Of a DNA stretch of 64,000 nt, positions 1 to 64,000 are shown piece after piece. A program made the translations under genes and the position numbers. The notes below the pieces were generated by a model. That model did not search any database. It was not told the DNA's origin and saw nothing but the letters and a program-made list of their open reading frames with translations. Within the stretch, counting starts at the first letter, position 1. Each line of letters begins with the position of its first letter. The DNA is from Thermoplasmatota archaeon (GTDB lineage: Archaea > Thermoplasmatota > Penumbrarchaeia > Penumbrarchaeales > Penumbrarchaeaceae): NCBI GenBank assembly GCA_029762535.1, contig JARVGK010000008.1, positions 32,001 through 96,000 on the forward strand. Reading direction: 5' to 3'.

Positions 1-967
1 GATCATCATCCCCGACTCGGCCCACGGAACCAACCCGGCTTCGGCAGTGATGGCCGGGTTCAAGGTCATCGAGATCAAGTCCGCCCCCGACGGTTCGGTG
101 GACCTGGACGCATTGAAAGGCGCCCTCTCCGAGAGGACTGCTGCGTTCATGATAACCAACCCCTCTACCCTGGGCATATTCGAGAAGAACATATGTGAGA
201 TACAGCAGGCATGCCACGATGCGGGAGCGCTTCTGTATTACGACGGGGCGAACTTAAACGCGTTGATGGGGATCTCAAGGCCGGGGGACATGGGCTTTGA
301 CATCATGCACTACAACCTGCACAAGACCTTCTCAACCCCACACGGCGGCGGTGGGCCAGGGGCCGGACCCGTCGCGGTAACGGCCGAACTGGCAAAATTC
401 CTACCCGTCCCGGTGGTGGTGAAGGAGGGCAACACCTACAAGCTAGATCACGACAGGCCTGATTCGATCGGCAAGGTCAAGGGCTTCTACGGGAACGTGG
501 GGGTCCTTATCAGGGCATGGGCCTACATCAAGACCCTTGGGGCGGAGGGGTTGAAAAGGACCTCGGAACTGGCGGTCCTCAATGCATCCTACATAAGATC
601 GAGAATAGAGTCCGTATATCCCGTGCCGTTCAACGCACCGTCGAAGCACGAGTTCGTTGCCTCCGCGGATTTCCTCAAGGAGAATGGGGGTTCCGCCAAG
701 GATGTCGCAAAGATGCTGGCAGAGAGAGGCCTGCATCCGCCTACGAACTACTTCCCCCTTATCGTAAGCGAGGCGCTGATGATCGAACCGACCGAGAGCG
801 AGACGATGGAGGAACTGGACAGGTTCTGCGATGCTCTTCTCGATATAGCCAAGTCGGATCCGGAAGAGTGGAAGAAGGCCCCGCGAACCACGACCGTCTC
901 AAGGGTCGATGACATAACCGCCGCCAAGAACCTGATCCTCAACTGGAACCAGTTACCCAGGGAATGA
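1..967 (+). CDS. gcvPB: Glycine dehydrogenase (decarboxylating) subunit 2, 5'-truncated by window edge
   Basis: TNPSTLG, YYDGANLNA, PLP-lysine motif NLHKTFSTPHGGGGPG, EALMIEPTESE; the frame continues upstream of 47 (IIIPDSAHGTNPASA). Confidence 0.95.
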   Translation, partial: IIIPDSAHGTNPASAVMAGFKVIEIKSAPDGSVDLDALKGALSERTAAFMITNPSTLGIFEKNICEIQQACHDAGALLYYDGANLNALMGISRPGDMGFDIMHYNLHKTFSTPHGGGGPGAGPVAVTAELAKFLPVPVVVKEGNTYKLDHDRPDSIGKVKGFYGNVGVLIRAWAYIKTLGAEGLKRTSELAVLNASYIRSRIESVYPVPFNAPSKHEFVASADFLKENGGSAKDVAKMLAERGLHPPTNYFPLIVSEALMIEPTESETMEELDRFCDALLDIAKSDPEEWKKAPRTTTVSRVDDITAAKNLILNWNQLPRE

Positions 968-979
968 AAATTGAATAGC

Positions 980-2212
980 TCAAAAATCACCCATCATGAA
1001 CAGGGTCGCTATGACCTTGCAGTCGCTTATCATATTATCCACGAGGATGTGCTCGTTCGGCGCATGGGCCTGGTTCAAAACCGTCTCCCAGACAGCCACC
1101 TCGAACCCGGCGTTCCGGAGCATTGCAGCGCAGGTGCCACCTCCTATCCCCCCTGTATAGGCCTTCTTCCCGGTCGCCATCTCGATAGCGCGTGAGAGAT
1201 TTCTTACGATCATGGCATCCGGCCCGGTGGGATGGATGGTTCTCTCGTTGAGGACCACCTCGAGATCGATCCTTACTCCAGTCCTTGATTCTATATCATC
1301 CGCGACCCCTCTCATCACCGATAGGACATCCTCAGCATCATACAGAGGTAAAAGCCGGCAGTCCATGTAAAAGACATCCTCACCAGGCAGCACGTTGATC
1401 CCCGACACACCTGGTTCCCTTTTGGTAGGTTCGAAACTGGAAAGAGGGTGATCGAACGAATCGTCCCTCTGGTCAAAGCGCTCATGGAGCGCCCGATCCG
1501 CTTCGGATCCGAACATCATGGACGCCCTGAAGGCGTTGTTGCCCAGGTGGGGCATGCTTGCGTGACATTGCTTTCCCTTGACCTTTACCCTGACCCAGAG
1601 AAGGGATTTCTCACCGATCTCGATCATTCTCCCTTCAGGCTCTCCGTGATCGGGGACGAGGATGAGGTCGCTATCTCGAAAAACGCCCTCTTTGAGAAGA
1701 TGGCCGATACCTTTCTCGTTCGTCTCCTCCTCGTCGGAGACGAAGAACAGGGCAATATCAAAGGCTGGTTCCGCTCCGGTATCGAGAAGCGCCCTGGCCG
1801 CGAATATGGAGGCGGTAAGGGCCTGTCCGTTGTCCTCGGCGCCCCTGCCCGTGACCTGGCCATCCCGGACCTGAGCGTCGAAGGGATCGGACTCCCATGC
1901 GCCCGGATCGCCGGGCGGGACGACGTCCATGTGGGTGATCACGACGATCCTCCTATCGGAACTCCGACCCTTTATATCGACCATGATATTGGGCCTGAAA
2001 CCGGAACTCATATCACTGTCGGGAGCATCGAACCGCAGTATTTTCCCGAATCCGCGGTCCCGAAGGTATTTCTGGATGAACGCGGCCTTGTGCTCCTCTC
2101 CGCTGCCTCCCGATCCAGGACCTACGGCGGGTATCGAGATGATGTCGGTAAGGAAGCGAACCATCTCATCCTTATGTCCATCTATATGTTCAAACCACTC
2201 TTTATCGGCCAT
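980..2212 (-). CDS. M20 family (ArgE/DapE-like) metallohydrolase
   Basis: Metal ligands THMDVVP, GRGAEDNG, SDEE, AHAPNE; GKQCHAS. Start re-called to MADKEWF at 2212, 1 bp after the cphA stop. Confidence 0.88.
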   Translation of the reverse strand: MADKEWFEHIDGHKDEMVRFLTDIISIPAVGPGSGGSGEEHKAAFIQKYLRDRGFGKILRFDAPDSDMSSGFRPNIMVDIKGRSSDRRIVVITHMDVVPPGDPGAWESDPFDAQVRDGQVTGRGAEDNGQALTASIFAARALLDTGAEPAFDIALFFVSDEEETNEKGIGHLLKEGVFRDSDLILVPDHGEPEGRMIEIGEKSLLWVRVKVKGKQCHASMPHLGNNAFRASMMFGSEADRALHERFDQRDDSFDHPLSSFEPTKREPGVSGINVLPGEDVFYMDCRLLPLYDAEDVLSVMRGVADDIESRTGVRIDLEVVLNERTIHPTGPDAMIVRNLSRAIEMATGKKAYTGGIGGGTCAAMLRNAGFEVAVWETVLNQAHAPNEHILVDNMISDCKVIATLFMMGDF

Positions 2213-2213
2213 A

Positions 2214-4880
2214 TCAGTCCTCATTCGATGGGTCAATTGACTGCATTTCGCGTTTGCGGGACGTGTATTCCCTGAGAGAGTCCTCCTTGTAATCCAATAC
2301 GTCCTGTATGACCTGCTGGACATTATCCGCCTGAAGGACCACCACATCGCCCTTACGTGCCATGTCAAGGGCATACCTTGTCGCTTCCCTGCCGTCGAAC
2401 ACCATCGATATGTCCTCTTCTTTCAAACCGCCTTCGACAAGGCCTTGCTTGACGAGGCCCGCCACCTCCCCCAGGGGGCGGCCCCGCGGGTCCGTATCGG
2501 CGATGACAACATGGTCGTAGTATCTGGAGAGGGTGAGGCCGTACTCCTTGATGTCCTCATCCCTGCGGTTTCCAGTTCCTGCCGCCATGCGGATCCTCCT
2601 GCCCGGTGCCAGATGGGGTAGCAGCTCTCCAGTTGCCTTGATCGCGCCCATGTTATGTCCGAAATCTATTATCGCCTTGAAATCCCGGACCTCGATTATG
2701 TTCATCCTGCCGGGAGATAGGCCCAATGACGGGCTGAAGCTGACCAGCCCCGCCCTTATCTGCTTCTCGTTCAGGCCCAGGGCGGATGCGGCTGCCGCCG
2801 CGGCCATTGCGTTAAGGATGTTGAAGGTCGCTTTGCCCCCAAGGGTTATCGGCACCTCGACCACCTTGGCGACATTGGATGTCCACCCACCTTTCTGAAT
2901 GATGATGGTCTCGTCTTTGACGGTAACGTTCATGCTGCCTTTGTTCAGATTCTCTTTAAGGGCAGGGTTCTCGGGGTCCAATGAGAATAATATCGGCATA
3001 CCGCCTGCCTTGTCCCTGAGTTTGAGAACGATCGGATCGTCCGCGTTCAGGACGGAGTATCCTGTCTCCTTAACGGTCTCCACCACGATACCCTTCAGGT
3101 TCGCCAGGTCCTCCAAGGTATCGATGCCCCCTTCCCCGAGGTGATCGGAGGTCACGTTCAAGAGGACACCAACATCGCTCTCGTAAAAACCAAGCCCCCT
3201 TCTGAGGATCCCGCCCCTGGCCACCTCAAGGACCGCATGGTCTATGGTGGAATCCATAAGTACTACCTTTGCCCCGCCCGGGCCGCTGTAATCACCGACC
3301 AGTATGGGATCGTTGTTAACGACCACCGCATCCGTGGAGGTCATACCCACCCTGGCGCCGTTAAGTTCCAGAATGTGGGAGATCAGGCGGACGGTGGTCG
3401 TCTTGCCGTTGGTCCCGGTAACGGCAATTATCGGCACCTTGAACTCCTTTCCCGGAGGGAAGAGCATGTCAAGCACTTTTGCCGAGACGTTCCTGGGCTT
3501 TCCCTCCGAAGGGCTCAGGTGCATCCTGAACCCCGGGGCTGCATTGACCTCGATAACGGCCCCGCAGCCTTCGCATATCGGTTGGCTGAGATCGTTGGCG
3601 ATCATATCGATCCCCATCACGTTGAGGCCCACGATCTTGGATATCCTCTCGGCCATGGCCCTGTTGACCGGGTGCACATCATCCGTGACGTCGATCGCCT
3701 TCCCTCCTGCGCTCAGATTGGCCGTCGATTTGATGTAGACCTTCTCGCCCTCCCTCAACACCGTTTCGAGCGTCATCTGTTTGAACTTGAGCAGCCTCTC
3801 CGTCATGTAGTCTATCTTGATCCTTGTCAGGTTCTTTTCGTGTCCGAAACCCCTCGCTGGGTCGCTGTTGATCGCTTCGATGAGCTCCCTGATCGTTGAG
3901 GTGCCATCTCCAACAACGTAGGCTGGCTCTCTTAATGCAGCCGCGGTGAACTTCCCGTCTATGACGAGTATCCTGAAATCGAAACCCGCGATGAATCTCT
4001 CGATGAGCACCGTTCGGTTGTACTTCCTGGCCACCTCGTAGGCGATCTCGAGTTCCTCTCGTGTCCTGATATCGGTGGTTATCCCCTTTCCATGGTTGCC
4101 GGAGAGAGGTTTCACCACAACGGGATAACCGATCCTGTCCGCAATTCGGCATGCCTCATCGAGCTCCCAGGCCGAATAACCCTTTGGTACCGGAATACCC
4201 ATACGATCGAGCATCTCTTTGGCCCTCTCCTTGTCATCGGCGATCTCCACGCCTATGGATGAGGTGTTGTCCATCATCGTCGCCTGTATCCTTCTCTGGT
4301 GGACGCCGTATCCCAGCTGGACATAGCTCTCGTCGTTGAGCCTTATGACCGGTATATCCCTCTTCTTGGCCTCATCGACGATGGACTGCGTCGAGGGGCC
4401 GTAGAGGTTCTTTTCCCTTATCTCCTTGAGTTCGTAGACGACCTTCCTGATGTCCACATCCTCTCCCTTGAAAAGGCTCTCAACGATACGTACGGCGGCC
4501 CTGCCCGCCTCGATCCCGACCTGCTCATCACGGTAGCGGAAGACCACATGATAGATGCCCTTCCTTTTTGTGTCGAAGGTCTTGCCGAAACCCACCTCGG
4601 TCCTCGCCAGACACTGCAGTTCTATTGAGACATGTTCGACCACGTGCCCGGCCCAGGTCCCGTCTTCGATCCTCTTGAAGAAACCTCCCTCCGTACCAAC
4701 TGAACAACGATGTTCTCTAAGCGAAGGGATCGCCTCTTCGATCCTCTTCCTGAACCCCGGGACCTTGTCCGTGGGCGTTTCCTCCAGATCGCCGATGTCC
4801 AGTTCCATGAACACTGTCGGATATCGGCTGTAGTAATTCGGACCTCTGAGAGCGCGTATCTCCAATATTTCCATATTCAT
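2214..4880 (-). CDS. cphA: Cyanophycin synthetase (CphA1 type)
   Basis: N domain (LRGPNY, HRC-x19-HVVEH), QLGYGVHQRRIQAT, ATP-grasp (VVKPLSGNHGKG, NLSAGG, EVNAAPG), Mur-ligase-like domain (VTGTNGKTTT, LEVARGGILRRGL, DHLG, PGRMN); about 888 aa. Start placed at MNMEIL after a G-rich SD. Confidence 0.95.
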   Translation of the reverse strand: MNMEILEIRALRGPNYYSRYPTVFMELDIGDLEETPTDKVPGFRKRIEEAIPSLREHRCSVGTEGGFFKRIEDGTWAGHVVEHVSIELQCLARTEVGFGKTFDTKRKGIYHVVFRYRDEQVGIEAGRAAVRIVESLFKGEDVDIRKVVYELKEIREKNLYGPSTQSIVDEAKKRDIPVIRLNDESYVQLGYGVHQRRIQATMMDNTSSIGVEIADDKERAKEMLDRMGIPVPKGYSAWELDEACRIADRIGYPVVVKPLSGNHGKGITTDIRTREELEIAYEVARKYNRTVLIERFIAGFDFRILVIDGKFTAAALREPAYVVGDGTSTIRELIEAINSDPARGFGHEKNLTRIKIDYMTERLLKFKQMTLETVLREGEKVYIKSTANLSAGGKAIDVTDDVHPVNRAMAERISKIVGLNVMGIDMIANDLSQPICEGCGAVIEVNAAPGFRMHLSPSEGKPRNVSAKVLDMLFPPGKEFKVPIIAVTGTNGKTTTVRLISHILELNGARVGMTSTDAVVVNNDPILVGDYSGPGGAKVVLMDSTIDHAVLEVARGGILRRGLGFYESDVGVLLNVTSDHLGEGGIDTLEDLANLKGIVVETVKETGYSVLNADDPIVLKLRDKAGGMPILFSLDPENPALKENLNKGSMNVTVKDETIIIQKGGWTSNVAKVVEVPITLGGKATFNILNAMAAAAAASALGLNEKQIRAGLVSFSPSLGLSPGRMNIIEVRDFKAIIDFGHNMGAIKATGELLPHLAPGRRIRMAAGTGNRRDEDIKEYGLTLSRYYDHVVIADTDPRGRPLGEVAGLVKQGLVEGGLKEEDISMVFDGREATRYALDMARKGDVVVLQADNVQQVIQDVLDYKEDSLREYTSRKREMQSIDPSNED

Positions 4881-4888
4881 ACCCCCCG

Positions 4889-5761
4889 TCATCTGCAAAC
4901 CAGTTCCAAGCATTCCATGTCCTCTGGCTTGAGGTACTTCATTTCCTTTAAATTATAACCATAACCCCGGACCAGAGTATGAAGATGTACGTTCTCCACA
5001 GCGATCGCATCACCTTGTTTGATAGTTGTGATGTTCGAATACCTGATGTGGCGCCCGTCGAATATCACAACAAGACCCGATCCTATGGCCTTTATTATAT
5101 GCCCCCTCTCTATGACGACACCGGTGTTCTCCCCGAGGCCCAAGCCTATATGTCCTGGGTTGGTGCTCGCTATCTGCATCAAGCGGCTGAACCTTCCCCT
5201 TTTTATGAAATGACTGTCGATAATCACGTTGTTTATGAGTCCGATCCCGGCGGTCACATTGACGGTTCCTTTAAGGATCGCTTCCGAGGCCTCCCCGCCG
5301 TAGATCATGGTCTCCGACATCGCGCTCGCTCCCGCGCTAGTTCCGGCGATGATCGCTCCGTCGTTGAAATACCTGGACCTGACCTCTTTGAGGATCCCGG
5401 TCCCTCCGAGAATGCTTGTTATGCGGAGTTGGTCTCCGCCTGTGAAGAATATGATGTCCGCCTCATGGACCCTGGCTATTAACGACCCATCATTCCCCTT
5501 ATCACGACTATCAACATGCATCAGATCTATATCGTTCCCGCCTATCTTCCCGAAGGCTTTGAGATACTGTTTCCCAACCTCGTTTGGGATCTCGCTCGCG
5601 GTCGTGATGACCTCGATCCTGACGACATCCTTCCTCGCCAGGGATATGATCGTCCTCAGGATCGAAAGATCGTGCTTCTTGTCCTCGTTGCCTCCGACGG
5701 CGACCAGGATCCCTTTCGGTTCCTGAAAGGACGACGGCCCTCTTTCCGAGAAATGGGTCAT
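4889..5761 (-). CDS. cphB: Cyanophycinase (peptidase S51), intracellular
   Basis: VGGNEDK, FFTGGDQLRI, nucleophile GTSAGA, IDSHF..RGRFSRL, GLGE; no signal peptide; directly upstream of cphA. Confidence 0.93.
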   Translation of the reverse strand: MTHFSERGPSSFQEPKGILVAVGGNEDKKHDLSILRTIISLARKDVVRIEVITTASEIPNEVGKQYLKAFGKIGGNDIDLMHVDSRDKGNDGSLIARVHEADIIFFTGGDQLRITSILGGTGILKEVRSRYFNDGAIIAGTSAGASAMSETMIYGGEASEAILKGTVNVTAGIGLINNVIIDSHFIKRGRFSRLMQIASTNPGHIGLGLGENTGVVIERGHIIKAIGSGLVVIFDGRHIRYSNITTIKQGDAIAVENVHLHTLVRGYGYNLKEMKYLKPEDMECLELVCR

Positions 5762-5787
5762 GGAAGCATGACTTGAGTTTCAGAAGA

Positions 5788-5795
5788 TATTTAAA
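5788..5795 (-). promoter_or_regulatory. Candidate archaeal TATA box of the cphB-cphA-M20 operon
   Basis: TTTAAATA on the minus strand about 27 bp upstream of the cphB ATG, a spacing typical of a leaderless archaeal transcript. Confidence 0.55.
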
Positions 5796-5923
5796 CCCAC
5801 GCTCCAACCGGCCTATAACCGCTCACGGCGATGTATGTTCCAGAATACCGGGGTATATACATTAATAAAGCAAGAATCGATGCGGTATGGGCCGGATCAC
5901 TTAACGGTAAAGGATGTGCGGAT

Positions 5924-7345
5924 ATGACGGATAGCGACAACACGATGGAGATCATCGTCGTCGGACTGGGTGCGAGCGGCCTCTACGCGGCAAAGAGCGC
6001 ACTCAGCCAGAACAGACAGGGCCATGTGACCATCATCGAGAAAAGGGATTTCGACCAGTTCTCACCCTGTGGCCTACCGTTCGTCATAGAGGGTATCGTT
6101 CCTGACTTCGAACACCTCAAACACGTCGTCCCCGAGGTAAAAGGGAAGCTATCCAAGCTCCTGAGGCACGAGGTCCTCTCGGTGGATCATGATAACAGGA
6201 CCTTGAAGGTAAGGGACCTCTCCACGAATGAAGATAAGGATATCGGGTACGACGCATTGATACTTTCGAACGGGTCGATCCCAGTGAACCTTCCCATCCC
6301 GGGAGCGAAAGAACTGCTGGGAAAAGGGGTATTCTTCTGCTCGAGCATCGACGATTCATCGGACATACTTGAAACCGCACTCAACGCTCCAGGAAAAAGG
6401 GCCGTTGTGGTCGGAGGAGGTGCCATAGGCCTCGAGGTCGCAGTGGCCTTGAAGGAAAGAGGGTTGGACGTATGCGTGACGAAGAGAACCCCTCCCCCGT
6501 TCCCGAGGAACCTCGACCCCGAAATGGGGAAACTGATAACCGACCATCTCATAGAGCTGGGCATCGATGTGAGGTTCGGCAAGGGAATCGACGCCATAAA
6601 CGGGAGCGACATTGTGACCTCCGTCACCATTCAGGGGGAGGAGGTCCCCTGCGACCTCGTCGTGATGGCGGTAGGTACACGACCCAACACCTCACTGGCC
6701 GAAAGCACAGGCTGCTTGACGGTCAGGGACGGTATAGTGGTCGATAACAGGATGGAGACGACCGTCAAAGGGATCTTCGCCACGGGGGACTGCGTCAGGA
6801 CATATTCCCGCATCGACGGCACGTCGGCCACCATGCAGCTTGCCACATCCGCTTTCAGGCAGGGCATGGTAGCCGGGACCAATGCCGCAGGAGGCAATGT
6901 GGGATATGATGGTGTGCTCAACACGTTCCTCACCAAGATAGGGAGGTTGGAGATCGCATCCACCGGATACACGCTCGAGCAGGCGAAGGCCTTGGGATAT
7001 GATGCGATCGGGATATCGACCAGGAAGGAGATCAAGCCCCATTACATGCCCGACTGCCCCGATATCAACCTCAGGGTCGTATGCGAGAAGATTGACGGCA
7101 GGATACTAGGCTTCCAGGCCGTCGGCGAACAGGGCGCCGGGTGGAGGGCAAATATATTCGCCCTTGCGATACAGGCAAGGATGACCTTGCAGGATATCAT
7201 GGATGCTGAGCTGTCCTACAATCCTCCGGTATCCCAGATGTACGATCCGATCTACCAGCTTGTCGAGATAGCCCTCAAGAGGCTGAGGCTGGAATTCCCT
7301 TCCCCGAAGGAGGTCTTCATTCCGGATGAGCAGAAGAGGTGGTAG
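5924..7345 (+). CDS. FAD-dependent pyridine nucleotide-disulfide oxidoreductase (NADH oxidase / CoA-disulfide reductase family)
   Basis: GLGASG dinucleotide fold, single-Cys FSPCGLP, VVGGGAIGLE, IFATGDC, YNPP C-terminal motif; start probably MTDSDN at 5924. Confidence 0.88.
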   Translation: MTDSDNTMEIIVVGLGASGLYAAKSALSQNRQGHVTIIEKRDFDQFSPCGLPFVIEGIVPDFEHLKHVVPEVKGKLSKLLRHEVLSVDHDNRTLKVRDLSTNEDKDIGYDALILSNGSIPVNLPIPGAKELLGKGVFFCSSIDDSSDILETALNAPGKRAVVVGGGAIGLEVAVALKERGLDVCVTKRTPPPFPRNLDPEMGKLITDHLIELGIDVRFGKGIDAINGSDIVTSVTIQGEEVPCDLVVMAVGTRPNTSLAESTGCLTVRDGIVVDNRMETTVKGIFATGDCVRTYSRIDGTSATMQLATSAFRQGMVAGTNAAGGNVGYDGVLNTFLTKIGRLEIASTGYTLEQAKALGYDAIGISTRKEIKPHYMPDCPDINLRVVCEKIDGRILGFQAVGEQGAGWRANIFALAIQARMTLQDIMDAELSYNPPVSQMYDPIYQLVEIALKRLRLEFPSPKEVFIPDEQKRW

Positions 7346-8070
7346 TCACGCCAGAGGAAGTTATCGCATCGAAATGGCATCTGCTCAAGGATGGGACCTT
7401 CGAGATCGATGGCGGATTCCTGGTATACGGCGTCCAGAAATACTACGGGAAGAAATTGACCGCGCATCTCAAACCACTATATGTCGAATCGGGGGATGAA
7501 AGGATACTGATAGACACCGGGATCGGCGATCCCCCGGAGAGGTATTCCTCGACCTACAAGGTGAGGAAGGATGAGGACCTGATGGGATCTCTCAAAGGGA
7601 TCGGCCTCTCTCCCGAGGACATAACGATGGTGATCAACACCCACCTTCACTTCGACCATACGGGCTACAACACGTCTTTCACCAACGCGAGATTCCTCTC
7701 CCAGGTCGATGAGATAAGGTACAGCGCACAGCCAGACAGGTTCCAAAAAGGGGCTTATCTCAAGGACAATATCAAGGACATCGATTTCTTGGCGCTCGAT
7801 GGGGAATGCGAGGTGGCGCCAGGCGTGACCGTTATACCCACACCAGGTCATACGCCCGGACATCAATCGGTCATAGTCGAGCTTGAGCAAGAGGTCCTTA
7901 TCTATACGGGCGATGTCTCTCCCTTGAGGATCAACCTGGAAAAGGACCTGATCGTAGGGGTCCTCCACGACCCTGTGGCGGCGCAGAGGTCCCTATCGAT
8001 TTTATGCGCCCTCTCGGACTGGTTCCCTGAAAAGCTCAAGAGATACATATTCAGCCATGACATGGAGTGA
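7339..8070 (+). CDS. Metallo-beta-lactamase-fold hydrolase (AHL-lactonase-like subgroup)
   Basis: LIDTG, THLHFDH, TPGHTPGHQS, TGD, terminal SHD; overlaps the upstream stop. Confidence 0.85.
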   Translation: MVVTPEEVIASKWHLLKDGTFEIDGGFLVYGVQKYYGKKLTAHLKPLYVESGDERILIDTGIGDPPERYSSTYKVRKDEDLMGSLKGIGLSPEDITMVINTHLHFDHTGYNTSFTNARFLSQVDEIRYSAQPDRFQKGAYLKDNIKDIDFLALDGECEVAPGVTVIPTPGHTPGHQSVIVELEQEVLIYTGDVSPLRINLEKDLIVGVLHDPVAAQRSLSILCALSDWFPEKLKRYIFSHDME

Positions 8071-10748
8071 TCCATACGCTTACCGAGAAGGAGATGAAAC
8101 AGAGGGTAAAGGAGGAGGCCTCGAGGGACCCTGACCGCTTCTTCCCCACCGGGAAGATGAAGGAAATGGGGCTGATGAGAAGGACATGCCCTAAATGCGG
8201 GACCTTCTTCTGGAGCGCTGATGCGGAACGGACCCTCTGCGGTGAACCAGCATGCCTTGGGGGCTACTCCTTCATAGGAAGGAAGAGCTGCAAGCATAGA
8301 ATGGATTTCATCGGCGTCTGGAAGAGGTTCTCCGAACTGTTCTCCAGTAGGGGTTACACCCCCATCAAGAGATATCCATCTATCTCACGATGGAACTCGA
8401 CATCGGAGTTCACCCTGGCCTCGATCACCGACTTTCAGCCCTACGTCGTCCGCGGAGCGGTCAAACCACCGGCCAACCCCCTGGTGGTACCTCAGACATG
8501 CCTGAGGTTCAACGATGTGGACAACGTTGGAATAACGGGCAGGCACAACACGGGTTTCATAATGATAGGGCAGCATGCCTTCGAGCCGGAGCGGAGTTTC
8601 GATCAGGACAGGTATTTCGAAGATATCCATGCCTGGCTGGTTGAGGGCATGGGGATCCCTCTCACGGAGATCGTCTATCATGAGGACGCATGGGCAGGGG
8701 GTGGGAACTTCGGATGCTCCCTGGAGTTCTTCTCCGGGGGGCTCGAGATCGGGAACCAGGTCTATACTATGTACGAGCGGGATGGAGATTCCCTTAAAGG
8801 ACTTGATATTCGGGTACTTGACATGGGAATGGGGCAGGAGAGGCCAGCATGGTTCTCGCACGGCACCCCTACGTCCTACGAGCCCAACTTCCCGACCGTT
8901 ATGGAGAGGCTGTTCAAGATCGCCGGGATCGGTCCTGAAGGTGAGGAGAAGGAGCTGATGATGAGATTCCTGCCCTATTCCGGCCTCCTGAACCTTGAGG
9001 AAGTGGATGACATCGACAAAGTATGGGCTGATATAGCCGAAAGGATAGGAGCCGAAGAGGGGCTGCTGCGGCGCAGCGTTATGATCAACGCGGCCCTCTA
9101 TTCGATAGCGGACCATGCCAGAGGGCTTCTGTTCGCCCTTACGGACGGGGGGCTGCCATCGAACTCCGGCGGAGGATACAATCTCAGGCTCATCTACCGC
9201 AGGGCCATGAACTTCATAGAGAAGTACGGCTGGAACCTGGACATGGGCGATGTCTGCCACTGGCATGCGGAATACCTTAAACCCCAGTTCCCAGAGATGC
9301 TGGATTCCTTATCCGAGGTGCGTGAGATCATTGACCATGAGAGGGGGAAATTCCTCCAGACCAGAGAGAAAGCCAGGTCTACCGTCATAAAGCTCAAGGA
9401 AAAGGAGATGCGCGGGCAGAGGGTCTCAGTGGATGATCTTATAATGCTCTACGATTCGCAGGGTATTACCCCTGATCTTATGCTGGACTCGGGCCTCGAC
9501 GTATCGGTCCCGCCGGACTTCTACGCCAGGGTCTCGGCCCTGCACGAAGCAACGGAGCCATCGGCACGAACCGGGAAGGAGTTCCAATACGAACTTTCCA
9601 CCATACCCGAGACGAAGATACTTTATTACGACGACTACCTCATGGTCGAGTTCGAGAGCGAGGTCATGGCTGTGATCGAAGATAACGTGATATTGAAGGC
9701 TACCGCCTTCTACCCGACCTCGGGGGGGCAGCTCCATGACATCGGTTCCCTCCATGGGCCATCCGATCTCCGGGTAACGGAGGTCTTCAAGCAGGACAGG
9801 GTCATCCTCCACAAGGTCAGCGGAGATCTCTCAAAATGGAGCGCTGGCACAAAGGCCAGAGGGCATATAGATGAGGAGCGCAGGAGACAGCTTGCCCAGC
9901 ACCACACATCGACCCACATCATAAACGGAGTGGCCAAATCCATACTGGGAGGCCATATCTGGCAGGCCGGCGCTGAGAAGACCGAGGAGAAGGGCAGGCT
10001 CGACATCACCCATTACGAGTCTCTGAGCCCATCTCAGCTCGAGTCGATAGAGGAGAGGGCCAACGAGATAATTTCCTCATCCCTGCCAGTCAGATCGATG
10101 GTACTTGCCAAGGACGAGGCCGAGAGAAGGTTCGGATTTCGGCTTTATCAGGGTGGTGCCGTCCCCGGCGAGACGCTGAGGATCATCGACATCGACGGGC
10201 TGGATACTGAGGCTTGCGGCGGAACACACCTGAAGAACACGTCCGAAGCGGTTCGCATAATACTTCTCGGTACCAAGAAGATCCAGGACGGCATCGTCAG
10301 GATAGAATACGTGGCGGGCAAAAGAGCGAGGGATATATACGAGTCCGATCTGGACCATCTCCTTCGGGCCATGGCCGTGCTTTCGATAGATGATCCGCAC
10401 GACCTCGTTAGTGCCTGCGAGCGCGTCTTCAACCTCTGGAAAACGGCCAGAAAGCTACGCGCTAGGATCAGGTCAGCAAATCCCGATAGTGCGAATGGGG
10501 AGAAGGAAGATGCCCTTGTAATTCTGAGAGGGGATCCTGCCTACCCTTATCTTGAGTCCTATCGGAAATTGGGCCGGCCTACGGACATCGGAGGGGTCGA
10601 TCCCAACTCGGTGAAGAAAATAATGAGGCCGCACGAGTATGTGACCAGGGCCGCACAATCCTTCAAAGTGCAGAAAGAGCATCTGGGAAAGACCATCTTA
10701 AGGTTTCTATCAGAGACAGATTCGTTCGAGGAGGACATACAGAGGTGA
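8067..10748 (+). CDS. alaS: Alanine--tRNA ligase (archaeal type)
   Basis: N-terminal CPKC..FW zinc ribbon, ASITDFQP, ITGRH, IADHARG, FYPTSGGQ, editing motifs HHTSTH and CGGTH. Confidence 0.96.
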   Translation: MIHTLTEKEMKQRVKEEASRDPDRFFPTGKMKEMGLMRRTCPKCGTFFWSADAERTLCGEPACLGGYSFIGRKSCKHRMDFIGVWKRFSELFSSRGYTPIKRYPSISRWNSTSEFTLASITDFQPYVVRGAVKPPANPLVVPQTCLRFNDVDNVGITGRHNTGFIMIGQHAFEPERSFDQDRYFEDIHAWLVEGMGIPLTEIVYHEDAWAGGGNFGCSLEFFSGGLEIGNQVYTMYERDGDSLKGLDIRVLDMGMGQERPAWFSHGTPTSYEPNFPTVMERLFKIAGIGPEGEEKELMMRFLPYSGLLNLEEVDDIDKVWADIAERIGAEEGLLRRSVMINAALYSIADHARGLLFALTDGGLPSNSGGGYNLRLIYRRAMNFIEKYGWNLDMGDVCHWHAEYLKPQFPEMLDSLSEVREIIDHERGKFLQTREKARSTVIKLKEKEMRGQRVSVDDLIMLYDSQGITPDLMLDSGLDVSVPPDFYARVSALHEATEPSARTGKEFQYELSTIPETKILYYDDYLMVEFESEVMAVIEDNVILKATAFYPTSGGQLHDIGSLHGPSDLRVTEVFKQDRVILHKVSGDLSKWSAGTKARGHIDEERRRQLAQHHTSTHIINGVAKSILGGHIWQAGAEKTEEKGRLDITHYESLSPSQLESIEERANEIISSSLPVRSMVLAKDEAERRFGFRLYQGGAVPGETLRIIDIDGLDTEACGGTHLKNTSEAVRIILLGTKKIQDGIVRIEYVAGKRARDIYESDLDHLLRAMAVLSIDDPHDLVSACERVFNLWKTARKLRARIRSANPDSANGEKEDALVILRGDPAYPYLESYRKLGRPTDIGGVDPNSVKKIMRPHEYVTRAAQSFKVQKEHLGKTILRFLSETDSFEEDIQR

Positions 10749-10768
10749 TGAAGGGCTCAGGTTCATGA

Positions 10769-10776
10769 TTTTTTTT
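10769..10776 (+). terminator. Oligo-T tract terminator after alaS
   Basis: T8 run about 20 bp after the alaS stop; archaeal terminators are oligo-U. Confidence 0.5.
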
Positions 10777-10917
10777 CATAATGGCGGAACAAACGTTATA
10801 TTGAGAAAACTCCAATTCCATTTGGATGGTAGGACCCCCTTCAGACAGCACATGCCATATTGATGATATCATCGACCGATCCAGTAAATTCTCGGAGATG
10901 GTATCCTGAAGGGCACG

Positions 10918-11271
10918 GTGATGATCGTGGATGACGAGGATTTCATCCACCAGCTGTACAATGACATTCTGGAAATGCACGGTTACAAGGTGATCGCGAG
11001 CGCGTTCGATGGGGATGATGCGGTGGACATGTTCTTGGCCATGGAAGATAGGCCTGACATCATAATCATGGACCACCGCATGCCTCGAAAGGACGGTGTG
11101 GACGCCATGGTCGATATCAGGCTTGTGGACAGGAAGACACGTATAATTTTCGCCTCAGCTGATGGGACGGTCCGGGACAAGGCAATGGGGGCGGGAGCGG
11201 ATGGTTTCCTACTCAAGCCTTTCAAGATATCGGAGCTTTTGGGATCGCTCGACCCCGATGCGGACCGATGA
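10918..11271 (+). CDS. Stand-alone response regulator receiver (CheY-like)
   Basis: IVDD, phospho-Asp in IIMDHRMPRKDG, FASA, FLLKPF; the exact start may be a few codons upstream. Confidence 0.9.
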   Translation: MMIVDDEDFIHQLYNDILEMHGYKVIASAFDGDDAVDMFLAMEDRPDIIIMDHRMPRKDGVDAMVDIRLVDRKTRIIFASADGTVRDKAMGAGADGFLLKPFKISELLGSLDPDADR

Positions 11272-11285
11272 GTCCCACCATACGG

Positions 11286-11293
11286 TTTTATAG
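11286..11293 (+). promoter_or_regulatory. Candidate TATA box for RNase P RNA
   Basis: TTTTATAG about 25 bp upstream of the predicted RNA 5' end. Confidence 0.5.
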
Positions 11294-11315
11294 CAGGGCC
11301 CCCTCTACAGGTCTC

Positions 11316-11641
11316 CGGGCCGAGAGAAGGCGGATGGCCGACGGTGGCCCATGAGGCCGCTGGGGAAAGTCCTCCCTCGTCGGGATGCCCGGGCCGGGCG
11401 CAAGCCCGGGGCGCGAGAGCGTCGGCAATGGAGCAGAAACGACACCACCGCGTATAATGGGATGATGGGATATGTCCCGGACGTCTGCGCGGATAGGATG
11501 AAACGGCCAACCCCCCGGGGAGCAAGCCCAAATGTCCGATACGACCCCATCCCGGGATCGGAAGGTAGGGCGCTCAGATAGATGCCATCTACCCGCTTCC
11601 GCGGGAAAACAGAAGGAGGCTTATGTCCTTGACTCGACCCG
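11316..11641 (+). ncRNA. rnpB: Ribonuclease P RNA
   Basis: CR-I GGGGAAAGTCCTCC, GCAGAAAC, TGAAACGGC, GAGCAAG, CR-V AACAGAAGGAGGCTTAT (the CTCC/GGAG pseudoknot co-varies); ends pair imperfectly (CGGGCCGAG...CTCGACCCG); boundaries approximate. Confidence 0.92.
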
Positions 11642-11734
11642 CACTATCCCATCAGCGAACAGTTTAATTACATGCATCCTTTTCCAATGAAAAAACCCGA
11701 CAATGGGATCGGATCTTCGAAGTGGTGCTGTATC

Positions 11735-12196
11735 ATGGAACAGGACGATATCAATAAGGTCGCCCGGCAGATAGAGATGGGATTGGCCAGGATGGATTCC
11801 CTCAGGGGACAGATGGACTCATTGAAGGGACAGATGGAGGCTTTGAGAGCGGTCATAATCGACCATGGGTCATCGATGGACTCCCTGAAAGAGCTAAAGA
11901 CCGGGTCCTCTGACAGGTCCCTGATCGGGCTGGGATCCCAGGTCTTCATCAATGTCAGGATAGAGGATACGGACCATTGCATCCTGAGCGAAGGAGCTGG
12001 AATATACATCAAAAGGGATATCGACACCGCTATCTCTGCCATCGAGGATAGGAAGAAGGTCCTCGAGGACGTGATAGAGAGGCTAGGATCCCAGCTCAAC
12101 GAAATGGCCGAGGCCTACAACTCCCTCGCTGCACAGACACAGGAGCTTTACGGTCAGCAGATGCTGATGGCGCAAGGTACGCAAGGTAATTTCTGA
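11735..12196 (+). CDS. pfdA: Prefoldin subunit alpha
   Basis: Coiled coil - LIGLGSQVF / GAGIYI beta hairpins - coiled coil; conserved position before ftsY; start at MEQDD. Confidence 0.88.
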   Translation: MEQDDINKVARQIEMGLARMDSLRGQMDSLKGQMEALRAVIIDHGSSMDSLKELKTGSSDRSLIGLGSQVFINVRIEDTDHCILSEGAGIYIKRDIDTAISAIEDRKKVLEDVIERLGSQLNEMAEAYNSLAAQTQELYGQQMLMAQGTQGNF

Positions 12197-12205
12197 TCAT
12201 GGGGT

Positions 12206-13339
12206 GTGGAGATGTTCTCGGCTCTCAAGGAGAAGCTCAGGTCCTTCAAGAAGAAGGCGAAGGACGACCTTGAACAGGAGAGGGCCGCAGGACCTGTTAA
12301 AGTTAATGAGCAGGATACCAGGGCCAGAAAGGAATCTAAGTTCCTGGGAAAGATCTTCTCAAAGAAAACCAAGAAGGATGGAATCGACCAGAACGCCGGT
12401 CCGGCCTCGGATGGACACATCGAGGTGAAGGAAGCAGGGGCCTTTGCCCTTCAAGGCCGTGATTCTCTCATAGAGGAAGGAGGGGGGATCTTCGCCAAGA
12501 AGATTACCCAGGACAAGCTTGAAGATATCATGTTCGATCTCGAGATGGCTCTGCTTGAATCCGATGTGGCCCAGGGTGTCGTCGAGAGGATCAAGAACTA
12601 CATCATAAAGGAGCTTGAGGGCGCTAAAGTGAAAAGGAGCAGCGAATTGGAAGATGTCATAGAGGGCGCCTTGAAAAAAGCGATCAGACAGGTTCTTGAC
12701 ATAAAGAGCATCGATCTCATCGACAGTATACGGGCCAGCGAGAAACCCTACGTTGTGATGTTCGTAGGTGTGAACGGAACGGGTAAGACCACCGCTATAG
12801 GCAGGATCGCTCATCGGCTGCAGAGAGAAGGCATCTCATGCGTTCTCGCTGCAGGGGATACGTTCAGGGCCGGGGCCATAGAACAGCTCACAAAGCATGC
12901 CGAGAACCTGGGGTTAAAGATCATAAAGCACTCGGCAGGCGCGGACCCGGCTGCCGTCGCATACGATGCGATAGAACATGCCAAGGCAAGGAAGAAGGAC
13001 GTGGTGCTTCTGGATACGGCCGGTAGGATGCAGACCAACATAAATCTCATGGACGAGATGAAGAAGATCAGAAGGATCGCAAGACCAAATCTCATCGTGT
13101 TCGTAGGCGACGCGCTTGCCGGCAACGACGCCGTGATCCAGGCCAGCGAGTTCGACAAGGCCGTCGGCGTCGACGGGGCCATTCTTACGAAGATCGACGC
13201 TGACGCCAAGGGCGGCGCAGCGCTGTCCATTGCTTACACGATCGGCAAGCCCATCCTGTACGTAGGGACCGGGCAGGGATACGAGGACCTCGAACCGTTC
13301 GATGCGAACTGGATGATCGAGAGGCTCTTCGAGGAGTAG
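12206..13339 (+). CDS. ftsY: Signal recognition particle receptor FtsY
   Basis: LLESDVA, GVNGTGKTT, DTFRAGAIEQL, DTAGR, TKIDADAKGG, GTGQGYEDL. Confidence 0.97.
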   Translation: MEMFSALKEKLRSFKKKAKDDLEQERAAGPVKVNEQDTRARKESKFLGKIFSKKTKKDGIDQNAGPASDGHIEVKEAGAFALQGRDSLIEEGGGIFAKKITQDKLEDIMFDLEMALLESDVAQGVVERIKNYIIKELEGAKVKRSSELEDVIEGALKKAIRQVLDIKSIDLIDSIRASEKPYVVMFVGVNGTGKTTAIGRIAHRLQREGISCVLAAGDTFRAGAIEQLTKHAENLGLKIIKHSAGADPAAVAYDAIEHAKARKKDVVLLDTAGRMQTNINLMDEMKKIRRIARPNLIVFVGDALAGNDAVIQASEFDKAVGVDGAILTKIDADAKGGAALSIAYTIGKPILYVGTGQGYEDLEPFDANWMIERLFEE

Positions 13340-13343
13340 CTGT

Positions 13344-13922
13344 ATGGTCTCCATTGCCGAAGGGCTCATGTCGGCCCTTGAGAACCTCCCATGGTGGGGG
13401 AAATACATCTCCACCATTCTCATATCCATGCTGCCTATCATCGAACTTCGCGGGGCCCTGCCCGCCGCAGTGAAGGTCTTCGGCCTTTCGTGGGGGGTCT
13501 CATACGTCCTTTCGGTCTTCGGGAACATGATCCCTGTCCCATTCCTTTTGAGGTTCTATCCACAGGTCGAAAGGTTCCTAAAGAGGTTCGGCTTCATGAG
13601 GACCTTCTTCGAATGGCTCAATGCGAGGACGATCCGTAAAGGAAAGCGAAAGGTCCAGCTCTGGGGGGAGATGGGGCTCATACTCTTCGTAGCGATCCCC
13701 CTCCCTGTGACAGGAGCATGGACCGGCACCCTTGCCGCATATCTTTTCGATCTAAACCGCCCGAAGGCCTTCATGGCGATCCTGGCGGGGGTCCTGATAG
13801 CCGGATTGATCATGATGGCCGTGACCTTTTTTCATATTGTGGTCGGGATCATCATAATCCTGTTCCTCGCCCTTGTATTGGTCCTCATCGGCTGGATGGA
13901 GAACAGGAACCCGGCGGAATAG
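13344..13922 (+). CDS. Putative small multidrug export family membrane protein (COG2426)
   Basis: SMLPIIELRGALP and FVAIPLPVTGAWTG signature segments; multiple TM helices. Confidence 0.85.
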   Translation: MVSIAEGLMSALENLPWWGKYISTILISMLPIIELRGALPAAVKVFGLSWGVSYVLSVFGNMIPVPFLLRFYPQVERFLKRFGFMRTFFEWLNARTIRKGKRKVQLWGEMGLILFVAIPLPVTGAWTGTLAAYLFDLNRPKAFMAILAGVLIAGLIMMAVTFFHIVVGIIIILFLALVLVLIGWMENRNPAE

Positions 13923-14081
13923 TTTCGGAATGGACCACACCGAAGGTGTGGGATACAACGTCATAGCGGTTTCTGACGGCCACCCCTTCGGATATCCTTC
14001 TAATAATACCACTTTAATGGCGGTTATGCCCTTCATCCGTTTGGGAGGGCAACGAAAAAAAAATGAAACGGAGGAAAAGAG

Positions 14082-14705
14082 ATGTCGATAATGGCAGTTG
14101 GCGACGAAGAGTTGCTGGATTATGTGATAGAGAAGGACATGGAAGACGCGGTGTCGAGGATCATACTCGGATGCCTGAAATGCTTCGAAAGGGGGACCGG
14201 AAGGAAGCGTCTGAGCAGGGTCCTGAGAGGAAAGGACCCCGGATATCTGATAGACGGAAGGGAGGAGGTCACGCCCTTCTTCGGAAGGCTGTCCCAGCTG
14301 GACGAGGACCAGGTTCTCGACTTCATCGAATCCCTGACCAGACTGGGCCTCGTCCAGAGCACGCCCGGGGACCTACCCATGATAGAGATATCCGAAAGAG
14401 GGAGAAAAGCTCTCTTAATGAGGGATGCCATCCCGGCGATGATCCCATGGCCCCTCCCCGCAAGAACGATACCCCTCCCGCGTGATCAGGGAATATACAA
14501 ACAGCTCAAAGAAGTGAGGAACCGCATTGCAAGGGATCATGATCTGCCCCCTTATTGTGTGGCGAACAACGTCACTCTCGTTGAGATCGTGAACAGCGGT
14601 GCGAGGGATATCTCCGACCTCGAAGGGATCAAAGGGTTAGGGACGATGAGGTTGGAGCGGTTCGGCGATCGATTTATCGAGGCGATCTCATCGCTCAAGG
14701 AATGA
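14082..14705 (+). CDS. RQC winged-helix + HRDC domain protein (RecQ C-terminal module without helicase)
   Basis: ILGCL..GRKRLSRVLRG..FGRL (RQC) followed by LKEVRNRIARDHDLPPYCV..IKGLGTMRLERFG (HRDC); GGAGG SD upstream. Confidence 0.8.
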   Translation: MSIMAVGDEELLDYVIEKDMEDAVSRIILGCLKCFERGTGRKRLSRVLRGKDPGYLIDGREEVTPFFGRLSQLDEDQVLDFIESLTRLGLVQSTPGDLPMIEISERGRKALLMRDAIPAMIPWPLPARTIPLPRDQGIYKQLKEVRNRIARDHDLPPYCVANNVTLVEIVNSGARDISDLEGIKGLGTMRLERFGDRFIEAISSLKE

Positions 14706-14878
14706 CCGCTGTTATCCCGCTGGAGGGTTGAGATTTCACATGTGTAAAAACCTATTATATACTGTGAAAAAACATATCAGCGAACGTTGGTTCCATCCAT
14801 AGAGTGGCGACGCTCATCTCATAGGGTTTCAGGTTGTTGCCACCGGGGGCGCAAGACATTGCGCCCCGAATTTCCTTT

Positions 14879-16063
14879 TCATGTTCCCAGCATGAGCCGG
14901 ATCAGATCCCTCATACCAGGTCCGAATCCGAGAACCAGTATCGCCAATTTGACGAGCGTTATCAGATAACGGTTGGATCTGGCGTCCTCCTCCATCGAAA
15001 CATCGATGAGATAGAGGGCTGGCAGTAGGAACACGAGCTTTAGTGGGAACATCACCAGGGCGGTCCCGGTCGCCTCCATGAGTATCGCTGGCAGGCGATG
15101 CTTCTCTACATATCCGAGATAGTCGACCCCAATGAAGGTGGCGGAGGCGTCGAGCATATGACCCACAACTATTGCCATGTTCACCGGTGAGACCATCATG
15201 CCTAGTTTGGGCCATTTTTTTGATGATAGCCGAAGGGAAACATACACAAGGAATGCGGCCAGCGCGACCAGTGCGACCGCGCCAAGGCCGTGGAGGAGAT
15301 AACCGGAGGAGGGCGACGAACCGGTGATCGCCGTATAATTGGACCTCCAGGTATCGTCCGTGAACCATAGCGTGTACGAGTAAATGACATGAAGAAGTGA
15401 AGTCCCCCAGGTCCACCCGAGAAGGGCCAGATAACCGCCCTTCCGGAATATAACGGGATACATCAGGGACATGGCCAAGGATATGCCAAGTATCGCGACT
15501 ATGGACACGTTAGCGTTCAAGGCTTCGGGGAAGGCCTTGACGACCAATGCCGTAATGAGGCCGGGGATCAGGACCAAAAGGGATGATGATGTCCTCCTTT
15601 CCCTGTCCTTAAGGTAGCTTATTCTGATGGATGTGTAGAGAAGACCAAAGGTGCTCAAACCCAGGAATATGTATATCAGAGGGGAAATAAAGACATATTG
15701 CAGAGGGGTGTTGAAGAGGTACATGTCCTCCAATACCCTCAGTGAAGGCCCGATCAAGATCGCTGGAGCCAGGGCGAAGAAGAAGGGATCGACGTTCACA
15801 TCCCATCTTTTCATGGCGCGTTGGATGAGGAAAACGGCCCATGCCAGTATCAATCCGTAGGATATCGTGTCAATCCAGTTGTAATCGGATGTGATCCCTC
15901 CCGCATCCCCTCCAGCATCGGCGACGATCGGACCCCAAAAATACTTCCAGATGAACTCTTCATAAAATATATGAGGTAACAGGATCGATAGCAATACTAT
16001 GATGGATATCAGAAGTACGGGTAACAACAATAGCGTTCTTTCCACTATCGGCCTTAACTGCAC
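14879..16063 (-). CDS. DUF63-family archaeal membrane protein
   Basis: FIWKYFWGPI, YNWIDT, LRVLED, HMLDASATFIG, YVEKH, LGFGPGMRD; many TM helices. Confidence 0.8.
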   Translation of the reverse strand: MQLRPIVERTLLLLPVLLISIIVLLSILLPHIFYEEFIWKYFWGPIVADAGGDAGGITSDYNWIDTISYGLILAWAVFLIQRAMKRWDVNVDPFFFALAPAILIGPSLRVLEDMYLFNTPLQYVFISPLIYIFLGLSTFGLLYTSIRISYLKDRERRTSSSLLVLIPGLITALVVKAFPEALNANVSIVAILGISLAMSLMYPVIFRKGGYLALLGWTWGTSLLHVIYSYTLWFTDDTWRSNYTAITGSSPSSGYLLHGLGAVALVALAAFLVYVSLRLSSKKWPKLGMMVSPVNMAIVVGHMLDASATFIGVDYLGYVEKHRLPAILMEATGTALVMFPLKLVFLLPALYLIDVSMEEDARSNRYLITLVKLAILVLGFGPGMRDLIRLMLGT

Positions 16064-16191
16064 GTCGGGGGATGTTCATCATCGATATAACTATATACGT
16101 ATCCTCACGAGTTTTTCCCCGATACTAAACGCGATAGCTATATCTATTAGTTGTATCATTTTCGAATCGGTCCTGAACTGGACTCGATCAC

Positions 16192-16929
16192 ATGGTTTCG
16201 GCGGGTGTTGATATGTTCCAGAATACCATCAAGGGTATAGACAAGATTTTCCGAACGAACAACTATCAGAACATGATCATCATGGTCTCGGGCTATACCG
16301 GCACGCTGAAATCGACCTTCACGTATTCGCTCATATCCAAATATATCGAGAAGAACCCGGATGCGATAGGACTATATGCCACGATTGAGGAGCCAAAGGA
16401 ATCGCTCTTGAGGAACCTCAGATCGGTGGGTATCGACATCAATGAGAGGATATTCATCGCCGATTACAACAGGACCAGGGAGATGTACCGGGAGGAGGCG
16501 GAGAACACGGACTTCCTCGAGCTCACCGAGAAGCTTATCCTTTCGACGAAGGAGGAGAAAGGGGACGCGTTCTGCGTTTTCGCTCTCGACTCCCTCAACG
16601 CCCTCTACACCCTGACGAAGATGGACAACGAGCACCTCATAAGAAAGAGGATATACTACTTCTTCAAGCTGCTGAGGGACTCCAATCTGACCTCCTTCAT
16701 CCTTCACGAGCTGCCAAGGAACCAGCAGTTCAACTCAAGGGATAACGAGAACTTCCTCGCCGATGGCGTGATCGAGCTTGGTGTTAGAAGGACCCTCGAA
16801 GGTAAGAAACGCTACATCGAGGTCATCAAGATGAGACAGAACAACCATTCCATGAAACAGTACGTAATAGACCTCGATCATGAAGGGCTCTCCATACTGG
16901 GGCCCTCTGTCGATGATATGGGACTCTGA
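16192..16929 (+). CDS. Single-domain KaiC/RAD55-like RecA-fold ATPase
   Basis: TIKGID, Walker A variant GYTGTLKS, TIEE, Walker B ALDSL, FLADGVIEL, KMR; may start at 16213 (MFQN). Confidence 0.85.
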   Translation: MVSAGVDMFQNTIKGIDKIFRTNNYQNMIIMVSGYTGTLKSTFTYSLISKYIEKNPDAIGLYATIEEPKESLLRNLRSVGIDINERIFIADYNRTREMYREEAENTDFLELTEKLILSTKEEKGDAFCVFALDSLNALYTLTKMDNEHLIRKRIYYFFKLLRDSNLTSFILHELPRNQQFNSRDNENFLADGVIELGVRRTLEGKKRYIEVIKMRQNNHSMKQYVIDLDHEGLSILGPSVDDMGL

Positions 16930-16976
16930 GGCCTTTTTCATCCCCATATGTTGGCTTAGGATGAGGGAAATTATTC

Positions 16977-19900
16977 TCAATCCCCGGACATCTCATTCAG
17001 GAGGTCCTGAAGCGATTTTTCCCTGTCGGTGGAGACGGTCCTGTCCGAATCTATTGTATCTGACGTGCTTACCTCCTGAATGGTCTCGGAGGCCACAAGG
17101 TTCATCCATGCATCCTCCGATGTCTCATCGACGAGCGTCGGGGCCTCCTGTTGGGCCTTTTCTGCCGGCTCGGTCTCCGAAGGCTGTCCAGATGCAGCGA
17201 TACCGGCCGATGGGACCGATCTTCCCAGTCCCTTCGGCTGAGGCGCCGTCCTCGCCCCGTTCGAACTCGCCATCCCGTACTCGGACTCGAGCTCCGAGAG
17301 CTCGGATTCGATATCGCGATGTTTCTCTTCGGTCTTTCTCTTCACCAGGAAGTAATATAGGCCTCCCAGGACCATCATGATCAGGACGATGACTATGATC
17401 CCGATGATGATATACAAGCCAATGGGGTCCTCCTCAGGCGGGGCGACCTGAACCGGTCTCTGCGTTATCTCAAGAGGGACCGAGACGTTCCTGATTATGC
17501 CCCAGTTCGACTCGAAAGTGAAGTTCAGGGTATAATTGCCTACCGTTGCGTTGGGAAGGATCTCGACATCGAGGTTGATCACCAGCTCCTGCTGGATATC
17601 CAGGCGGTAAATGCCGTTCCTGATCAGGAGCCACTCGTATCTGATGAGGGAACCCATCGGTCCGTCGTGGCCTTCTAGATCAATGATCGGAGTGATGTTC
17701 ATGGGCTTCTGCCCGATGTTCGCGATGTCGAAGGATAGGATCGAAGTTGGGGTCCCCTGCTGCAGTTTAATCCTCTCGACATGGGAGGATACCGTAAAGG
17801 CATAGTTCTCCTCGTTGGAGACGGAGAACGAGAAGACACCGTTCGTGCAGTTTCCGACGAACTTGTTCTGGGCCACGGGGACAACGGTCCAGTAATAGGT
17901 TCCGAAATCCAGACCGATCGGGTCGTATGTAGTCCCCTTGAAGACCTCCGTCCAGAGTGATGAGGACTTGAGCTCGAGGACGTCGAGCTTCCTGTTCGAC
18001 ATGTATATCTTATAGGATACGTCCTCTGGATCGAAGAACGTCACGTTCCATTCCAGTTTAACGTCGTCCGGATCCGCGAAATCCGTTCCGTCAGGCGGCC
18101 ATACCAGGGTCGCGATGGGATATCTCAGCGAGGTGTCGACCAGAATATTATAGACTGTGGATGTGAAGACCGTGCCCGCTCCATCCTGGCATTTGAACTG
18201 AATGAAATTATCATATGTGTCGCTGAGGCCCTTGAGCTCCAGGACGAATTGATAATTGTCCTGGTGGAAGGATGTCCATATGTCCTGAACGTATTTCCAC
18301 GAGGCGATCCCCAGCCATTGAACGGGATCATTTAGCCCATTGTTGCTGAAACGATACATCACCGACTGGGATATTATCGTGGATCCGCCCAGGTCCGTCA
18401 TGTTTATCTCGAAATCGATGGCGGTATAGGGGACGATCTCATCCAGGTCCGGTCTTATCACCGTGAAGGTGGTCGGGTCCATGTCGATCATTATCCGAGC
18501 GCTCTCCGCTGGACCTATGTTGCCGACGAGGTCCTCCGCCCATACGTATATCGTATGCGCTCCCTTGCCTGGAAGCTCAACGACCGCGTCGAGGCCCGAT
18601 TCCACCCGAGTTCCGTTCCTCGTTCCTCCGTTATCTTCGAATGACCAATAGTAGAACAGGACGCCTGAAGCGGTCTCCGGAGCGCTCTGCCAGCTCAGGA
18701 ACACCTCCGTATCGTTGTCGTACCTGGTCCTCTGGTCGTTAAGGTCATCCGCATGCAGTATCACCGTTGGGGGCTTTCCCGGCGGATCCGCATCCGTGGA
18801 AAGACGGAATGAAAGATCGGATGTGTCCGTATCGGGAGGGACCCCGGAAATGTTGATCCTGTACCTGTATTCCGTTTTCGTGGTGTTCGGTGAGACCAGG
18901 GTGATATTGAGGGGCTCCCCGGGCATATGGGAGCTTGTGAACATCTCATCATCCTCGTCCCACAGCGTCAGCATGTAGCTGTCCAATGGCGGATACAGGT
19001 CCGCTCCGACGTAGGCCACAACGGGACCCAAGAAGTTCACCCATTCCCCTGCCCGGATCCAGCTCTGGTTCTGGATCGGCCCCTGGACCTCCGAGCTGAC
19101 AGAAAGAACGCCCCTCAGCTCCAGCTGATTACGAACTGTCAGGAAGTTCCTGACGATCAGCTCATCGGGGGCCACGTCATATCCCATGATCCTCACGGTC
19201 ACGCTGCGGTCGATTATGTTCGGCCTGTTGGTCCAGGTCCAGTTGAACTTGATCCACATGTCCAGGTTCAGGAAGACCCCATCGACGGATACGCTCCGAT
19301 CCACTAGGAAGCCCCTGTTTCCCGGATCATGCTCGACCCAAGTCCCCTGGGTGTGATTGTAAACGACCGAGAATGCACCGTCCCTGTGGTTGAATATGTA
19401 TCTTACCTCGCTGATCTCGGACACATCCTCGACCGCTTTGACCATGGATGTGAAATGGTATGGCTTGAGCATGGAATATGCAACGTTCGCACCTTCCGAA
19501 GGGTCGTCGAAGGAGACCCTCTGTATGGCCAGCCTGTATGGGATGCCGAACCTCCATATCCCATGCCTTCCCGAACCATATATCCAGAGGTCCCTCGTCT
19601 CGGGGATGAATATGGAAGCGTGATTGTCCAGGTCCCCCGGGTGCACCAGATAGTATTCCGGATACCATTTCCCCTCCAGTATCCTGTACTTCGACATGTC
19701 GTTGTTCTGGCTTCCCCCCGTCATGATTATCTCCCTGGTCAGGGGATCGTAGCTCATCTTGGAATACGCCCTGCTCGATGGTTTGAACTGCGCGTCGATC
19801 TCGGTCCAGGTCTGGGTGGAGAAATCGTAGGTCCAGAGGTCGTTCTCCTCCTGGGCGTTGGCCCCTCCTTCTTTAAGGTACCATCCCCCGAAGAGATACA

Positions 19901-21776
19901 GCAGATGGTCGTCCGGCTCGTACATTAGCGCGGCGCCGTAACGCATCCCTGGCGTGGTCCCTGCGGGGTTCAGCTTGCTGAAGGCCGTGCTCGCCGGGTC
20001 GAAGCTGTAGAAATCGTCGTATATTATCCGGTCGGAGGAGGTCGTTGGATGGTAGTAGCCTCCGTAGAAGTATATCTTGCCGTCCTTGGTGTTGAGGACC
20101 ATATCGAAGCCCTGCCTGGGACCGGGACCTGCCGGAGCCCAGACCACAGACCATTCGAACGTATCGAGATCTATCTTCCACATGTCGTCGCGGTTGTAGT
20201 AATACGTGGTCTGGCCCTGTCGCGTGGTGTACCCGCCGCCGTATATGAACACCTCGTTCCTGTCGGGAACGTAGCAGATCCCGGCATTGCTTCTCGATCC
20301 AGGATTGCTCGATCCGCTGTTATAAATCGGACCTTTCCAATCCCTGGTCATCAGGTCGAAATAATAGATATAGCCAGATCCGTTGCCTCCCCATCCCGAT
20401 ACCAGGTTCGGACCGATATAATACAGCCTCTGCTGCACCTCGTTGTGTGCGAAGATGCCCCCGTTCACCGAACTCACAGATGTGTTGAGCGGGAACCGGG
20501 TCCACTCCTTTGTCGTCATGGTCATGTAGTTCATATCCCTGTATCTGTACGGATATGAGTACGGCTCGGAGGAGTACCACCTGCCCTGAAAAACGAAGAA
20601 GAGATCGGCGGCGGATGAATAATGGGTCGTGTAGAACATCCTGCCGCTGGGGCTGTCCCCCGCAGAGAAATGCTTCCATGACCATGACTGCATATCGGCG
20701 TTATATGTCCACAGCGTCCTGTTCATCGTGGTCTGCTGCATGGTCTGGCGGCCGCCCCATATGTTTACAGTGAGATCGGTCCCCGTTCTCCTGAAGAACA
20801 TCTTCGAGCCGTGGAGGACCATGGACTGCATGCTGATGTCCGTTGAGAGCTGGGTCCACTGATCGGACGGGATGTTGTACACCCAGAAATCGTTGAGATA
20901 GACATTATTATCAGTCCCTATCCTGTGTCTCCCTCCGTAGAGGTAGATGTTCTTGTTGACGGTATCTATGCACATGTCGTGATCGTAACGCTCGATGAGG
21001 CCTGAACCGGAGCCGTCGTTCAATGATACCGGGGCCTGCATGGGCTTGCTGATATCGATCTTGTAAAAACCGGTCAGGTTGTCGTAGTCGTTCTGGGCCT
21101 TGCCCATGTGTATATAGAGCATGCCCATATCCCCGTCCATGGGATCGATGACCATGGGCGCCCCGGCCCTCCTTGTGGTGAACACAGAGGATGAGAGCCT
21201 TGTCCAGGCCTCGGTGTCCATGTCGAATACCCAGAGATCGTTGACCATGGACCCGTCCATGTATCCGCCGTAGATGTATATCTTCCCGCGTATCTCGTCC
21301 ACGGCGTAGGATGAAAGGTATCTGCCGCCAGGGCTCGTCGCTTTTTCGACAGATACCCATCTCTGGGTGTTGATGTCGAAGTAGAACATGTCGTTGATCG
21401 TGTTGTGTGTTATCTGACCCCCGAAACCCGTGCTCTGATAGCCGCCGCCGTATGTGTATACCCTTCCCGAGCTCGCGTTATATCCCATAACCCCGGACTC
21501 CCCGGACTGATGATAGCTGAACCTCTCCCACAGCCCCCATGGCTCGCTCCTTACCGCATCGGGAGGCAGCGGGATCCCCATCTCGAGGACCTCCTCTTCT
21601 TTGATAAGGTTGTCCGACATCTCCTCGATCTGAACAATGACATCCACATCGTCGGCCCCTGCGACATCCTGGCTCCCTTCGCTAAGGAGCGGGATCGGCA
21701 GTGCCATGATAAAGGTCAAAAACAGCGCAGCTAACATCTTCCACGAGGGATTGGATGGCCTGAACACGTGCATCAC
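16977..21776 (-). CDS. Large membrane-anchored Kelch-repeat surface protein with Ig/FN3-like stalk
   Basis: Signal peptide; about a dozen Kelch repeats (YxYGG...DxWx(F/Y)D...W); WAEDLVGN and YYWTV Ig-like modules; C-terminal TM and acidic tail. Confidence 0.82.
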   Translation of the reverse strand: MMHVFRPSNPSWKMLAALFLTFIMALPIPLLSEGSQDVAGADDVDVIVQIEEMSDNLIKEEEVLEMGIPLPPDAVRSEPWGLWERFSYHQSGESGVMGYNASSGRVYTYGGGYQSTGFGGQITHNTINDMFYFDINTQRWVSVEKATSPGGRYLSSYAVDEIRGKIYIYGGYMDGSMVNDLWVFDMDTEAWTRLSSSVFTTRRAGAPMVIDPMDGDMGMLYIHMGKAQNDYDNLTGFYKIDISKPMQAPVSLNDGSGSGLIERYDHDMCIDTVNKNIYLYGGRHRIGTDNNVYLNDFWVYNIPSDQWTQLSTDISMQSMVLHGSKMFFRRTGTDLTVNIWGGRQTMQQTTMNRTLWTYNADMQSWSWKHFSAGDSPSGRMFYTTHYSSAADLFFVFQGRWYSSEPYSYPYRYRDMNYMTMTTKEWTRFPLNTSVSSVNGGIFAHNEVQQRLYYIGPNLVSGWGGNGSGYIYYFDLMTRDWKGPIYNSGSSNPGSRSNAGICYVPDRNEVFIYGGGYTTRQGQTTYYYNRDDMWKIDLDTFEWSVVWAPAGPGPRQGFDMVLNTKDGKIYFYGGYYHPTTSSDRIIYDDFYSFDPASTAFSKLNPAGTTPGMRYGAALMYEPDDHLLYLFGGWYLKEGGANAQEENDLWTYDFSTQTWTEIDAQFKPSSRAYSKMSYDPLTREIIMTGGSQNNDMSKYRILEGKWYPEYYLVHPGDLDNHASIFIPETRDLWIYGSGRHGIWRFGIPYRLAIQRVSFDDPSEGANVAYSMLKPYHFTSMVKAVEDVSEISEVRYIFNHRDGAFSVVYNHTQGTWVEHDPGNRGFLVDRSVSVDGVFLNLDMWIKFNWTWTNRPNIIDRSVTVRIMGYDVAPDELIVRNFLTVRNQLELRGVLSVSSEVQGPIQNQSWIRAGEWVNFLGPVVAYVGADLYPPLDSYMLTLWDEDDEMFTSSHMPGEPLNITLVSPNTTKTEYRYRINISGVPPDTDTSDLSFRLSTDADPPGKPPTVILHADDLNDQRTRYDNDTEVFLSWQSAPETASGVLFYYWSFEDNGGTRNGTRVESGLDAVVELPGKGAHTIYVWAEDLVGNIGPAESARIMIDMDPTTFTVIRPDLDEIVPYTAIDFEINMTDLGGSTIISQSVMYRFSNNGLNDPVQWLGIASWKYVQDIWTSFHQDNYQFVLELKGLSDTYDNFIQFKCQDGAGTVFTSTVYNILVDTSLRYPIATLVWPPDGTDFADPDDVKLEWNVTFFDPEDVSYKIYMSNRKLDVLELKSSSLWTEVFKGTTYDPIGLDFGTYYWTVVPVAQNKFVGNCTNGVFSFSVSNEENYAFTVSSHVERIKLQQGTPTSILSFDIANIGQKPMNITPIIDLEGHDGPMGSLIRYEWLLIRNGIYRLDIQQELVINLDVEILPNATVGNYTLNFTFESNWGIIRNVSVPLEITQRPVQVAPPEEDPIGLYIIIGIIVIVLIMMVLGGLYYFLVKRKTEEKHRDIESELSELESEYGMASSNGARTAPQPKGLGRSVPSAGIAASGQPSETEPAEKAQQEAPTLVDETSEDAWMNLVASETIQEVSTSDTIDSDRTVSTDREKSLQDLLNEMSGD

Positions 21777-21859
21777 CCCGTTACCGGGTCCGCGAATGCT
21801 ATCCTATCAAACATCCAGAGGTACCGGCCGGTCATAAGGATGATTCACATCTTCTAATA

Positions 21860-23689
21860 TCAAGGTTTTGATACGCTGTTTTCATGCCCGGTGGCCGGGC
21901 GGACCTTCGTTGAGATAATATGGGCCAGCATTCTTTCGGCCAGATCGGATGGCAGAGAACACCTCCTGGCGACCTCCGCGGGGCCCGCCTCCAATAGAGC
22001 ATCCAGGGAATCGAACTCCCTGGATATGGCAAGGTACCTCTTCTTTCCGATCCCTTGGACCTCCATCAATATGCTCTCATCGATCCTTCGTGTGCTGCGC
22101 TGATAGGTCACCGCGAACCTATGCGCCTCGTCCCTGATGCGCTGGAGCAGTTTCAAGGCGGGGTCGTCCCGCCTCAGGACCAAGGGCAGAGCCGATCCAC
22201 TCCTGTATATCGTTTCCTCCTTTTTCGCCAGCGCTGCGACCGGGATCGTATCCGCCACGCCCACATCGCTCAATGCGTCCAAGGCGGAACCAAGCTGTCC
22301 CTTCCCTCCATCTATCAGGATAAGGTCCGGAAGGGGGTCGCCATGGTCCAGAAGCCTCCGATAACGCCTTGTGACGGCCTCTTTCATGGAGAGATGATCG
22401 TCGTTGACCTCCCTCGATATCCTGAAGCGCCTGTAGCCCGACTTCGCGGGGCGGCCAGATCTGAACTGCGCCATGGCGGCGACGGTGTTCGTCCCTCCGA
22501 GATGCGATATGTCGAAGCACTCTATCACTTGAGGCAACACCTCGAGGTCCAAGGCCTCCTTCAGCCTGACGAGGGAATTGGGGCCCTCCAAAGCCCTGAC
22601 CACGGACCTTGCCTTCTCCTCGGCATTGCTACGAGAGACCGCGAGCAGATGCCTCTGGTCATCTCCTCGGGGCCTCCTTATCCTGACCGGTCTTCCCCTC
22701 TTGGCCGATAGGAACTGCTCCATGTCCTCCCTCCATGACCCCTCGAGGTCCGTTCGGTCCAATACGATCCTTTCCGGAAGCGACCCCGCTATAGAATAAT
22801 ACGATGTCAGAAAATCCTCGGAGGGTCCGCCGATGGGCTCGGACCCCTCCAAGGTGAACTTCACTGCGTCCATCATCCTTCCCCCTCTAACGATCAGAAC
22901 GGAGGCGGCCGTTCTATCTTTGGAGAAGGATATTAGATCGACGTCCGAGGAACCCTGAAGGACGGCCTTCTGTCCCTCTAGCATCCTCTCAAGCCCTTTT
23001 ATGATATCCCTCATCAGTGCAGCCCTCTCGTAGGCTCCCTCCGAGGAGGCTCTCCACATCAGATCGTTCAATTCCCCGAGCAATGACTCGCCCCTGCCGG
23101 AGAGGAACTCACGGATGCCCCTCACGGCCATCGTATAAGCATCTTTATCGACAATGCCCGCGCAGGGTGCGAGACAACGGCCAATGTGGTGCTCCAGGCA
23201 GGGCCTGGATCGCCTGGACATGTCCCTCGAACAGGAGCGTACCGGAAATACCTTCCTCAGCCATCTCATGGACCTCCTCACGGCTAGCGGGTCCCCGTGA
23301 GGTCCGAAATGGTCCCCTGAACCCGGATGCAGTCCCCGAACATGCCTTACAGAGGGGTATTCTTCCCTGGTCACGAGAATATACGGGTAGGACTTGTCGT
23401 CCTTCAACCTGATGTTGTACCTGGGCTGATGCTTCTTGATCAACGTGTCCTCCAGTACCAGCGCCTCCAGCTCGTTCGAGGTCAGTATCCAGTCCACAGT
23501 AAGGGCGTGCTCCCTGAGCATCGCCTCCTTGGGATCGTCCCTGTTCTGAAGATGGGACCTGATCCTCGATCTTATATCGATCGCCTTGCCGACGTAGAGC
23601 ACCGATCCTGAAGCGTCCTTGAACAGATAGACGCCGCATGCTGAGGGCAGAGTAGATGTATCGATGTCCATCCTTTCATCCATAGACAT
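21860..23689 (-). CDS. uvrC: Excinuclease ABC subunit C
   Basis: GIY-YIG (GVYLF..LYVGKA), PRYNIRLKDDKSYPY, Cys cluster, IECFDISH, LIDGGKGQL, RDEAHRFA, HhH tail. Confidence 0.96.
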   Translation of the reverse strand: MSMDERMDIDTSTLPSACGVYLFKDASGSVLYVGKAIDIRSRIRSHLQNRDDPKEAMLREHALTVDWILTSNELEALVLEDTLIKKHQPRYNIRLKDDKSYPYILVTREEYPSVRHVRGLHPGSGDHFGPHGDPLAVRRSMRWLRKVFPVRSCSRDMSRRSRPCLEHHIGRCLAPCAGIVDKDAYTMAVRGIREFLSGRGESLLGELNDLMWRASSEGAYERAALMRDIIKGLERMLEGQKAVLQGSSDVDLISFSKDRTAASVLIVRGGRMMDAVKFTLEGSEPIGGPSEDFLTSYYSIAGSLPERIVLDRTDLEGSWREDMEQFLSAKRGRPVRIRRPRGDDQRHLLAVSRSNAEEKARSVVRALEGPNSLVRLKEALDLEVLPQVIECFDISHLGGTNTVAAMAQFRSGRPAKSGYRRFRISREVNDDHLSMKEAVTRRYRRLLDHGDPLPDLILIDGGKGQLGSALDALSDVGVADTIPVAALAKKEETIYRSGSALPLVLRRDDPALKLLQRIRDEAHRFAVTYQRSTRRIDESILMEVQGIGKKRYLAISREFDSLDALLEAGPAEVARRCSLPSDLAERMLAHIISTKVRPATGHENSVSKP

Positions 23690-23742
23690 ACCAATTATTT
23701 ATCGGATTTGATGGCTTGTATAGAGGAGCCGGGTCCGGGGTT

Positions 23743-26646
23743 TCAGCGTGATCCAGGGGCTGGATGTTTCCTAGGCCTGCCTGGCCCCTTCTTCGCTTTG
23801 ATGGGTTCGGGCGAGAGACCCGACACCTTTGCCAGGTATCTTCCAGTATGGCTTTGCGGATGATAGGCAACTTCCTCCGGGGTGCCCTCGCAGACGATCC
23901 CCCCACCTTCGTCCCCTCCCTCCGGACCCATGTCGATGACCCAGTCGCCGGTCTTTATCACATCCAGATTATGTTCTATGACAACGACCGAATTCCCTTT
24001 GCATCTGAGCCTCAAGAGAACGTCTATGAGCTTTCTCACATCGTCGAAATGCAGCCCGGTGGTGGGCTCGTCGAGGAGGTATATGGTCTTGCCGGTCGCC
24101 CGCTTGGACAGCTCGGTGGACAGTTTCACCCTCTGGGCCTCGCCTCCGGAGAGGGTCGTGGCGCTCTGACCGAGCTTTATATATCCCAATCCTACGTCCA
24201 TCAGGGTCTGGAGCTTGCTCCTTATCGAATTCACGTTGGTGAAGAACTCCAGTCCCTCCTCGACGGACATGTTCAGGACATCCGAGATCGTCCTTCCCTT
24301 GTATCTTATGTCGAGCGTCTCCCGGGTGTACCTCTTCCCCTTGCAGACCTCGCAGGGTATGTAGACGTCGGGGAGGAAGTGCATCTCGAGCTTGATTATG
24401 CCCCCGCCCTCGCAGTTCTCGCACCTTCCCCCCTTCACATTGAAGGAGAACTGTCCCGGTTTGTAACCCCTCGCCCTGGCCAAAGGTGTTCTGGCGAACA
24501 GGTCCCGTATGGGGGTGAAGGCCCCCGTGTATGTCGCAGGGTTGGATCTGGGGGTCCTGCCTATGGGGGACTGGTCTATGACTATGACCTTGTCGAGGTG
24601 TTCCAGTCCGTCTATGCCCTCATGCCTGCCGGGCGATTCCCTGGAGCCGTGCAGGCTGCGCATCAGGGCTTTGTGCAGAATATCAAAGACCAGCGTGGAC
24701 TTTCCCGAACCCGAGACCCCCGTTACACATGTGAGCACGCCGAGGGGGATCCTCACGTCGATCCCTTTGAGATTGTGCTCTGATGCTCCCTTAATAAGAA
24801 TATGCTCGCCATTCCCCTTCGGGCGCTTTGCGGGGACGGGGATGCTCCTGCGGCCGCAGAGGTAGTCCCCTGTAAGCGAGCGCTCCGACGCGCACATGTC
24901 CTCGACCGTTCCCTGAGCGACCACCTCTCCCCCGTGTATTCCGGCTCCCGGACCCAGATCGACCACATGGTCGGCGCTCCTTATCACCTGTTCGTCATGC
25001 TCGACGACTATGATCGTGTTCCCGAGGTCCCGTAGGCGGAAGAGGGTGTCTATTAGCCTCGAATTGTCCCTCTGATGCAGGCCGATGGAGGGCTCGTCAA
25101 GGACGTAGAGGACGCCCATGAGCGCGGACCCGATCTGGGTTGCGAGCTGTATCCTTTGGGCCTCACCGCCCGAGAGGGTCCCCATGGTGCGGTCGAGGGA
25201 TATGTAGTCAAGGCCCACGTCCCTCAGGAAGGCCATTCGGGACCGGACCTCCTTCAATACGTCCTTGGCTATCGAGATATCCTTCTCCGAAAGGGATGCT
25301 TCGAGCTGCTCCAGATAGGGTAGCGCATCCCTTATGGACATCTCCAGCAGCTCGTTGATGTTGAGTTCCCCTACCGTCACCGCCAGGGATGCGGGGTTCA
25401 ATCTCGCCCCGCCGCAGGCGGGGCATGGCTGGGCGCTCATGAACTGCCTGTAGAATTCCCTTGCACCCTCCGACTGGGTCTGCCTGTACCTTCTCTGTAT
25501 TGTGGGGATCACACCCTCGTATCTGCGGTCCATGCTCCACTCGTACTTCGGGGAGGTTATGTGGAGCTTGTAGCTCCTCTCGGTCCCGTAGAGTATGGCC
25601 TCCCTCACCCCCTCGGGAAGGGACTGCCAGGGTGTCGCGACCGAGAATCCCATTTGTTTTCCCAGCCCCTCGAGTATCCTTAGGTTGTAGGAACCGTCCG
25701 GATCGCTCCTGAACAACCCGATGGCTCCCTGCGATATGCTCTTCTTCGGGTCCGTGATGATAAGAGTGGGGTCCACCTCGAGCTTGAAGCCCAATCCAGA
25801 GCATTCCTTGCACGCCCCGAACGGGGAGTTGAAGGAGAACATCCTCGGCTCCAGGGCCGGGATCGAGATCTTGTGTATTGGACACGCCATCCTCTCCGAG
25901 TAGAACGAGTCCGCCCCCTTCCTCCTCCCGGATAGCTCCCTGACGATGAGCGATCCGTCCGAGAGCTGCATGGCCTGATGAACATCGTCCGCCAGCTGAT
26001 CGCGGTGCTCCTCGTCGCATACCAGCTCGTCCACGATGACCTGCACGTCGTGCTTGACGTTCCTGTCAAGTTCCGGAAATGATGAGACGTCGCATTCCTC
26101 ATCGTCGATGATGAGCCTCCTGTAACCGCCCCTTTTCAGCTCGGCGGCCCTGTCCTTGTGGGTTCCTTTCTTTCCGGAAACGATAGGGGACAGGACCGCG
26201 ATCCTCCTATTGCCTCCCTCGAACACGGAATCCAATATCTGATCGATGGACTGCTTCTCGATCTCCCGGCCGCAGACGGGGCAGTGGGGGATCCCTACTC
26301 TGGCATAGAGCAGCCTCAGATGATCGTGTATCTCGGTCGCCGTGGCCACCGTGGACCGGGGATTCCTCGTGGGAGAATGCTGCTCTATCGATATCGCGGG
26401 GGACAGCCCCTCTATCGAATCCACGTCCGGCTTGTCCATAACTCCGAGGAACTGCCTTGCATACGATGAAAGCGATTCTATGAACCTTCTCTGGCCCTCG
26501 GCGTATATGGTATCGAATGCGAGGGAGGATTTTCCCGATCCCGACAGCCCCGTGATGACCACAAGGCGGTCCCTGGGGATCGTGACGTCGATGTTGCGGA
26601 GGTTGTGCTGCCTGGCACCCTTAATTATCAGATCCGAGCTTGCCAT
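23743..26646 (-). CDS. uvrA: Excinuclease ABC subunit A
   Basis: GARQHNL, GLSGSGKSSLAFDTIYAEGQRR, two ABC cassettes with LSGGEAQR, zinc fingers. Confidence 0.98.
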   Translation of the reverse strand: MASSDLIIKGARQHNLRNIDVTIPRDRLVVITGLSGSGKSSLAFDTIYAEGQRRFIESLSSYARQFLGVMDKPDVDSIEGLSPAISIEQHSPTRNPRSTVATATEIHDHLRLLYARVGIPHCPVCGREIEKQSIDQILDSVFEGGNRRIAVLSPIVSGKKGTHKDRAAELKRGGYRRLIIDDEECDVSSFPELDRNVKHDVQVIVDELVCDEEHRDQLADDVHQAMQLSDGSLIVRELSGRRKGADSFYSERMACPIHKISIPALEPRMFSFNSPFGACKECSGLGFKLEVDPTLIITDPKKSISQGAIGLFRSDPDGSYNLRILEGLGKQMGFSVATPWQSLPEGVREAILYGTERSYKLHITSPKYEWSMDRRYEGVIPTIQRRYRQTQSEGAREFYRQFMSAQPCPACGGARLNPASLAVTVGELNINELLEMSIRDALPYLEQLEASLSEKDISIAKDVLKEVRSRMAFLRDVGLDYISLDRTMGTLSGGEAQRIQLATQIGSALMGVLYVLDEPSIGLHQRDNSRLIDTLFRLRDLGNTIIVVEHDEQVIRSADHVVDLGPGAGIHGGEVVAQGTVEDMCASERSLTGDYLCGRRSIPVPAKRPKGNGEHILIKGASEHNLKGIDVRIPLGVLTCVTGVSGSGKSTLVFDILHKALMRSLHGSRESPGRHEGIDGLEHLDKVIVIDQSPIGRTPRSNPATYTGAFTPIRDLFARTPLARARGYKPGQFSFNVKGGRCENCEGGGIIKLEMHFLPDVYIPCEVCKGKRYTRETLDIRYKGRTISDVLNMSVEEGLEFFTNVNSIRSKLQTLMDVGLGYIKLGQSATTLSGGEAQRVKLSTELSKRATGKTIYLLDEPTTGLHFDDVRKLIDVLLRLRCKGNSVVVIEHNLDVIKTGDWVIDMGPEGGDEGGGIVCEGTPEEVAYHPQSHTGRYLAKVSGLSPEPIKAKKGPGRPRKHPAPGSR

Positions 26647-26821
26647 GAACGAATCCTCGCATGAGGAGGCCGTTTATAAATATATTGGGCGGGGCCGGAC
26701 ATATGTGAAAGTGAGAGGGTTCCCGTTTCGGACCACCTTGATCTTCCACGGGTTCGATACAACGATGGACCGAAATTTCTTTATATGCCCCTTGGTGGTT
26801 AACCGAACTTGAGGGATCGAA

Positions 26822-29800
26822 ATGAGGGGGAGCTCGATCGCTTTCATCACGCTGTTCATGCTAATGCTCTCCGCCGCGGTCCAGATCGGCATGGCAGAAG
26901 ACGATGCGCATGCTGGACCGACATCTACCCCATCTTGTGATCTCGATCATGTGAAGGCTGCCCCAACGAGGGATGTCCATGAGGCGATAATCGGATCGAG
27001 ACTTATAGGAGGGTCCGGGAAGGAGTTCATCTCCTCTTGCTGCGATGACGGTGGCGATCTGATCGTCGCCGGGTGGACGACCTCCGACGATCTCGATGCG
27101 GAGGGAGCTCCCCTCCACGGAAGCTACGCGGGGGATAAGGACATCTTCATCGCAAGGATGGGAATGAACCTCAGCATCTCATCCCTGGCCCTCATCGGCG
27201 GAAGCATGGCCGAGGAGCCTACGGGCATCGGCGTTCTCCCTGACGGCAGCGTTTACGTCGCGGGATGGACGGCATCCTCCGACCTGCCTGCCGGGGAACG
27301 ATCCCTCTTCAACGCTTCGGCCGGAGGCGAGGACGGTCTCCTGATGGTCCTGAGCTCCGACCTGTCCCGGATCGTCTTCTCCACATATTTCGGGGGATCG
27401 CAGAACGACAGGATCAACGCCGCAGATGCCGGTCCCGATGGAACGATATACATCACCGGCATCACGTTCTCGGGGGATCTGCCCACGACGGAGGGATCCT
27501 ACAGGAACGCATCCGAAGCTACCGTTCCATACGGACCTGACGCTTTCGTGGCCAGGATCGACACGGATGGTCGCGACATCGTCTATTCCACCTTCCTCGG
27601 GGGGATAAGAGCCGACTCGGGGACGGCCATCGCCATCGATGGGTCAGGAGCCGCATACGTTTCAGGTGAGACATCCTCCAAGGATTTTCCGATAACCCCT
27701 GGGGTTTATTCCAATGAAAACATCTATTACAATTACCCGGACATTTTCATCGCCCATCTATCGAGCAACGGTGGGACGCTGATATCCTCGACGGTAATCG
27801 GGGGCCTATACACGGACCAGGCCTTGAGCGTTCGGATCGGGAGCGACGGCCTCTTCGTGACCGGAAGGTCGATGTCATACGACTTTCCCTTAACGAATGA
27901 TGCTTTCGACAGCAGCAACCCCGTGGGCAACAGAAGGTCCTACGACGGATTGCTCTTGAAGATGCCCCTCGATCTGACGGAGCTCGATTTCTCATCATAC
28001 CTGGGATCTACGGAAAATGACTGGATATCTGGCCTTGACCTTGACGAAGTGGGCAACATCTACATCACGGGTCTTGTCTCGAACGCGAGGCAATTCGTCA
28101 CTTCCCATGCATCCAGCCCTTTATACAACGGCGGCGATGATGCCTTCCTCGCGATCACCGACCTGTCGAACAACCTACAGTACTTCACTTTCATCGGTGG
28201 AGGCGGCAGCGATCAGGGGACCCGGGTGCTGCATACCAGTCCCGGGAGATGTACGATCGTTGGACAGACATGCTCAGTGAATTTTCCCATAAGGCACGAT
28301 ACGGGTCAAGATCTCCGCGGTATCTCGGACGCATTCATCATGGTCCATGCCACTCCGACGCCCCCTTCAGCCCCAAAGATCGTAACATCCAGGGCAGGGG
28401 ACTCCCGTATTGAGATCGAGTGGGCGGCTCCAAAGGACGACGGCCTCTGCTCCATATCGGGCTACAACCTTCAGCGCATCTGCGTCGATGGGAATATCAC
28501 GATATCGCTTCCCATCCAATTCTCCTACATCGATACGGAGGTGAAGAACGGTATCGAACACGAGTACAGGGTCTCGGCGGTGAACCGCCTGGGCGAGGGC
28601 GAGCGTTCCGAACCGGTCATCGTTCGCCCGGGGACGATCCCATCTGAGCCCACGAACTTCAGCATTATGACCGGCAAAGGTTTCGCTTCGTTGGAGTGGG
28701 ATCCGCCGAGCCACGACGGCTGGGTCGGGATCGAGGGATACATCATCCAGAAGAAGGACAGCGGCAGCGATCCGATCGAGGTCCTGACCTCGAATGGGAG
28801 TTATGAGGATAGCGATGTGAAGGCTGGATCCTATTACAGCTACAACGTCAGGGCCTACAACGCGATGGGGATCGGGCCAAAATCCCCCACGATAGCGGTG
28901 AGGATACCGACGCTTCCTGACAGGGTCAGGGACCTCAAGGCGATCCCCCAGCCCGGCGCGGTCCTTCTGAGCTGGGTCCCGCCTACCGATGACGGCGGAG
29001 CCCCGATAGAAGAATACGTCATCCACCGAAGGACGGCAGGCTCGGGGAATGAGACCTCGATCCGATGGCCTGGACTCGAGTTCCTGGACGAGGGCCTAAC
29101 CCCCGGGGTGGAGATGGAGTACAGGGTTGCCGCGTCGAACCTGTTCGGAGAGGGCGAGCCTACATATTGGACCAGGGTCGAGCCTTACGGCCCTCCCGGA
29201 CCACCTACCCTCCTCAAGGCCGATGCGGGCGACGGTGTCATCGTCATCGAATGGGATCCTCCGTCCTGCGACGGGGGAAGATCGCTTTCGGGGTTCCGGA
29301 TATACAAAAGTGTGGATGGATCGGATTTCGAACTCGCCGCTGACCTCTCTTTATGTTCGATATTCTTCGATCGGGACGTCGTTAACGGTGTCCTGTACTC
29401 TTACAGGATCACCGCAAGGAGCAGGGCGGGTGAAAGCGAGCCCTCATCGGTCATGAACGCCAGGCCGGTCGGCCCGCCCTCCACTCCTTTGGGACTCACC
29501 GCCTCTAAGTTCGACGGATACGTCGAGCTGCGGTGGTCGGCGCCGATGCGCGATGGAGGATCCGAGCTTCTGGGATACCGTCTATTGCGATCGGCCCACG
29601 GAAACCCGTTGCGGCATTACAGGGATCTGCCCCCCTCCACCCGCTTCTCCGACAGCGATGTGATGAACGGGATAGAGTACTCGTACGCCTTGACCGCCTT
29701 CAACGAGGTCTACGAAGGGGATATGTCCGGGAAGGTCAGGGCCATGCCGATAGGTCTGCCCGAGGCACCCTTCGATGTCCGCATAGACGAGCTGGACCAG

Positions 29801-30535
29801 ACCCTGGTCCTGAGATGGTCCGTGCCAAAAGATGACGGCGGGTCCGCGATAACGACCTTCATCATCTTGAGAGGGGGAGGACCGGATGATCTGTCGTTCC
29901 TGGCAAGGATCCCCGCTGTGACGTATTACAGCGATCACAATCTCGACAACGGTAAAAGGTACTTCTACAGGATCTCATCCGAGACAAGATACGTCTCGGG
30001 AGAACCCTCCGATATCGTGAGCGGATCCCCATGCGGGCTGCCCTTCCCCCCCTCAGGTCTGCGGGGGAAGGTGGAACGCGGAAGGGTCGAGTTGAGCTGG
30101 GACCTGCCTTACAGCGACGGCGGAAGGTCCATTGTGGGCTACAACATCTACAGGATAGACCAAGAGGGGGTTGAGACCGTTCTTGCCAGGAACTCGAGCA
30201 TGAGATCGTTCGCAGATCATCCGTCCCAGGGTAGGTATCGTTACGCGGTTAGCGCAACCACGGAAGCGGGAGAAGGAGCCAGGACCGTATCCAGGCCCGT
30301 CACGCTCGATATTCGGAGGCAGATGATCGCGGGAACCGCCATCATTTCACTGGTACTGATCGCGATATGCGTTTTCGTCGGCATAAGGATATATTCCTTC
30401 CGTAGAGCGAGGGCGAGCGCCGATCGGGCCTGGAAGACGTTCGAGATGGACACGCTCAAGCTAGGACGCGCCCGATCGCTCCCGCCGCCGAATCGAGGAC
30501 GTCGGCTCCTACCACCAGGGGAGGGGCGAACCTGA
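26822..30535 (+). CDS. Secreted, membrane-anchored SBBP beta-propeller + fibronectin type III repeat protein
   Basis: Signal peptide; SBBP repeats (YSTFLGG..D.G..IAID..G..YVSG.TSS.DFP); about 7 FN3 repeats (W.PP..DGG..I..Y); C-terminal TM. Confidence 0.85.
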   Translation: MRGSSIAFITLFMLMLSAAVQIGMAEDDAHAGPTSTPSCDLDHVKAAPTRDVHEAIIGSRLIGGSGKEFISSCCDDGGDLIVAGWTTSDDLDAEGAPLHGSYAGDKDIFIARMGMNLSISSLALIGGSMAEEPTGIGVLPDGSVYVAGWTASSDLPAGERSLFNASAGGEDGLLMVLSSDLSRIVFSTYFGGSQNDRINAADAGPDGTIYITGITFSGDLPTTEGSYRNASEATVPYGPDAFVARIDTDGRDIVYSTFLGGIRADSGTAIAIDGSGAAYVSGETSSKDFPITPGVYSNENIYYNYPDIFIAHLSSNGGTLISSTVIGGLYTDQALSVRIGSDGLFVTGRSMSYDFPLTNDAFDSSNPVGNRRSYDGLLLKMPLDLTELDFSSYLGSTENDWISGLDLDEVGNIYITGLVSNARQFVTSHASSPLYNGGDDAFLAITDLSNNLQYFTFIGGGGSDQGTRVLHTSPGRCTIVGQTCSVNFPIRHDTGQDLRGISDAFIMVHATPTPPSAPKIVTSRAGDSRIEIEWAAPKDDGLCSISGYNLQRICVDGNITISLPIQFSYIDTEVKNGIEHEYRVSAVNRLGEGERSEPVIVRPGTIPSEPTNFSIMTGKGFASLEWDPPSHDGWVGIEGYIIQKKDSGSDPIEVLTSNGSYEDSDVKAGSYYSYNVRAYNAMGIGPKSPTIAVRIPTLPDRVRDLKAIPQPGAVLLSWVPPTDDGGAPIEEYVIHRRTAGSGNETSIRWPGLEFLDEGLTPGVEMEYRVAASNLFGEGEPTYWTRVEPYGPPGPPTLLKADAGDGVIVIEWDPPSCDGGRSLSGFRIYKSVDGSDFELAADLSLCSIFFDRDVVNGVLYSYRITARSRAGESEPSSVMNARPVGPPSTPLGLTASKFDGYVELRWSAPMRDGGSELLGYRLLRSAHGNPLRHYRDLPPSTRFSDSDVMNGIEYSYALTAFNEVYEGDMSGKVRAMPIGLPEAPFDVRIDELDQTLVLRWSVPKDDGGSAITTFIILRGGGPDDLSFLARIPAVTYYSDHNLDNGKRYFYRISSETRYVSGEPSDIVSGSPCGLPFPPSGLRGKVERGRVELSWDLPYSDGGRSIVGYNIYRIDQEGVETVLARNSSMRSFADHPSQGRYRYAVSATTEAGEGARTVSRPVTLDIRRQMIAGTAIISLVLIAICVFVGIRIYSFRRARASADRAWKTFEMDTLKLGRARSLPPPNRGRRLLPPGEGRT

Positions 30536-31655
30536 TGGTCTGAGCGTGAGTGTCCTTCGCAAGGATCCCCTCCTCTATCAACTTGTAACAGTAAGGCCTT
30601 GCGGGGCCGGCCTCCTCCTTCAGCTCGAGGGCCACCAGAAGGCCCTTGCCCCTGACCTCCTTGACCTTCGGTGAGCCTATCGCCCTCAGCGCATCCATGA
30701 AGCGTTCCCCCAGTCGTTCCGCCCTCTCGTCGAGGCGCTCATCCTCCAGCACCTGTATGGAGGCGAGGCCTACAGCGGATGCCATTGGATTGCCCCCGAA
30801 AGTGGACCCGTGGGATCCAGGGGTGAAAACGTCCATGATCTCCCGGTCGGCAAGGACGCCGGAGACGGGATAGAGGCCGCCGCCAAGGGCCTTGCCCACC
30901 ACAAGGACATCCGGTCGGGCGTCCTCATGCATCCATGCAAAGCGCTTTCCCGTCCTGCAGAATCCCGTCTGGACCTCATCGAACATGAGGAGGACGTTCT
31001 TCTCAGAGCAGACGCGCCTAACACAGGAGAGATATCCGGGATCAGGGACCTTGACCCCTGCCTCGCCCTGTATTGGCTCGACGAGGAAGGCGGCGGTGTT
31101 ATCCGTGATCGCTTCGTCGAGGGCCCTGGCATCGTTGAAGGGTACGATCTTGAAGCCGGGGGTGAAGGGGCCGAAATCCGAATATGCGTCGGGATCAGTG
31201 GACATACCCACGATCGTCGTCGTCCTGCCGTGGAAGTTCTCGCAGCATACGATGATCTCCGCCTTATCCTTGGGGACTCCCTTCTTGCGGTATGCCCATC
31301 TTCGGGCGAGCTTTATGGAGGTCTCCACGGCCTCCGCTCCTGTGTTCATGGGGAGCGCGGATCCGAATCCAGTGTATTCGCACAGCTTGTTGAGGAACTC
31401 TCCCATCCTGTCGTTGTGGAAGGCCCTGCTGGTGAGGTCCAGGACATCCAGCTGGTCCTTGAGCGCCTGGACGATCCTGGGATGCCTGTGGCCCTGGTTC
31501 ACGGCGGAGTACGCGCTGAGGCAGTCTAAATAGCGCTTCCCCTCCACGTCCCATACCCATGGGCCTTCGGCCCTGGAGAGAACTACCGGCAGCGGATGGT
31601 AGTTGTGGGCCCCGTATCTCTCGTCCAGCTCTATGATCTCCTTCGTCCTTGACAT
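30456..31655 (-). CDS. rocD: Ornithine--oxo-acid aminotransferase
   Basis: GAHNYHPLPVV, LSAYSAVNQGH, LTSRAF, PMNTGAEAVE, EPIQGEAG, DEVQTG, GKALGGG, HGSTFGGNP; GGAGG SD. Confidence 0.94.
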   Translation of the reverse strand: MSRTKEIIELDERYGAHNYHPLPVVLSRAEGPWVWDVEGKRYLDCLSAYSAVNQGHRHPRIVQALKDQLDVLDLTSRAFHNDRMGEFLNKLCEYTGFGSALPMNTGAEAVETSIKLARRWAYRKKGVPKDKAEIIVCCENFHGRTTTIVGMSTDPDAYSDFGPFTPGFKIVPFNDARALDEAITDNTAAFLVEPIQGEAGVKVPDPGYLSCVRRVCSEKNVLLMFDEVQTGFCRTGKRFAWMHEDARPDVLVVGKALGGGLYPVSGVLADREIMDVFTPGSHGSTFGGNPMASAVGLASIQVLEDERLDERAERLGERFMDALRAIGSPKVKEVRGKGLLVALELKEEAGPARPYCYKLIEEGILAKDTHAQTIRFAPPLVVGADVLDSAAGAIGRVLA

Positions 31656-31867
31656 ACATCTTCCTCCTTTTCCGTTTCTCCGAGTATATCGCCTGGGGCC
31701 GTTATGAGCTGGTCCTAATTATTCTTTGTTGCGGGCAGGATCCCCTGTTTATTTGGATCCACCTGGCGATCATTTCCCTCCCTCTTTGGGTCCCCACCAT
31801 AGCGGAAAATGAACGAATGGTCTTGGCGATCCGAGTTATGATCGAAAGACCCCAGGGGGGATGAGGA

Positions 31868-33829
31868 TCATCTCATCCTGGCCTTCTTGAGCTCCGTGAT
31901 CCTGTCGCGGATCACCGCTGCCTCCTCGAAGCGCAATGAGGATGCCGCCAGATGCATCTCGTTCTCGAGATAGGCGATCAGCTCCTCGATATCCCCTTCC
32001 TCGGCCTCGTCAAAGCGATGGTCCTCCTCGCTGCGGCGGATCCCCTCCGTTATATCCCGGATCTCCTTGACTATGGTCCTGGGCGTTATCCCGTGCTCCT
32101 CGTTGAAGGCGATCTGACGCTGTCTCCTCCTGTTGGTCTCTTCGATGGCCCTGGCCATCGATCCCGTGATGCCATCGGCGTACATTATAACCTTCCCTGC
32201 CACGTTCCTCGCCGCCCTGCCTATGGTCTGGACCAGGGACGTCTCGCTCCTGAGAAAACCCTCCTTGTCGGCATCCAGTATCGCAACCAGGGACACCTCC
32301 GGCAGGTCCAGTCCCTCCCTCAGGAGGTTGATCCCGACGATCACATCGTGCTTTCCCTGCCTCAGGTCCCTGAGTATGTCTATGCGGTCCAGGGTCTTGA
32401 CGTCGGAATGCAGGTAATTGACCTTGATCCCCAGTTCCTTTAGATGATCGGAGAGCATCTCCGCCATCCTCTTCGTGAGCGTGGTCACGAGCGTCCTCTC
32501 GCCGGATCTGACCCTGGCCTTTATCTCGGCCAGGAGATCGTCCATCTGCCCCCTGATCGGCCTCACTTCGATCACGGGGTCCACCAGTCCGGTGGGACGG
32601 ATTATCTGCTCTATCACGGTATCCGAGACCTCTCTCTCGTAAGGTCCGGGGGTCGCCGATGTGAAGAGGACCTTTGATAGCCTCTTCTCAAGCTCACTGA
32701 ACTTCAAAGGCCTGTTGTCGACGGCGGCCGGCAGCCGGAAACCGAACTCCACAAGGGTCTCCTTCCTTGAACGGTCCCCGTTGTACATACCTCTCAGCTG
32801 GGGGATCGTCACGTGGGATTCGTCTATGACCATGAGGTACTCTTCGGGAAAGAAATCCAGGAGGGTGTAGGGCGGCTCGCCTGGCCTCCTACCGTCGAAG
32901 TATCTGGAATAGTTCTCTATGCCGTTGCAGTAGCCGGTCTCCCTGATCATCTCGAGGTCGTAGCGCGTCCTCTGCTCGAGCCTCTGGGCCTCCAGGTATT
33001 TCCCGCTCCTTCGGAACCATTCCACCCTGGCCTTCATGTCAGCCTCGATCGTGCCCATTATCTCCTCGATCCTTTCCGAGGGCAGATTGTAATGTGTCGC
33101 GGGGAATACCAGGACCTTGTCGAGGCCTTCCGTCACGTCACCGGTAGCGGGATGGATCAGATCGACCCTCTCGATAGTGTCATCTGAAAGGGCTATCCTC
33201 ATGACCGTCTCGTCTATGGAGCAGATCTCAACGTTTGACCCCCTGACCCTGAACTCACCTCTCTGGAGACCCTCCCCCCTTTCGTACTGCATCTCCACCA
33301 ACTTGGATAGCAGGTCCTTTCTGGGTATCCTCTGCCCGATCGAAAGGGGCATGGAGTTCTTCATGTATTCCTCCGGGGACCCAAGGCCGAATATGCAGGA
33401 CACGGAGGCGACGATGATGACATCCTTCCTGGTCATGAGCGCCTGTGTGGCCCTGTGCCTGAGCCTGTCGATCTCCTCGTTGATGGAAGCGTCCTTCTCG
33501 ATGTACAGGTCCTTTTGCGGAACGTAGGCCTCCGGCTGGTAGTAATCGTAGTATGAAACGAAATACTCCACGGCGTTATCCGGAAAGAACTGCCTGTACT
33601 CGGATGCGAGCTGGGCCGCCAGTGTCTTGTTGTGGCTTATTACGAGGGTCGGGAGCTGCAGTCTCTCGATCACATTGGCCACAGTGAACGTCTTGCCTGA
33701 GCCCGTCACCCCCAGAAGTGTGATCCTCTCACCTCCTCCTTTGATGGCATCGACGAGACCCTCTATCGCCTGAGGCTGGTCCCCGGAAGGGTAGAATTGG
33801 CTTCTGAGAGATAATGGCCCGGGCATCAT
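31868..33829 (-). CDS. uvrB: Excinuclease ABC subunit B
   Basis: [61 protein letters not shown] tail. Confidence 0.98.
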
Positions 33830-33873
33830 CGTTCACCTGAACGCGAACCCCGAAAGCACGGATAGCATATATC

Positions 33874-34587
33874 TCATTTGTTTACCCGCGCGATGCGACC
33901 CTCGACAGATACCTTCCCATCGAGGAGCCATCCTATCACCCTGGGGTACCAGATATGCTCCTGGATCAGTACGCGGCCGGAGAGGGTCTCCTCCGAATCG
34001 TCCTCATGGACCTCGACCGGATACTGGAATGTGATCGGGCCTCCGTCCACGCTCTCATCTACCAGATGAATGGTAAGTCCCGTGACCTTTACTCCGTGGG
34101 CCAAAGCGTCCCTGTGAGCGTGGGAGCCGGGAAAGGACGGAAGCAGGGATGGGTGTATATTGACTATCCGCCATCTCCATCCACCAACGAAGCTCGGCGA
34201 GAGCACCTTCATGAAACCTGCGAGCACGACGAGGTCCACCTCGAATTCGACCAATGCCGCATCGATGGCTTCCATGAACCCCTCCTTCGTGAAGGACCTG
34301 TGGTCGATGACCCGCCACGGGATCCCGTGCTCCTTGGCCCTATCGATGGCCAATGCCCCGGGGTTGTTGCAGATCACGACGGCTATGCTGGCATCGAGCT
34401 CCCCTCTGTCTATCGAATCGATGATGGACTGAAGGTTGGATCCCCTGCCTGATGCCAGGACGCCCAAGTTGCGGCCCTGGAACCGATCGTTCGATATCGC
34501 ATCGGCCTCGCCTTTTACAGTGGGTATATCCACAACAGCTTCCGTGAGGATCCCTCCCTGCGACCTTGTTGTCTGGCGGTCGAACAT
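33874..34587 (-). CDS. purN: Phosphoribosylglycinamide formyltransferase
   Basis: VLASGRGSNLQ, LAGFM, NIHPSLLPSFPG, VDGGPI, EH; start uncertain (MFDR at 34587 or later). Confidence 0.93.
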   Translation of the reverse strand: MFDRQTTRSQGGILTEAVVDIPTVKGEADAISNDRFQGRNLGVLASGRGSNLQSIIDSIDRGELDASIAVVICNNPGALAIDRAKEHGIPWRVIDHRSFTKEGFMEAIDAALVEFEVDLVVLAGFMKVLSPSFVGGWRWRIVNIHPSLLPSFPGSHAHRDALAHGVKVTGLTIHLVDESVDGGPITFQYPVEVHEDDSEETLSGRVLIQEHIWYPRVIGWLLDGKVSVEGRIARVNK

Positions 34588-34616
34588 CCTCCTGACAATT
34601 AAAACATGTTGTCGTT

Positions 34617-36185
34617 TCAATGCTTGAAGAGCCTTACGCCAGTGAACAACATGGCCATCCCGTGCTGGTTCGCGGCATCGATGACCTCCTTGTCCCTGAT
34701 GGATCCCCCCGGCTGACATATTGCCGCCACGCCGGTTGCGGCCAGAGTATCGATGCCGTCCCGAAAGGGGAAGAATGCATCAGATGCTAGGACGGACCCC
34801 TCTGCCCTATCACCCGCCTTGTGGGCCGCCATAAAGCATGAGTCCACTCTGCTCATCTGCCCGGACCCGATCCCGGTGGTGACCTGGTCCTTTGCCAGGA
34901 CCACGCAGTTGGATTTCACATGCTTGACCACCTTGGAGGCGAACACCATGTCCTTTATCTGACCATCCGTTGGAGCCTTTTCCGTTACCTGGACCCAACC
35001 GGACGGATCGAAAGGCGGCCATTCCATCGTCTGCGCGAGGAGGCCGCCCCTTATCTTGACCCATTTCTCCTCCCTCCTCTCCTCCTCAACGATTGGCCTG
35101 TCCGTCGATATTATCCTGAGGTTCTTCCTGGACCTAAGGATGTCCAGTGCAGCTTCATCGAATGCGGGGGCGATCACCACCTCGAAGAACCTCTCCATTA
35201 TCGACGATGCCGTCTCGACATCGCATCCGCGGTTCAGACCCACGACGCCGCCGAAAGCGCTCAGCGGGTCGCAATCCAGGGCTCTCAGGAACGCATCCTT
35301 CAACTGGTTGTGCTCCGAGGGGCGTCCCAGAGAGACGCCGGAAGGGTTGTTGTGCTTTATTATAACGCAGCATGGTTCTTCCGGAAATTCCATCAATATG
35401 TCAAGGGCAGCGTCCACATCGAATATGTTATTGTACGAGAGTTCCTTACCTCCAAGTATCCTGGAATTGTGGATGCTCGTTCCAGTGAAAGAGGGCGAAC
35501 TGTAACACGATCCCCTCTGATGCGGGTTCTCACCGTATCTGAGGTCCATGGCCTTCTCGAACCTCATCCTGAGATGTTCAGGAAGAACGTCCTCTCCCAT
35601 TTTATGGACCAGGTATTCAGAAATGGATATGTCGTATGCGCTCACGTGCCTGAAGGCCTTCAATGCCAGGCGGAGCCTGTCATCTTTGGTGAGAGAGCCC
35701 TTTTCGATCCTTTCCATGAGAAACGGGTAATCCCCGGGATCGACAAGGACCGTTACATGCTCATGGTTCTTGGCCGCTGCCCTTATCAGCGAGGGACCGC
35801 CAATATCTATCATTTCTATGCATCCCTTCATATCGGACCCTGGCCTGCGGACCGTCTCCTCGAAGGGATACAGGTTCACGACGACGATGTCCAGAATGGG
35901 CAGGTCCATTTCTGCGATGCGCTGCATATCCTCATCGTTCTCTCGTCTGCACAGGATACCGCCGTAGATTGCAGGATGCAATGTCTTTACACGTCCACCT
36001 AGCATCTCCGGATACCCGGTAAGCTCCTCGACCGCAACGGATACGATCCCACGGTCCTTGAGATAGCGATGGGTACCGCCCGAGGATACGATAGTGTAGC
36101 CCATTTCGATGAGGGCTCCAGCAAGGCTTTCCAGGGAACGCTTGTCATATACCGATATCAACGCATAACGCGATTTAGCTGTCAC
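34617..36185 (-). CDS. purH: Bifunctional AICAR formyltransferase / IMP cyclohydrolase
   Basis: ALISVYDK, GGRVKTLHP, IDIGGPSLIRAAAKN, LRYGENPHQ, KHNNP, SDAFFPF, QPGGSIRD. Confidence 0.97.
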   Translation of the reverse strand: MTAKSRYALISVYDKRSLESLAGALIEMGYTIVSSGGTHRYLKDRGIVSVAVEELTGYPEMLGGRVKTLHPAIYGGILCRRENDEDMQRIAEMDLPILDIVVVNLYPFEETVRRPGSDMKGCIEMIDIGGPSLIRAAAKNHEHVTVLVDPGDYPFLMERIEKGSLTKDDRLRLALKAFRHVSAYDISISEYLVHKMGEDVLPEHLRMRFEKAMDLRYGENPHQRGSCYSSPSFTGTSIHNSRILGGKELSYNNIFDVDAALDILMEFPEEPCCVIIKHNNPSGVSLGRPSEHNQLKDAFLRALDCDPLSAFGGVVGLNRGCDVETASSIMERFFEVVIAPAFDEAALDILRSRKNLRIISTDRPIVEEERREEKWVKIRGGLLAQTMEWPPFDPSGWVQVTEKAPTDGQIKDMVFASKVVKHVKSNCVVLAKDQVTTGIGSGQMSRVDSCFMAAHKAGDRAEGSVLASDAFFPFRDGIDTLAATGVAAICQPGGSIRDKEVIDAANQHGMAMLFTGVRLFKH

Positions 36186-36256
36186 GTTTCCCAGGTACCG
36201 CGGGTCACAATAAATAAGCCTTTCCCAGGGGTATATGTGATTAAACGATCACGCGT

Positions 36257-39121
36257 TCAGATGTTCTTCATTCCCTCATTTATGAACTTCATCTCCCGAA
36301 GCTTGGATGATGTGCGGTTATGGTAATACAGGGATCGGACCTCCTTGAATATTTGATTCGCCCTGGTAACGCTCTCGATCGCCCCCGCCATGTCAAGGGC
36401 CTGGAACCTTAGAAGACCGAACTCGAACAGAGACCTGGCCAGTTCGTATCTCACCTGTAATGATTCAGCTATCTCCACGGACCTCATCATGCTTTCCGTG
36501 GCCCTGTCGGGATCCCTTATCTTGGAGTAGAGCGACCCGGACACTCGGTGGTAGATCGCCTCGATCAATCCGTCATCGAACTTCCATTCTCCCCCCTCTG
36601 GGTTGAGAACGGCGGTCGCCTCCTTGACGTTCCCTATCTCGAGCATTAATTCCGCATAATTGACGCTTATCCTGTTCCTCAATTGTGGAAGGTTCATATC
36701 CCTGGCGAGGCTGAGCGACATTTCTGCGAAATTCTCAGCTTCGGCGTACTCGTCCAGCTTCACAAGGACCTTGGCCATGTTCATGTATGCGATCGGCATT
36801 GCCTCCTGGACATCGTTCTCCTCCGCCGTTCGTATCCCCAGTCTGAAATATACCAGGGCCTGGTTGAAGTCGCCCATTTCCAGGTATATGCTGCCCAGGT
36901 TCATTATGCCGTCCAGATGCTGGCGGCCTATCGATCGCATGGGGTTCTCTATATGTAGAAGATGACATTCGATGGCGCGTTTGTAATCACCTTTAAGGTA
37001 GTACATCCTCCCCAATCCCATGAAGCACATGGACCTCTCCAGGGAATCCTCTCCTTTTTGAGCGAGATGAAGCGCTTTCATGTAATGATCGATGGACAAG
37101 TCCCATTTGTAGAACTTGAGGGTGAGATCGCCCAATCTCCTGTTGCAGGTCACGATGTGGGCATCGAGGTCCATGGCCTCGCTGTAGTTCAAGGCCTCCT
37201 GATAGGTAATGATCGCCTCGGAGAGCATCTCCAGGGACTCCTCAATATCCCCTATACGCATCAACGCCCTCACTCGGAATTCGACCGTTATATCCTCACG
37301 GCCCTTCAGGTCCAGGGTCTTCAAGGCGGTGCTCATGTTCTCAAGGAGCTCCTCTCTGGACATGGCGACGTTAGGCCCCTCGGCTATCTTCATCAGATAT
37401 TCAAGGGCGCGCATCGGTTCCCCGCCTCGTATGTAATGATACGAAAGAACGCTGGCGAAGAGGGGAGAATCACGAGGGATTTGGTCCTCAAGGACCCTGG
37501 CGCAGGATAGGTGCATGGCATCCCTTTCCCTTTCTCCGATAAGGTCATATATCGATTCCCGAACCTTCGAATGTTCGAAATTGATATGATCATCGCCTTC
37601 TTTAAAGAAGCGCAATGAGATCAAACGGTCCATGATGTCAAGAAGAACGTCCAACTCGAGATCGAGGGCCCTGCCCAATATCTCTATCGATGCCTGTTTA
37701 TCCAGGATGGAAGCCATCTCCAGGACCCTGCGGTCCTCTGCCTCCAAAGACGCCAGTCTCCGTTCCACCAATGATATTGCCGAACGAGGGGTCACTTCCA
37801 TCATTGGCGGATGAGGGCCGGAGCTATCGGACCTGACCTTTAACAGTTCGGTCACGAATAACGGGTTCCCATCCGTCTGAAGCATTACCTCATCAAGGAA
37901 ATCCTCCCCGGGTCGCTCTCCTGTCAATTCGAGCAGCATGGAGAGGGTTGCTTTCCTGTCCATCCTCTTCAGGCAGAGCTCCTCGAAGAGATGCTCGCGT
38001 GTGAACCGCTTAAGGGCCTCAGCGAGATGGGAAGGATTGTTACCCTCCTCTTCAAGCAGGTTCTCGTCCCTGAACGTCCCGATCATAAGATGACCCTGAT
38101 CGACGATGTTCCTGGCCAGATACTGTAACAGGTTGAATGTGGCCTTGTCACCCCAGTGTAGGTCCTCGACGATGGTCAACTGGGGCGCCGTCTTACCCAT
38201 CTCCCGGAAAAGCTTTGAGAGCACTTCGATGATCGATATTGATGGTCTCTGATCCTTTTGCACACCCGCATCGTCGGATCTGGATCCCTCCTCGGCATCG
38301 AAGAAGTCGGAAAGGGTCCTCGACCCTTGACCTATACCGGATATGTTCGGGACTAGAACGAACGCCACTAGACCCCCGTTCTCCCGGCTTATCGAACTGC
38401 ATATCCCCATAAGGTCGCTTACTCTCTCTTCGCCGTTCGCGGATATCAATGTGTCCATGTCCCCGAGTATGATGGCCGAGTGATTGAAGGACCTTAGACA
38501 GTCCTGGATATACTTCGCTATCCTCTGAAGCCGGCGGGGGTCCAATCTATCCTTGGGACCGCTTCCCATCCCGACCACCTCGATCCCATCCTCATGTATC
38601 ATTCTGGACGCGAGCCTGGACTGATCACCGATGTAGATCACCCGATATCCTTTCCTGCGAAGGTATTTGATGGACCTGTAAAGCTCCGATACCTGGATTA
38701 TGTATCCTCCTACGGGCTCATCCTGCGGGTAGAAGAAGTCCATGAGAATGTCCTTCTCCTCCCCCAAAGCCGGGATCTCCCTGGAGAACTTATCATGTAT
38801 CCGGGCCATATTCTCAGGATGGCCCTGTTTCAGGTCCACGCCGAAGAGCTCGACGAGCATTTCCCTGAATGGCTGGTACGGGGCCCTCCTGTATTCCATG
38901 CAGCTTGCCCTCAGTATGTGAAAACCCTTTTTTCTGGCTATGGAACTGACCTCATTGACGAGCCTGCTCTTTCCGATGCCCGCCTCCCCCCTGATGAATA
39001 CCATCCCTCCTTTCTGTACCAGTGCCATGTCTATGGCCTTTAGAAGAACGGCCATCTCCCGATCCCTCGAGATGAGACCGGCGGACCCTTGGGTCTTGTC
39101 TAACGGGGCTCCCTGGGACAT
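36257..39121 (-). CDS. AAA_16/STAND-like ATPase with TPR C-terminus and a DUF835-like insertion
   Basis: Walker A GEAGIGKSRL, Walker B IVEDLHWGD, TDGNPLFV, FEHSKVRE, TPR repeats; an extra segment of about 140 aa lies between the Walker motifs. Confidence 0.82.
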   Translation of the reverse strand: MSQGAPLDKTQGSAGLISRDREMAVLLKAIDMALVQKGGMVFIRGEAGIGKSRLVNEVSSIARKKGFHILRASCMEYRRAPYQPFREMLVELFGVDLKQGHPENMARIHDKFSREIPALGEEKDILMDFFYPQDEPVGGYIIQVSELYRSIKYLRRKGYRVIYIGDQSRLASRMIHEDGIEVVGMGSGPKDRLDPRRLQRIAKYIQDCLRSFNHSAIILGDMDTLISANGEERVSDLMGICSSISRENGGLVAFVLVPNISGIGQGSRTLSDFFDAEEGSRSDDAGVQKDQRPSISIIEVLSKLFREMGKTAPQLTIVEDLHWGDKATFNLLQYLARNIVDQGHLMIGTFRDENLLEEEGNNPSHLAEALKRFTREHLFEELCLKRMDRKATLSMLLELTGERPGEDFLDEVMLQTDGNPLFVTELLKVRSDSSGPHPPMMEVTPRSAISLVERRLASLEAEDRRVLEMASILDKQASIEILGRALDLELDVLLDIMDRLISLRFFKEGDDHINFEHSKVRESIYDLIGERERDAMHLSCARVLEDQIPRDSPLFASVLSYHYIRGGEPMRALEYLMKIAEGPNVAMSREELLENMSTALKTLDLKGREDITVEFRVRALMRIGDIEESLEMLSEAIITYQEALNYSEAMDLDAHIVTCNRRLGDLTLKFYKWDLSIDHYMKALHLAQKGEDSLERSMCFMGLGRMYYLKGDYKRAIECHLLHIENPMRSIGRQHLDGIMNLGSIYLEMGDFNQALVYFRLGIRTAEENDVQEAMPIAYMNMAKVLVKLDEYAEAENFAEMSLSLARDMNLPQLRNRISVNYAELMLEIGNVKEATAVLNPEGGEWKFDDGLIEAIYHRVSGSLYSKIRDPDRATESMMRSVEIAESLQVRYELARSLFEFGLLRFQALDMAGAIESVTRANQIFKEVRSLYYHNRTSSKLREMKFINEGMKNI

Positions 39122-39251
39122 CTATCGTTCTTCATGATGGCGATGGATAAAAAGATATCCCAGTCAATTTGATCGTTTGAGGTCGGGCGTGTTCGAACAC
39201 TTCAACCTTTAAATACGAGAACCCTTTAAACCCTGAAAGCTTGGAAAAAAA

Positions 39252-39367
39252 CCCGGCTTGGCTCAGTCTGGCTAGAGCGGGGGACTGTAGTTGGATACCG
39301 AGATCATCGATCCCGGCACCCCGCCGATATCCCTAGATCCCCGGTTCAAATCCGGGAGCCGGGACCA
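39252..39367 (+). tRNA. tRNA-Tyr(GTA) with a 38-nt intron at 37/38 (39291-39328) and encoded CCA
   Basis: Acceptor CCCGGCT/AGCCGGG, D arm GCTC..GAGC, anticodon stem GGGGA/TCCCT around CTGTAG, T loop GGTTCAAATCC, C1-G72 typical of archaeal Tyr. Confidence 0.93.
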
Positions 39368-39483
39368 TTTTAACTATAAGCAATGTCAATTTAACAACGA
39401 TAAAAGCTCACGAACAAATAAAAAAAGAGTACAATGGCTGGGAAAATCTATGATTTTTCGACAGTCCGGGAGCCGGGACCATT
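39351..39483 (+). repeat. 19-bp direct repeat of the tRNA-Tyr 3' end (39351-39369 and 39465-39483)
   Basis: TCCGGGAGCCGGGACCATT occurs twice, separated by a 95-bp AT-rich spacer. Confidence 0.9.
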
Positions 39484-39515
39484 CAAATTAGTGTGGAACC
39501 ACATATGACCTTGTC

Positions 39516-40325
39516 TCAGGACCTGGTCAATGTGATGTTCCCAGCAGGCATGTTGAACGTCTTGTAATATATCTCGAACGACGATCCTTCAAGCACAGGT
39601 TGGATGTCCTTGATGAGGACCACATCTCCCGCTGATACATCCTGATAACGCGGATTCGAATCCACATATCTTATGGTCGCGTTCGGCGGGGCGGCCATGA
39701 GGGGGAAAACCCCACCCTCGAGTATAACATCCCCGTCTGGCGATCTTAAAACATATGAGAAATTCAGTATGTTCTCCTGAGAGGAGACGCTCTCGATCGT
39801 AACAGTGTAGTAAGGATCGCCAGGAAGGGGAGGAGGAATTATCGTGTAGCTGCAGGACATGTTGATATCAACGGGATCCTCCGAGGATCCAACATATATG
39901 GTCACGAGAAGTGTGTCCTTATCATACTTTTTCCCATCCGACACGTTGAGTGTGACTCGATATGTCATTGTCATCTCCGTCAATGGATATGTGTGCTCGA
40001 CGACCACACCGATGTGGTCCGCGTCGTTGTCGTATATGCCGTCCCCGTTCGAGTCAACGGAATCGTCCACGTCCCATGAATAGCTAAGACTATCCCCGTC
40101 AGGATCGTTCGAGAGCGAGCCATCCAATACCACGGTCTCACCAGGGGAGATCACCCTGTCAAGCCCGGCACGGGCCGTCGGCCCTCTGTTCATATCATCG
40201 TCTTGAGCATCATCGTTATTGATCTCGGTTCCCTTTCGCAGGAAGAACCATGCTCCTGATGCTATCGCTATGATGACCAGAATAACAACGATGACCACGA
40301 TCGGGTTTATCCGAGTCTGTACCAT
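39516..40325 (-). CDS. Membrane-anchored PKD-domain protein
   Basis: N-terminal TM, NRGPTARAG, LDGSLSNDPDGDSLSYSWD, DSNGDG Ca-loop, YRVTLNVSDG. Confidence 0.8.
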   Translation of the reverse strand: MVQTRINPIVVIVVILVIIAIASGAWFFLRKGTEINNDDAQDDDMNRGPTARAGLDRVISPGETVVLDGSLSNDPDGDSLSYSWDVDDSVDSNGDGIYDNDADHIGVVVEHTYPLTEMTMTYRVTLNVSDGKKYDKDTLLVTIYVGSSEDPVDINMSCSYTIIPPPLPGDPYYTVTIESVSSQENILNFSYVLRSPDGDVILEGGVFPLMAAPPNATIRYVDSNPRYQDVSAGDVVLIKDIQPVLEGSSFEIYYKTFNMPAGNITLTRS

Positions 40326-40416
40326 GATCGGTAAGGAGGTAAGGACGTACATAAATGTTCTTTTATTTCGAAGGTAAAAATTTGTATTATGAAAAATAAA
40401 CCGATGATCAAAACTT

Positions 40417-40436
40417 GCCCGCCCTGCAGGGCGGGC
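40417..40436 (-). terminator. Perfect 20-bp GC palindrome followed by T-rich tracts; likely terminator of the small basic protein gene
   Basis: GCCCGCCCTG|CAGGGCGGGC, 19 bp past the stop at 40456, then TTTT and TTTATTTTT on the minus strand. Confidence 0.6.
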
Positions 40437-40455
40437 CCGGCAAAGAATTAACGGA

Positions 40456-40683
40456 TCACTTCTTCTTCATTATCTTCATCCAGCCGTTGGATTCGTATAT
40501 AGCGAGTCCCTTCTGCTTCAGAGCATGGTCGAAATCCGACCAGTCGATGACCTGAAGCCTCTTGTTGTTACCCTTCGTGAACTGGACACCGGTCGTTCCG
40601 GTGACCTTTCCGGGTTTCAGTCCCTTGGTCCTTGCGATGTTCTTCGCCTTTTCCACATCAATCATGGTCATAGCCATTTTCAT
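40456..40683 (-). CDS. Small basic hypothetical protein
   Basis: 75 aa, 14 Lys; GAGGG SD, TATA-like box at about 40731-40740 and a downstream hairpin; no competing long ORF. Confidence 0.75.
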   Translation of the reverse strand: MKMAMTMIDVEKAKNIARTKGLKPGKVTGTTGVQFTKGNNKRLQVIDWSDFDHALKQKGLAIYESNGWMKIMKKK

Positions 40684-41073
40684 CCCTCGATGCAGGTCCC
40701 CATCGACCCACTCTCTAACATAATGCCACCACTATATAAATAATTTATTGCCTGGCTCTTCATTTTTACCGCGAAAGGAGGTTTTTTATGGAATATTTTA
40801 GAGTCGGAATATCGATGGGAAGTGGAGAGTAACATCACCTACACGAACACATATGGATAGTAGACAACCTTCCCAATATTCCCAGTCTCGTTCGCCTATT
40901 CCATGCTGATGTATCCAATAACATTTTACCATAATTATAATTAATCAATCAAAGAAATGTGATGCCAATAGCTTCGTATCAAAAAAATTAGTAAATTGCA
41001 TGGTCCAACCTGTTACTCTTGAGCGATAACTCTTAGGTAAGTTATTTGAAATGAATCGGCGATACCAGGCAAG

Positions 41074-42309
41074 GTGAACGACATGAAAGCATTGATATTA
41101 GCGGCCGGTCAGGGTACCAGAATGGGGCCCCTGACCGAGAACAGGCCCAAACCCATGCTCCCGGTCGCAGGGAAGTGCTTCCTGGAGCACACCCTTGTCG
41201 CTTTGAGGGATTCGGGAGTTCGTGAGGTATACATCTTGACAGGTTATCACGGTGCAACTATAAAGGACCATTTCGGGAACGGAACATCCCTTTCCCTAGA
41301 TATCGAATATCTTGTGCAGCCAAAGAGACTTGGAACGGCCCATGCCGTGAGCATGGCCAAGGATGTGATGAACGAGCCTTTCTTGTGCATAAACGCCGAC
41401 GTGATAGTTTCGGAGGGGCTCGTCAAAGGTCTGATGGGCTCGTACGAGGACGGGGGATTCGACGCGATGACCCTTGTCAAAGTGGACGACTGCTCGCGTT
41501 TCGGTCTTGTCGAGTCCAAAGGGGGCTTCGTTGAACGGATAATCGAGAAACCCGGCAACAAGATGGAAGGTCTGATCAACGGTGGGATCTACCTTTTCAA
41601 CGAACATATATTCGATGCGATCGAGAGAACACCGCTATCTTCGAGAGGTGAGTATGAGCTCACCCGCTCCATCGAGATCCTGATGTGTTCCAACAAGGTC
41701 AGGGCGTTCATCCCGGAGGTAGAGTGGGTGGACATCGGATCGCCCTGGGACCTGCTGGATGCGAACGGGATCTATATGGCGATGATGGAACCCAGTGTAT
41801 CCGGCATCGTCGAGGAAAATGTCCATATACGGGGCAGGCTCCATCTCGGGAAGGATGCTCTGGTCAGATCCGGCACCTATATCGAGGGAGACGTGTTCAT
41901 CGATGAGGGAGCGATCATAGGGCCGAACTCCTACATAAGAGGTAGCACCTATATCGGAAAAAGATGCAAGGTCGGTGCCGGTTCCGAGGTGAAGAACTCG
42001 ATAATAATGGAGGGCACTAGCGTCCCGCATCATAACTACGTCGGTGATTCTGTGATCGGGTCAGGGTGTAATCTCGGTTCAGGGACGAAGATAGCCAACC
42101 TCAGGTTCGATCACGCCAGCGTTAAGGTCATACTCAACGATTCACGCATCGACACGGGCAGAAAGAAGCTTGGGGCGATAATCGGTGACGGTGTCAACAC
42201 CGGTATCAACTCCTCTTTGGGGCCCGGTACGGTCATATGTGGAGGGGCGAGCATAGGACCAGGAAAATATGTTAAGGGGACCATAGGCAGGAATGCGCTC
42301 GTTTTGTGA
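41074..42309 (+). CDS. glmU: Bifunctional sugar-1-phosphate nucleotidyltransferase/acetyltransferase (archaeal GlmU-like)
   Basis: LAAGQGTRMGPLT..PKPM, LGTAHA, EKP, RGEYELT, hexapeptide left-handed beta-helix, HHNYVGDS. Confidence 0.85.
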   Translation: MNDMKALILAAGQGTRMGPLTENRPKPMLPVAGKCFLEHTLVALRDSGVREVYILTGYHGATIKDHFGNGTSLSLDIEYLVQPKRLGTAHAVSMAKDVMNEPFLCINADVIVSEGLVKGLMGSYEDGGFDAMTLVKVDDCSRFGLVESKGGFVERIIEKPGNKMEGLINGGIYLFNEHIFDAIERTPLSSRGEYELTRSIEILMCSNKVRAFIPEVEWVDIGSPWDLLDANGIYMAMMEPSVSGIVEENVHIRGRLHLGKDALVRSGTYIEGDVFIDEGAIIGPNSYIRGSTYIGKRCKVGAGSEVKNSIIMEGTSVPHHNYVGDSVIGSGCNLGSGTKIANLRFDHASVKVILNDSRIDTGRKKLGAIIGDGVNTGINSSLGPGTVICGGASIGPGKYVKGTIGRNALVL

Positions 42310-43178
42310 CGGGTGATCGAATGAGAGCAATACTCGCCTGCACGGGGGACCCCGCATCATTGAACATACGCGATTGCCTTCTTTCTCTGGGTTCCTGGGA
42401 TAGGGCTGGAAAAATCTGGAATAATGATTCATACATAAGTGGAGAGGACCTGCTGTGCCTCAAAGATGGGTCCCATCTGGATTTTGACCTCGTCGACAGC
42501 GAACTACTTGAGCAGTTAATGAGGGCCCTCGAACCGGAAAAATTCGAGGGCCGTAAACTCGGGATTGACAACTTGGTATTCCTGAGCAAACACAGGTCGG
42601 AGAAGGGGGTTGATTCTCTTACCGTCCATGCGCCTGGAAACTATTCAGAGGCCAGATACGGAGGCAGGCCCCATACCCTGCCTCCAAGCTCCCCTAGGGA
42701 GATGAGCGCTGCTTTGAGGTGCTTGCGATCATCTGTCCTGAACGCGGGATTGGACGAAAATGTGAGCTTCGAGGTCACACATCATGGCCCCTATCTTTCG
42801 ACGCCCTCTTTCTTCATTGAGATCGGGTCCGTCGAGGATAGATGGGTATCAAGAGAGCTTGGAGAGGTGATCGCTAGTTCGTTGCTTCAAAATGGAGATC
42901 GAGGTTGGGAATTGCCCATAGCGATAGGCATAGGCGGAGGCCATTACTCCCCCAGGTTCTCGGAGGCCGCCCTGCGGTCGATCGCGAATATGGGCCATAT
43001 GATACCGGACCATCATATGACCGGATCGACCAGTGACAGGGAGTTAGCAGGAATGGCCGTTTTATCCACGCCCGGATGCGAAGCGTACATCCTGCATGAG
43101 ACCTCCAGGAACAGGGATGTCCTAAAGGGGATCGAACCCTATTTGAGGGAGTTGGGCCTTTCAAAGATAACATGCTGA
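42306..43178 (+). CDS. dtdA: D-aminoacyl-tRNA deacylase (archaeal DTD2)
   Basis: DPASLNI, FLSKHRS, LTVHAPGN, FEVTHHGP, FIEIGS, GGGHY. Confidence 0.92.
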   Translation: MTGDRMRAILACTGDPASLNIRDCLLSLGSWDRAGKIWNNDSYISGEDLLCLKDGSHLDFDLVDSELLEQLMRALEPEKFEGRKLGIDNLVFLSKHRSEKGVDSLTVHAPGNYSEARYGGRPHTLPPSSPREMSAALRCLRSSVLNAGLDENVSFEVTHHGPYLSTPSFFIEIGSVEDRWVSRELGEVIASSLLQNGDRGWELPIAIGIGGGHYSPRFSEAALRSIANMGHMIPDHHMTGSTSDRELAGMAVLSTPGCEAYILHETSRNRDVLKGIEPYLRELGLSKITC

Positions 43179-43180
43179 GA

Positions 43181-44839
43181 TCAGGATGACCTGATCATGA
43201 ACGGGCCCTTTAGCGCATGACCAAGCTTCCTGTAATAGTCCCTCACTCCGATCCCGGAGTTGACGGCGAGCCTATCGCACCCCCACTCATTGGTAGCGAT
43301 CTCCCAGGCCTCTTCCAGAAGACGTATGCCAAATCCTCTATGCTGCCAAAGGTCCTCTGACCTGCTACCTATCGGAACCATCGGTCCGAAGACCTTCAAC
43401 TCGCGCACGAGTGCGGTCTCCCCGGCAAGCTCCGGCCTGTGAGGGGATCCGGGTCTTCTCAGCCTGAGAAAGGCTATAAGAGCTTCCCTTCCCGTTGTTT
43501 CGATCGAAAGGAACACCTCCTTCCCTCCCGAAGCCTCGTACTCCGTTCTTGAGACCTCATCGGAGTGCTTGATATGGGCCTCGTCCAATTTATCGAACAT
43601 GTGTCCTATCTCGCGGCACCTTATACATCGGCATTTCGCATGCCTTTCGACGAGCCTGCTAGAGGCGATCTGTCTGAGATTGCTCTTCTTCACGCCAGCT
43701 TCGACAAGGGGTCCGGGAATATCCCGCTGGACCCTTTGGATTCGGACCCACTCCGGTACGCTCTCCTTTATTCGGGATACCACCTCAGATGCCTCCTCCG
43801 TTGTGTAAGGTTCGTAATCCCCCCGCTTCCACATATCGTACAGTTCGGTCCCCTTGATTACCAGAGTCGGATATATCTTCAGCATATCGGGGCGGAAGAG
43901 TTCGTTCTCGAACAAGGCCCTACCCGTTGCAACATCCATCCGTGGGGTCGAACCTGGCATCCCTGGCATGATATGATAGCACACCTTCATTGCGGAATCC
44001 TTCAGCCTTCTTGTAGCATCCACGCTGTCCTTTACCGTATGGCCTCTCCTCGAGGCTCTGAGAGCGGCATCGTGGGCGCTCTGGAATCCCAGTTCCACCC
44101 TGGTACCACCGAGTTCGAGCAGCAGGTCAATGTCCTTCTCATGGCAGCGGTCCGGCCTGGTCTCGAAGGTTATCCCAACACATCTGCTAGGAGCTGACTC
44201 GTTCATTCTTTGAGCTTCTTCTACATTCGTGGATATGTGACCGTTCATTGCGTCCAGGCATCCCTTGACGAACGATCGCTGATAGTCCGGGTCCCTGCTG
44301 GTGAAGGTCCCTCCCATTACTATGAGCTCGACCTTGTCCGTGGAGTGGCCTATATAGGACAGTTGCTCCAGCCTGTTCATCGTCTGAAGCAGGGGGTCGT
44401 AATCGTTCTGAGCGCCCCTCATCGCGGCTGGTTCCCTCCCTGTGTATGATTGTGGACTGGGAGATCCTCCATCCGGGCCTCCGGGGCAGAATATACATTT
44501 TCCATGCGGGCAACCCTCAGGAGAGGTCATGGCAGCCACAACCGCGACCCCCGAGATCGTCCTGGATGGCTTCTTTAAAAGCAGGGACAGCGAGGACCGC
44601 CTCTGTTCCGGGAATTCCATCGATATCAGGTCGAGCAACATGGAGTTCCTGGGGATCTCCTTTAAGGCGTTCACCTTCACAACCTCAAGCTTTCTCCTCT
44701 GCAGTGCGTCCTGGTCCATTATCTCTCCTGATATTATCTCCTTGACGAGGTCCCGGACCGCCCTGAAAAGCACAGGATCGGACCTCCACATGTCCCTTTT
44801 CATCCCGTGATGCTCCTCTTTAAGTTGGGGTTCGCCCAT
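43181..44839 (-). CDS. elp3: Elp3 radical SAM / GNAT tRNA uridine(34) acetyltransferase
   Basis: RTISGVAVVA, CPHGKCIFCPGG, MGGTF, ETRPD, KIYPTLV, VRELKVFG, QHRGFG; start could be a few codons later. Confidence 0.95.
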   Translation of the reverse strand: MGEPQLKEEHHGMKRDMWRSDPVLFRAVRDLVKEIISGEIMDQDALQRRKLEVVKVNALKEIPRNSMLLDLISMEFPEQRRSSLSLLLKKPSRTISGVAVVAAMTSPEGCPHGKCIFCPGGPDGGSPSPQSYTGREPAAMRGAQNDYDPLLQTMNRLEQLSYIGHSTDKVELIVMGGTFTSRDPDYQRSFVKGCLDAMNGHISTNVEEAQRMNESAPSRCVGITFETRPDRCHEKDIDLLLELGGTRVELGFQSAHDAALRASRRGHTVKDSVDATRRLKDSAMKVCYHIMPGMPGSTPRMDVATGRALFENELFRPDMLKIYPTLVIKGTELYDMWKRGDYEPYTTEEASEVVSRIKESVPEWVRIQRVQRDIPGPLVEAGVKKSNLRQIASSRLVERHAKCRCIRCREIGHMFDKLDEAHIKHSDEVSRTEYEASGGKEVFLSIETTGREALIAFLRLRRPGSPHRPELAGETALVRELKVFGPMVPIGSRSEDLWQHRGFGIRLLEEAWEIATNEWGCDRLAVNSGIGVRDYYRKLGHALKGPFMIRSS

Positions 44840-44957
44840 TATGATCGAACGGGCTTATGAACGCTATGCTATTATTGATTTCCCGAAAGGGCTGCCCGTT
44901 AATCTTACCCGGCAAAACGTATTTGTCCTAATAGGACTTCACCCCCTCGGTGATAAC

Positions 44958-46256
44958 GTGCCCCTTGATATGCCGCAGAACGAGGATGTCAGGTTCATAT
45001 ATGATAACGTGAAGAAGCACACGGATTGGTTCAGGGATTCCCTCTGCCTCATCGCATCGGAGAACCTCGTATCTCCACTGGCAAGGCAGCTGCAGGTGTC
45101 GGATCTGACGGACAGGTATGCCGAAGGCCTTCCTGGAAAACGCTACTACCAGGGCAACATCTATGTGGATGAGATCGAGACCAGGGTGGAGGCGATCGCC
45201 AAGAGGCTGTTCAGGTCCCCTGAAGCAGACGTCAGGCCCATATCCGGGACGAATGCGAACATTGCAGCCTTCTACGCGCTGACCGAACCTGGTGACCTCT
45301 ACGCTGCCCCTCATCTGAACGATGGCGCGCACATATCGTCCGCCAAGTTCGGAGCGGGCGGACTGCGCGGTGCCAACGAGATCACATACCTATGGGACAA
45401 GGAGAATATGAACATCGACGTGGATGGGACCAAGAAGATGCTGCTCGAGAAAAGGCCCAAGATGTGCCTGTTCGGGAGGTCCGTCTTCCTATTTCCCACG
45501 CCCTTGAAGGAGCTGAGCGATACGCTGCAGGAGCTGGGATGTCACGTATGGTATGATGGTGCCCATGTTCTGGGCCTTATAGCCGGAGGAAGATTCCAAG
45601 ACCCTCTTCGCGAAGGGGCCCACATAATCACCGGATCCACCCACAAGACCCTACCCGGTCCACAAGGAGGGGTCATATTAGGGAACCCCCGTGACGATGA
45701 GCAGTGGAAGAACATACGCAGAAGGGTATTTCCCGGAACCCATTCATCCCATCATCTAATGACCATGGCCGCGAAGGGAATAGCCTTCGCCGAGCACATC
45801 GAGTTCGGCAGCCAGTATGCCGACCGGATATTGAAGAACGCCAGAGCCCTTGCCCAGGCCCTCCATGAGAGAGGGTTCACGGTGTTGGGTGAGAGGCTGG
45901 GATTCACAAGGTCGCATGTAATGGTCCTCGACGTAAGGGAACAGGGAGGGGGTGCTTCGTGCGCCCTTGACCTTGAGAACGCCAATATCATATCGAACAA
46001 GAACCTCATACCGGACGATCCAGGGACCTCGATGAGGCCGTCCGGACTAAGGCTGGGTGTTCAGGAACTCACCAGAATAGGCATGGTGGAATCCAACATG
46101 TCCGAGGTCGCCCAGCTTATGAAGAGGGTGCTGATCGATAAAGAGGATCCCTACAAGGTCAAGGAGGACGTGATTGCGCTCAAATCCAACTTCCAGCACA
46201 TACATTTTTGCCTCTCGAAAGGGATCGAGGCCTACCGAAACTGGATGATAGAATAG
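44958..46256 (+). CDS. glyA: Serine hydroxymethyltransferase
   Basis: LIASEN, RYAEG, GAHISS, YDGAHVLGLIAGG, PLP site STHKTLPGPQGG, SGLRLG; GTG start after a GGTGA SD. Confidence 0.95.
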   Translation: MPLDMPQNEDVRFIYDNVKKHTDWFRDSLCLIASENLVSPLARQLQVSDLTDRYAEGLPGKRYYQGNIYVDEIETRVEAIAKRLFRSPEADVRPISGTNANIAAFYALTEPGDLYAAPHLNDGAHISSAKFGAGGLRGANEITYLWDKENMNIDVDGTKKMLLEKRPKMCLFGRSVFLFPTPLKELSDTLQELGCHVWYDGAHVLGLIAGGRFQDPLREGAHIITGSTHKTLPGPQGGVILGNPRDDEQWKNIRRRVFPGTHSSHHLMTMAAKGIAFAEHIEFGSQYADRILKNARALAQALHERGFTVLGERLGFTRSHVMVLDVREQGGGASCALDLENANIISNKNLIPDDPGTSMRPSGLRLGVQELTRIGMVESNMSEVAQLMKRVLIDKEDPYKVKEDVIALKSNFQHIHFCLSKGIEAYRNWMIE

Positions 46257-46266
46257 GCATAGGGAC

Positions 46267-46572
46267 GTGGCTCGTATGGATTACTTGATAATATCTCTGG
46301 CTAAGGACAAGGGAGCGGCTCTTGGAAAACTCGTACAGGACGACCTTGTATCAAGGCAGACCCTCAATATAAGGGAGGCAAAAGGCCTGGGCATCGAAAA
46401 GGACGAGACATATATACTGATCGAGGGATCTGACGAGGCGCTCAGGAAGGCAGTGGAACTTATTTCCGAAGAGGGTACCGTCCTTTCATCTCCGGAGAAG
46501 GAGAGGATCAGGGACCTTCTAAGAAAGGCCGATGAGGAGGTCGCCGAGGGATTGGGACTGATGTTCGGATGA
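46267..46572 (+). CDS. Hypothetical protein (small, archaeal-type)
   Basis: 101 aa, 10 bp after glyA in the same orientation; DDLVSRQ..YILIEGSDEA..GLGLMFG. Confidence 0.7.
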   Translation: MARMDYLIISLAKDKGAALGKLVQDDLVSRQTLNIREAKGLGIEKDETYILIEGSDEALRKAVELISEEGTVLSSPEKERIRDLLRKADEEVAEGLGLMFG

Positions 46573-46609
46573 AACTCGACCGTTAAGGATCGGATCCCTT
46601 TTGGCATGA

Positions 46610-47878
46610 TCAATTCGAGCGGTTCAATCTTCCCTCGCAGTAACTCATACCCTCGATGGCCGCTACGTTGTCAGGGTCGATCTGGACGACTTTGCTGTAG
46701 CATTCGAGTGCCGTCCCGTAATCGCCCATCCTCTCCAGAATGACCGCGGTGTTGTGCCAGGCGGTCGGAGATCCCTCGTTAATCCTGATGGATTCGTCCA
46801 GGCAGTTCAGCGCATCCCTGAGCCTGCCCATCTTCGTCAATATGACGGCCTTGTTGTTCCATGCCTCTTCGTTATATGGGTCCTTATCAATGGCCCTATC
46901 GAGATGCTTTATGGAAGCATCGACATCGCCGATCCCTGACAGCGCGATCGAATAATTGATGTTCAGCTCGGGAGAATCGGGTTCTATGGCAAGGGCATCG
47001 CGGTAGCATTCCACTGATTCCGATAACCTGTCCATGTTGTATAGTATGACCCCTTTCTCGTTGAGCAGAGTGGTCGATCGTGGATCCTCTTCAAGGAGCT
47101 TCTGGACCATATCCATCGCGCCTATCATGTCCCCGGCCTCCATAAGGGACCTCAGGTCCAATACCGTACCTTGGGACGCTTTTATCGTTACAGGTGGAGG
47201 TTCTAACTGAGCTTCCTCGGTCATCCGGGCAGTTTCCGGATTGACACCTTCTATGCCTTCTTCGATGTCCTCGATGACCTCATCCAGCTCCGGCAGGTCC
47301 TCAACCGAGAATTCATCTTCGGCCTCATCCTTTGTAGTCTGATCCGCTTTCGGTCCTGTCAAATCACCGGTCGCATCCTGATCGCTCCGATCATGAGGTG
47401 GTACGGTGATCACTTCGTCCCCGCCCTCGAGGACGACGGTCGGGTTCCTCTCCATGAGAGCGATGGCGCCCGGTCCTTCTATGACATCCATATCAGAAGT
47501 TCTTCTCGAGGGAGACGTTTCGGATCCGGAGACATAGCTCTTGAACATGTCCTTCAGCTCGTTCTGGAGGCCTCCATGTTCCTTCTCCCAGTCCTCCTTA
47601 TCCGTCCAGACCTGTCTTGCCTCTTCCCTTTTACGAAGGGTTTCCATCATATGCATATGTTCTTCCGGAGATATTCCGAGATGCTCCCGTATCTCCTCGA
47701 GCATCTGGGCGATCATCGGGTCCTTGCTTCCCGATTGGATATATTTCTTCATTAGCGATCCGTAGAACTCGAAATTGCTGCCCTCAGGCTCGACCTCTGT
47801 GGTCCTTTCTTCCCTTTTCTCTTTTTTGAAGAGTGCACTGATGCCCCTTCCCAGTGCTTTGTTGTTCTTTTCGGCCAT
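46610..47878 (-). CDS. TPR-repeat protein with an N-terminal LGRG(I/L)xAL peptide and an acidic linker
   Basis: C-terminal TPRs (LNEKGVIL, AWNNKA, AWHNTA); start re-called to MAEKNN after a GGTGAGGAG SD. Confidence 0.8.
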   Translation of the reverse strand: MAEKNNKALGRGISALFKKEKREERTTEVEPEGSNFEFYGSLMKKYIQSGSKDPMIAQMLEEIREHLGISPEEHMHMMETLRKREEARQVWTDKEDWEKEHGGLQNELKDMFKSYVSGSETSPSRRTSDMDVIEGPGAIALMERNPTVVLEGGDEVITVPPHDRSDQDATGDLTGPKADQTTKDEAEDEFSVEDLPELDEVIEDIEEGIEGVNPETARMTEEAQLEPPPVTIKASQGTVLDLRSLMEAGDMIGAMDMVQKLLEEDPRSTTLLNEKGVILYNMDRLSESVECYRDALAIEPDSPELNINYSIALSGIGDVDASIKHLDRAIDKDPYNEEAWNNKAVILTKMGRLRDALNCLDESIRINEGSPTAWHNTAVILERMGDYGTALECYSKVVQIDPDNVAAIEGMSYCEGRLNRSN

Positions 47879-48107
47879 CTCCTCACCGGTCGACTCCCTG
47901 AAATCCGTTGGCTCAACCGTATATACATTAATAATGATTTTGATTGCGGTCAGCCTTTTCATGGATCGGATCGACCCTCTACCCGAATTATCGACACTTT
48001 CGGCCATCCCCCGGCTAGACAGTTTATTAAAACCGTTATCACAATAGGCCCATGGAGGGATCTCCACGACAGGCGAAGACAAGAAAGCGCCAGAAGACGA
48101 AACAGAT

Positions 48108-49370
48108 GTGGCGCATACGGAAAATGATGAATTGGACGAGGAAATGTTGAGAGAGAGCGCTTTTAGGATGTCAAAGGAATTGGGAATATCCCTGGACGAG
48201 GCCGAAAGGGCGGTCATGGCCCGCTCAGGTATCAGGCCGCAAAATAATGTCCGAAGCATTGGCTCGATCTCAGAGCTAACACCCGATCTCAGGGGTATCG
48301 CGCTGAAGGTCAGAGTGATATCCGTGAGCGAGGGGGTCCGAAGCGAGGGTAAAGGGATCTATCATTACGGATCACTGGGTGATTCCACAGGCGACATACC
48401 CTTCATCTCATGGAAGGATTTCCCCTTCCAACCGGGAGATGGCGTTCTAATCAGTAATTGCTCGACCAGGCAATACGCCGGAAGGGTAGAGGTCGTGATC
48501 GGTGAGACCACGGATCTTAACAGTATCGACGATACGACGGGACTAATGCCCCCTGTTGACGATGTCGTCCCGATGAGGATCTCAGAGCTCACCGATGGAT
48601 TGAGGAACGTCGATGTACTTGGCAGGGCCGATGAACTCCACGAGGTCAGTGTAAATGTGAAAGGTAACCCGAGGATGATAGTCAACGGGATCCTCCTTGA
48701 TGGAAGCGGACGTATCGGCTTTACATGCTGGGGCCCCATTGAAATGACCCAAGGCGGATGTTACAGGATAGTTGGAGGCAACATACGAACCTATCGCGGA
48801 AGCCTGAAGCTGAACTTCGATCCTGGAGCGATAGTCAAACGACTTCCGGACGATGTTATACCCCCTATGGAGGAACTGACAAGACCGGTCCCTTTCAGGG
48901 TCCATCTGATCGATGAGGGCTTCATACCCGGACCGGTGATCCTTCGTGGGATCGTTATCGATGTAAGACCAGGGTCCGGACTCGTCAGGAAATGCGTAGA
49001 ATGCGGCCGCAGGTTGCACAAGGGTCAGTGCTCCGTCCACGGAACGGTCGAGGGCGAGGACGATCTCCGTCTAAGGGCCGTCCTGGATGATGGTTCTGGC
49101 ACGATCATGGCAAGGGCTGGAAGGGATATCGTCGAATCGATCATGGGCCGCTCCATGTCATCCATACTGGAAGAGGCCAGGAATAACATGTCCTCCGATC
49201 TCGTAATTGAGGAGCTAAGAGAGATCCTCGTGGGTCACTGCTGGACCATCTCCGGCGATCCCGGGTCGGACGACTATGGACCCAGTCTGTACATATCCAG
49301 CATAAAGCCCGGCCTGGACGGCTCGCTCCTTACCGATGAGATAATGGCCATGGCGGAGGTGCTGCTATGA
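48108..49370 (+). CDS. rpa: Replication protein A large subunit (multiple OB folds, zinc finger)
   Basis: OB folds with GDSTGDIPFISW, DGSGRIGFTCW and LDDGSG; CVEC..CSVHG zinc finger. Confidence 0.88.
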   Translation: MAHTENDELDEEMLRESAFRMSKELGISLDEAERAVMARSGIRPQNNVRSIGSISELTPDLRGIALKVRVISVSEGVRSEGKGIYHYGSLGDSTGDIPFISWKDFPFQPGDGVLISNCSTRQYAGRVEVVIGETTDLNSIDDTTGLMPPVDDVVPMRISELTDGLRNVDVLGRADELHEVSVNVKGNPRMIVNGILLDGSGRIGFTCWGPIEMTQGGCYRIVGGNIRTYRGSLKLNFDPGAIVKRLPDDVIPPMEELTRPVPFRVHLIDEGFIPGPVILRGIVIDVRPGSGLVRKCVECGRRLHKGQCSVHGTVEGEDDLRLRAVLDDGSGTIMARAGRDIVESIMGRSMSSILEEARNNMSSDLVIEELREILVGHCWTISGDPGSDDYGPSLYISSIKPGLDGSLLTDEIMAMAEVLL

Positions 49371-50212
49371 GGCGAAGGGAGACAGCGCATCCACTGTTAA
49401 TAGCGGACCTGCTTTCCGCCCGGGAAGTGAGGTCCGGGGAGGATGAAGGAGGGATGACCCGATATGAGACCCCTTCCGGGGCCTCTATCTTCCGTGCATG
49501 GATATCCGGTGTTCTGATGGAAAGGGAGAACATTGGCACTGAGGACTCCCCCCTATACAGAATGCGAGTTGCTGACCCGACAGGAGGGATCACGCTCATA
49601 TCTGGAAAGTTCAATCAGGACCTTTTGAACGTATCCGGCTCCATACCATGCCCCTCCTTCATTTCGGTGATCGGAAAGGTAAAGACGTTCAAAGGAAGAG
49701 GGGGGGAATCGGTGATCTCGATCAACCCGGAGATCATCACGGCCATCGACCGACAGGAGAGACAGGACATACTGCTCCTTTCCATCAGGGAGGCGCTCTC
49801 AAGGATCTGGAGCATCACCGAGAGAGGGCCCAATCCGATGCGTTCGGCATCGGTACCGCAACCACAAAAAGATATCAGCGATGTGGAATTGGAGGATAAG
49901 CTCAGGGACATGCTCTTGAGGTCCATGGAGGCCTATGACAAAGGTTTCTATTCAGCTCTGATCGAGAGGGGAAGGTCCGAGGGCCTTGCCACGGCCCATG
50001 AGGATGATATCGACCCACTGGAAGGTTACGAGGATGATGTCCTGGATATGATAAGGAGCCTGGATTCCGGAAAGGGGGCCAGATGGGATTCCGTCATCGA
50101 CCTGATAGACAAAAAGAGGCTGTCCAGAGATATCATCGAGGAGGTCATCTCCAATCTTCTGGACAAAGGTCTCCTATACGAACCAATGCTCGGATACCTG
50201 AAAGCAATATGA
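49367..50212 (+). CDS. RPA-associated / RPA32-like OB-fold + winged-helix protein
   Basis: MRRRETA, RVADPTG OB fold, C-terminal LLDKGLLYEP wHTH; coupled to rpa by an ATGA overlap. Confidence 0.82.
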   Translation: MRRRETAHPLLIADLLSAREVRSGEDEGGMTRYETPSGASIFRAWISGVLMERENIGTEDSPLYRMRVADPTGGITLISGKFNQDLLNVSGSIPCPSFISVIGKVKTFKGRGGESVISINPEIITAIDRQERQDILLLSIREALSRIWSITERGPNPMRSASVPQPQKDISDVELEDKLRDMLLRSMEAYDKGFYSALIERGRSEGLATAHEDDIDPLEGYEDDVLDMIRSLDSGKGARWDSVIDLIDKKRLSRDIIEEVISNLLDKGLLYEPMLGYLKAI

Positions 50213-50265
50213 TATGTTCGTATACATATGAATGTTTGATATACCTAAATCCTTTTCTCCACCCG

Positions 50266-52284
50266 ATGTCGGAGAACAGATGCATATTCATAGGAGCTGC
50301 GTGGCCCTACGCCAATGGGGACCTTCACCTAGGCCATATAGCGGGATGCCTTCTTCCCGCCGATATCTTCGCCAGATACTGCAGGCTAAGAGGATACGAT
50401 GTCCTTTTCGTATCGGGGTCGGATATGCATGGAACCCCTATCACGGTCACCGCAGACAAGGAGCGGATCTCCCCGGAGGAGGTCGCAATGAGGAGCCATC
50501 GATCGATAGAGCGCACAATATCCCAGTTGGACATCACCTACGATCTTTACACGATGACCCATTCCGAGCATCACTTCAAAGTAGTTCAGGAAATTTTCAA
50601 GACCCTTCTCTCCAAGGGGTGGATCGATAAAAGGGTCGAACAGGCTCCTTTCTGTCCAACCTGTTCCAAGTTCATGCCGGACAGGTATATCGAAGGAACC
50701 TGCCCACACTGCGGTTCCAAGGATGCAAGAGGCGATCAATGCGACGGCTGCGGTACGGTCTTGGACCCAAAGGAGCTTATAATGCCCAGGTGCAAGCTAT
50801 GCTCCGATACACCGATTTTCAAGGATACCGAGCATTTCTACCTTCTTCTGAGCAAAATGGAACCATCCATCAGGGCATTCGTTGAGGAGAACAAGCACCG
50901 ATGGAGGCCGAACACGCGCAACAACACCGAGAACTTCCTATCCAAGGGTCTGAAGGACAGGGCGATAACCCGCGACCTCAAATGGGGAGTTCCCATACCA
51001 CTGTATGGATACGGTGATAAATGCATTTACGTATGGTTCGAGGCCGTATGCGGTTACCTTTCCGCCTCAATTGAACACTCGATAAGTAAAGGGGACCCAA
51101 ACGGATACGAGCGCTTCTGGAAGATGGAAAAATGCAGGCATTACTATTTCCTCGCGAAGGACAACATACCATTCCACACGATCATCTGGCCCGCCATTCT
51201 TCTCGGTGTTGGGGGCCTCGATCTGCCGTATGACGTCCCATCCAACGAATACCTGCAGTGGGACGGGTCGCAGTTCTCCAAATCCAGAGGACATGGGGTT
51301 ACCGTCAACGATTTCCTCGAGGAATACGATGTGGACCCTCTCAGATTCTATCTCTCAACGAACATGCCGGAAAGATCGGATTCCAACTTCGACCTTGATG
51401 AGTTCATTCAGAAGAACAATACGGAGTTGCTCGGCGCGGTCGGCAATTACCTTCACAGAGTGACCTCCTTCATACATTCGAACTATGGATGTGTCCCGCC
51501 TTTGAGCGCTCCTTCGCCAGAGGACAAGAGGATCCTTAATATTGCCAGGGAAAGGTACGTTGAGGCCCTTGATTCCATGGAGGAGGTGCGTCTTAAGGAC
51601 GGAATTAGATCAATGATGGCCCTTGTGAACGAGGCGAACAGGTACTTCAACGACATGGCGCCTTGGAAGCTCATCAAGACCGATAAGGGGAGGTGCGGGA
51701 CAGTGATGGCCACTGCCCTATGTGTGGGCAGGACCATCTCTTTCGGGCTGTATCCCTATATACCCCATTCGATGAAAGCCTGGTGCAGGATGATCGGGAT
51801 TAAAGAGCCATCGGGATCCCTATGGAGCGAAGGCCTTGAGCCAATACCTGCTGGCCTTGAAATCGTCAAGCCTTCTCCATTGTTCAAGAGGATCGAGAAG
51901 AGGACGGTCGAAGAAAGTATGGACGAGAAGGAGGAAGAACGAATGGAACAGGAAACGAAGCACGTATCTTTCGAGGACTTCATGAAAATGGAACTGAGAG
52001 TAGGATTCGTCAGGGAGATCAGCGAACATCCCAACGCGGACAAACTCTACGTCCTGAAGGTCGATATTGGAGAGGGCAGTCCGAGACAGATAGTGGCCGG
52101 TCTCAAAGAGCATTACGAAGCGAAGGACATACTCGGGAAGTGGATCATCATTGTCTCCAACCTGAAGCCAGCGATGATGCGTGGGATCGAGTCCAATGGA
52201 ATGCTTCTCGCCGCTGAAGGTGATGGAACGGTATCCCTGCTTACCGTTGACAGGGACGTGAGACCAGGTTCTCGGATACATTAA
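50266..52284 (+). CDS. metG: Methionine--tRNA ligase with C-terminal tRNA-binding domain
   Basis: PYANGDLHLGH, SGSDMHG, zinc knuckles, YVWFEA, FSKS, C-terminal HPNADKL..NLKPA..ESNGM. Confidence 0.97.
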   Translation: MSENRCIFIGAAWPYANGDLHLGHIAGCLLPADIFARYCRLRGYDVLFVSGSDMHGTPITVTADKERISPEEVAMRSHRSIERTISQLDITYDLYTMTHSEHHFKVVQEIFKTLLSKGWIDKRVEQAPFCPTCSKFMPDRYIEGTCPHCGSKDARGDQCDGCGTVLDPKELIMPRCKLCSDTPIFKDTEHFYLLLSKMEPSIRAFVEENKHRWRPNTRNNTENFLSKGLKDRAITRDLKWGVPIPLYGYGDKCIYVWFEAVCGYLSASIEHSISKGDPNGYERFWKMEKCRHYYFLAKDNIPFHTIIWPAILLGVGGLDLPYDVPSNEYLQWDGSQFSKSRGHGVTVNDFLEEYDVDPLRFYLSTNMPERSDSNFDLDEFIQKNNTELLGAVGNYLHRVTSFIHSNYGCVPPLSAPSPEDKRILNIARERYVEALDSMEEVRLKDGIRSMMALVNEANRYFNDMAPWKLIKTDKGRCGTVMATALCVGRTISFGLYPYIPHSMKAWCRMIGIKEPSGSLWSEGLEPIPAGLEIVKPSPLFKRIEKRTVEESMDEKEEERMEQETKHVSFEDFMKMELRVGFVREISEHPNADKLYVLKVDIGEGSPRQIVAGLKEHYEAKDILGKWIIIVSNLKPAMMRGIESNGMLLAAEGDGTVSLLTVDRDVRPGSRIH

Positions 52285-53624
52285 GCGAACATTCCGAGGA
52301 CGCCCTTGCCTTTCTCATTGAACATCCCGCTCGGGCTCGATGCGCCTTCTATCACCTTTCTAACAGCCCTTTTCAGATCATCCATGTTCACCGCCCTCCT
52401 ATGAGCGCGTATCGCGAACATTCCAGCCTCCGTACAGCAGGATTTTATCTGAGCGCCGTTGAATCCATCGGTGATCAGGGAAACGGCCTCAAGGGAAACC
52501 TCTGGATCGAGGTTCATACGCCTCGTATGGACCTTGAATATCTCGATACGCGAGGTAAGGTCCGGCAAGGGGATCTCTACTATCCGATCTATACGGCCGG
52601 GTCTTAGTATGGCCGGATCCAATATGTCAGGCCTGTTCGTGGCCGCTATTATCCTCACATCACCTAGTGGGTCGAATCCGTCGAGCTCCGCCAGAAGCTG
52701 TATCAACGTTCGATAGACCTCTCTATCCGCTGATGTGGACGAATCCGTTCTGCTTCCGGCTATCGAATCGATCTCGTCTAGGAAAATTATACTGGGGGAC
52801 CTCTCCCTGGCGAACTGAAAAAGCTCCCTTACCATACGACTCCCTTCACCGATGTACTTCTGTACCAGTTCGCTCCCCACCATTCTGAGGAATGTCGCCC
52901 TTGTGGCATTGGCTATTGCCTTGGCTATCAGGGTCTTTCCGCATCCCGGGGGCCCTATCAGAAGAACTCCTTTTGGCGGGTCTATGCCCACCACCCTGAA
53001 AGATTCGGGATCCAATAGTGGAAGTTCTATGACCTCCCTCAGCTCATCTATCTGCGGCTCCAGACCTCCAATATCATCAAAGGTCACCTCGGGCCTCGTC
53101 TCGAGTTCGGACGCACCGACGAGGGGGTCCCTAGAGGAGGGTAGGATGGAAATGATGGACATGGTGTCCTTGTTCATTGACACCTTAACCCCTGGTTTGA
53201 GGGCCTCCTTGGATATAGATGAGGATGATCTGACCAGGAAAGAAGGCCCAGCTGTCGTGGAAACAATGGCCTGATCCTCCCCGTAAGCTTCGATAATGGT
53301 TCCAACGATGAGGGGGGGGGACTTCATCCTGTTTAGCTCAGCGTTCAGAGACATTATCTTCGAGTCCATTCGCATTACCTTGTTCTGCAGGTATCTTCTC
53401 TCCTCATCTATTCGGAGGGCCTCCCTCTTCCAGGGATTGTTATCATCCTCCCAGGCAAGCTGCTTCATCTCGCCCTCCCAGCTCCTGTATCCGGGGCGGT
53501 CCTGAGGAAGATCACCATGAGCCAGCGCATTATCCCTCCAAACTTCATCCTCCGATATGGGAACATCGGATGGTTCGGTATCCTCGGTTGATCCTTCATT
53601 TGCTTTCCTGGCCTTTTCGGTCAT
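52281..53624 (-). CDS. pan: Proteasome-activating nucleotidase
   Basis: Coiled coil + PPLIVG OB, DIGGL, GPPGCGKT, ELVQKYIGEG, FLDEID, ATNRPDILDPAILRPGR, HbYX-like C-terminus MFA; start at MTEKAR. Confidence 0.93.
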   Translation of the reverse strand: MTEKARKANEGSTEDTEPSDVPISEDEVWRDNALAHGDLPQDRPGYRSWEGEMKQLAWEDDNNPWKREALRIDEERRYLQNKVMRMDSKIMSLNAELNRMKSPPLIVGTIIEAYGEDQAIVSTTAGPSFLVRSSSSISKEALKPGVKVSMNKDTMSIISILPSSRDPLVGASELETRPEVTFDDIGGLEPQIDELREVIELPLLDPESFRVVGIDPPKGVLLIGPPGCGKTLIAKAIANATRATFLRMVGSELVQKYIGEGSRMVRELFQFARERSPSIIFLDEIDSIAGSRTDSSTSADREVYRTLIQLLAELDGFDPLGDVRIIAATNRPDILDPAILRPGRIDRIVEIPLPDLTSRIEIFKVHTRRMNLDPEVSLEAVSLITDGFNGAQIKSCCTEAGMFAIRAHRRAVNMDDLKRAVRKVIEGASSPSGMFNEKGKGVLGMFA

Positions 53625-53739
53625 TTTCCATTCTCCAGCATAGAGGCATGATTTACAGGTTATCTTAAGTTTTTCCCGAGATTTGGCATATGGAACTCGC
53701 ATGACAGATAACTTTAATAAATCATAACTTTTTGCCCGA

Positions 53740-54396
53740 ATGGGTGAGATCCTGTACGAGGCCGTCCTTTCCGTCAATCTGAGTGAGAGTTGGATAGGTA
53801 AAACGATGAGGATGCTGCCGGTTTCTATCAGCGTACTCGACAGCATACCCCTCGACGAGAAAGGTGTCGAGGACCTGGTCGAGGTCAAGCTAAATTCCAC
53901 ATCGATAGACATTCTCGAGTCCACTGTCAAGGATATCAAGGGAGTCGATTTCGTCAAGGTGAGCAAGGTGGACCTGGACAAGGTGATAATGATCGTCGGG
54001 GTCCAGGGCTGCGTAGGATGCCGGACCATAATTGAATCCGGATGCTTTCTCATATCAGCTAACTCCACTACCGACGGTTGGATAGAATGGAAACTTATAA
54101 TGAACGAGAAACTTCAGCTGCAGAATCTGGTCTCTCATCTCAACGACCATGGAGTGGACAACAGGCTGATTCTGATCCAGCCCGTGGACGACAAGGAATC
54201 CCTGACCGCGAGGCAGGAGAGGATCATCAAGACGGCCCTTGAACGGGGTTATTACGATTTCCCGAAAAGGATAGGCATCCGAGAGCTTGCCAGACTGTTC
54301 AATATATCCACGGCATCGGTCTCAGAGACCCTAAGGAGAGGGCAGAAGAAGATAATCGAACAGTATTTCAAAGGTAAAGGGGAAAAGCTCAACTGA
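53740..54396 (+). CDS. HTH-10 (bacterio-opsin activator-type) transcriptional regulator
   Basis: C-terminal LTARQERIIKTALERGYYDFPKRI..ELA..IST..SETLRRG. Confidence 0.88.
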   Translation: MGEILYEAVLSVNLSESWIGKTMRMLPVSISVLDSIPLDEKGVEDLVEVKLNSTSIDILESTVKDIKGVDFVKVSKVDLDKVIMIVGVQGCVGCRTIIESGCFLISANSTTDGWIEWKLIMNEKLQLQNLVSHLNDHGVDNRLILIQPVDDKESLTARQERIIKTALERGYYDFPKRIGIRELARLFNISTASVSETLRRGQKKIIEQYFKGKGEKLN

Positions 54397-54467
54397 ATAA
54401 TTCGGTGTGAGATACTTATACTATGGGCGTTCTGATTATAGATACCATTGAAAAAGGGGTCGTTCAT

Positions 54468-55637
54468 TTGAGATCCGTTTACCTCGATTCGAACTCCGGC
54501 ATGCCAATGTGGCCCGAGGTAATATCCTCGATGCTGCCGTACATGTCAGAACATTACGGCAACACTTCATCCATTCACGCCATGGGCAACGAGCCAAAGA
54601 AGGCGATGGAGATGGCGAGGTCACATGTCGCCGAACTGATCGGGGCGGATCCGACCGAGGTCATCTTCACTTCAGGAGCCACCGAGGCTGTGAATCTGGC
54701 ACTGCGCGGAAGCACGGAAACCGCCTCAGAGGGGAAAAAAGGCATCATATATTCACAGGCGGATCACAGAACGGTCACGGCCACGGCTGAGGACCTATCC
54801 CGAAAAGGTGTAAGAACCGCCATGATGCCCCTCGATCACCTGGGAGCTATCAAGCTGAAGGAGGCCGTTTCCATAATGGACCAAGGGGGATTTCACCTAC
54901 TGAGCATGCCTTTCGCCAGCCAGGAGGTGGGAACGTTCCAGCCCGTCGAGGACCTTGTCAAGGAGGCGGCCGAGAGAGAGGTTCTGGTACACCTGGACCT
55001 TACCAGGTCAGCCTTCCAGGTACCCATCGATGTTAAGAAGCAAGGTATCGACCTTGCAACCATATCCTCGAACGATCTACTCGGACCAAAAGGGGTCGGG
55101 GCCCTTTACATCAAGAAGGGCGTCAGGCTCAAACCCATCCTGACCGGGGGAGGTCATGAAAGGGCCCTAAGGAGCGGGTCCGAGAACATACCAGGGATCT
55201 ATGGCATGGGAAAGGCCGCCTCGATCGTAAAGAAGAGGATGGGAGATTATGTCCCCCAAATGGAGCGGGTGAGGGATGCCCTCATCGATGGGCTTCTAAG
55301 GATCGAGAACACGCATCTGAACGGAAACATGAAAATGAGGCTACCAAATAATGCCAACGTACGATTCGATTTCATCGAAGGTGAATCCATACTATTGATG
55401 TTGGACCTGAACGGCATACAGGCCGCATCCGGCTCCGCATGCTCCTCCAAAACGCTGGAGCCTTCCCCGACCCTAATGGCCATGGGGCTCAAGCACGAAG
55501 AGGCCCACGGATCGATACAGATGACATTGAATCCCAATACCACCATTGATGATATCCAATACGTTCTCGAGGTGGTACCCGGGATAGTAGAGAACCTCAG
55601 GGAGATGTCGCCCTTGTACAATAGAATAGGTGATTGA
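54468..55637 (+). CDS. iscS: IscS/NifS-family cysteine desulfurase homolog (PLP Lys replaced by Asp)
   Basis: YLD, YGNTSSIH, FTSGATEA, GPKGVGALY, RSGSEN, SGSACSS; the usual HK is ND; probable TTG start. Confidence 0.9.
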   Translation: MRSVYLDSNSGMPMWPEVISSMLPYMSEHYGNTSSIHAMGNEPKKAMEMARSHVAELIGADPTEVIFTSGATEAVNLALRGSTETASEGKKGIIYSQADHRTVTATAEDLSRKGVRTAMMPLDHLGAIKLKEAVSIMDQGGFHLLSMPFASQEVGTFQPVEDLVKEAAEREVLVHLDLTRSAFQVPIDVKKQGIDLATISSNDLLGPKGVGALYIKKGVRLKPILTGGGHERALRSGSENIPGIYGMGKAASIVKKRMGDYVPQMERVRDALIDGLLRIENTHLNGNMKMRLPNNANVRFDFIEGESILLMLDLNGIQAASGSACSSKTLEPSPTLMAMGLKHEEAHGSIQMTLNPNTTIDDIQYVLEVVPGIVENLREMSPLYNRIGD

Positions 55638-56084
55638 ATGTCCAGGATCGAGTATTCGAAGAAAGTTATGGAGCATTTCACAAATCCGAGAAATGTGGGA
55701 ACCGTAGACGACGCCGACGGGATAGGGACCGTTGGAAATCCAGTATGCGGCGACATGATGGAGATCTCTTTGAAGGTCGAGGACGGCAGGATAGAGGACA
55801 TCAAGTTCAGGACCTTTGGTTGCGCATCGGCCATCGCGACCACATCCATGCTGACGGAGATCATCAAGGGGAAGACGATCGAGGAGGCTGAAAATATCAG
55901 CTGGGACGATGTGGTCAAGTCCCTTGACGGCCTACCCCCTGTCAAGGTCCACTGCTCGCATCTGGCCATCGACGGATTGAGAAAGGCGCTGTACGAATAC
56001 TACAGGAAACGCCAGATATACAGGCCCGATCTCATTCCAAAGGATGAGGAGAGCCATCACGAAAGCAGCCCCGAATGCGAATAA
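55638..56084 (+). CDS. iscU: Fe-S cluster scaffold IscU/NifU-N
   Basis: YSKKVMEHFTNPRNVG, NPVCGD, FGCASAIA, LPPVKVHCS. Confidence 0.95.
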   Translation: MSRIEYSKKVMEHFTNPRNVGTVDDADGIGTVGNPVCGDMMEISLKVEDGRIEDIKFRTFGCASAIATTSMLTEIIKGKTIEEAENISWDDVVKSLDGLPPVKVHCSHLAIDGLRKALYEYYRKRQIYRPDLIPKDEESHHESSPECE

Positions 56085-56125
56085 CGACCATTCCTCCTGG
56101 GCAAATATATTATCCTCGCTTAACC

Positions 56126-56491
56126 ATGACACCAACGATGTCCATAGGCAGGTCTCCCCAGTTCAAGGATGAAGAGGTTGCGCGAACCACGAAAAAAAGC
56201 GTCAAACTACCTCTCGATCTTTTCAGGCGTATCCTCTCCGGTGTGTTGATCACTCTATGCCTTGTCCTTACACTCATCGGGCTCTCAGAAATCATAGTAT
56301 TCCTTCTGGACCGGATCAATGGTGTGGACAATTACGTATCATGGGAGAAGAGCTTCATAATCCCATGGGTACTCTCCGCCTTTACCCTTGCCATCTTTTT
56401 CCTGCTCAATATCAAAAGGTTCTTGGGTTCAAGATATGAAAGGGGATCGAAGCCCAGTACAGGCAGGATCGAGATCCCTGAACTCGATTGA
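56126..56491 (+). CDS. Hypothetical two-TM membrane protein
   Basis: Two hydrophobic helices; fills the gap between iscU and pcn; start uncertain. Confidence 0.6.
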   Translation: MTPTMSIGRSPQFKDEEVARTTKKSVKLPLDLFRRILSGVLITLCLVLTLIGLSEIIVFLLDRINGVDNYVSWEKSFIIPWVLSAFTLAIFFLLNIKRFLGSRYERGSKPSTGRIEIPELD

Positions 56492-56504
56492 TAGATGAGC
56501 GTAA

Positions 56505-57242
56505 TCAAGCACTCTCTATCCTCGGGGCCAACAGGTATCTCACCTTTCCCAGCCCATCAGAGAACTCGAACTCGATCTTGAGTGGATAACTGTTACCTAT
56601 GTGCAACATTATGTCGCGGTTGGTGCCAACGCCCTTCATCAATTGGGAGAAATAATCCAGGGAAAATGAGCTCTTCGCAGTGCCCTCGAACTTCTCCTCG
56701 ATGTATTCGGACCCTTTCTTCAGTTCAAGGGTCATGGATGAGAGGTCCTCGGTCGAGGTTATGACCAGCTTGTCCTCCGTGCAGTTGAACGTCAGATAGT
56801 CCGAGATCGACTGCGAGGCCTTCAAACCCTTCTGAAGCTCCGCTGAATTGAGTTTAAGGGATACGGGTAGGGAAAGGTTCGGCACTTTGGGGTCCGAGAA
56901 TCCAGAGGAATCCACAAGAGGGAACTTCAACGTGAGGTTGGACATGCTCACGATCATCCGGTTGTCCTGGTCCAATTTCATCATTATCTCCTCATCGGCC
57001 TTTGCCGATTTGAGATGATCGAGCAATCTCTCGACGTTCAATCCTAGCTCGAGCGGTTCCACGTTGTAATCCTCAAAGGCTCCGTAGCTCAGTTCGAGGT
57101 CGACCATGGCAACATGGGCGGGGTCCACGGCTCTGACCCTCCAGCCGTCCTTGTCGGCCACGAGCTTGATCTCCCCTGTTATGGGGGTCAGAATCGAGAA
57201 AACGTTCCTGAGAACTTCCGATTTCACTGTTATTTCGAACAT
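56505..57242 (-). CDS. pcn: DNA polymerase sliding clamp PCNA
   Basis: RAVDPAHVAMV, SSFSLDY, YPL, YLLAPRIE; 245 aa from MFEITV. Confidence 0.95.
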   Translation of the reverse strand: MFEITVKSEVLRNVFSILTPITGEIKLVADKDGWRVRAVDPAHVAMVDLELSYGAFEDYNVEPLELGLNVERLLDHLKSAKADEEIMMKLDQDNRMIVSMSNLTLKFPLVDSSGFSDPKVPNLSLPVSLKLNSAELQKGLKASQSISDYLTFNCTEDKLVITSTEDLSSMTLELKKGSEYIEEKFEGTAKSSFSLDYFSQLMKGVGTNRDIMLHIGNSYPLKIEFEFSDGLGKVRYLLAPRIESA

Positions 57243-57338
57243 GGTATGACCCGTTCCCTTCGGAAACATCCGGTGCTCCTAATTCAAGAGGGCTGTTATA
57301 TATTTTATCATGGGGGGACCAAATCCACTCTAAGGCTA

Positions 57339-60300
57339 TCACTCCTCCCGACCTTCGTTCAAGGGACCGTTCTTTCTATCATTCTTTTTTGACCTTTCCC
57401 GAAAAAGTGATACGGAAATGGATAACGCCAAGGCCGAAATCAGGACCACGATGACCGGGAACAACGGCTCCCTGTAGAATGGATATCCTGGACCACCCAG
57501 GTCCTCCTCCCCGAAAGACACGATGATTACTTCGAACATATATGCCGTTCGTTCACCATCCCTGGCGAACAGATAGAGGCATCCGTCTCGAGGGAGCTGT
57601 CCTTTATACTCCACGCATGTCACATTGCCATCATGAGCCATATCGGACCAATCCGTATCATTGAGAACGGGTCCGAACGAGTGTTCCCCCGTTAGCGCTA
57701 GCTGTACACCATCGGACAAATGCCCCATATCTCTGAGATAAAGGACCACTCGGGATCCCTCATCATTCAAGGGAACTACCCTTACGCCCTCTCTGTACAG
57801 GACGATGTCGTTCTGAAGGGTCAGGCCCCAATCGTGATCGAGGACCTCCATGACCAGGGCCCCGAGCTCTTCCGACTCCATCAGGAACCCCATCTCCCGG
57901 TTCTCAAGGGCCGATGTCGGGCCCCAATTGAGCGATGAGATCCAGCAGAACCTGGAATCTATCACCACTCCCTTATTATGCACAAGGCCCAAACCCCTTC
58001 CGGGAAGCCTGGAGAGAGAGGGCATGACCTTTACGCTCAGTGATCGGTCCAGGCCTCTCATTGCCGCCTCGGAAGCAATCCAATCGGCCACCTCCTCATT
58101 GTCAGGCCTACCATCCATGTCGAAATCGGTTCCGTCAAGCATGATCCTCACACGGACCCCCCTGCTTGCGGCATAGAAGAGCGAGGCGAGATATGGGTTC
58201 TCACTGTTCGAACTTCCATGGAGGATGGCATCGGGTCCGGGCTCAGGGACCATTGAGCTTCTCTGGGAAGGGGTATCGAACGACGGTGAGAGGCTCATCA
58301 ACTGGACGACTATCTCCTCCTTGGCGGACCTGATGGTCTCAATCAATGGATTGTCCATCCTACCAAGGTGATCGGGCGATATCAGGACCGTGACCGAATC
58401 AAGATCCACTCTTCGAGTCGGTTCCATGGTATTCAGGCTATCGACCGATGCGGTTTCCGCATTGAAGAGACTTGTAAGGTCCCTTTGTTCCAAGGATGAA
58501 TCATAGCTCACCATGTCAGGGCCGGACCAGTCCTCCTCGAATACGGCCTTGACGGTCTCGGCCGTAACCGTCGAATCAACGAGAGCGGCCCATCCCCTGG
58601 TACCCGTCAAAGGGATATGGCCAGGAGGAGGAAATGAAGTGTCCTTGAAATTATCAGAGGATATCAGCACCCTCTCCCCGTCGGCCACTATGTATTTCGC
58701 ATGGTCGAAGCGGTATCTGTCCCTTATCCCCGAAGGGTCGTTGTTCATGACCCTGACATCCACTCCACCGGCCATGAGATAGCCGAGGCTGATGGCCTGC
58801 TCCCAGCCCATACCTCCAACGGGCTGTCCCTCGACAAGGACCCTCACCTCGACCCCCCTCTCCCTCGCGCCGATAAGGGAAGTGGTTATCCATGCGGAGT
58901 TCATCTCATATATGTTCACCAGTAGCTCGGATCGCGAACCCTCCAAGATATCCCTCATAAGATCGCTCGAGGTATCAGGACATACACCGAACCTGACCGA
59001 TGCATCTTTTGAAGTGGTAAAAGGTCCAAAGCTGGATTGGCCAGGATACTTTGGCCTCATCGTCAGCCAATCCTCCTTACGGTCCGTGTCGGTCAGGGAC
59101 ATATCCCCATACTTCCTCTCCCTATGGAGAACATGTCCTTTTCCGGGCACTGGAACAGCCGGTCCTTCCCAGGATCCTCCCGAGGAGCTGGGCCAATGAT
59201 CAAATTCCCATATACATCGGCCGTAAGGAACGACATCCATGACAACTCCCATCGGATCCCGCAGGCATACGCTGTCGTTCTCGTTCGCAAGCCTTGGAGA
59301 ACCAACGACAATGAGACCTGAATTCTTTTGCGCACCTTCTATGGCCAGGTCCGGCAGGAATCCGTTCTGTGACACGAAGTCGTCCCCGTTATGGGCTATG
59401 TACAATCTCTCTCCTGGATACAGGTCAATATCGGAATTTATGATGATCATCCCATCACCAAATAACCCAAGCCCCTCATCGTCAGAGATCGAGCAGCCCT
59501 TCATTGGAACCGGTCGTAGGCCTGAGTTGAAAATGGTTACGAACTCATCTGTATCCCCCGGAATATAGGTATCAAGATATATCTCTTCGATCATGAGCTC
59601 GGAATGTTCGGAGATTATCGTCCCGGCCTGCTTCTTTCCCAATAGACCCCATGGAAGTGGGAGCGATCCTGACCATAACGGTTCGATCATAGAATCCATA
59701 TATGATCTTCCCGTCCGTACGTGGCCCATCCAGAACGGATTGGTCATGCCGTCGTTCATATCCAACATGATGAACTCGTGAGAGCGTGAGCTTATGAATC
59801 CTCCGAAGCCGATAAACGAGGGATCGATATTTGAGATCCTAATCTCGATTTCCGATATGCTCTCGCTGGCTAATGACCGTATCGCCAAAGCATCGAGGAG
59901 ATGGTTCCTTTCCGAAGGATACGATGGGTCCGAACCACTATTTTCAATAAGCTCAATCGCTTCAGCGACCAGATCATATTCTTTATTGAACACGGGTCGG
60001 ACAGAACCCGTTCCAATGAGCAGCCTTACACTAGCCTTGGTCTCGAACGATCTCAAGATGGACCGCAGGTCCATATTTCCCCGTGCATCGTAGATGAACA
60101 CCTCATCCTCATCGAACAATACATCGGGTAGGGCAGATGCATGATGTAAATAGAGAATATCCGTCTCGATGGATGAAAGGATCCCATTATCCTCCATGGC
60201 TCGGACCTGGTCGCCCTCATGGTCCTTGGCCTCAATGTCAAAGATCAATTCATCTCCCGCCGATGGTATCCAGTCATTCTCTCTTCCCGCTATTACTCGG

Positions 60301-63300
60301 AACAGGTCAATGGCATCGTTCGGGTCGATAATTTCAAATCCCAATACCGGAGCCTTTACCCTCATTCCTTCCACCGTATCTTCCTTGGAAATACCGGCAG
60401 ATGACAGCAGTATCCTGGACCCGCGAAAGTAGAAGTTAACGGGTATGTCGGACCCGCTTCTGAGTAGAAGCTTCCCACCGAGTTCAATGAAGTTCTCTAT
60501 TTGAGCGGCATCACCGTCCGAACGTCCTGTGCCATTGCCATCGTCCAACGAGGATAGTCCGCTGTCATACACCAGATGGACCGTGGCGTTGTGACCCATT
60601 GATAGGGTGGTCTCGGCAAGACGGGCTAGCTTTGGATCGAACGTTGATGTGAGAACGAGAAGGTCGCCACCTCCACCTAACCAATCCAGGCCGTAAGAGG
60701 CATCAGAGAGAATGGTCACAGCCTCGATCCGGACCCCCGAGTCCAAATAAGGGTCCACGATGGGAAATGACCCCTTCCCGGCAACGCTCCAGCGGGACAG
60801 GTCTCCAGAGGACTTTGTCGATCTGAGCACCATATCGTTCTTAACGGACCCTATGCCTTCGGGGCCCCACTTCAACGAATCTACGGGCCTTCCCGAAGGA
60901 TCGATTACAATTAGTTCGGCTCCCGCGTTCGGAAGGACCAGGGAAGCGTACCCCGGTACTCTGGTCCCTTTTATGATCTCTCCCCCCTCGGCAATGTCCC
61001 CTTCACCGAAGAGGAGATCGGGCAGATCCCCCTGCGAGATCAGATAATCGTTCGCATTTCCCGCGATGGTGATGGAGCCTTTTCGAGAGGGGATGGTCCC
61101 GTTGGGGATCACAGCGATCCTGTTGTTGCATACGAGCATGAACCCGGAAGGATCGACACCCTCCTCGAACCTCATCGATACGAACTCTCCCGATGATCCG
61201 GAGGAGGGGGACGGAGATAATGAATACAGGTTCGATCGTCCATTATTCGTATGCCAATCCATTGATGTGTTTGTATCGATGTATCTTCCCTCCCTGGAAG
61301 CTCGGAAGGTCATCGTTCCATACGTGCTCTCAACCATATGTTCGGCGATGGTCGACCATCCTTGACGATCGAGCCGTGTCCTTCTCAGCTGGACCATATC
61401 GATGTTCTTTCTGAACCTCGTATCGAGCTTCACGAATCCGGTGGATGCGGGATCGGGAAGCGCCCCCTCCACGATCATCCTCATGTCCACATCACCCAAC
61501 CCATCACAACGAAAGGTCCTGTTCGCCCCTCTTGAACGATCGATAGCTGCCTCCCCCCATACTATGGCGATCTCCTCTCGTGGGCATATGGTCGAGCCCT
61601 CCGGAAAACGTATGGACCTGATGCCGTCACTAATATGCATCAATGAAATATCGATCGGAGGATCTCCCGGGTTCGCCAAGGTTACAAATCTCGATGAGGA
61701 GGTCGTGTTCCATAAAACCCTCGCGATGACGAGCGAGGCCTCGCCATCAAGGATAGGTGTGGGAATTACCGAGATATTCACGATCATCACGTTGTTGGAC
61801 CGATCGAACTCAGGGATCTCTTCGTCCCTGTCGATGCTCAGCTTGATAGTATGGTTCCCCTCCAGATCGATGGTGTCTACGATGGCTTTGAAGGCCTTTC
61901 TCCTATCCGGGGAAACACCATCGATCGATATTCGATCCACGATCTCCTCCTCCGACCCCTGACCAGATATCAAGATGTCCAGACTGAACGAAGCGCTCCT
62001 CAATTCCCCCTGGTTATTGACATATCCATGTATATCGATCAAAAGACCTTGAGGTACGATGGCTGAAGATGAACCCTCCGATAGGACACTCACATCCTCG
62101 AAAAAGAGATCGATGGAGGGTACGATCAAGTGCAAGATTAGCTCAACGAAATACCACTCCATTCCCTGCCAGGTCGCAGTTATACTCAGATCCGATTCGT
62201 GTTCGTAGATGTCCTTGGGCGCCTTTATATACACTTCAAAACTGGTTGAGTTCTCCCCAGTGACCGAAAGGATATTCGGGAAGACGTTCGTCACTGTCCA
62301 ACTTTGGGACGATGGGGTTATGTTCAATATGATATCCCCACGGTTCTCGCCGGGTATGGCAACAAAGATATCGACCATCAGCTCCTCATCCACATCGAAT
62401 TCGAATATCCCAATGGGGCTGGAGAGGACCATTGATATGTCCCTGTCGTTCGACCAACCAGGAGTTCCCTCCATATATGATGGGGATGAAGTCCAATCCA
62501 AGGGCGAATCTGAATCCGACCCGTCCGGGACCCTCATCAACGAGAGACCCTCCCTGACGGTAGGATTGTCCAATCCATCAGTTGTCATGTTGTATGAGTC
62601 CCTGTCATATACCTTGCCCTTCCAGCAGGTACCGTTAAAGATGCCGATAGGGGCTCCAACATGGCTCGAGGATCCCCAAGCCACGTAGTCCATCGCATAG
62701 CCCTCAGGGTCGATGAGTTGAAGCTCATCGCCAACGACGTAGAGAGTTGAGGAGGATCCCATCTGAACCACCTGAACGTCCGGCGGTCTGGGTCCGAGCC
62801 TGTCCGCATTCCCGATACATACGACCCCTCTCTCGTTCGGACACAGAACCATAGAGGGTAGAATGACGTCAACGCCCTCGGTGTTGGTCAGTCGGGAACC
62901 TTTGAGATCCTCAGTATCGCCGATGTTCAGCAATTCCACCCATTGTCCATAAGCGTTCTTTCCGACAGGATCGGGCATGACCTCGTTGATTAGGAATGCA
63001 GGTGGCAGATGGTTCCTTGAACCTGGAGTTGGATCCTTGAGGGCCCTTATCCTATCGGATCCGTCGGGGGCTCGATGGTAGGACATCCCTTTTTTCGCGC
63101 TCTCGAAGGCGAGATGGTCGACATAGTTGCCCATTTCATCAAATAACGAGATGTTCTCGTTCGCGCCCAATACTATCCCGGTCAATGTCCTGGGAAGGTA
63201 GAGATACCCACGACCCGATATGTTGACCTTATTGATAGTGTAGGACCCGCCATTATCCGTTACGGTCCATCCATCCAGGTCAACGCTTTGATCACCAGAG

Positions 63301-63554
63301 TTGAACAGCTCTATGAATTCATCGTTCTGATCGGCATATCCATCCCCGTTGATATCCATTTCCGGATCGGGATATGCCTCGTTCACTCGAACGATGGGGG
63401 GCGAGAAGGTTACCATCGAGTCGGTGAAAGAACAATATCGGCCAGATCCTTTTGGGGGATCGGTATTATCGTTCAACGACAACATAGGAAAGCACGACAG
63501 CAATAACAGTACCATGCACAATGAACAGGCGGATGGTTTCATCTTGAACGGCAT
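57339..63554 (-). CDS. Giant membrane-anchored lamin-tail-domain / CARDB / phospholipase D-superfamily protein
   Basis: Signal peptide; about 5 lamin-tail domains (NE..PDP..E(F/W)(I/V)EL.N); CARDB (IPEFDRSNN); two HKD motifs HAKYIVAD and HNKGVVID..SSLNW..NRE; C-terminal TM. Confidence 0.82.
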   Translation of the reverse strand: MPFKMKPSACSLCMVLLLLSCFPMLSLNDNTDPPKGSGRYCSFTDSMVTFSPPIVRVNEAYPDPEMDINGDGYADQNDEFIELFNSGDQSVDLDGWTVTDNGGSYTINKVNISGRGYLYLPRTLTGIVLGANENISLFDEMGNYVDHLAFESAKKGMSYHRAPDGSDRIRALKDPTPGSRNHLPPAFLINEVMPDPVGKNAYGQWVELLNIGDTEDLKGSRLTNTEGVDVILPSMVLCPNERGVVCIGNADRLGPRPPDVQVVQMGSSSTLYVVGDELQLIDPEGYAMDYVAWGSSSHVGAPIGIFNGTCWKGKVYDRDSYNMTTDGLDNPTVREGLSLMRVPDGSDSDSPLDWTSSPSYMEGTPGWSNDRDISMVLSSPIGIFEFDVDEELMVDIFVAIPGENRGDIILNITPSSQSWTVTNVFPNILSVTGENSTSFEVYIKAPKDIYEHESDLSITATWQGMEWYFVELILHLIVPSIDLFFEDVSVLSEGSSSAIVPQGLLIDIHGYVNNQGELRSASFSLDILISGQGSEEEIVDRISIDGVSPDRRKAFKAIVDTIDLEGNHTIKLSIDRDEEIPEFDRSNNVMIVNISVIPTPILDGEASLVIARVLWNTTSSSRFVTLANPGDPPIDISLMHISDGIRSIRFPEGSTICPREEIAIVWGEAAIDRSRGANRTFRCDGLGDVDMRMIVEGALPDPASTGFVKLDTRFRKNIDMVQLRRTRLDRQGWSTIAEHMVESTYGTMTFRASREGRYIDTNTSMDWHTNNGRSNLYSLSPSPSSGSSGEFVSMRFEEGVDPSGFMLVCNNRIAVIPNGTIPSRKGSITIAGNANDYLISQGDLPDLLFGEGDIAEGGEIIKGTRVPGYASLVLPNAGAELIVIDPSGRPVDSLKWGPEGIGSVKNDMVLRSTKSSGDLSRWSVAGKGSFPIVDPYLDSGVRIEAVTILSDASYGLDWLGGGGDLLVLTSTFDPKLARLAETTLSMGHNATVHLVYDSGLSSLDDGNGTGRSDGDAAQIENFIELGGKLLLRSGSDIPVNFYFRGSRILLSSAGISKEDTVEGMRVKAPVLGFEIIDPNDAIDLFRVIAGRENDWIPSAGDELIFDIEAKDHEGDQVRAMEDNGILSSIETDILYLHHASALPDVLFDEDEVFIYDARGNMDLRSILRSFETKASVRLLIGTGSVRPVFNKEYDLVAEAIELIENSGSDPSYPSERNHLLDALAIRSLASESISEIEIRISNIDPSFIGFGGFISSRSHEFIMLDMNDGMTNPFWMGHVRTGRSYMDSMIEPLWSGSLPLPWGLLGKKQAGTIISEHSELMIEEIYLDTYIPGDTDEFVTIFNSGLRPVPMKGCSISDDEGLGLFGDGMIIINSDIDLYPGERLYIAHNGDDFVSQNGFLPDLAIEGAQKNSGLIVVGSPRLANENDSVCLRDPMGVVMDVVPYGRCIWEFDHWPSSSGGSWEGPAVPVPGKGHVLHRERKYGDMSLTDTDRKEDWLTMRPKYPGQSSFGPFTTSKDASVRFGVCPDTSSDLMRDILEGSRSELLVNIYEMNSAWITTSLIGARERGVEVRVLVEGQPVGGMGWEQAISLGYLMAGGVDVRVMNNDPSGIRDRYRFDHAKYIVADGERVLISSDNFKDTSFPPPGHIPLTGTRGWAALVDSTVTAETVKAVFEEDWSGPDMVSYDSSLEQRDLTSLFNAETASVDSLNTMEPTRRVDLDSVTVLISPDHLGRMDNPLIETIRSAKEEIVVQLMSLSPSFDTPSQRSSMVPEPGPDAILHGSSNSENPYLASLFYAASRGVRVRIMLDGTDFDMDGRPDNEEVADWIASEAAMRGLDRSLSVKVMPSLSRLPGRGLGLVHNKGVVIDSRFCWISSLNWGPTSALENREMGFLMESEELGALVMEVLDHDWGLTLQNDIVLYREGVRVVPLNDEGSRVVLYLRDMGHLSDGVQLALTGEHSFGPVLNDTDWSDMAHDGNVTCVEYKGQLPRDGCLYLFARDGERTAYMFEVIIVSFGEEDLGGPGYPFYREPLFPVIVVLISALALSISVSLFRERSKKNDRKNGPLNEGREE

Positions 63555-63861
63555 CTCAATATCCTCCGAAGCCTTTCACAGGGCATCTTCAAAGGGATAG
63601 TCCTTGCATCGACCTCTACCTCTACCTAATAATCGTTTGCTTGAGAGTTTCCTCGACGGAAAATCTTGACCTCGATCGCTCGAAGTAGGGCATGTGAGAA
63701 CATGTATATGTCTCTACAAACTATCCCCTCATTATACAAAGCGATGGTTTTCAACCAAATCTTTATATAAAGCGGCCAGTCATTCAATCAGGGCCACAGA
63801 TACAGTGACCTATATAGGAAATACGGTGTTCAATGGGTCCCTGAGAGGGCAGGTGATGACC

Positions 63862-64000
63862 GTGGTAGATAACGGGAAAAAAGGATACAGAAAGATATTG
63901 ATTGCGATGATCATACTAACGCTGACGCTAACCGTTGGTATCGGCATGTTCCACAGGGATGACGAAGGTGCCCTGGGAGCAACAACGGTTGGAAATATCA
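63862..64000 (+). CDS. Secreted/membrane protein, 3'-truncated by window edge
   Basis: AGGTGA SD, GTG start, open frame to the window end with a signal-peptide pattern (KKGYRK then ILIAMIILTLTLTVGIGMF). Confidence 0.6.
   Translation, partial: MVDNGKKGYRKILIAMIILTLTLTVGIGMFHRDDEGALGATTVGNI

What the first reader, a model, noticed from the sequence alone, without database searches (positions are those of the whole stretch)
980..5795. Apparently complete cyanophycin storage operon (cphB-cphA-peptidase) in an archaeon
Seen: a full-length CphA1 and a cyanophycinase with intact motifs, 8 bp apart, then an M20 hydrolase 1 bp downstream, behind a TATA-like box at leaderless spacing. They sit among archaeal core genes (AlaRS, RNase P RNA, pfdA) with no mobile-element marks. 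Established: CphA1 makes multi-L-arginyl-poly-L-aspartate and CphB cleaves it to beta-Asp-Arg; to my knowledge the pathway has been characterised only in bacteria. Inference: this archaeon synthesises and mobilises cyanophycin as an N/C reserve, probably after an old horizontal transfer that has come under archaeal promoter control.
Basis: partly seen in the sequence, partly recalled or inferred. Interest (0 to 1): 0.92.

Follow-up and report, generated by a model that had tools for sequence, protein, structure and literature searches.

The report
Archaeal cyanophycin operon with M20 hydrolase
A Thermoplasmatota archaeon carries an intact, conserved operon for making and breaking down the nitrogen-storage polymer cyanophycin, and its third gene, an M20 metallohydrolase, is a good candidate for a still-unidentified enzyme of the last degradation step.

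Summary
On the minus strand lie cphB (5761..4889), cphA1 (4880..2214) and an M20 hydrolase (2212..980). The gaps are 8 bp and 1 bp, and a TTTAAATA box sits 26 nt before the cphB ATG. CphA and CphB score far above NCBIfam's curated cut-offs and keep all checked catalytic residues.

The host is archaeal. Independent assemblies of related genera show the same junctions on both sides, so this is not a chimera.

The cluster is not unique. CphA was found in 41 of 401 sampled Thermoplasmatota genomes (23 genera, at least 9 families). The held literature does not describe archaeal CphA, although NCBI already annotates such proteins.

The M20 belongs to a clade found beside cphA in every archaeal genome searched. 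The same slot holds the known isoaspartyl dipeptidase IaaA in a Bacteroidota cluster and in other archaeal families. The whole host family lacks IaaA and IadA. I read the M20 as the probable beta-Asp-Arg dipeptidase (about 0.55).

The CphA tree interleaves archaea and bacteria, so there were several inter-domain transfers of unresolved direction. No polymer, enzyme activity or transcript was shown. Other readers of this scan had already flagged the M20 and the N-domain motif.

The parts
5787..5794 (-). TATA box (TTTAAATA) of the cphB-cphA-M20 operon. It ends 26 nt before the cphB ATG, which predicts a leaderless or nearly leaderless mRNA. The box is palindromic and lies in the 69-bp divergent spacer shared with the CoA-disulfide-reductase-like gene.
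   Evidence: Sequence read. TTTAAATA or TTTATATA at the same distance before cphB in all the archaeal relatives whose start could be placed (12 loci, several genera), and no such box in the bacterial-context locus L042. The transcription start was not measured.
4889..5761 (-). cphB, an intracellular cyanophycinase (290 aa, peptidase S51)
   Evidence: TIGR02069 244 bits against a cut-off of 126.6. Matches cyanophycinase structures 7UQV (E = 8e-59) and 3EN0 (E = 1.5e-45). The equivalents of 3EN0 Ser132, His174 and Glu201 are conserved (GTSAGA, DSHF, GENT). The N-terminus MTHFSERGPSSFQEPKG has no hydrophobic signal sequence. It is the only copy in the genome.
2214..4880 (-). cphA, cyanophycin synthetase 1 (888 aa: N domain, ATP-grasp G domain, Mur-ligase-like M domain)
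   Evidence: TIGR02068 1163 bits against a cut-off of 850. Scores 798 bits over its full length against Synechocystis CphA1 structure 7LG5. The equivalents of G-domain H267 (GNHG) and M-domain D585/H586 (SDHLG) are conserved (residue roles from PMC9262961).
4632..4706 (-). Cx19HxxEH motif of the CphA N domain (C59...H79-V-V-E82-H83), the primer-generating metallopeptidase site
   Evidence: Alignment. The motif and its role are described in PMC9262961. It predicts primer-independent synthesis.
980..2212 (-). cph-linked M20 metallohydrolase (410 aa, DapE/ArgE-like fold), the candidate beta-Asp-Arg dipeptidase
   Evidence: NF010589 499 bits. Metal and catalytic residues H94, D127, E161, E162, D188 and H383 are conserved. 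The AlphaFold model has pLDDT 94, and its nearest solved folds are DapE, carnosinase CN2 and ArgE, with PahZ2 also listed. Members of its clade lie next to cphA in every archaeal genome searched. It occupies the operon slot that holds IaaA elsewhere.
2..967 (+). gcvPB 3' part, the convergent left neighbour and native flank
   Evidence: NF003346 491 bits. The same M20-gcvPB-gcvPA junction occurs in G004, another genus, on a 258 kb contig.
5831..7345 (+). CoA-disulfide-reductase-like flavoprotein, the divergent right neighbour and native flank
   Evidence: Pyr_redox_2 and TIGR03385-like, below the cut-off. The same CoADR-cphB junction occurs in G004, G011, G023 and L037.

Best explanation
This is a working three-gene cyanophycin operon of a Thermoplasmatota archaeon. 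A close relative's isolate name places the lineage in class EX4484-6, 'Ca. Penumbrarchaeia', which are peptide-fermenting sediment archaea.

A conserved archaeal TATA box drives a leaderless polycistronic mRNA for cphB, cphA and the M20 gene. CphA1 has intact G, M and self-priming N-domain sites. It polymerises Asp and Arg with ATP into multi-L-arginyl-poly-L-aspartate when amino acids are in surplus. The cytoplasmic CphB releases beta-Asp-Arg dipeptides from the polymer. The M20 enzyme most likely splits beta-Asp-Arg into Asp and Arg. It would then stand in for the IaaA, IadA or CphZ dipeptidases that this archaeal family lacks.

Shown: gene identity, catalytic residues, archaeal host, conservation, purifying selection, the conserved promoter motif, and the gene-neighbourhood pattern of the M20. 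Inferred: polymer synthesis and its storage role (about 0.85 given the sequence evidence), the M20 substrate (about 0.55), and leaderless transcription.

The cluster has moved between archaea and bacteria more than once. The direction of these transfers is open.
For: Gene identity and active sites: with residue roles from PMC9262961.

Archaeal host and no chimera:
- Archaeal RNase P RNA, archaeal-type AlaRS and prefoldin lie nearby.
- The order AlaRS-CoADR-cphB-cphA-M20-gcvPB-gcvPA is identical in G004 of another genus.
- Codon usage is unremarkable.

Conservation:
- CphA gives strong matches (E <= 1e-100) in 16 of the family's 23 other genomes and in 41 of 401 Thermoplasmatota genomes; 35 of the 41 are over the curated cut-off.
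- dN/dS is 0.033 for cphA, 0.069 for cphB and 0.074 for the M20.
- The TATA box is conserved 24-27 nt before the cphB start in the archaeal loci whose start could be placed.

M20 as dipeptidase:
1. The genomes carry two paralogs. The 55-68% identical copy occurs only where cphA, or in one genome a cphA remnant, occurs, and always next to it. The 43-47% copy is found in nearly all genomes.
2. The cph-linked copies form one clade in the tree (SH-aLRT 97 and 96). That clade also includes bacterial-context cphB-cphA-M20 clusters.
3. In a Bacteroidota cluster, IaaA occupies the same slot, overlapping the end of cphA. In other archaeal families an IaaA-like gene sits beside cphB instead of an M20.
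4. Asparaginase_2 (IaaA) and IadA were found in 0 of 24 genomes of the family, and no CphZ-like protein was found in the window's own genome.
5. The clade signature H189, E376 and N380 flanks the metal ligands D188 and H383.
6. Chemistry, from established knowledge: beta-Asp-Arg is N-(2-aminosuccinyl)-arginine, and the nearest folds are desuccinylases (DapE) and a beta-Ala dipeptidase. The M14 desuccinylase relative CphZ was recruited for this very reaction (PMC9974463).
7. Sharon et al. state that the dipeptidases of Bacteroidota and Firmicutes 'remain undiscovered' (PMC10206079).
Against: - No experiment supports any step: no polymer, no enzyme assay and no transcript.
- The M20 role rests on gene neighbourhood and residue patterns only.
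- Two proteins with the same signature (P0185, P0212) are known or likely not to be next to cphA.
- In G033 an intact linked-type M20 sits beside a decayed cphA with no cphB. The enzyme may therefore have a use without cyanophycin.
- The closest Clostridia cphBA clusters have no M20.
- Both paralogs hit the same uncharacterised NCBIfam model, NF010589.
- Putting synthetase and hydrolases in one operon raises a futile-cycle question. It is not answered here, although the same arrangement is common in bacteria.
Confidence: 0.72

Rival explanations
1. The cphBA genes are functional, but the M20 is not a cyanophycin dipeptidase. It would be a deacylase of amino-acid metabolism (ArgE, DapE or LysK-like), for example one that supplies arginine. 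Alternatively it is a general peptidase that travels with the cluster, and beta-Asp-Arg is split by some other, unrecognised enzyme.
For: - The best sequence and fold matches are DapE and ArgE.
- The family model NF010589 is uncharacterised, and the unlinked paralog hits it equally well.
- Signature-bearing relatives exist away from cphA.
- G033 keeps the M20 after cphA decayed.
- Clostridia relatives of the cluster manage without an M20.
Against: - The linked clade co-occurs with cphA, or a cphA remnant, and lies beside it in every archaeal genome searched.
- The M20 subclades largely track the CphA subclades by eye.
- The gene is translationally coupled to cphA, with a 1-bp gap.
- It is interchangeable in position with the proven dipeptidase family IaaA.
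- The family has no IaaA or IadA at all.
- A biosynthetic ArgE would not be expected to appear only where cphA is present.
Confidence: 0.25
2. The cluster serves to scavenge cyanophycin or beta-Asp-Arg made by other organisms, such as bacteria in the sediment, rather than as the cell's own reserve. On this view cphA would be inactive or make another product.
For: - These archaea are described as protein and peptide degraders (PMC12220078).
- For Culexarchaeia, archaeal cyanophycinase alone was interpreted this way (PMC9723716).
Against: - CphB has no signal peptide.
- CphA is full length, keeps all three active sites and is the most strongly constrained of the three genes, with dN/dS 0.033.
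- cphA and cphB are co-transcribed by design.
Confidence: 0.07
3. The cluster is bacterial DNA wrongly joined or binned into an archaeal genome.
For: - The closest non-archaeal CphAs are 63-68% identical.
- One other archaeal bin has a suspicious 4.4 kb contig carrying a Bacteroidota-like IaaA (L085).
Against: - The cluster lies at 33-38 kb on a 106.5 kb contig, between archaeal genes on both sides.
- Independent assemblies show the same two junctions (G004) or the same right-hand junction (G011, G023, L037).
- An archaeal TATA box is conserved.
- Codon usage is typical of the window.
Confidence: 0.01

Closest known systems
Bacterial cphB-cphA(-iaaA) cyanophycin clusters, e.g. the Bacteroidota cluster L066-L068, and Synechocystis sp. 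UTEX2470 CphA1 (PDB 7LG5)
   Same: The gene order cphB-cphA-third gene is the same. CphA is 63% identical to the protein of that Bacteroidota cluster (P0087) and matches 7LG5 over its full length at 798 bits. The G, M and N-domain catalytic residues are the same. CphB keeps the Ser-His-Glu triad.
   Different: The host is an archaeon. The promoter is an archaeal TATA box at leaderless spacing. The third gene is an M20 metallohydrolase instead of the Ntn-hydrolase IaaA.
CphZ, the cyanophycin dipeptide hydrolase (M14, AstE-like; PMC9974463)
   Same: The proposed role is the same: a dedicated beta-Asp-Arg hydrolase encoded in a cphA-cphB cluster of organisms that lack IaaA and IadA. The evolutionary logic is also the same, a zinc desuccinylase-type enzyme recruited to cleave a 2-aminosuccinyl amide.
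   Different: The fold and family are unrelated (M20 di-metal DapE/ArgE type versus M14). The M20 has no biochemical evidence.
DapE (N-succinyl-L,L-diaminopimelate desuccinylase; PDB 5VO3, 7UOI) and other M20 enzymes (carnosinase CN2, ArgE, poly(aspartic acid) hydrolase PahZ2, 7LJH)
   Same: The two-domain M20 fold with a dimerisation domain is shared, with TM-scores of 0.7-0.8. All metal ligands and the general-base Glu are conserved.
   Different: Identity is only 17-23%. The gene sits in a cph operon. It carries a clade-specific H189/E376/N380 signature next to the metal ligands. The organisms carry a second, unlinked paralog.
Archaeal cyanophycinase reported in Culexarchaeia (PMC9723716)
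   Same: It is a genomic prediction of cyanophycin metabolism in uncultured archaea, without experiments.
   Different: That report concerns cyanophycinase only and interprets it as use of external polymer. Here the synthetase is present as well, in a conserved operon, in a different phylum.

Membership tests
Cyanophycin synthetase 1 (CphA1) | Three-domain architecture: N domain, ATP-grasp G domain and Mur-ligase-like M domain in one chain of about 870-900 aa | tested here: met
   Pfam finds Cyanophycin_syn (36-148), ATP-grasp families (about 225-330), Mur_ligase_M (498-709) and Mur_ligase_C (735-861), numbered on the longer 899-aa ORF. The alignment to 7LG5 covers the full length.
Cyanophycin synthetase 1 (CphA1) | Score above the curated equivalog cut-off | tested here: met
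   TIGR02068 1163.4 bits against 850; NF010623 1110 bits against 877.
Cyanophycin synthetase 1 (CphA1) | Catalytic residues of the G domain (H267) and M domain (D585, H586), in SuCphA1 numbering | tested here: met
   GNHG and SDHLG align to these positions. Their roles come from the inactivating mutants in PMC9262961.
Cyanophycin synthetase 1 (CphA1) | N-domain Cx19HxxEH primer-generating site, present in about 83% of CphA1s and absent from CphA2 | tested here: met
   C59-x19-H79-V-V-E82-H83 is present (PMC9262961).
Cyanophycin synthetase 1 (CphA1) | Makes multi-L-arginyl-poly-L-aspartate from Asp, Arg and ATP | not testable with these tools
   This needs expression and a polymer assay.
Cyanophycinase CphB (peptidase S51) | Score above the equivalog cut-off, and the Ser-His-Glu triad (3EN0 S132, H174, E201) | tested here: met
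   TIGR02069 244 bits against 126.6. The triad equivalents are conserved in the alignment to 3EN0. Pocket residues recalled from Law et al. 2009: Q101, D172, R178, R180 and R183 are conserved, and Q173 is Ser.
Cyanophycinase CphB (peptidase S51) | Intracellular form with no secretion signal, as opposed to CphE | tested here: met
   The N-terminus is hydrophilic, judged by eye from the sequence. No signal-peptide predictor was available.
Known cyanophycin dipeptidases (IaaA, IadA, CphZ) | The third gene belongs to Asparaginase_2, the isoAsp_dipep amidohydrolase family, or the M14 AstE/AspA family | tested here: not met
   The third gene is Peptidase_M20 plus M20_dimer. It cannot be filed under any known cyanophycin dipeptidase family and is only proposed to work like one.
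M20 DapE/ArgE-type metallohydrolase | Di-metal ligands (His, Asp, Glu, Asp/Glu, His), the general-base Glu and a dimerisation domain | tested here: met
   H94, D127, E161/E162, D188 and H383 are invariant. M20_dimer is found at 253-360, numbered on the longer 464-aa ORF. The model has pLDDT 94, and DapE is the top fold match.
M20 DapE/ArgE-type metallohydrolase | Substrate: beta-Asp-Arg versus N-succinyl-DAP or N-acetylornithine | not testable with these tools
   Only context and signature residues are available.
Archaeal chromosome (host assignment) | Archaeal marker genes on the same contig, and the same junctions in independent related assemblies | tested here: met
   Archaeal RNase P RNA, archaeal AlaRS and prefoldin are present. 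Synteny is conserved in G004, G011 and G023. Relatives are named Thermoplasmatota archaeon.

The most novel reading that the evidence does not exclude
The cph-linked M20 clade (signature PD-H189, W-E376, N380) would be a fourth, unrelated family of cyanophycin dipeptide hydrolase. It would fill the 'missing dipeptidase' gap in these archaea and in part of the bacteria that carry cphB-cphA-M20.

Cyanophycin would be a common reserve polymer of Thermoplasmatota, present in about a tenth of genomes. The M20-bearing cluster would have been assembled in archaea and later exported to bacteria. On this reading the Clostridia cphBA clade nests inside archaeal diversity.
Probability: 0.4. Interest if true: 0.78.

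Novelty: new variant of a known kind. Interest (0 to 1): 0.64.

Why it matters
Cyanophycin is treated in the literature as a bacterial polymer. A 2025 survey states that CphA is specific to bacteria in its data set (PMC11915815). The paper that describes the class of a close relative does not mention cyanophycin at all (PMC12220078).

Complete, selected cyanophycin operons in many Thermoplasmatota would add a nitrogen, carbon and energy reserve to the physiology of abundant uncultured sediment archaea. They would also add archaea to the cyanophycin cycle.

The M20 gives a concrete and cheaply testable candidate for a problem the cyanophycin field has named: the unidentified beta-Asp-Arg dipeptidases in lineages without IaaA, IadA or CphZ. 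A self-priming CphA1 from a new lineage may also interest those working on biopolymer production.

Tried and rejected
I used synteny in independent assemblies instead.
- Chimera or contamination. Rejected on flanks, synteny, promoter and codon usage.
- Known dipeptidases in the window's own genome. IadA gave only a weak amidohydrolase match of 32 bits. Asparaginase_2 gave none. The AstE_AspA hybrid domain gave none. The AstE_AspA catalytic domain gave one marginal 25.9-bit match inside a 909-aa ORF, which is unlike a CphZ.
- Arginine deiminase was not found. Carbamate kinase and an arginase-family gene are present, so the route of arginine use is left open.
- Context of the unlinked M20 paralog (L046). 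It was uninformative: an unknown 784-aa protein, an aminotransferase and a Nudix hydrolase.
- 'Single archaeal clade of CphA'. The AU test rejected it (p = 0.0039), but the group was named after seeing the tree and the tree is a quick LG+G4 search.
- 'M20 recruited from an archaeal housekeeping gene'. The linked clade nests among M20s of sister Thermoplasmatota families. However, the root is a midpoint root, several intermediate rows have no taxonomy, and bacteria hold about 50% identical members of the family. I leave this as a lead.
- Literature searches for archaeal cphA found only the Culexarchaeia cyanophycinase note. The combination of cyanophycin and M20 gave nothing relevant among the 15 of 32 papers listed.

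Full report
**1. What is there**

Three genes lie head to tail on the minus strand.

| Gene | Start..stop | Length | Spacing |
|---|---|---|---|
| cphB | ATG 5761 .. TGA 4889 | 290 aa | first gene |
| cphA | ATG 4880 .. TGA 2214 | 888 aa | 8 bp after the cphB stop, behind GGGGGGT |
| M20 | ATG 2212 .. TGA 980 | 410 aa | 1 bp after the cphA stop |

A TTTAAATA box at 5794-5787 ends 26 nt before the cphB ATG. The longest-ORF starts listed by the ORF finder (4913 and 2374) overlap the upstream genes. The family models begin at the shorter starts given above.

**2. Identity of the proteins**

CphA:
- It scores 1163 bits on the equivalog TIGR02068, whose cut-off is 850.
- It has the Cyanophycin_syn N domain, an ATP-grasp domain and Mur-ligase M and C domains.
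- It aligns end to end with Synechocystis sp. UTEX2470 CphA1 (7LG5, 798 bits).
- In that alignment the G-domain His (H267, GNHG) and the M-domain Asp-His (D585/H586, SDHLG) are conserved. PMC9262961 uses mutations at these positions to inactivate the two domains.
- The N-domain motif Cx19HxxEH is present as C59...H79-V-V-E82-H83. The same paper shows that this motif makes primers and confers primer independence.

CphB:
- It scores 244 bits on TIGR02069, whose cut-off is 126.6.
- It aligns with cyanophycinase structures 7UQV and 3EN0, and the equivalents of Ser132, His174 and Glu201 are conserved.
- Its N-terminus has no signal sequence, so it is the intracellular type.

The third protein:
- It has Peptidase_M20 and M20_dimer domains and scores 499 bits on NF010589, an uncharacterised 'M20 family metallo-hydrolase' model.
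- Its metal ligands and general base are intact: H94, D127, E161/E162, D188 and H383.
- A confident model (pLDDT 94) is closest to DapE desuccinylases. Carnosinase CN2, Dug1p and ArgE follow, and further down the list comes the poly(aspartic acid) hydrolase PahZ2.

**3. Host and assembly**

- The window is G000:C91:32001-96000 on a 106.5 kb contig of a 2.96 Mb, 93%-complete genome.
- Around the cluster lie gcvPB, a CoA-disulfide-reductase-like gene, an MBL-fold hydrolase, archaeal-type AlaRS, archaeal RNase P RNA, prefoldin and an SRP54-type GTPase, probably FtsY.
- The nearest CphA and M20 homologues in public data are named 'Thermoplasmatota archaeon'.
- One relative (L014) is the isolate 'Protein_d157_A_EX4484-6'. 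It comes from the class described as 'Ca. Penumbrarchaeia', protein-degrading sediment archaea (PMC12220078).
- In G004, of another genus and on a 258 kb contig, the order AlaRS-CoADR-cphB-cphA-M20-gcvPB-gcvPA is identical. G011, G023 and L037 share the CoADR-cphB side.
- GC3 and codon usage of the three genes are within the spread of the window's genes.

A chimeric join is therefore excluded as far as this can be done without reads.

**4. Distribution and selection**

- Strong CphA matches (E <= 1e-100) occur in 16 of the family's 23 other genomes.
- In the phylum sample they occur in 41 of 401 Thermoplasmatota genomes, spread over 23 of 162 genera and at least nine families. Of the 41, 35 are over the curated cut-off.
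- For two species of one genus, dN/dS is 0.033 (cphA), 0.069 (cphB) and 0.074 (M20), at dS of about 1.1-1.3.
- Before cphB, all the archaeal relatives whose start could be placed have TTTAAATA or TTTATATA 24-27 nt ahead of the start codon. A bacterial-context copy (L042) has none.

This supports archaeal promoter control and leaderless transcription. No transcript was seen.

**5. The M20 gene**

Genomes of the class hold two paralogs.
- One, 43-47% identical to the window's M20, is found in nearly all genomes, whether or not they have cphA. The window's own genome carries it at G000:C7.
- The other, 55-68% identical, occurs only in genomes with cphA, or in one genome (G033) with a cphA remnant. 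It always lies directly beside it.

The linked copies form one clade (SH-aLRT 97 and 96). That clade also contains M20s from cphB-cphA-M20 or M20-cphB-cphA clusters on contigs with bacterial features (L042-L045; L038 is labelled 'uncultured bacterium'). By eye, its subclades largely track those of the CphA tree.

In a Bacteroidota cluster with 63% identical CphA, the slot after cphA is filled by IaaA, a proven isoaspartyl dipeptidase family. The IaaA gene overlaps the cphA stop. Among other Thermoplasmatota families the third gene varies:
- f30 has cphB-cphA-M20.
- f16 and f35 have an IaaA-like gene directly before cphB.

Clusters therefore carry either an M20 or an IaaA-type gene.

None of the 24 genomes of the window's family has Asparaginase_2 or IadA. 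The window's own genome has no CphZ-like protein.

The linked clade differs from all other family members at three positions that flank metal ligands. These are H189 after D188, E376 after W375, and N380 before H383.

Chemically, beta-Asp-Arg is an N-(2-aminosuccinyl) amino acid. The M14 desuccinylase relative CphZ was recruited for this exact reaction (PMC9974463). Sharon et al. state that the dipeptidases of Bacteroidota and Firmicutes 'remain undiscovered' (PMC10206079).

I therefore read the M20 as the probable beta-Asp-Arg hydrolase, at about 0.55. The caveats are these:
- At least one signature-bearing relative, P0185, is not next to cphA on its 8.4 kb contig.
- G033 keeps the M20 beside a decayed cphA.
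- The nearest Clostridia clusters lack an M20.

**6. Evolution**

I built the CphA tree with a quick LG+G4 search and rooted it with 45-47% identical representatives. Its branching order is:
1. A pair of archaeal sequences without an M20 (L034, L035) branches first.
2. L045 follows.
3. Next comes a clade of Acidobacteriota, Bacteroidota and Aminicenantes.
4. Last comes a clade in which the window's family forms three subclades, with a Bacillota (Clostridia) clade and L042 nested among them.

Holding the family's CphAs together costs 81.7 log-likelihood units (AU p = 0.0039). The group was defined after seeing the tree.

Within the family, genera g1, g5 and g6 share the chromosomal site. Genera g3 and g4 carry the cluster elsewhere. 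G003 (g4) groups away from G009 (g4) in both the CphA and M20 trees.

The history therefore includes vertical descent within part of the family, plus several transfers of the whole cluster within and between domains. The linked M20 clade nests among M20s of sister Thermoplasmatota families, which hints at an archaeal origin for the M20-bearing version. Rooting and taxon labels are too weak to claim this.

**7. Novelty**

- The held literature has no report of archaeal CphA.
- The Culexarchaeia paper notes archaeal cyanophycinase only and says the topic has had 'extremely limited discussion' (PMC9723716).
- A 2025 study found CphA 'specific to bacteria' in its data set (PMC11915815).
- The paper on the relative's class never mentions cyanophycin.
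- NCBI's pipeline, however, already names these proteins cyanophycin synthetase.
- The enzymes themselves are canonical. What is new is the archaeal setting and its breadth, the archaeal promoter, and the M20 as a non-orthologous third gene.
- Other first readers of this scan had already flagged the M20 and the N-domain motif on this same stretch. I tested both here.

**8. Verdict**

The cluster is not unique to this archaeon, and its history is not a single transfer. Function remains inferred until the three proteins are assayed.

Noticed in passing
L091 (G156:C15), L090 (G339:C77), L089 (G246:C8): In another Thermoplasmatota family (f35) a second CphA-like ORF lies in tandem right after cphA1. 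In L090 and L091 it matches strongly only the Mur-ligase half and weakly the N-terminal part. L089 has two near-full cphA genes in tandem. This may be a CphA2-like or heteromeric synthetase.
   Followed up: no
L079, L082, L087, L088, L090, L091, L093: Archaeal families f16 and f35 have an Asparaginase_2 (IaaA-like) gene directly upstream of cphB. It is about 30% identical to the Bacteroidota IaaA. These clusters have no M20, so the third gene is either IaaA-type or M20.
   Followed up: partly
L063 6934-8690 (G033:C1, single 3.58 Mb contig): An intact linked-type M20 sits beside a 150-residue C-terminal remnant of cphA, and no cphB was detected. The cluster has decayed but the M20 is kept.
   Followed up: partly
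L008/L012/L076 (G020:C2) and G007:C109: The cph-linked M20 of G020 is split into two overlapping pieces with a TAA stop. The cphA of G007 has one in-frame TAA. These could be pseudogenes or assembly errors.
   Followed up: no
window 5762-5830 and the upstream regions of cphB in L001-L016: Besides the TATA box, the archaeal cphB promoters share CCAT(C/G)A just upstream of it and (C/T)TCA(A/G)G about 10-15 nt before the ATG. These may be regulator sites. In the window the TATA box is palindromic and sits in the 69-bp spacer shared with the divergent CoADR-like gene.
   Followed up: partly
G000:C7:8544-9761 (L046 4039-5304): The genome's second, unlinked M20 paralog also hits NF010589 (506 bits). 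In the tree it groups with M20s of Bacteroidetes, Gemmatimonadota, KSB1, Calditrichaeota and Deltaproteobacteria, not with those of sister archaeal families.
   Followed up: partly
L085 (G239:C30, 4.4 kb contig): This contig carries cphB-cphA-IaaA, with an IaaA 77% identical to the Bacteroidota one, in a 1.2 Mb archaeal bin. It may be a mis-binned bacterial contig, so the phylum count may include a few contaminants.
   Followed up: no
L042/L043 (metagenome contigs of 117-137 kb): A cphB-cphA-M20 cluster lies among genes with a T9SS sorting domain (Por_Secre_tail), a GerE response regulator and a DeoR sugar operon. Its CphA and M20 nest inside the archaeal family's diversity next to G003. This looks like a recent archaeon-bacterium exchange.
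   Followed up: partly
G000:C4:50624-50980: A marginal AstE_AspA catalytic-domain match (25.9 bits, cut-off 25) lies inside a 909-aa open frame. It is probably a large M14-type peptidase rather than a CphZ.
   Followed up: no

Follow-up and report, generated by a model that had tools for sequence, protein, structure and literature searches.

Introduction

Cyanophycin, a biopolymer that also attracts industrial interest, serves widely as a nitrogen store, and three kinds of isoaspartyl dipeptidase have been linked to its breakdown. IaaA (an Ntn-hydrolase, PF01112) and IadA (an amidohydrolase, TIGR01975) are promiscuous housekeeping enzymes, and IaaA from cyanophycin clusters hydrolyses beta-Asp-Arg (PMC10206079). 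The third, CphZ/AotO of Acinetobacter baylyi and Pseudomonas aeruginosa, is an M14 enzyme of the AstE/AspA family (PMC9974463). Sharon and Schmeing reported that 27% of cphA genomes have neither iadA nor iaaA and that further dipeptidases remain undiscovered; their candidates are S9, M14 and esterase-like proteins, with no M20 enzyme among them (PMC9974463, PMC10206079). Here we document complete cyanophycin operons in Thermoplasmatota, starting from a 64,000-nucleotide stretch of an archaeal genome (the window), and put forward the M20 metallohydrolase encoded by their third gene as a well-supported candidate for a fourth kind of beta-Asp-Arg-splitting enzyme, whose catalysis we infer. Our literature search found no published link of M20 enzymes or of Thermoplasmatota to cyanophycin, and no published description of these operons.

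The M20 enzyme and CphZ/AotO are both zinc-type metallohydrolases of a desuccinylase-like lineage (PMC9974463), and both are assigned the conversion of beta-Asp-Arg/Lys to Asp and Arg/Lys, a reaction proven for CphZ and proposed for M20. The genes of both lie inside cphA-cphB clusters and occur in cphA-less genomes as well, which in the case of CphZ has been read as scavenging. They differ in architecture: M14 enzymes are mono-zinc, whereas M20 enzymes are di-metal, two-domain dimers, and the M20 protein has no PF04952 domain. IaaA shares with M20 the same slot in an archaeal cph operon (in genome G240), but neither IaaA nor IadA has any sequence or fold relationship to it, and in contrast to these housekeeping enzymes M20 is a cph-specific extra paralog.

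Among M20 enzymes, DapE (5vo3, 3ic1) is the best sequence match to the window's protein, at 85 bits, with the same metal ligands, general base and trans-subunit His, although the two are only about 22% identical and the protein scores far below the DapE model cut-offs. The DapE substrate, N-succinyl-DAP, is a basic amino acid whose alpha-amine bears a succinyl group in amide linkage; beta-Asp-Arg closely resembles it, with aminosuccinyl in place of succinyl and again a basic amino acid linked through its alpha-amine. DapE is said, in the title of a 2003 paper by Broder and Miller that PMC3092495 cites, to be able to act as an aspartyl peptidase with Mn2+. The M20-fold, di-zinc enzyme PahZ2 (7ljh) cleaves alpha- and beta-aspartyl amide bonds and so gives precedent for beta-aspartyl chemistry in this fold (PMC13017698); unlike the archaeal M20 enzyme, to which its sequence is only distantly similar (18%), PahZ2 is periplasmic and bacterial and acts on oligomers.

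Results and Discussion

The M20 gene is the third gene of a tight cyanophycin operon

The window belongs to contig 91 of a 102-contig, 2.96-Mb assembly that is 93% complete. On its minus strand, cphB, cphA1 and the M20 gene follow one another in that order as a tight operon (Table 1). CphA1 has the N domain, ATP-grasp and Mur ligase M and C domains (Pfam); its gene likely starts at the ATG at 4880 or at 4874, the longest frame running from 4913 and the database form having 886 residues. An N-terminal signal peptide was not evident in CphB when its first residues were inspected by eye. The operon is bounded by a CoA-disulfide-reductase-like gene divergent from cphB and by gcvPB, which is convergent with the M20 gene; 12 nt separate the two stops, and T-rich sequence follows the M20 stop.

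Table 1. Features of the cyanophycin locus (positions in the window)
Feature	Position	Strand	Evidence
M20 metallohydrolase, cph-type, 410 aa, DapE/ArgE-like two-domain fold	980..2212	-	Pfam, NCBIfam, AF2 model, clade, signature residues
cphA-M20 junction, GAGGAC TGA T ATG	2210..2222	-	Sequence; conserved in family-f1 loci examined
cphA1, cyanophycin synthetase CphA1	2214..4880	-	TIGR02068, 1163 bits (cut-off 850)
cphB, cyanophycinase CphB, 290 aa, S51 family	4889..5761	-	TIGR02069, 244 bits (cut-off 127)
TTTAAATA, TATA-box-like element, ~29 nt upstream of cphB ATG	5790..5797	-	Sequence reading only
gcvPB 3' part, right-hand cassette flank	2..967	+	NF003346, 491 bits; empty-site comparison
CoA-disulfide-reductase-like flavoprotein, left-hand cassette flank	5831..7345	+	Profile matches; empty-site comparison

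An earlier note on this DNA had the M20 gene starting 1 bp after the cphA stop and saw no IadA-, IaaA- or CphZ-like gene in the window, and both statements hold. Read on the minus strand, the cphA stop TGA (2216-2214) is followed by a single base (2213) and then by the M20 ATG (2212-2210), a gap of 1 nt; profile searches found no gene of the three types in the window, nor elsewhere in the assembly. The junction reads ...GAG GAC TGA t ATG GCC..., so that the final cphA codons GAG GAC supply GAGGA, resembling a Shine-Dalgarno motif, 6 nt ahead of the M20 start codon, a layout that suggests translational coupling of M20 to cphA. Similarly, 8 nt (cGGGGGGt) lie between the cphB TGA and the likely cphA ATG, with a Shine-Dalgarno-like motif there too. 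The M20 gene is probably co-transcribed with cphB-cphA, with translational coupling, and TTTAAATA is a putative promoter of a short-leader cphB-cphA-M20 transcript. The NCBIfam model NF010589 covers residues 5-406 of the product; the M20 start is therefore the ATG at 2212, and an upstream ATG at 2374 was ruled out on this ground.

The third gene encodes an M20 enzyme that is neither a DapE nor an ArgE by profile

The product matches Peptidase_M20 (PF01546, 88 bits) and M20_dimer (PF07687, 59.7 bits), and accordingly has an M20 catalytic domain with the inserted dimerisation (lid) domain. It passes NF010589 (PRK13983, "M20 family metallo-hydrolase") with 499.9 bits against a curated cut-off of 333. 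Its scores against the DapE equivalog models, 106 bits for TIGR01246 (cut-off 361.8) and 127 bits for NF009557 (cut-off 284), and against the acetylornithine deacetylase (ArgE) model TIGR01892 (105.8 bits, cut-off 297.7) all fall short. A profile search for the CphZ/AotO domains PF24827 and PF04952 found neither in the protein.

An AlphaFold2 model built from a 77-sequence input has a pLDDT of 96 and a pTM of 0.92. The top 30 Foldseek matches to this model are all M20 enzymes. The best is DapE, notably in its closed, product-bound form (5vo3, TM 0.79/0.85), followed by carnosinases, ArgE and CPG2; PahZ2 (7ljh) appears at rank 46.

Known isoaspartyl dipeptidases are absent from the genome and alternate with M20 in the phylum

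In the profile search of the window's assembly, no IadA scored above the TIGR01975 cut-off of 331; a 32-bit match, considered as a hidden IadA, is a generic 498-aa amidohydrolase. IaaA (Asparaginase_2, PF01112) and PF04952 had no match in the assembly. The sole PF24827 match was likewise rejected as a hidden CphZ, being an M14 carboxypeptidase of about 900 aa that is present in cphA-less genomes too. The same pattern extends to the window's GTDB family, where Asparaginase_2 and IadA above cut-off are each found in 0 of 24 genomes and no CphZ-like protein was seen. In family f1, the cph-type M20 (the copy linked to cphA, see below) is present and there is no IaaA at all.

Of the 401 Thermoplasmatota genomes that we sampled, 38 carry cphA1. 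Outside the class of the window, an iaaA-type gene lies within the cph operon in nine of 21 cphA-positive genomes. The order is iaaA-cphB-cphA in eight of these and cphB-cphA-iaaA, with an overlapping junction, in the ninth (G240), where iaaA occupies exactly the slot that M20 has in the window. Two of the same 21 genomes have a cph-type M20 after cphA. Comparison of these loci therefore indicates that M20 and a proven isoaspartyl dipeptidase alternate as the third operon gene. One cphA- and cphB-bearing genome (G042) has a canonical M20 only, with an unlinked IaaA homolog. Three genomes (G029, G082, G112) carry both a cph-type M20 and Asparaginase_2 homologs, and M20 is therefore not always the only candidate. 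We also considered the whole NF010589 family as an archaeal isoaspartyl dipeptidase complementary to IaaA, and rejected this since six relatives have both.

The cphA-linked M20 is a dedicated paralog of an archaeal housekeeping gene

Two NF010589 genes are present in the window's genome (G000): in addition to the cphA neighbour there is a copy on contig 7 (8544-9758). We examined 41 relatives and found that each cphA-positive genome carries a second NF010589 copy on the cphA strand, immediately after that gene, except at loci where the contig ends (G017, G022) or is cut (G014), while cphA-negative genomes have a single copy. A housekeeping copy scores above cut-off in 35 of the 41, with or without cphA, and never lies beside cphA. 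Counts of this kind, here and elsewhere in this work, come from related genomes and are not independent samples.

In phylogenetic trees the cphA-linked copies form a single clade, both in IQ-TREE (52 rows; SH-aLRT 99) and in FastTree with GTDB-wide species representatives included (115 rows; support 99), and both trees keep this clade apart from the housekeeping copies that those genomes carry. It spans four GTDB families, namely f1, f6 and f9 in the window's class and f30 elsewhere in the phylum (L092 and L095, taken to be from genomes G082 and G112). The housekeeping and cph-type proteins fall under the same equivalog model, are 42-50% identical and have their catalytic and leaving-group residues in common; they differ in clade and in the residues at positions 189, 376 and 380. 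For the housekeeping family (NF010589, PRK13983) we found no functional description. The M20 at 980-2212 is a dedicated cph-linked paralog, duplicated from the archaeal housekeeping NF010589 M20.

Of the 21 placed clade members, 18 lie directly after an intact cphA; the remaining three lie after a cphA remnant (G033), at a contig start (L117), and with no cphA nearby (L088, from genome G041). Genomic linkage and co-occurrence with cphA and cphB thus characterise the clade, with G033 and G041 as exceptions. The seven best matches in JGI metagenomes are all cphB-cphA-M20. The junction itself is conserved as GAGGAT-TGA/TAG-N(1-2)-ATG in every family-f1 locus examined, and families other than f1 have a cphA-M20 spacer of 22-23 nt with a purine-rich motif.

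Comparison of flanking genes shows that the three genes come and go together. The window and G004 (genus g5) share the arrangement CoADR-[cphB-cphA-M20]-gcvPB, CoADR being the CoA-disulfide-reductase-like gene. In two congeners of G004 without cphA (G010, G015), CoADR and gcvPB are 50-80 nt apart with nothing between them. The flanks differ in other genera and the cphB-cphA-M20 block stays intact; the conserved unit is therefore the three-gene block.

These comparisons settle several points raised in the earlier note. Its question whether cphA-M20 synteny recurs in relatives is answered positively by the 18 of 21 placed clade members, which come from four families. Orthologs at the same locus in relatives lacking cphAB, which would have spoken against a cyanophycin role, are absent, G010 and G015 having none of the three genes there. 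Its caveat that the adjacency could be incidental does not stand, since this M20 is an additional paralog specific to cph, which lineages acquire, lose and pass on along with cphBA. A version of that caveat, that M20 came to lie beside cphA by historical accident and is drifting or without function, is already disfavoured, and we consider it highly improbable. One observation on its side is that in G020 an in-frame TGA interrupts the cphA-linked copy, which reads as two overlapping frames. Against it, frames are otherwise intact and catalytic residues invariant, the cph-type M20s retain 50-67% identity across four families with gene order and junction conserved, and the structural model of the window's protein is confident (pLDDT 96). 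Overall, comparative genomics strongly supports a functional linkage of M20 to cyanophycin metabolism.

Probable addition of M20 to the operon from the archaeal gene stock

Archaeal CphA1 is 62-67% identical to CphA1 of Clostridia, Acidobacteriota and Bacteroidales, and a quick CphA tree intersperses the bacterial sequences with two archaeal groups. Among the nearest bacterial CphA1 loci, three (Tindallia, Anoxynatronum and a Bacillota MAG) consist of cphB-cphA or of cphA alone, with no adjoining M20 or known dipeptidase gene, which fits the addition of M20 from the host's own gene stock. The M20 clade branches among the archaeal NF010589 copies from the class of the window, as would be expected if a native gene had been duplicated. 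On these two grounds we rejected arrival of M20 from bacteria together with cphBA. The cphA and M20 trees are broadly congruent, with two major groups and shared sub-clusters; we do not use this as strong evidence because these are quick trees with several weak nodes. If our proposal for M20 is correct, the archaeon would have completed a pathway whose nearest counterparts are bacterial by duplicating and retuning an enzyme of its own.

The active site keeps the M20 catalytic machinery and carries clade-specific residues

We aligned M20 with Haemophilus influenzae DapE at about 22% identity, placing M20 H94, D127, E161, E162, D188 and H383 on DapE H67, D100, E134, E135, E163 and H349, with D188 aligned only after a one-residue local shift. 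The co-catalytic metal ligands and the general-base Glu of M20 enzymes are all present. H217 corresponds to the trans-subunit oxyanion His of DapE (H194'), and metal ligands, general base and H217 are invariant in 77 of 77 family sequences. In DapE, N245', R258 and T325 hold the alpha-carboxylate of the leaving amino acid (PMC5919655); N273, R286 and T360 of M20 are family-wide and match these residues or lie within two residues of them. The residues that bind the succinate carboxylate in DapE, R178 and Y197' (PMC12731327, PMC10809365), are replaced by E201 and M220; M20 is therefore not a DapE.

Comparing 19 cph-type with 58 housekeeping NF010589 sequences, we identified nine positions that are conserved in the cph-type group and differ in the housekeeping group. 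Three of them, H189, E376 and N380, are 100% conserved in the cph-type clade and each lies beside a metal ligand. H189 adjoins the ligand D188 and is A, G or S in housekeeping copies; E376 (S, A or G in housekeeping copies) and N380 (E or D) lie in the loop before H383. Together with T133 they make up the clade signature T133/H189/E376/N380. An Asn of the same DapE loop (cjDapE N336, HiDapE N345 type) hydrogen-bonds a ligand carboxylate in the succinyl pocket (PMC12731327). From these alignments we infer that the acyl pocket has gained an Asn and a His and that an acidic residue has shifted its place within it, an arrangement that would fit the carboxylate and ammonium of a beta-aspartyl group. 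The leaving-group pocket looks alike in cph-type and housekeeping paralogs, and the comparison of the two groups revealed no clade-specific acidic residue obviously clasping the Arg guanidinium.

Of the variants that combine H189 and E376 with G380 ("HEG" variants), one (L177) belongs to a cph cassette and two (L179, L207) lie elsewhere. The neighbourhoods of L179 and L207 gave no functional hint.

A proposed role in the last step of cyanophycin breakdown

We think it probable that the M20 protein is a di-metal hydrolase cleaving beta-Asp-Arg/Lys. According to this model, CphB would cut cyanophycin to beta-Asp-Arg (and beta-Asp-Lys) dipeptides, and M20, as a cytosolic, dimeric, di-metal enzyme, would carry out the last step of breakdown by hydrolysing the isopeptide bond that joins the beta-carboxyl of Asp to the alpha-amino group of Arg, to yield Asp and Arg. 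By homology to DapE, the metals would be held by H94, D127, E162, D188 and H383, with E161 as the general base and H217 of the partner subunit forming the oxyanion hole. N273', R286 and T360 may hold the Arg alpha-carboxylate. The three clade-specific residues would retune the acyl pocket for a 2-aminosuccinyl (beta-aspartyl) group: on the 22%-identity DapE alignment, N380 and H189 are predicted to bind the beta-aspartyl alpha-carboxylate, and E376 its alpha-ammonium. If this is correct, M20 would fill a known enzymatic role in a new, convergent way. M20 offers a cloneable candidate from a fourth, unrelated fold, with the housekeeping paralog of the same genome as a natural control.

M20 could also be tied to cyanophycin through another target, by trimming (beta-Asp-Arg)n, by stripping side-chain Arg or by shaping the primer pool of CphA1. 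The Arg at the end of every cyanophycin side chain has a free alpha-carboxylate, a feature that M20 carboxypeptidase-type enzymes recognise, and the gene to which M20 is coupled in the operon is that of the synthetase rather than cphB. Moreover, the M20-fold enzyme PahZ2 degrades oligo-aspartate with alpha and beta linkages (PMC13017698). However, the lid of a DapE-type M20 enzyme closes over small substrates and fits a dipeptide better than a polymer (PMC10809365), CphB already gives dipeptides, and the dipeptidase gene iaaA takes the same operon slot in a relative. Weighing these points, we regard a different cyanophycin-related target as improbable. A second turnover route, in which M20 would act on oligomers or polymer, releasing side-chain Arg or trimming chain ends, and might set the CphA primer pool or chain length, seems to us very unlikely.

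Retention of the paralog outside intact cyanophycin operons

Beta-Asp-Arg/Lys cleavage, the role we favour, has also to be weighed against that of a general dipeptidase or N-acyl-amino-acid deacylase without beta-aspartyl specificity, which would have joined the operon only for co-regulation with nitrogen or amino-acid status and might act on an alpha-dipeptide or on acylated Arg, Orn or Lys. The cph-type enzyme keeps all family-wide substrate-carboxylate residues of the housekeeping NF010589 protein, HEG variants (H189, E376) occur away from cph genes (L179, L207), and M20 survives in two genomes without cphAB. Three features make a generalist of this kind unlikely in our judgement. The housekeeping copy is kept alongside the cph-type copy wherever this is assessable, which renders a generic activity redundant; the presence and absence of the paralog track cphA closely, including a clean empty site; and three positions adjacent to the active site are fixed differently from the housekeeping copy.

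The two genomes in which the paralog has outlasted its operon are G033 and G041. G033 (CP070629), a complete chromosome, retains a 193-aa C-terminal cphA fragment, no cphB and an intact M20, with an IS200-type transposase gene nearby. The MAG G041 has neither cphA nor cphB, and an AbiEi/AbiEii toxin-antitoxin module lies upstream of its M20. With an intact paralog in two cph-less genomes, its use is therefore not strictly tied to endogenous cyanophycin. The paralog may persist in these genomes because the other genes were lost recently, because it serves to scavenge beta-Asp-Arg from outside, as has been proposed for CphZ/AotO, or because its substrate is broader. Both M20s keep H189, E376 and N380.

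Cph-type M20 genes beside remnants or other modules

The complete Thermoplasmata chromosome CP070629.1 (genome G033) carries, at locus L071, an intact M20 of the cph type, that is, of the cphA-linked paralog clade within NF010589. This gene adjoins a cphA remnant of 193 aa that comprises Mur_ligase_C only, and an IS200-like transposase gene lies ~700 nt past the M20. We detected no cphB anywhere in the G033 genome.

At a second locus, L088 (genome G041), the cph-type M20 is the sole NF010589 copy found in the MAG, and the place expected for cphBA is taken by a two-gene module. One gene of this module encodes an AbiEii toxin of 316 aa by Pfam match, and is overlapped by an upstream 210-aa ORF that had no match in Pfam and that we read as the AbiEi-type partner of the toxin. 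The 2.3-Mb assembly yielded neither cphA nor cphB.

Coordinates of M20 loci in other genomes and of long open frames elsewhere in the window
Feature	Sequence	Position	Strand	Length (aa)
M20 and cphA remnant (L071)	CP070629.1 (G033 C1:302000-320000)	6781-9798 of L071		
M20 and two-gene module (L088)	JAUVCJ010000093.1	2675-5674		
Very long open frame	window	57339-63554	(-)	2071
Very long open frame	window	16977-21776	(-)	1599
Very long open frame	window	26822-30535	(+)	1237

Three JGI metagenome contigs (L177, L179 and L207) encode "HEG" M20 variants, which keep H189 and E376 and have G380 instead of the asparagine. One of the three is part of a cphB-cphA-M20 cassette; the other two lie in unrelated contexts, one adjoining a DUF1611 protein and the other near an M19 dipeptidase. 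The HEG variants may represent a wider sub-family surrounding the cph-type M20 clade.

Interrupted reading frames

In genome G020, the cphA-linked M20 falls into two overlapping frames, with an in-frame TGA (L013/L075; C2:40813-41370 region), next to an intact cphA; either pseudogenisation or a mistake in the assembly accounts for the split. The cphA of G007 contains an in-frame TAA. In the cphA-less congener G010, the ortholog of the CoA-disulfide-reductase-like gene that flanks the cassette has one in-frame TGA (C14:5553-6995, L169); the gene may be a pseudogene, or the codon may be recoded or stem from faulty sequencing.

CphA phylogeny and copy number

Our CphA tree, which compares P0038, P0041 and P0093 with L076-L095, places clostridial CphA1 of Tindallia, Anoxynatronum and a Bacillota MAG inside the archaeal CphA clade of the window's own GTDB family, and Acidobacteriota and Bacteroidales sequences between the two archaeal CphA groups. 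Some Thermoplasmatota carry two cphA genes, including G109 (C8 and C218) and G247 (C8:16552-21719), where the pair is in tandem and the second copy is missing roughly 70 positions at the start of the model.
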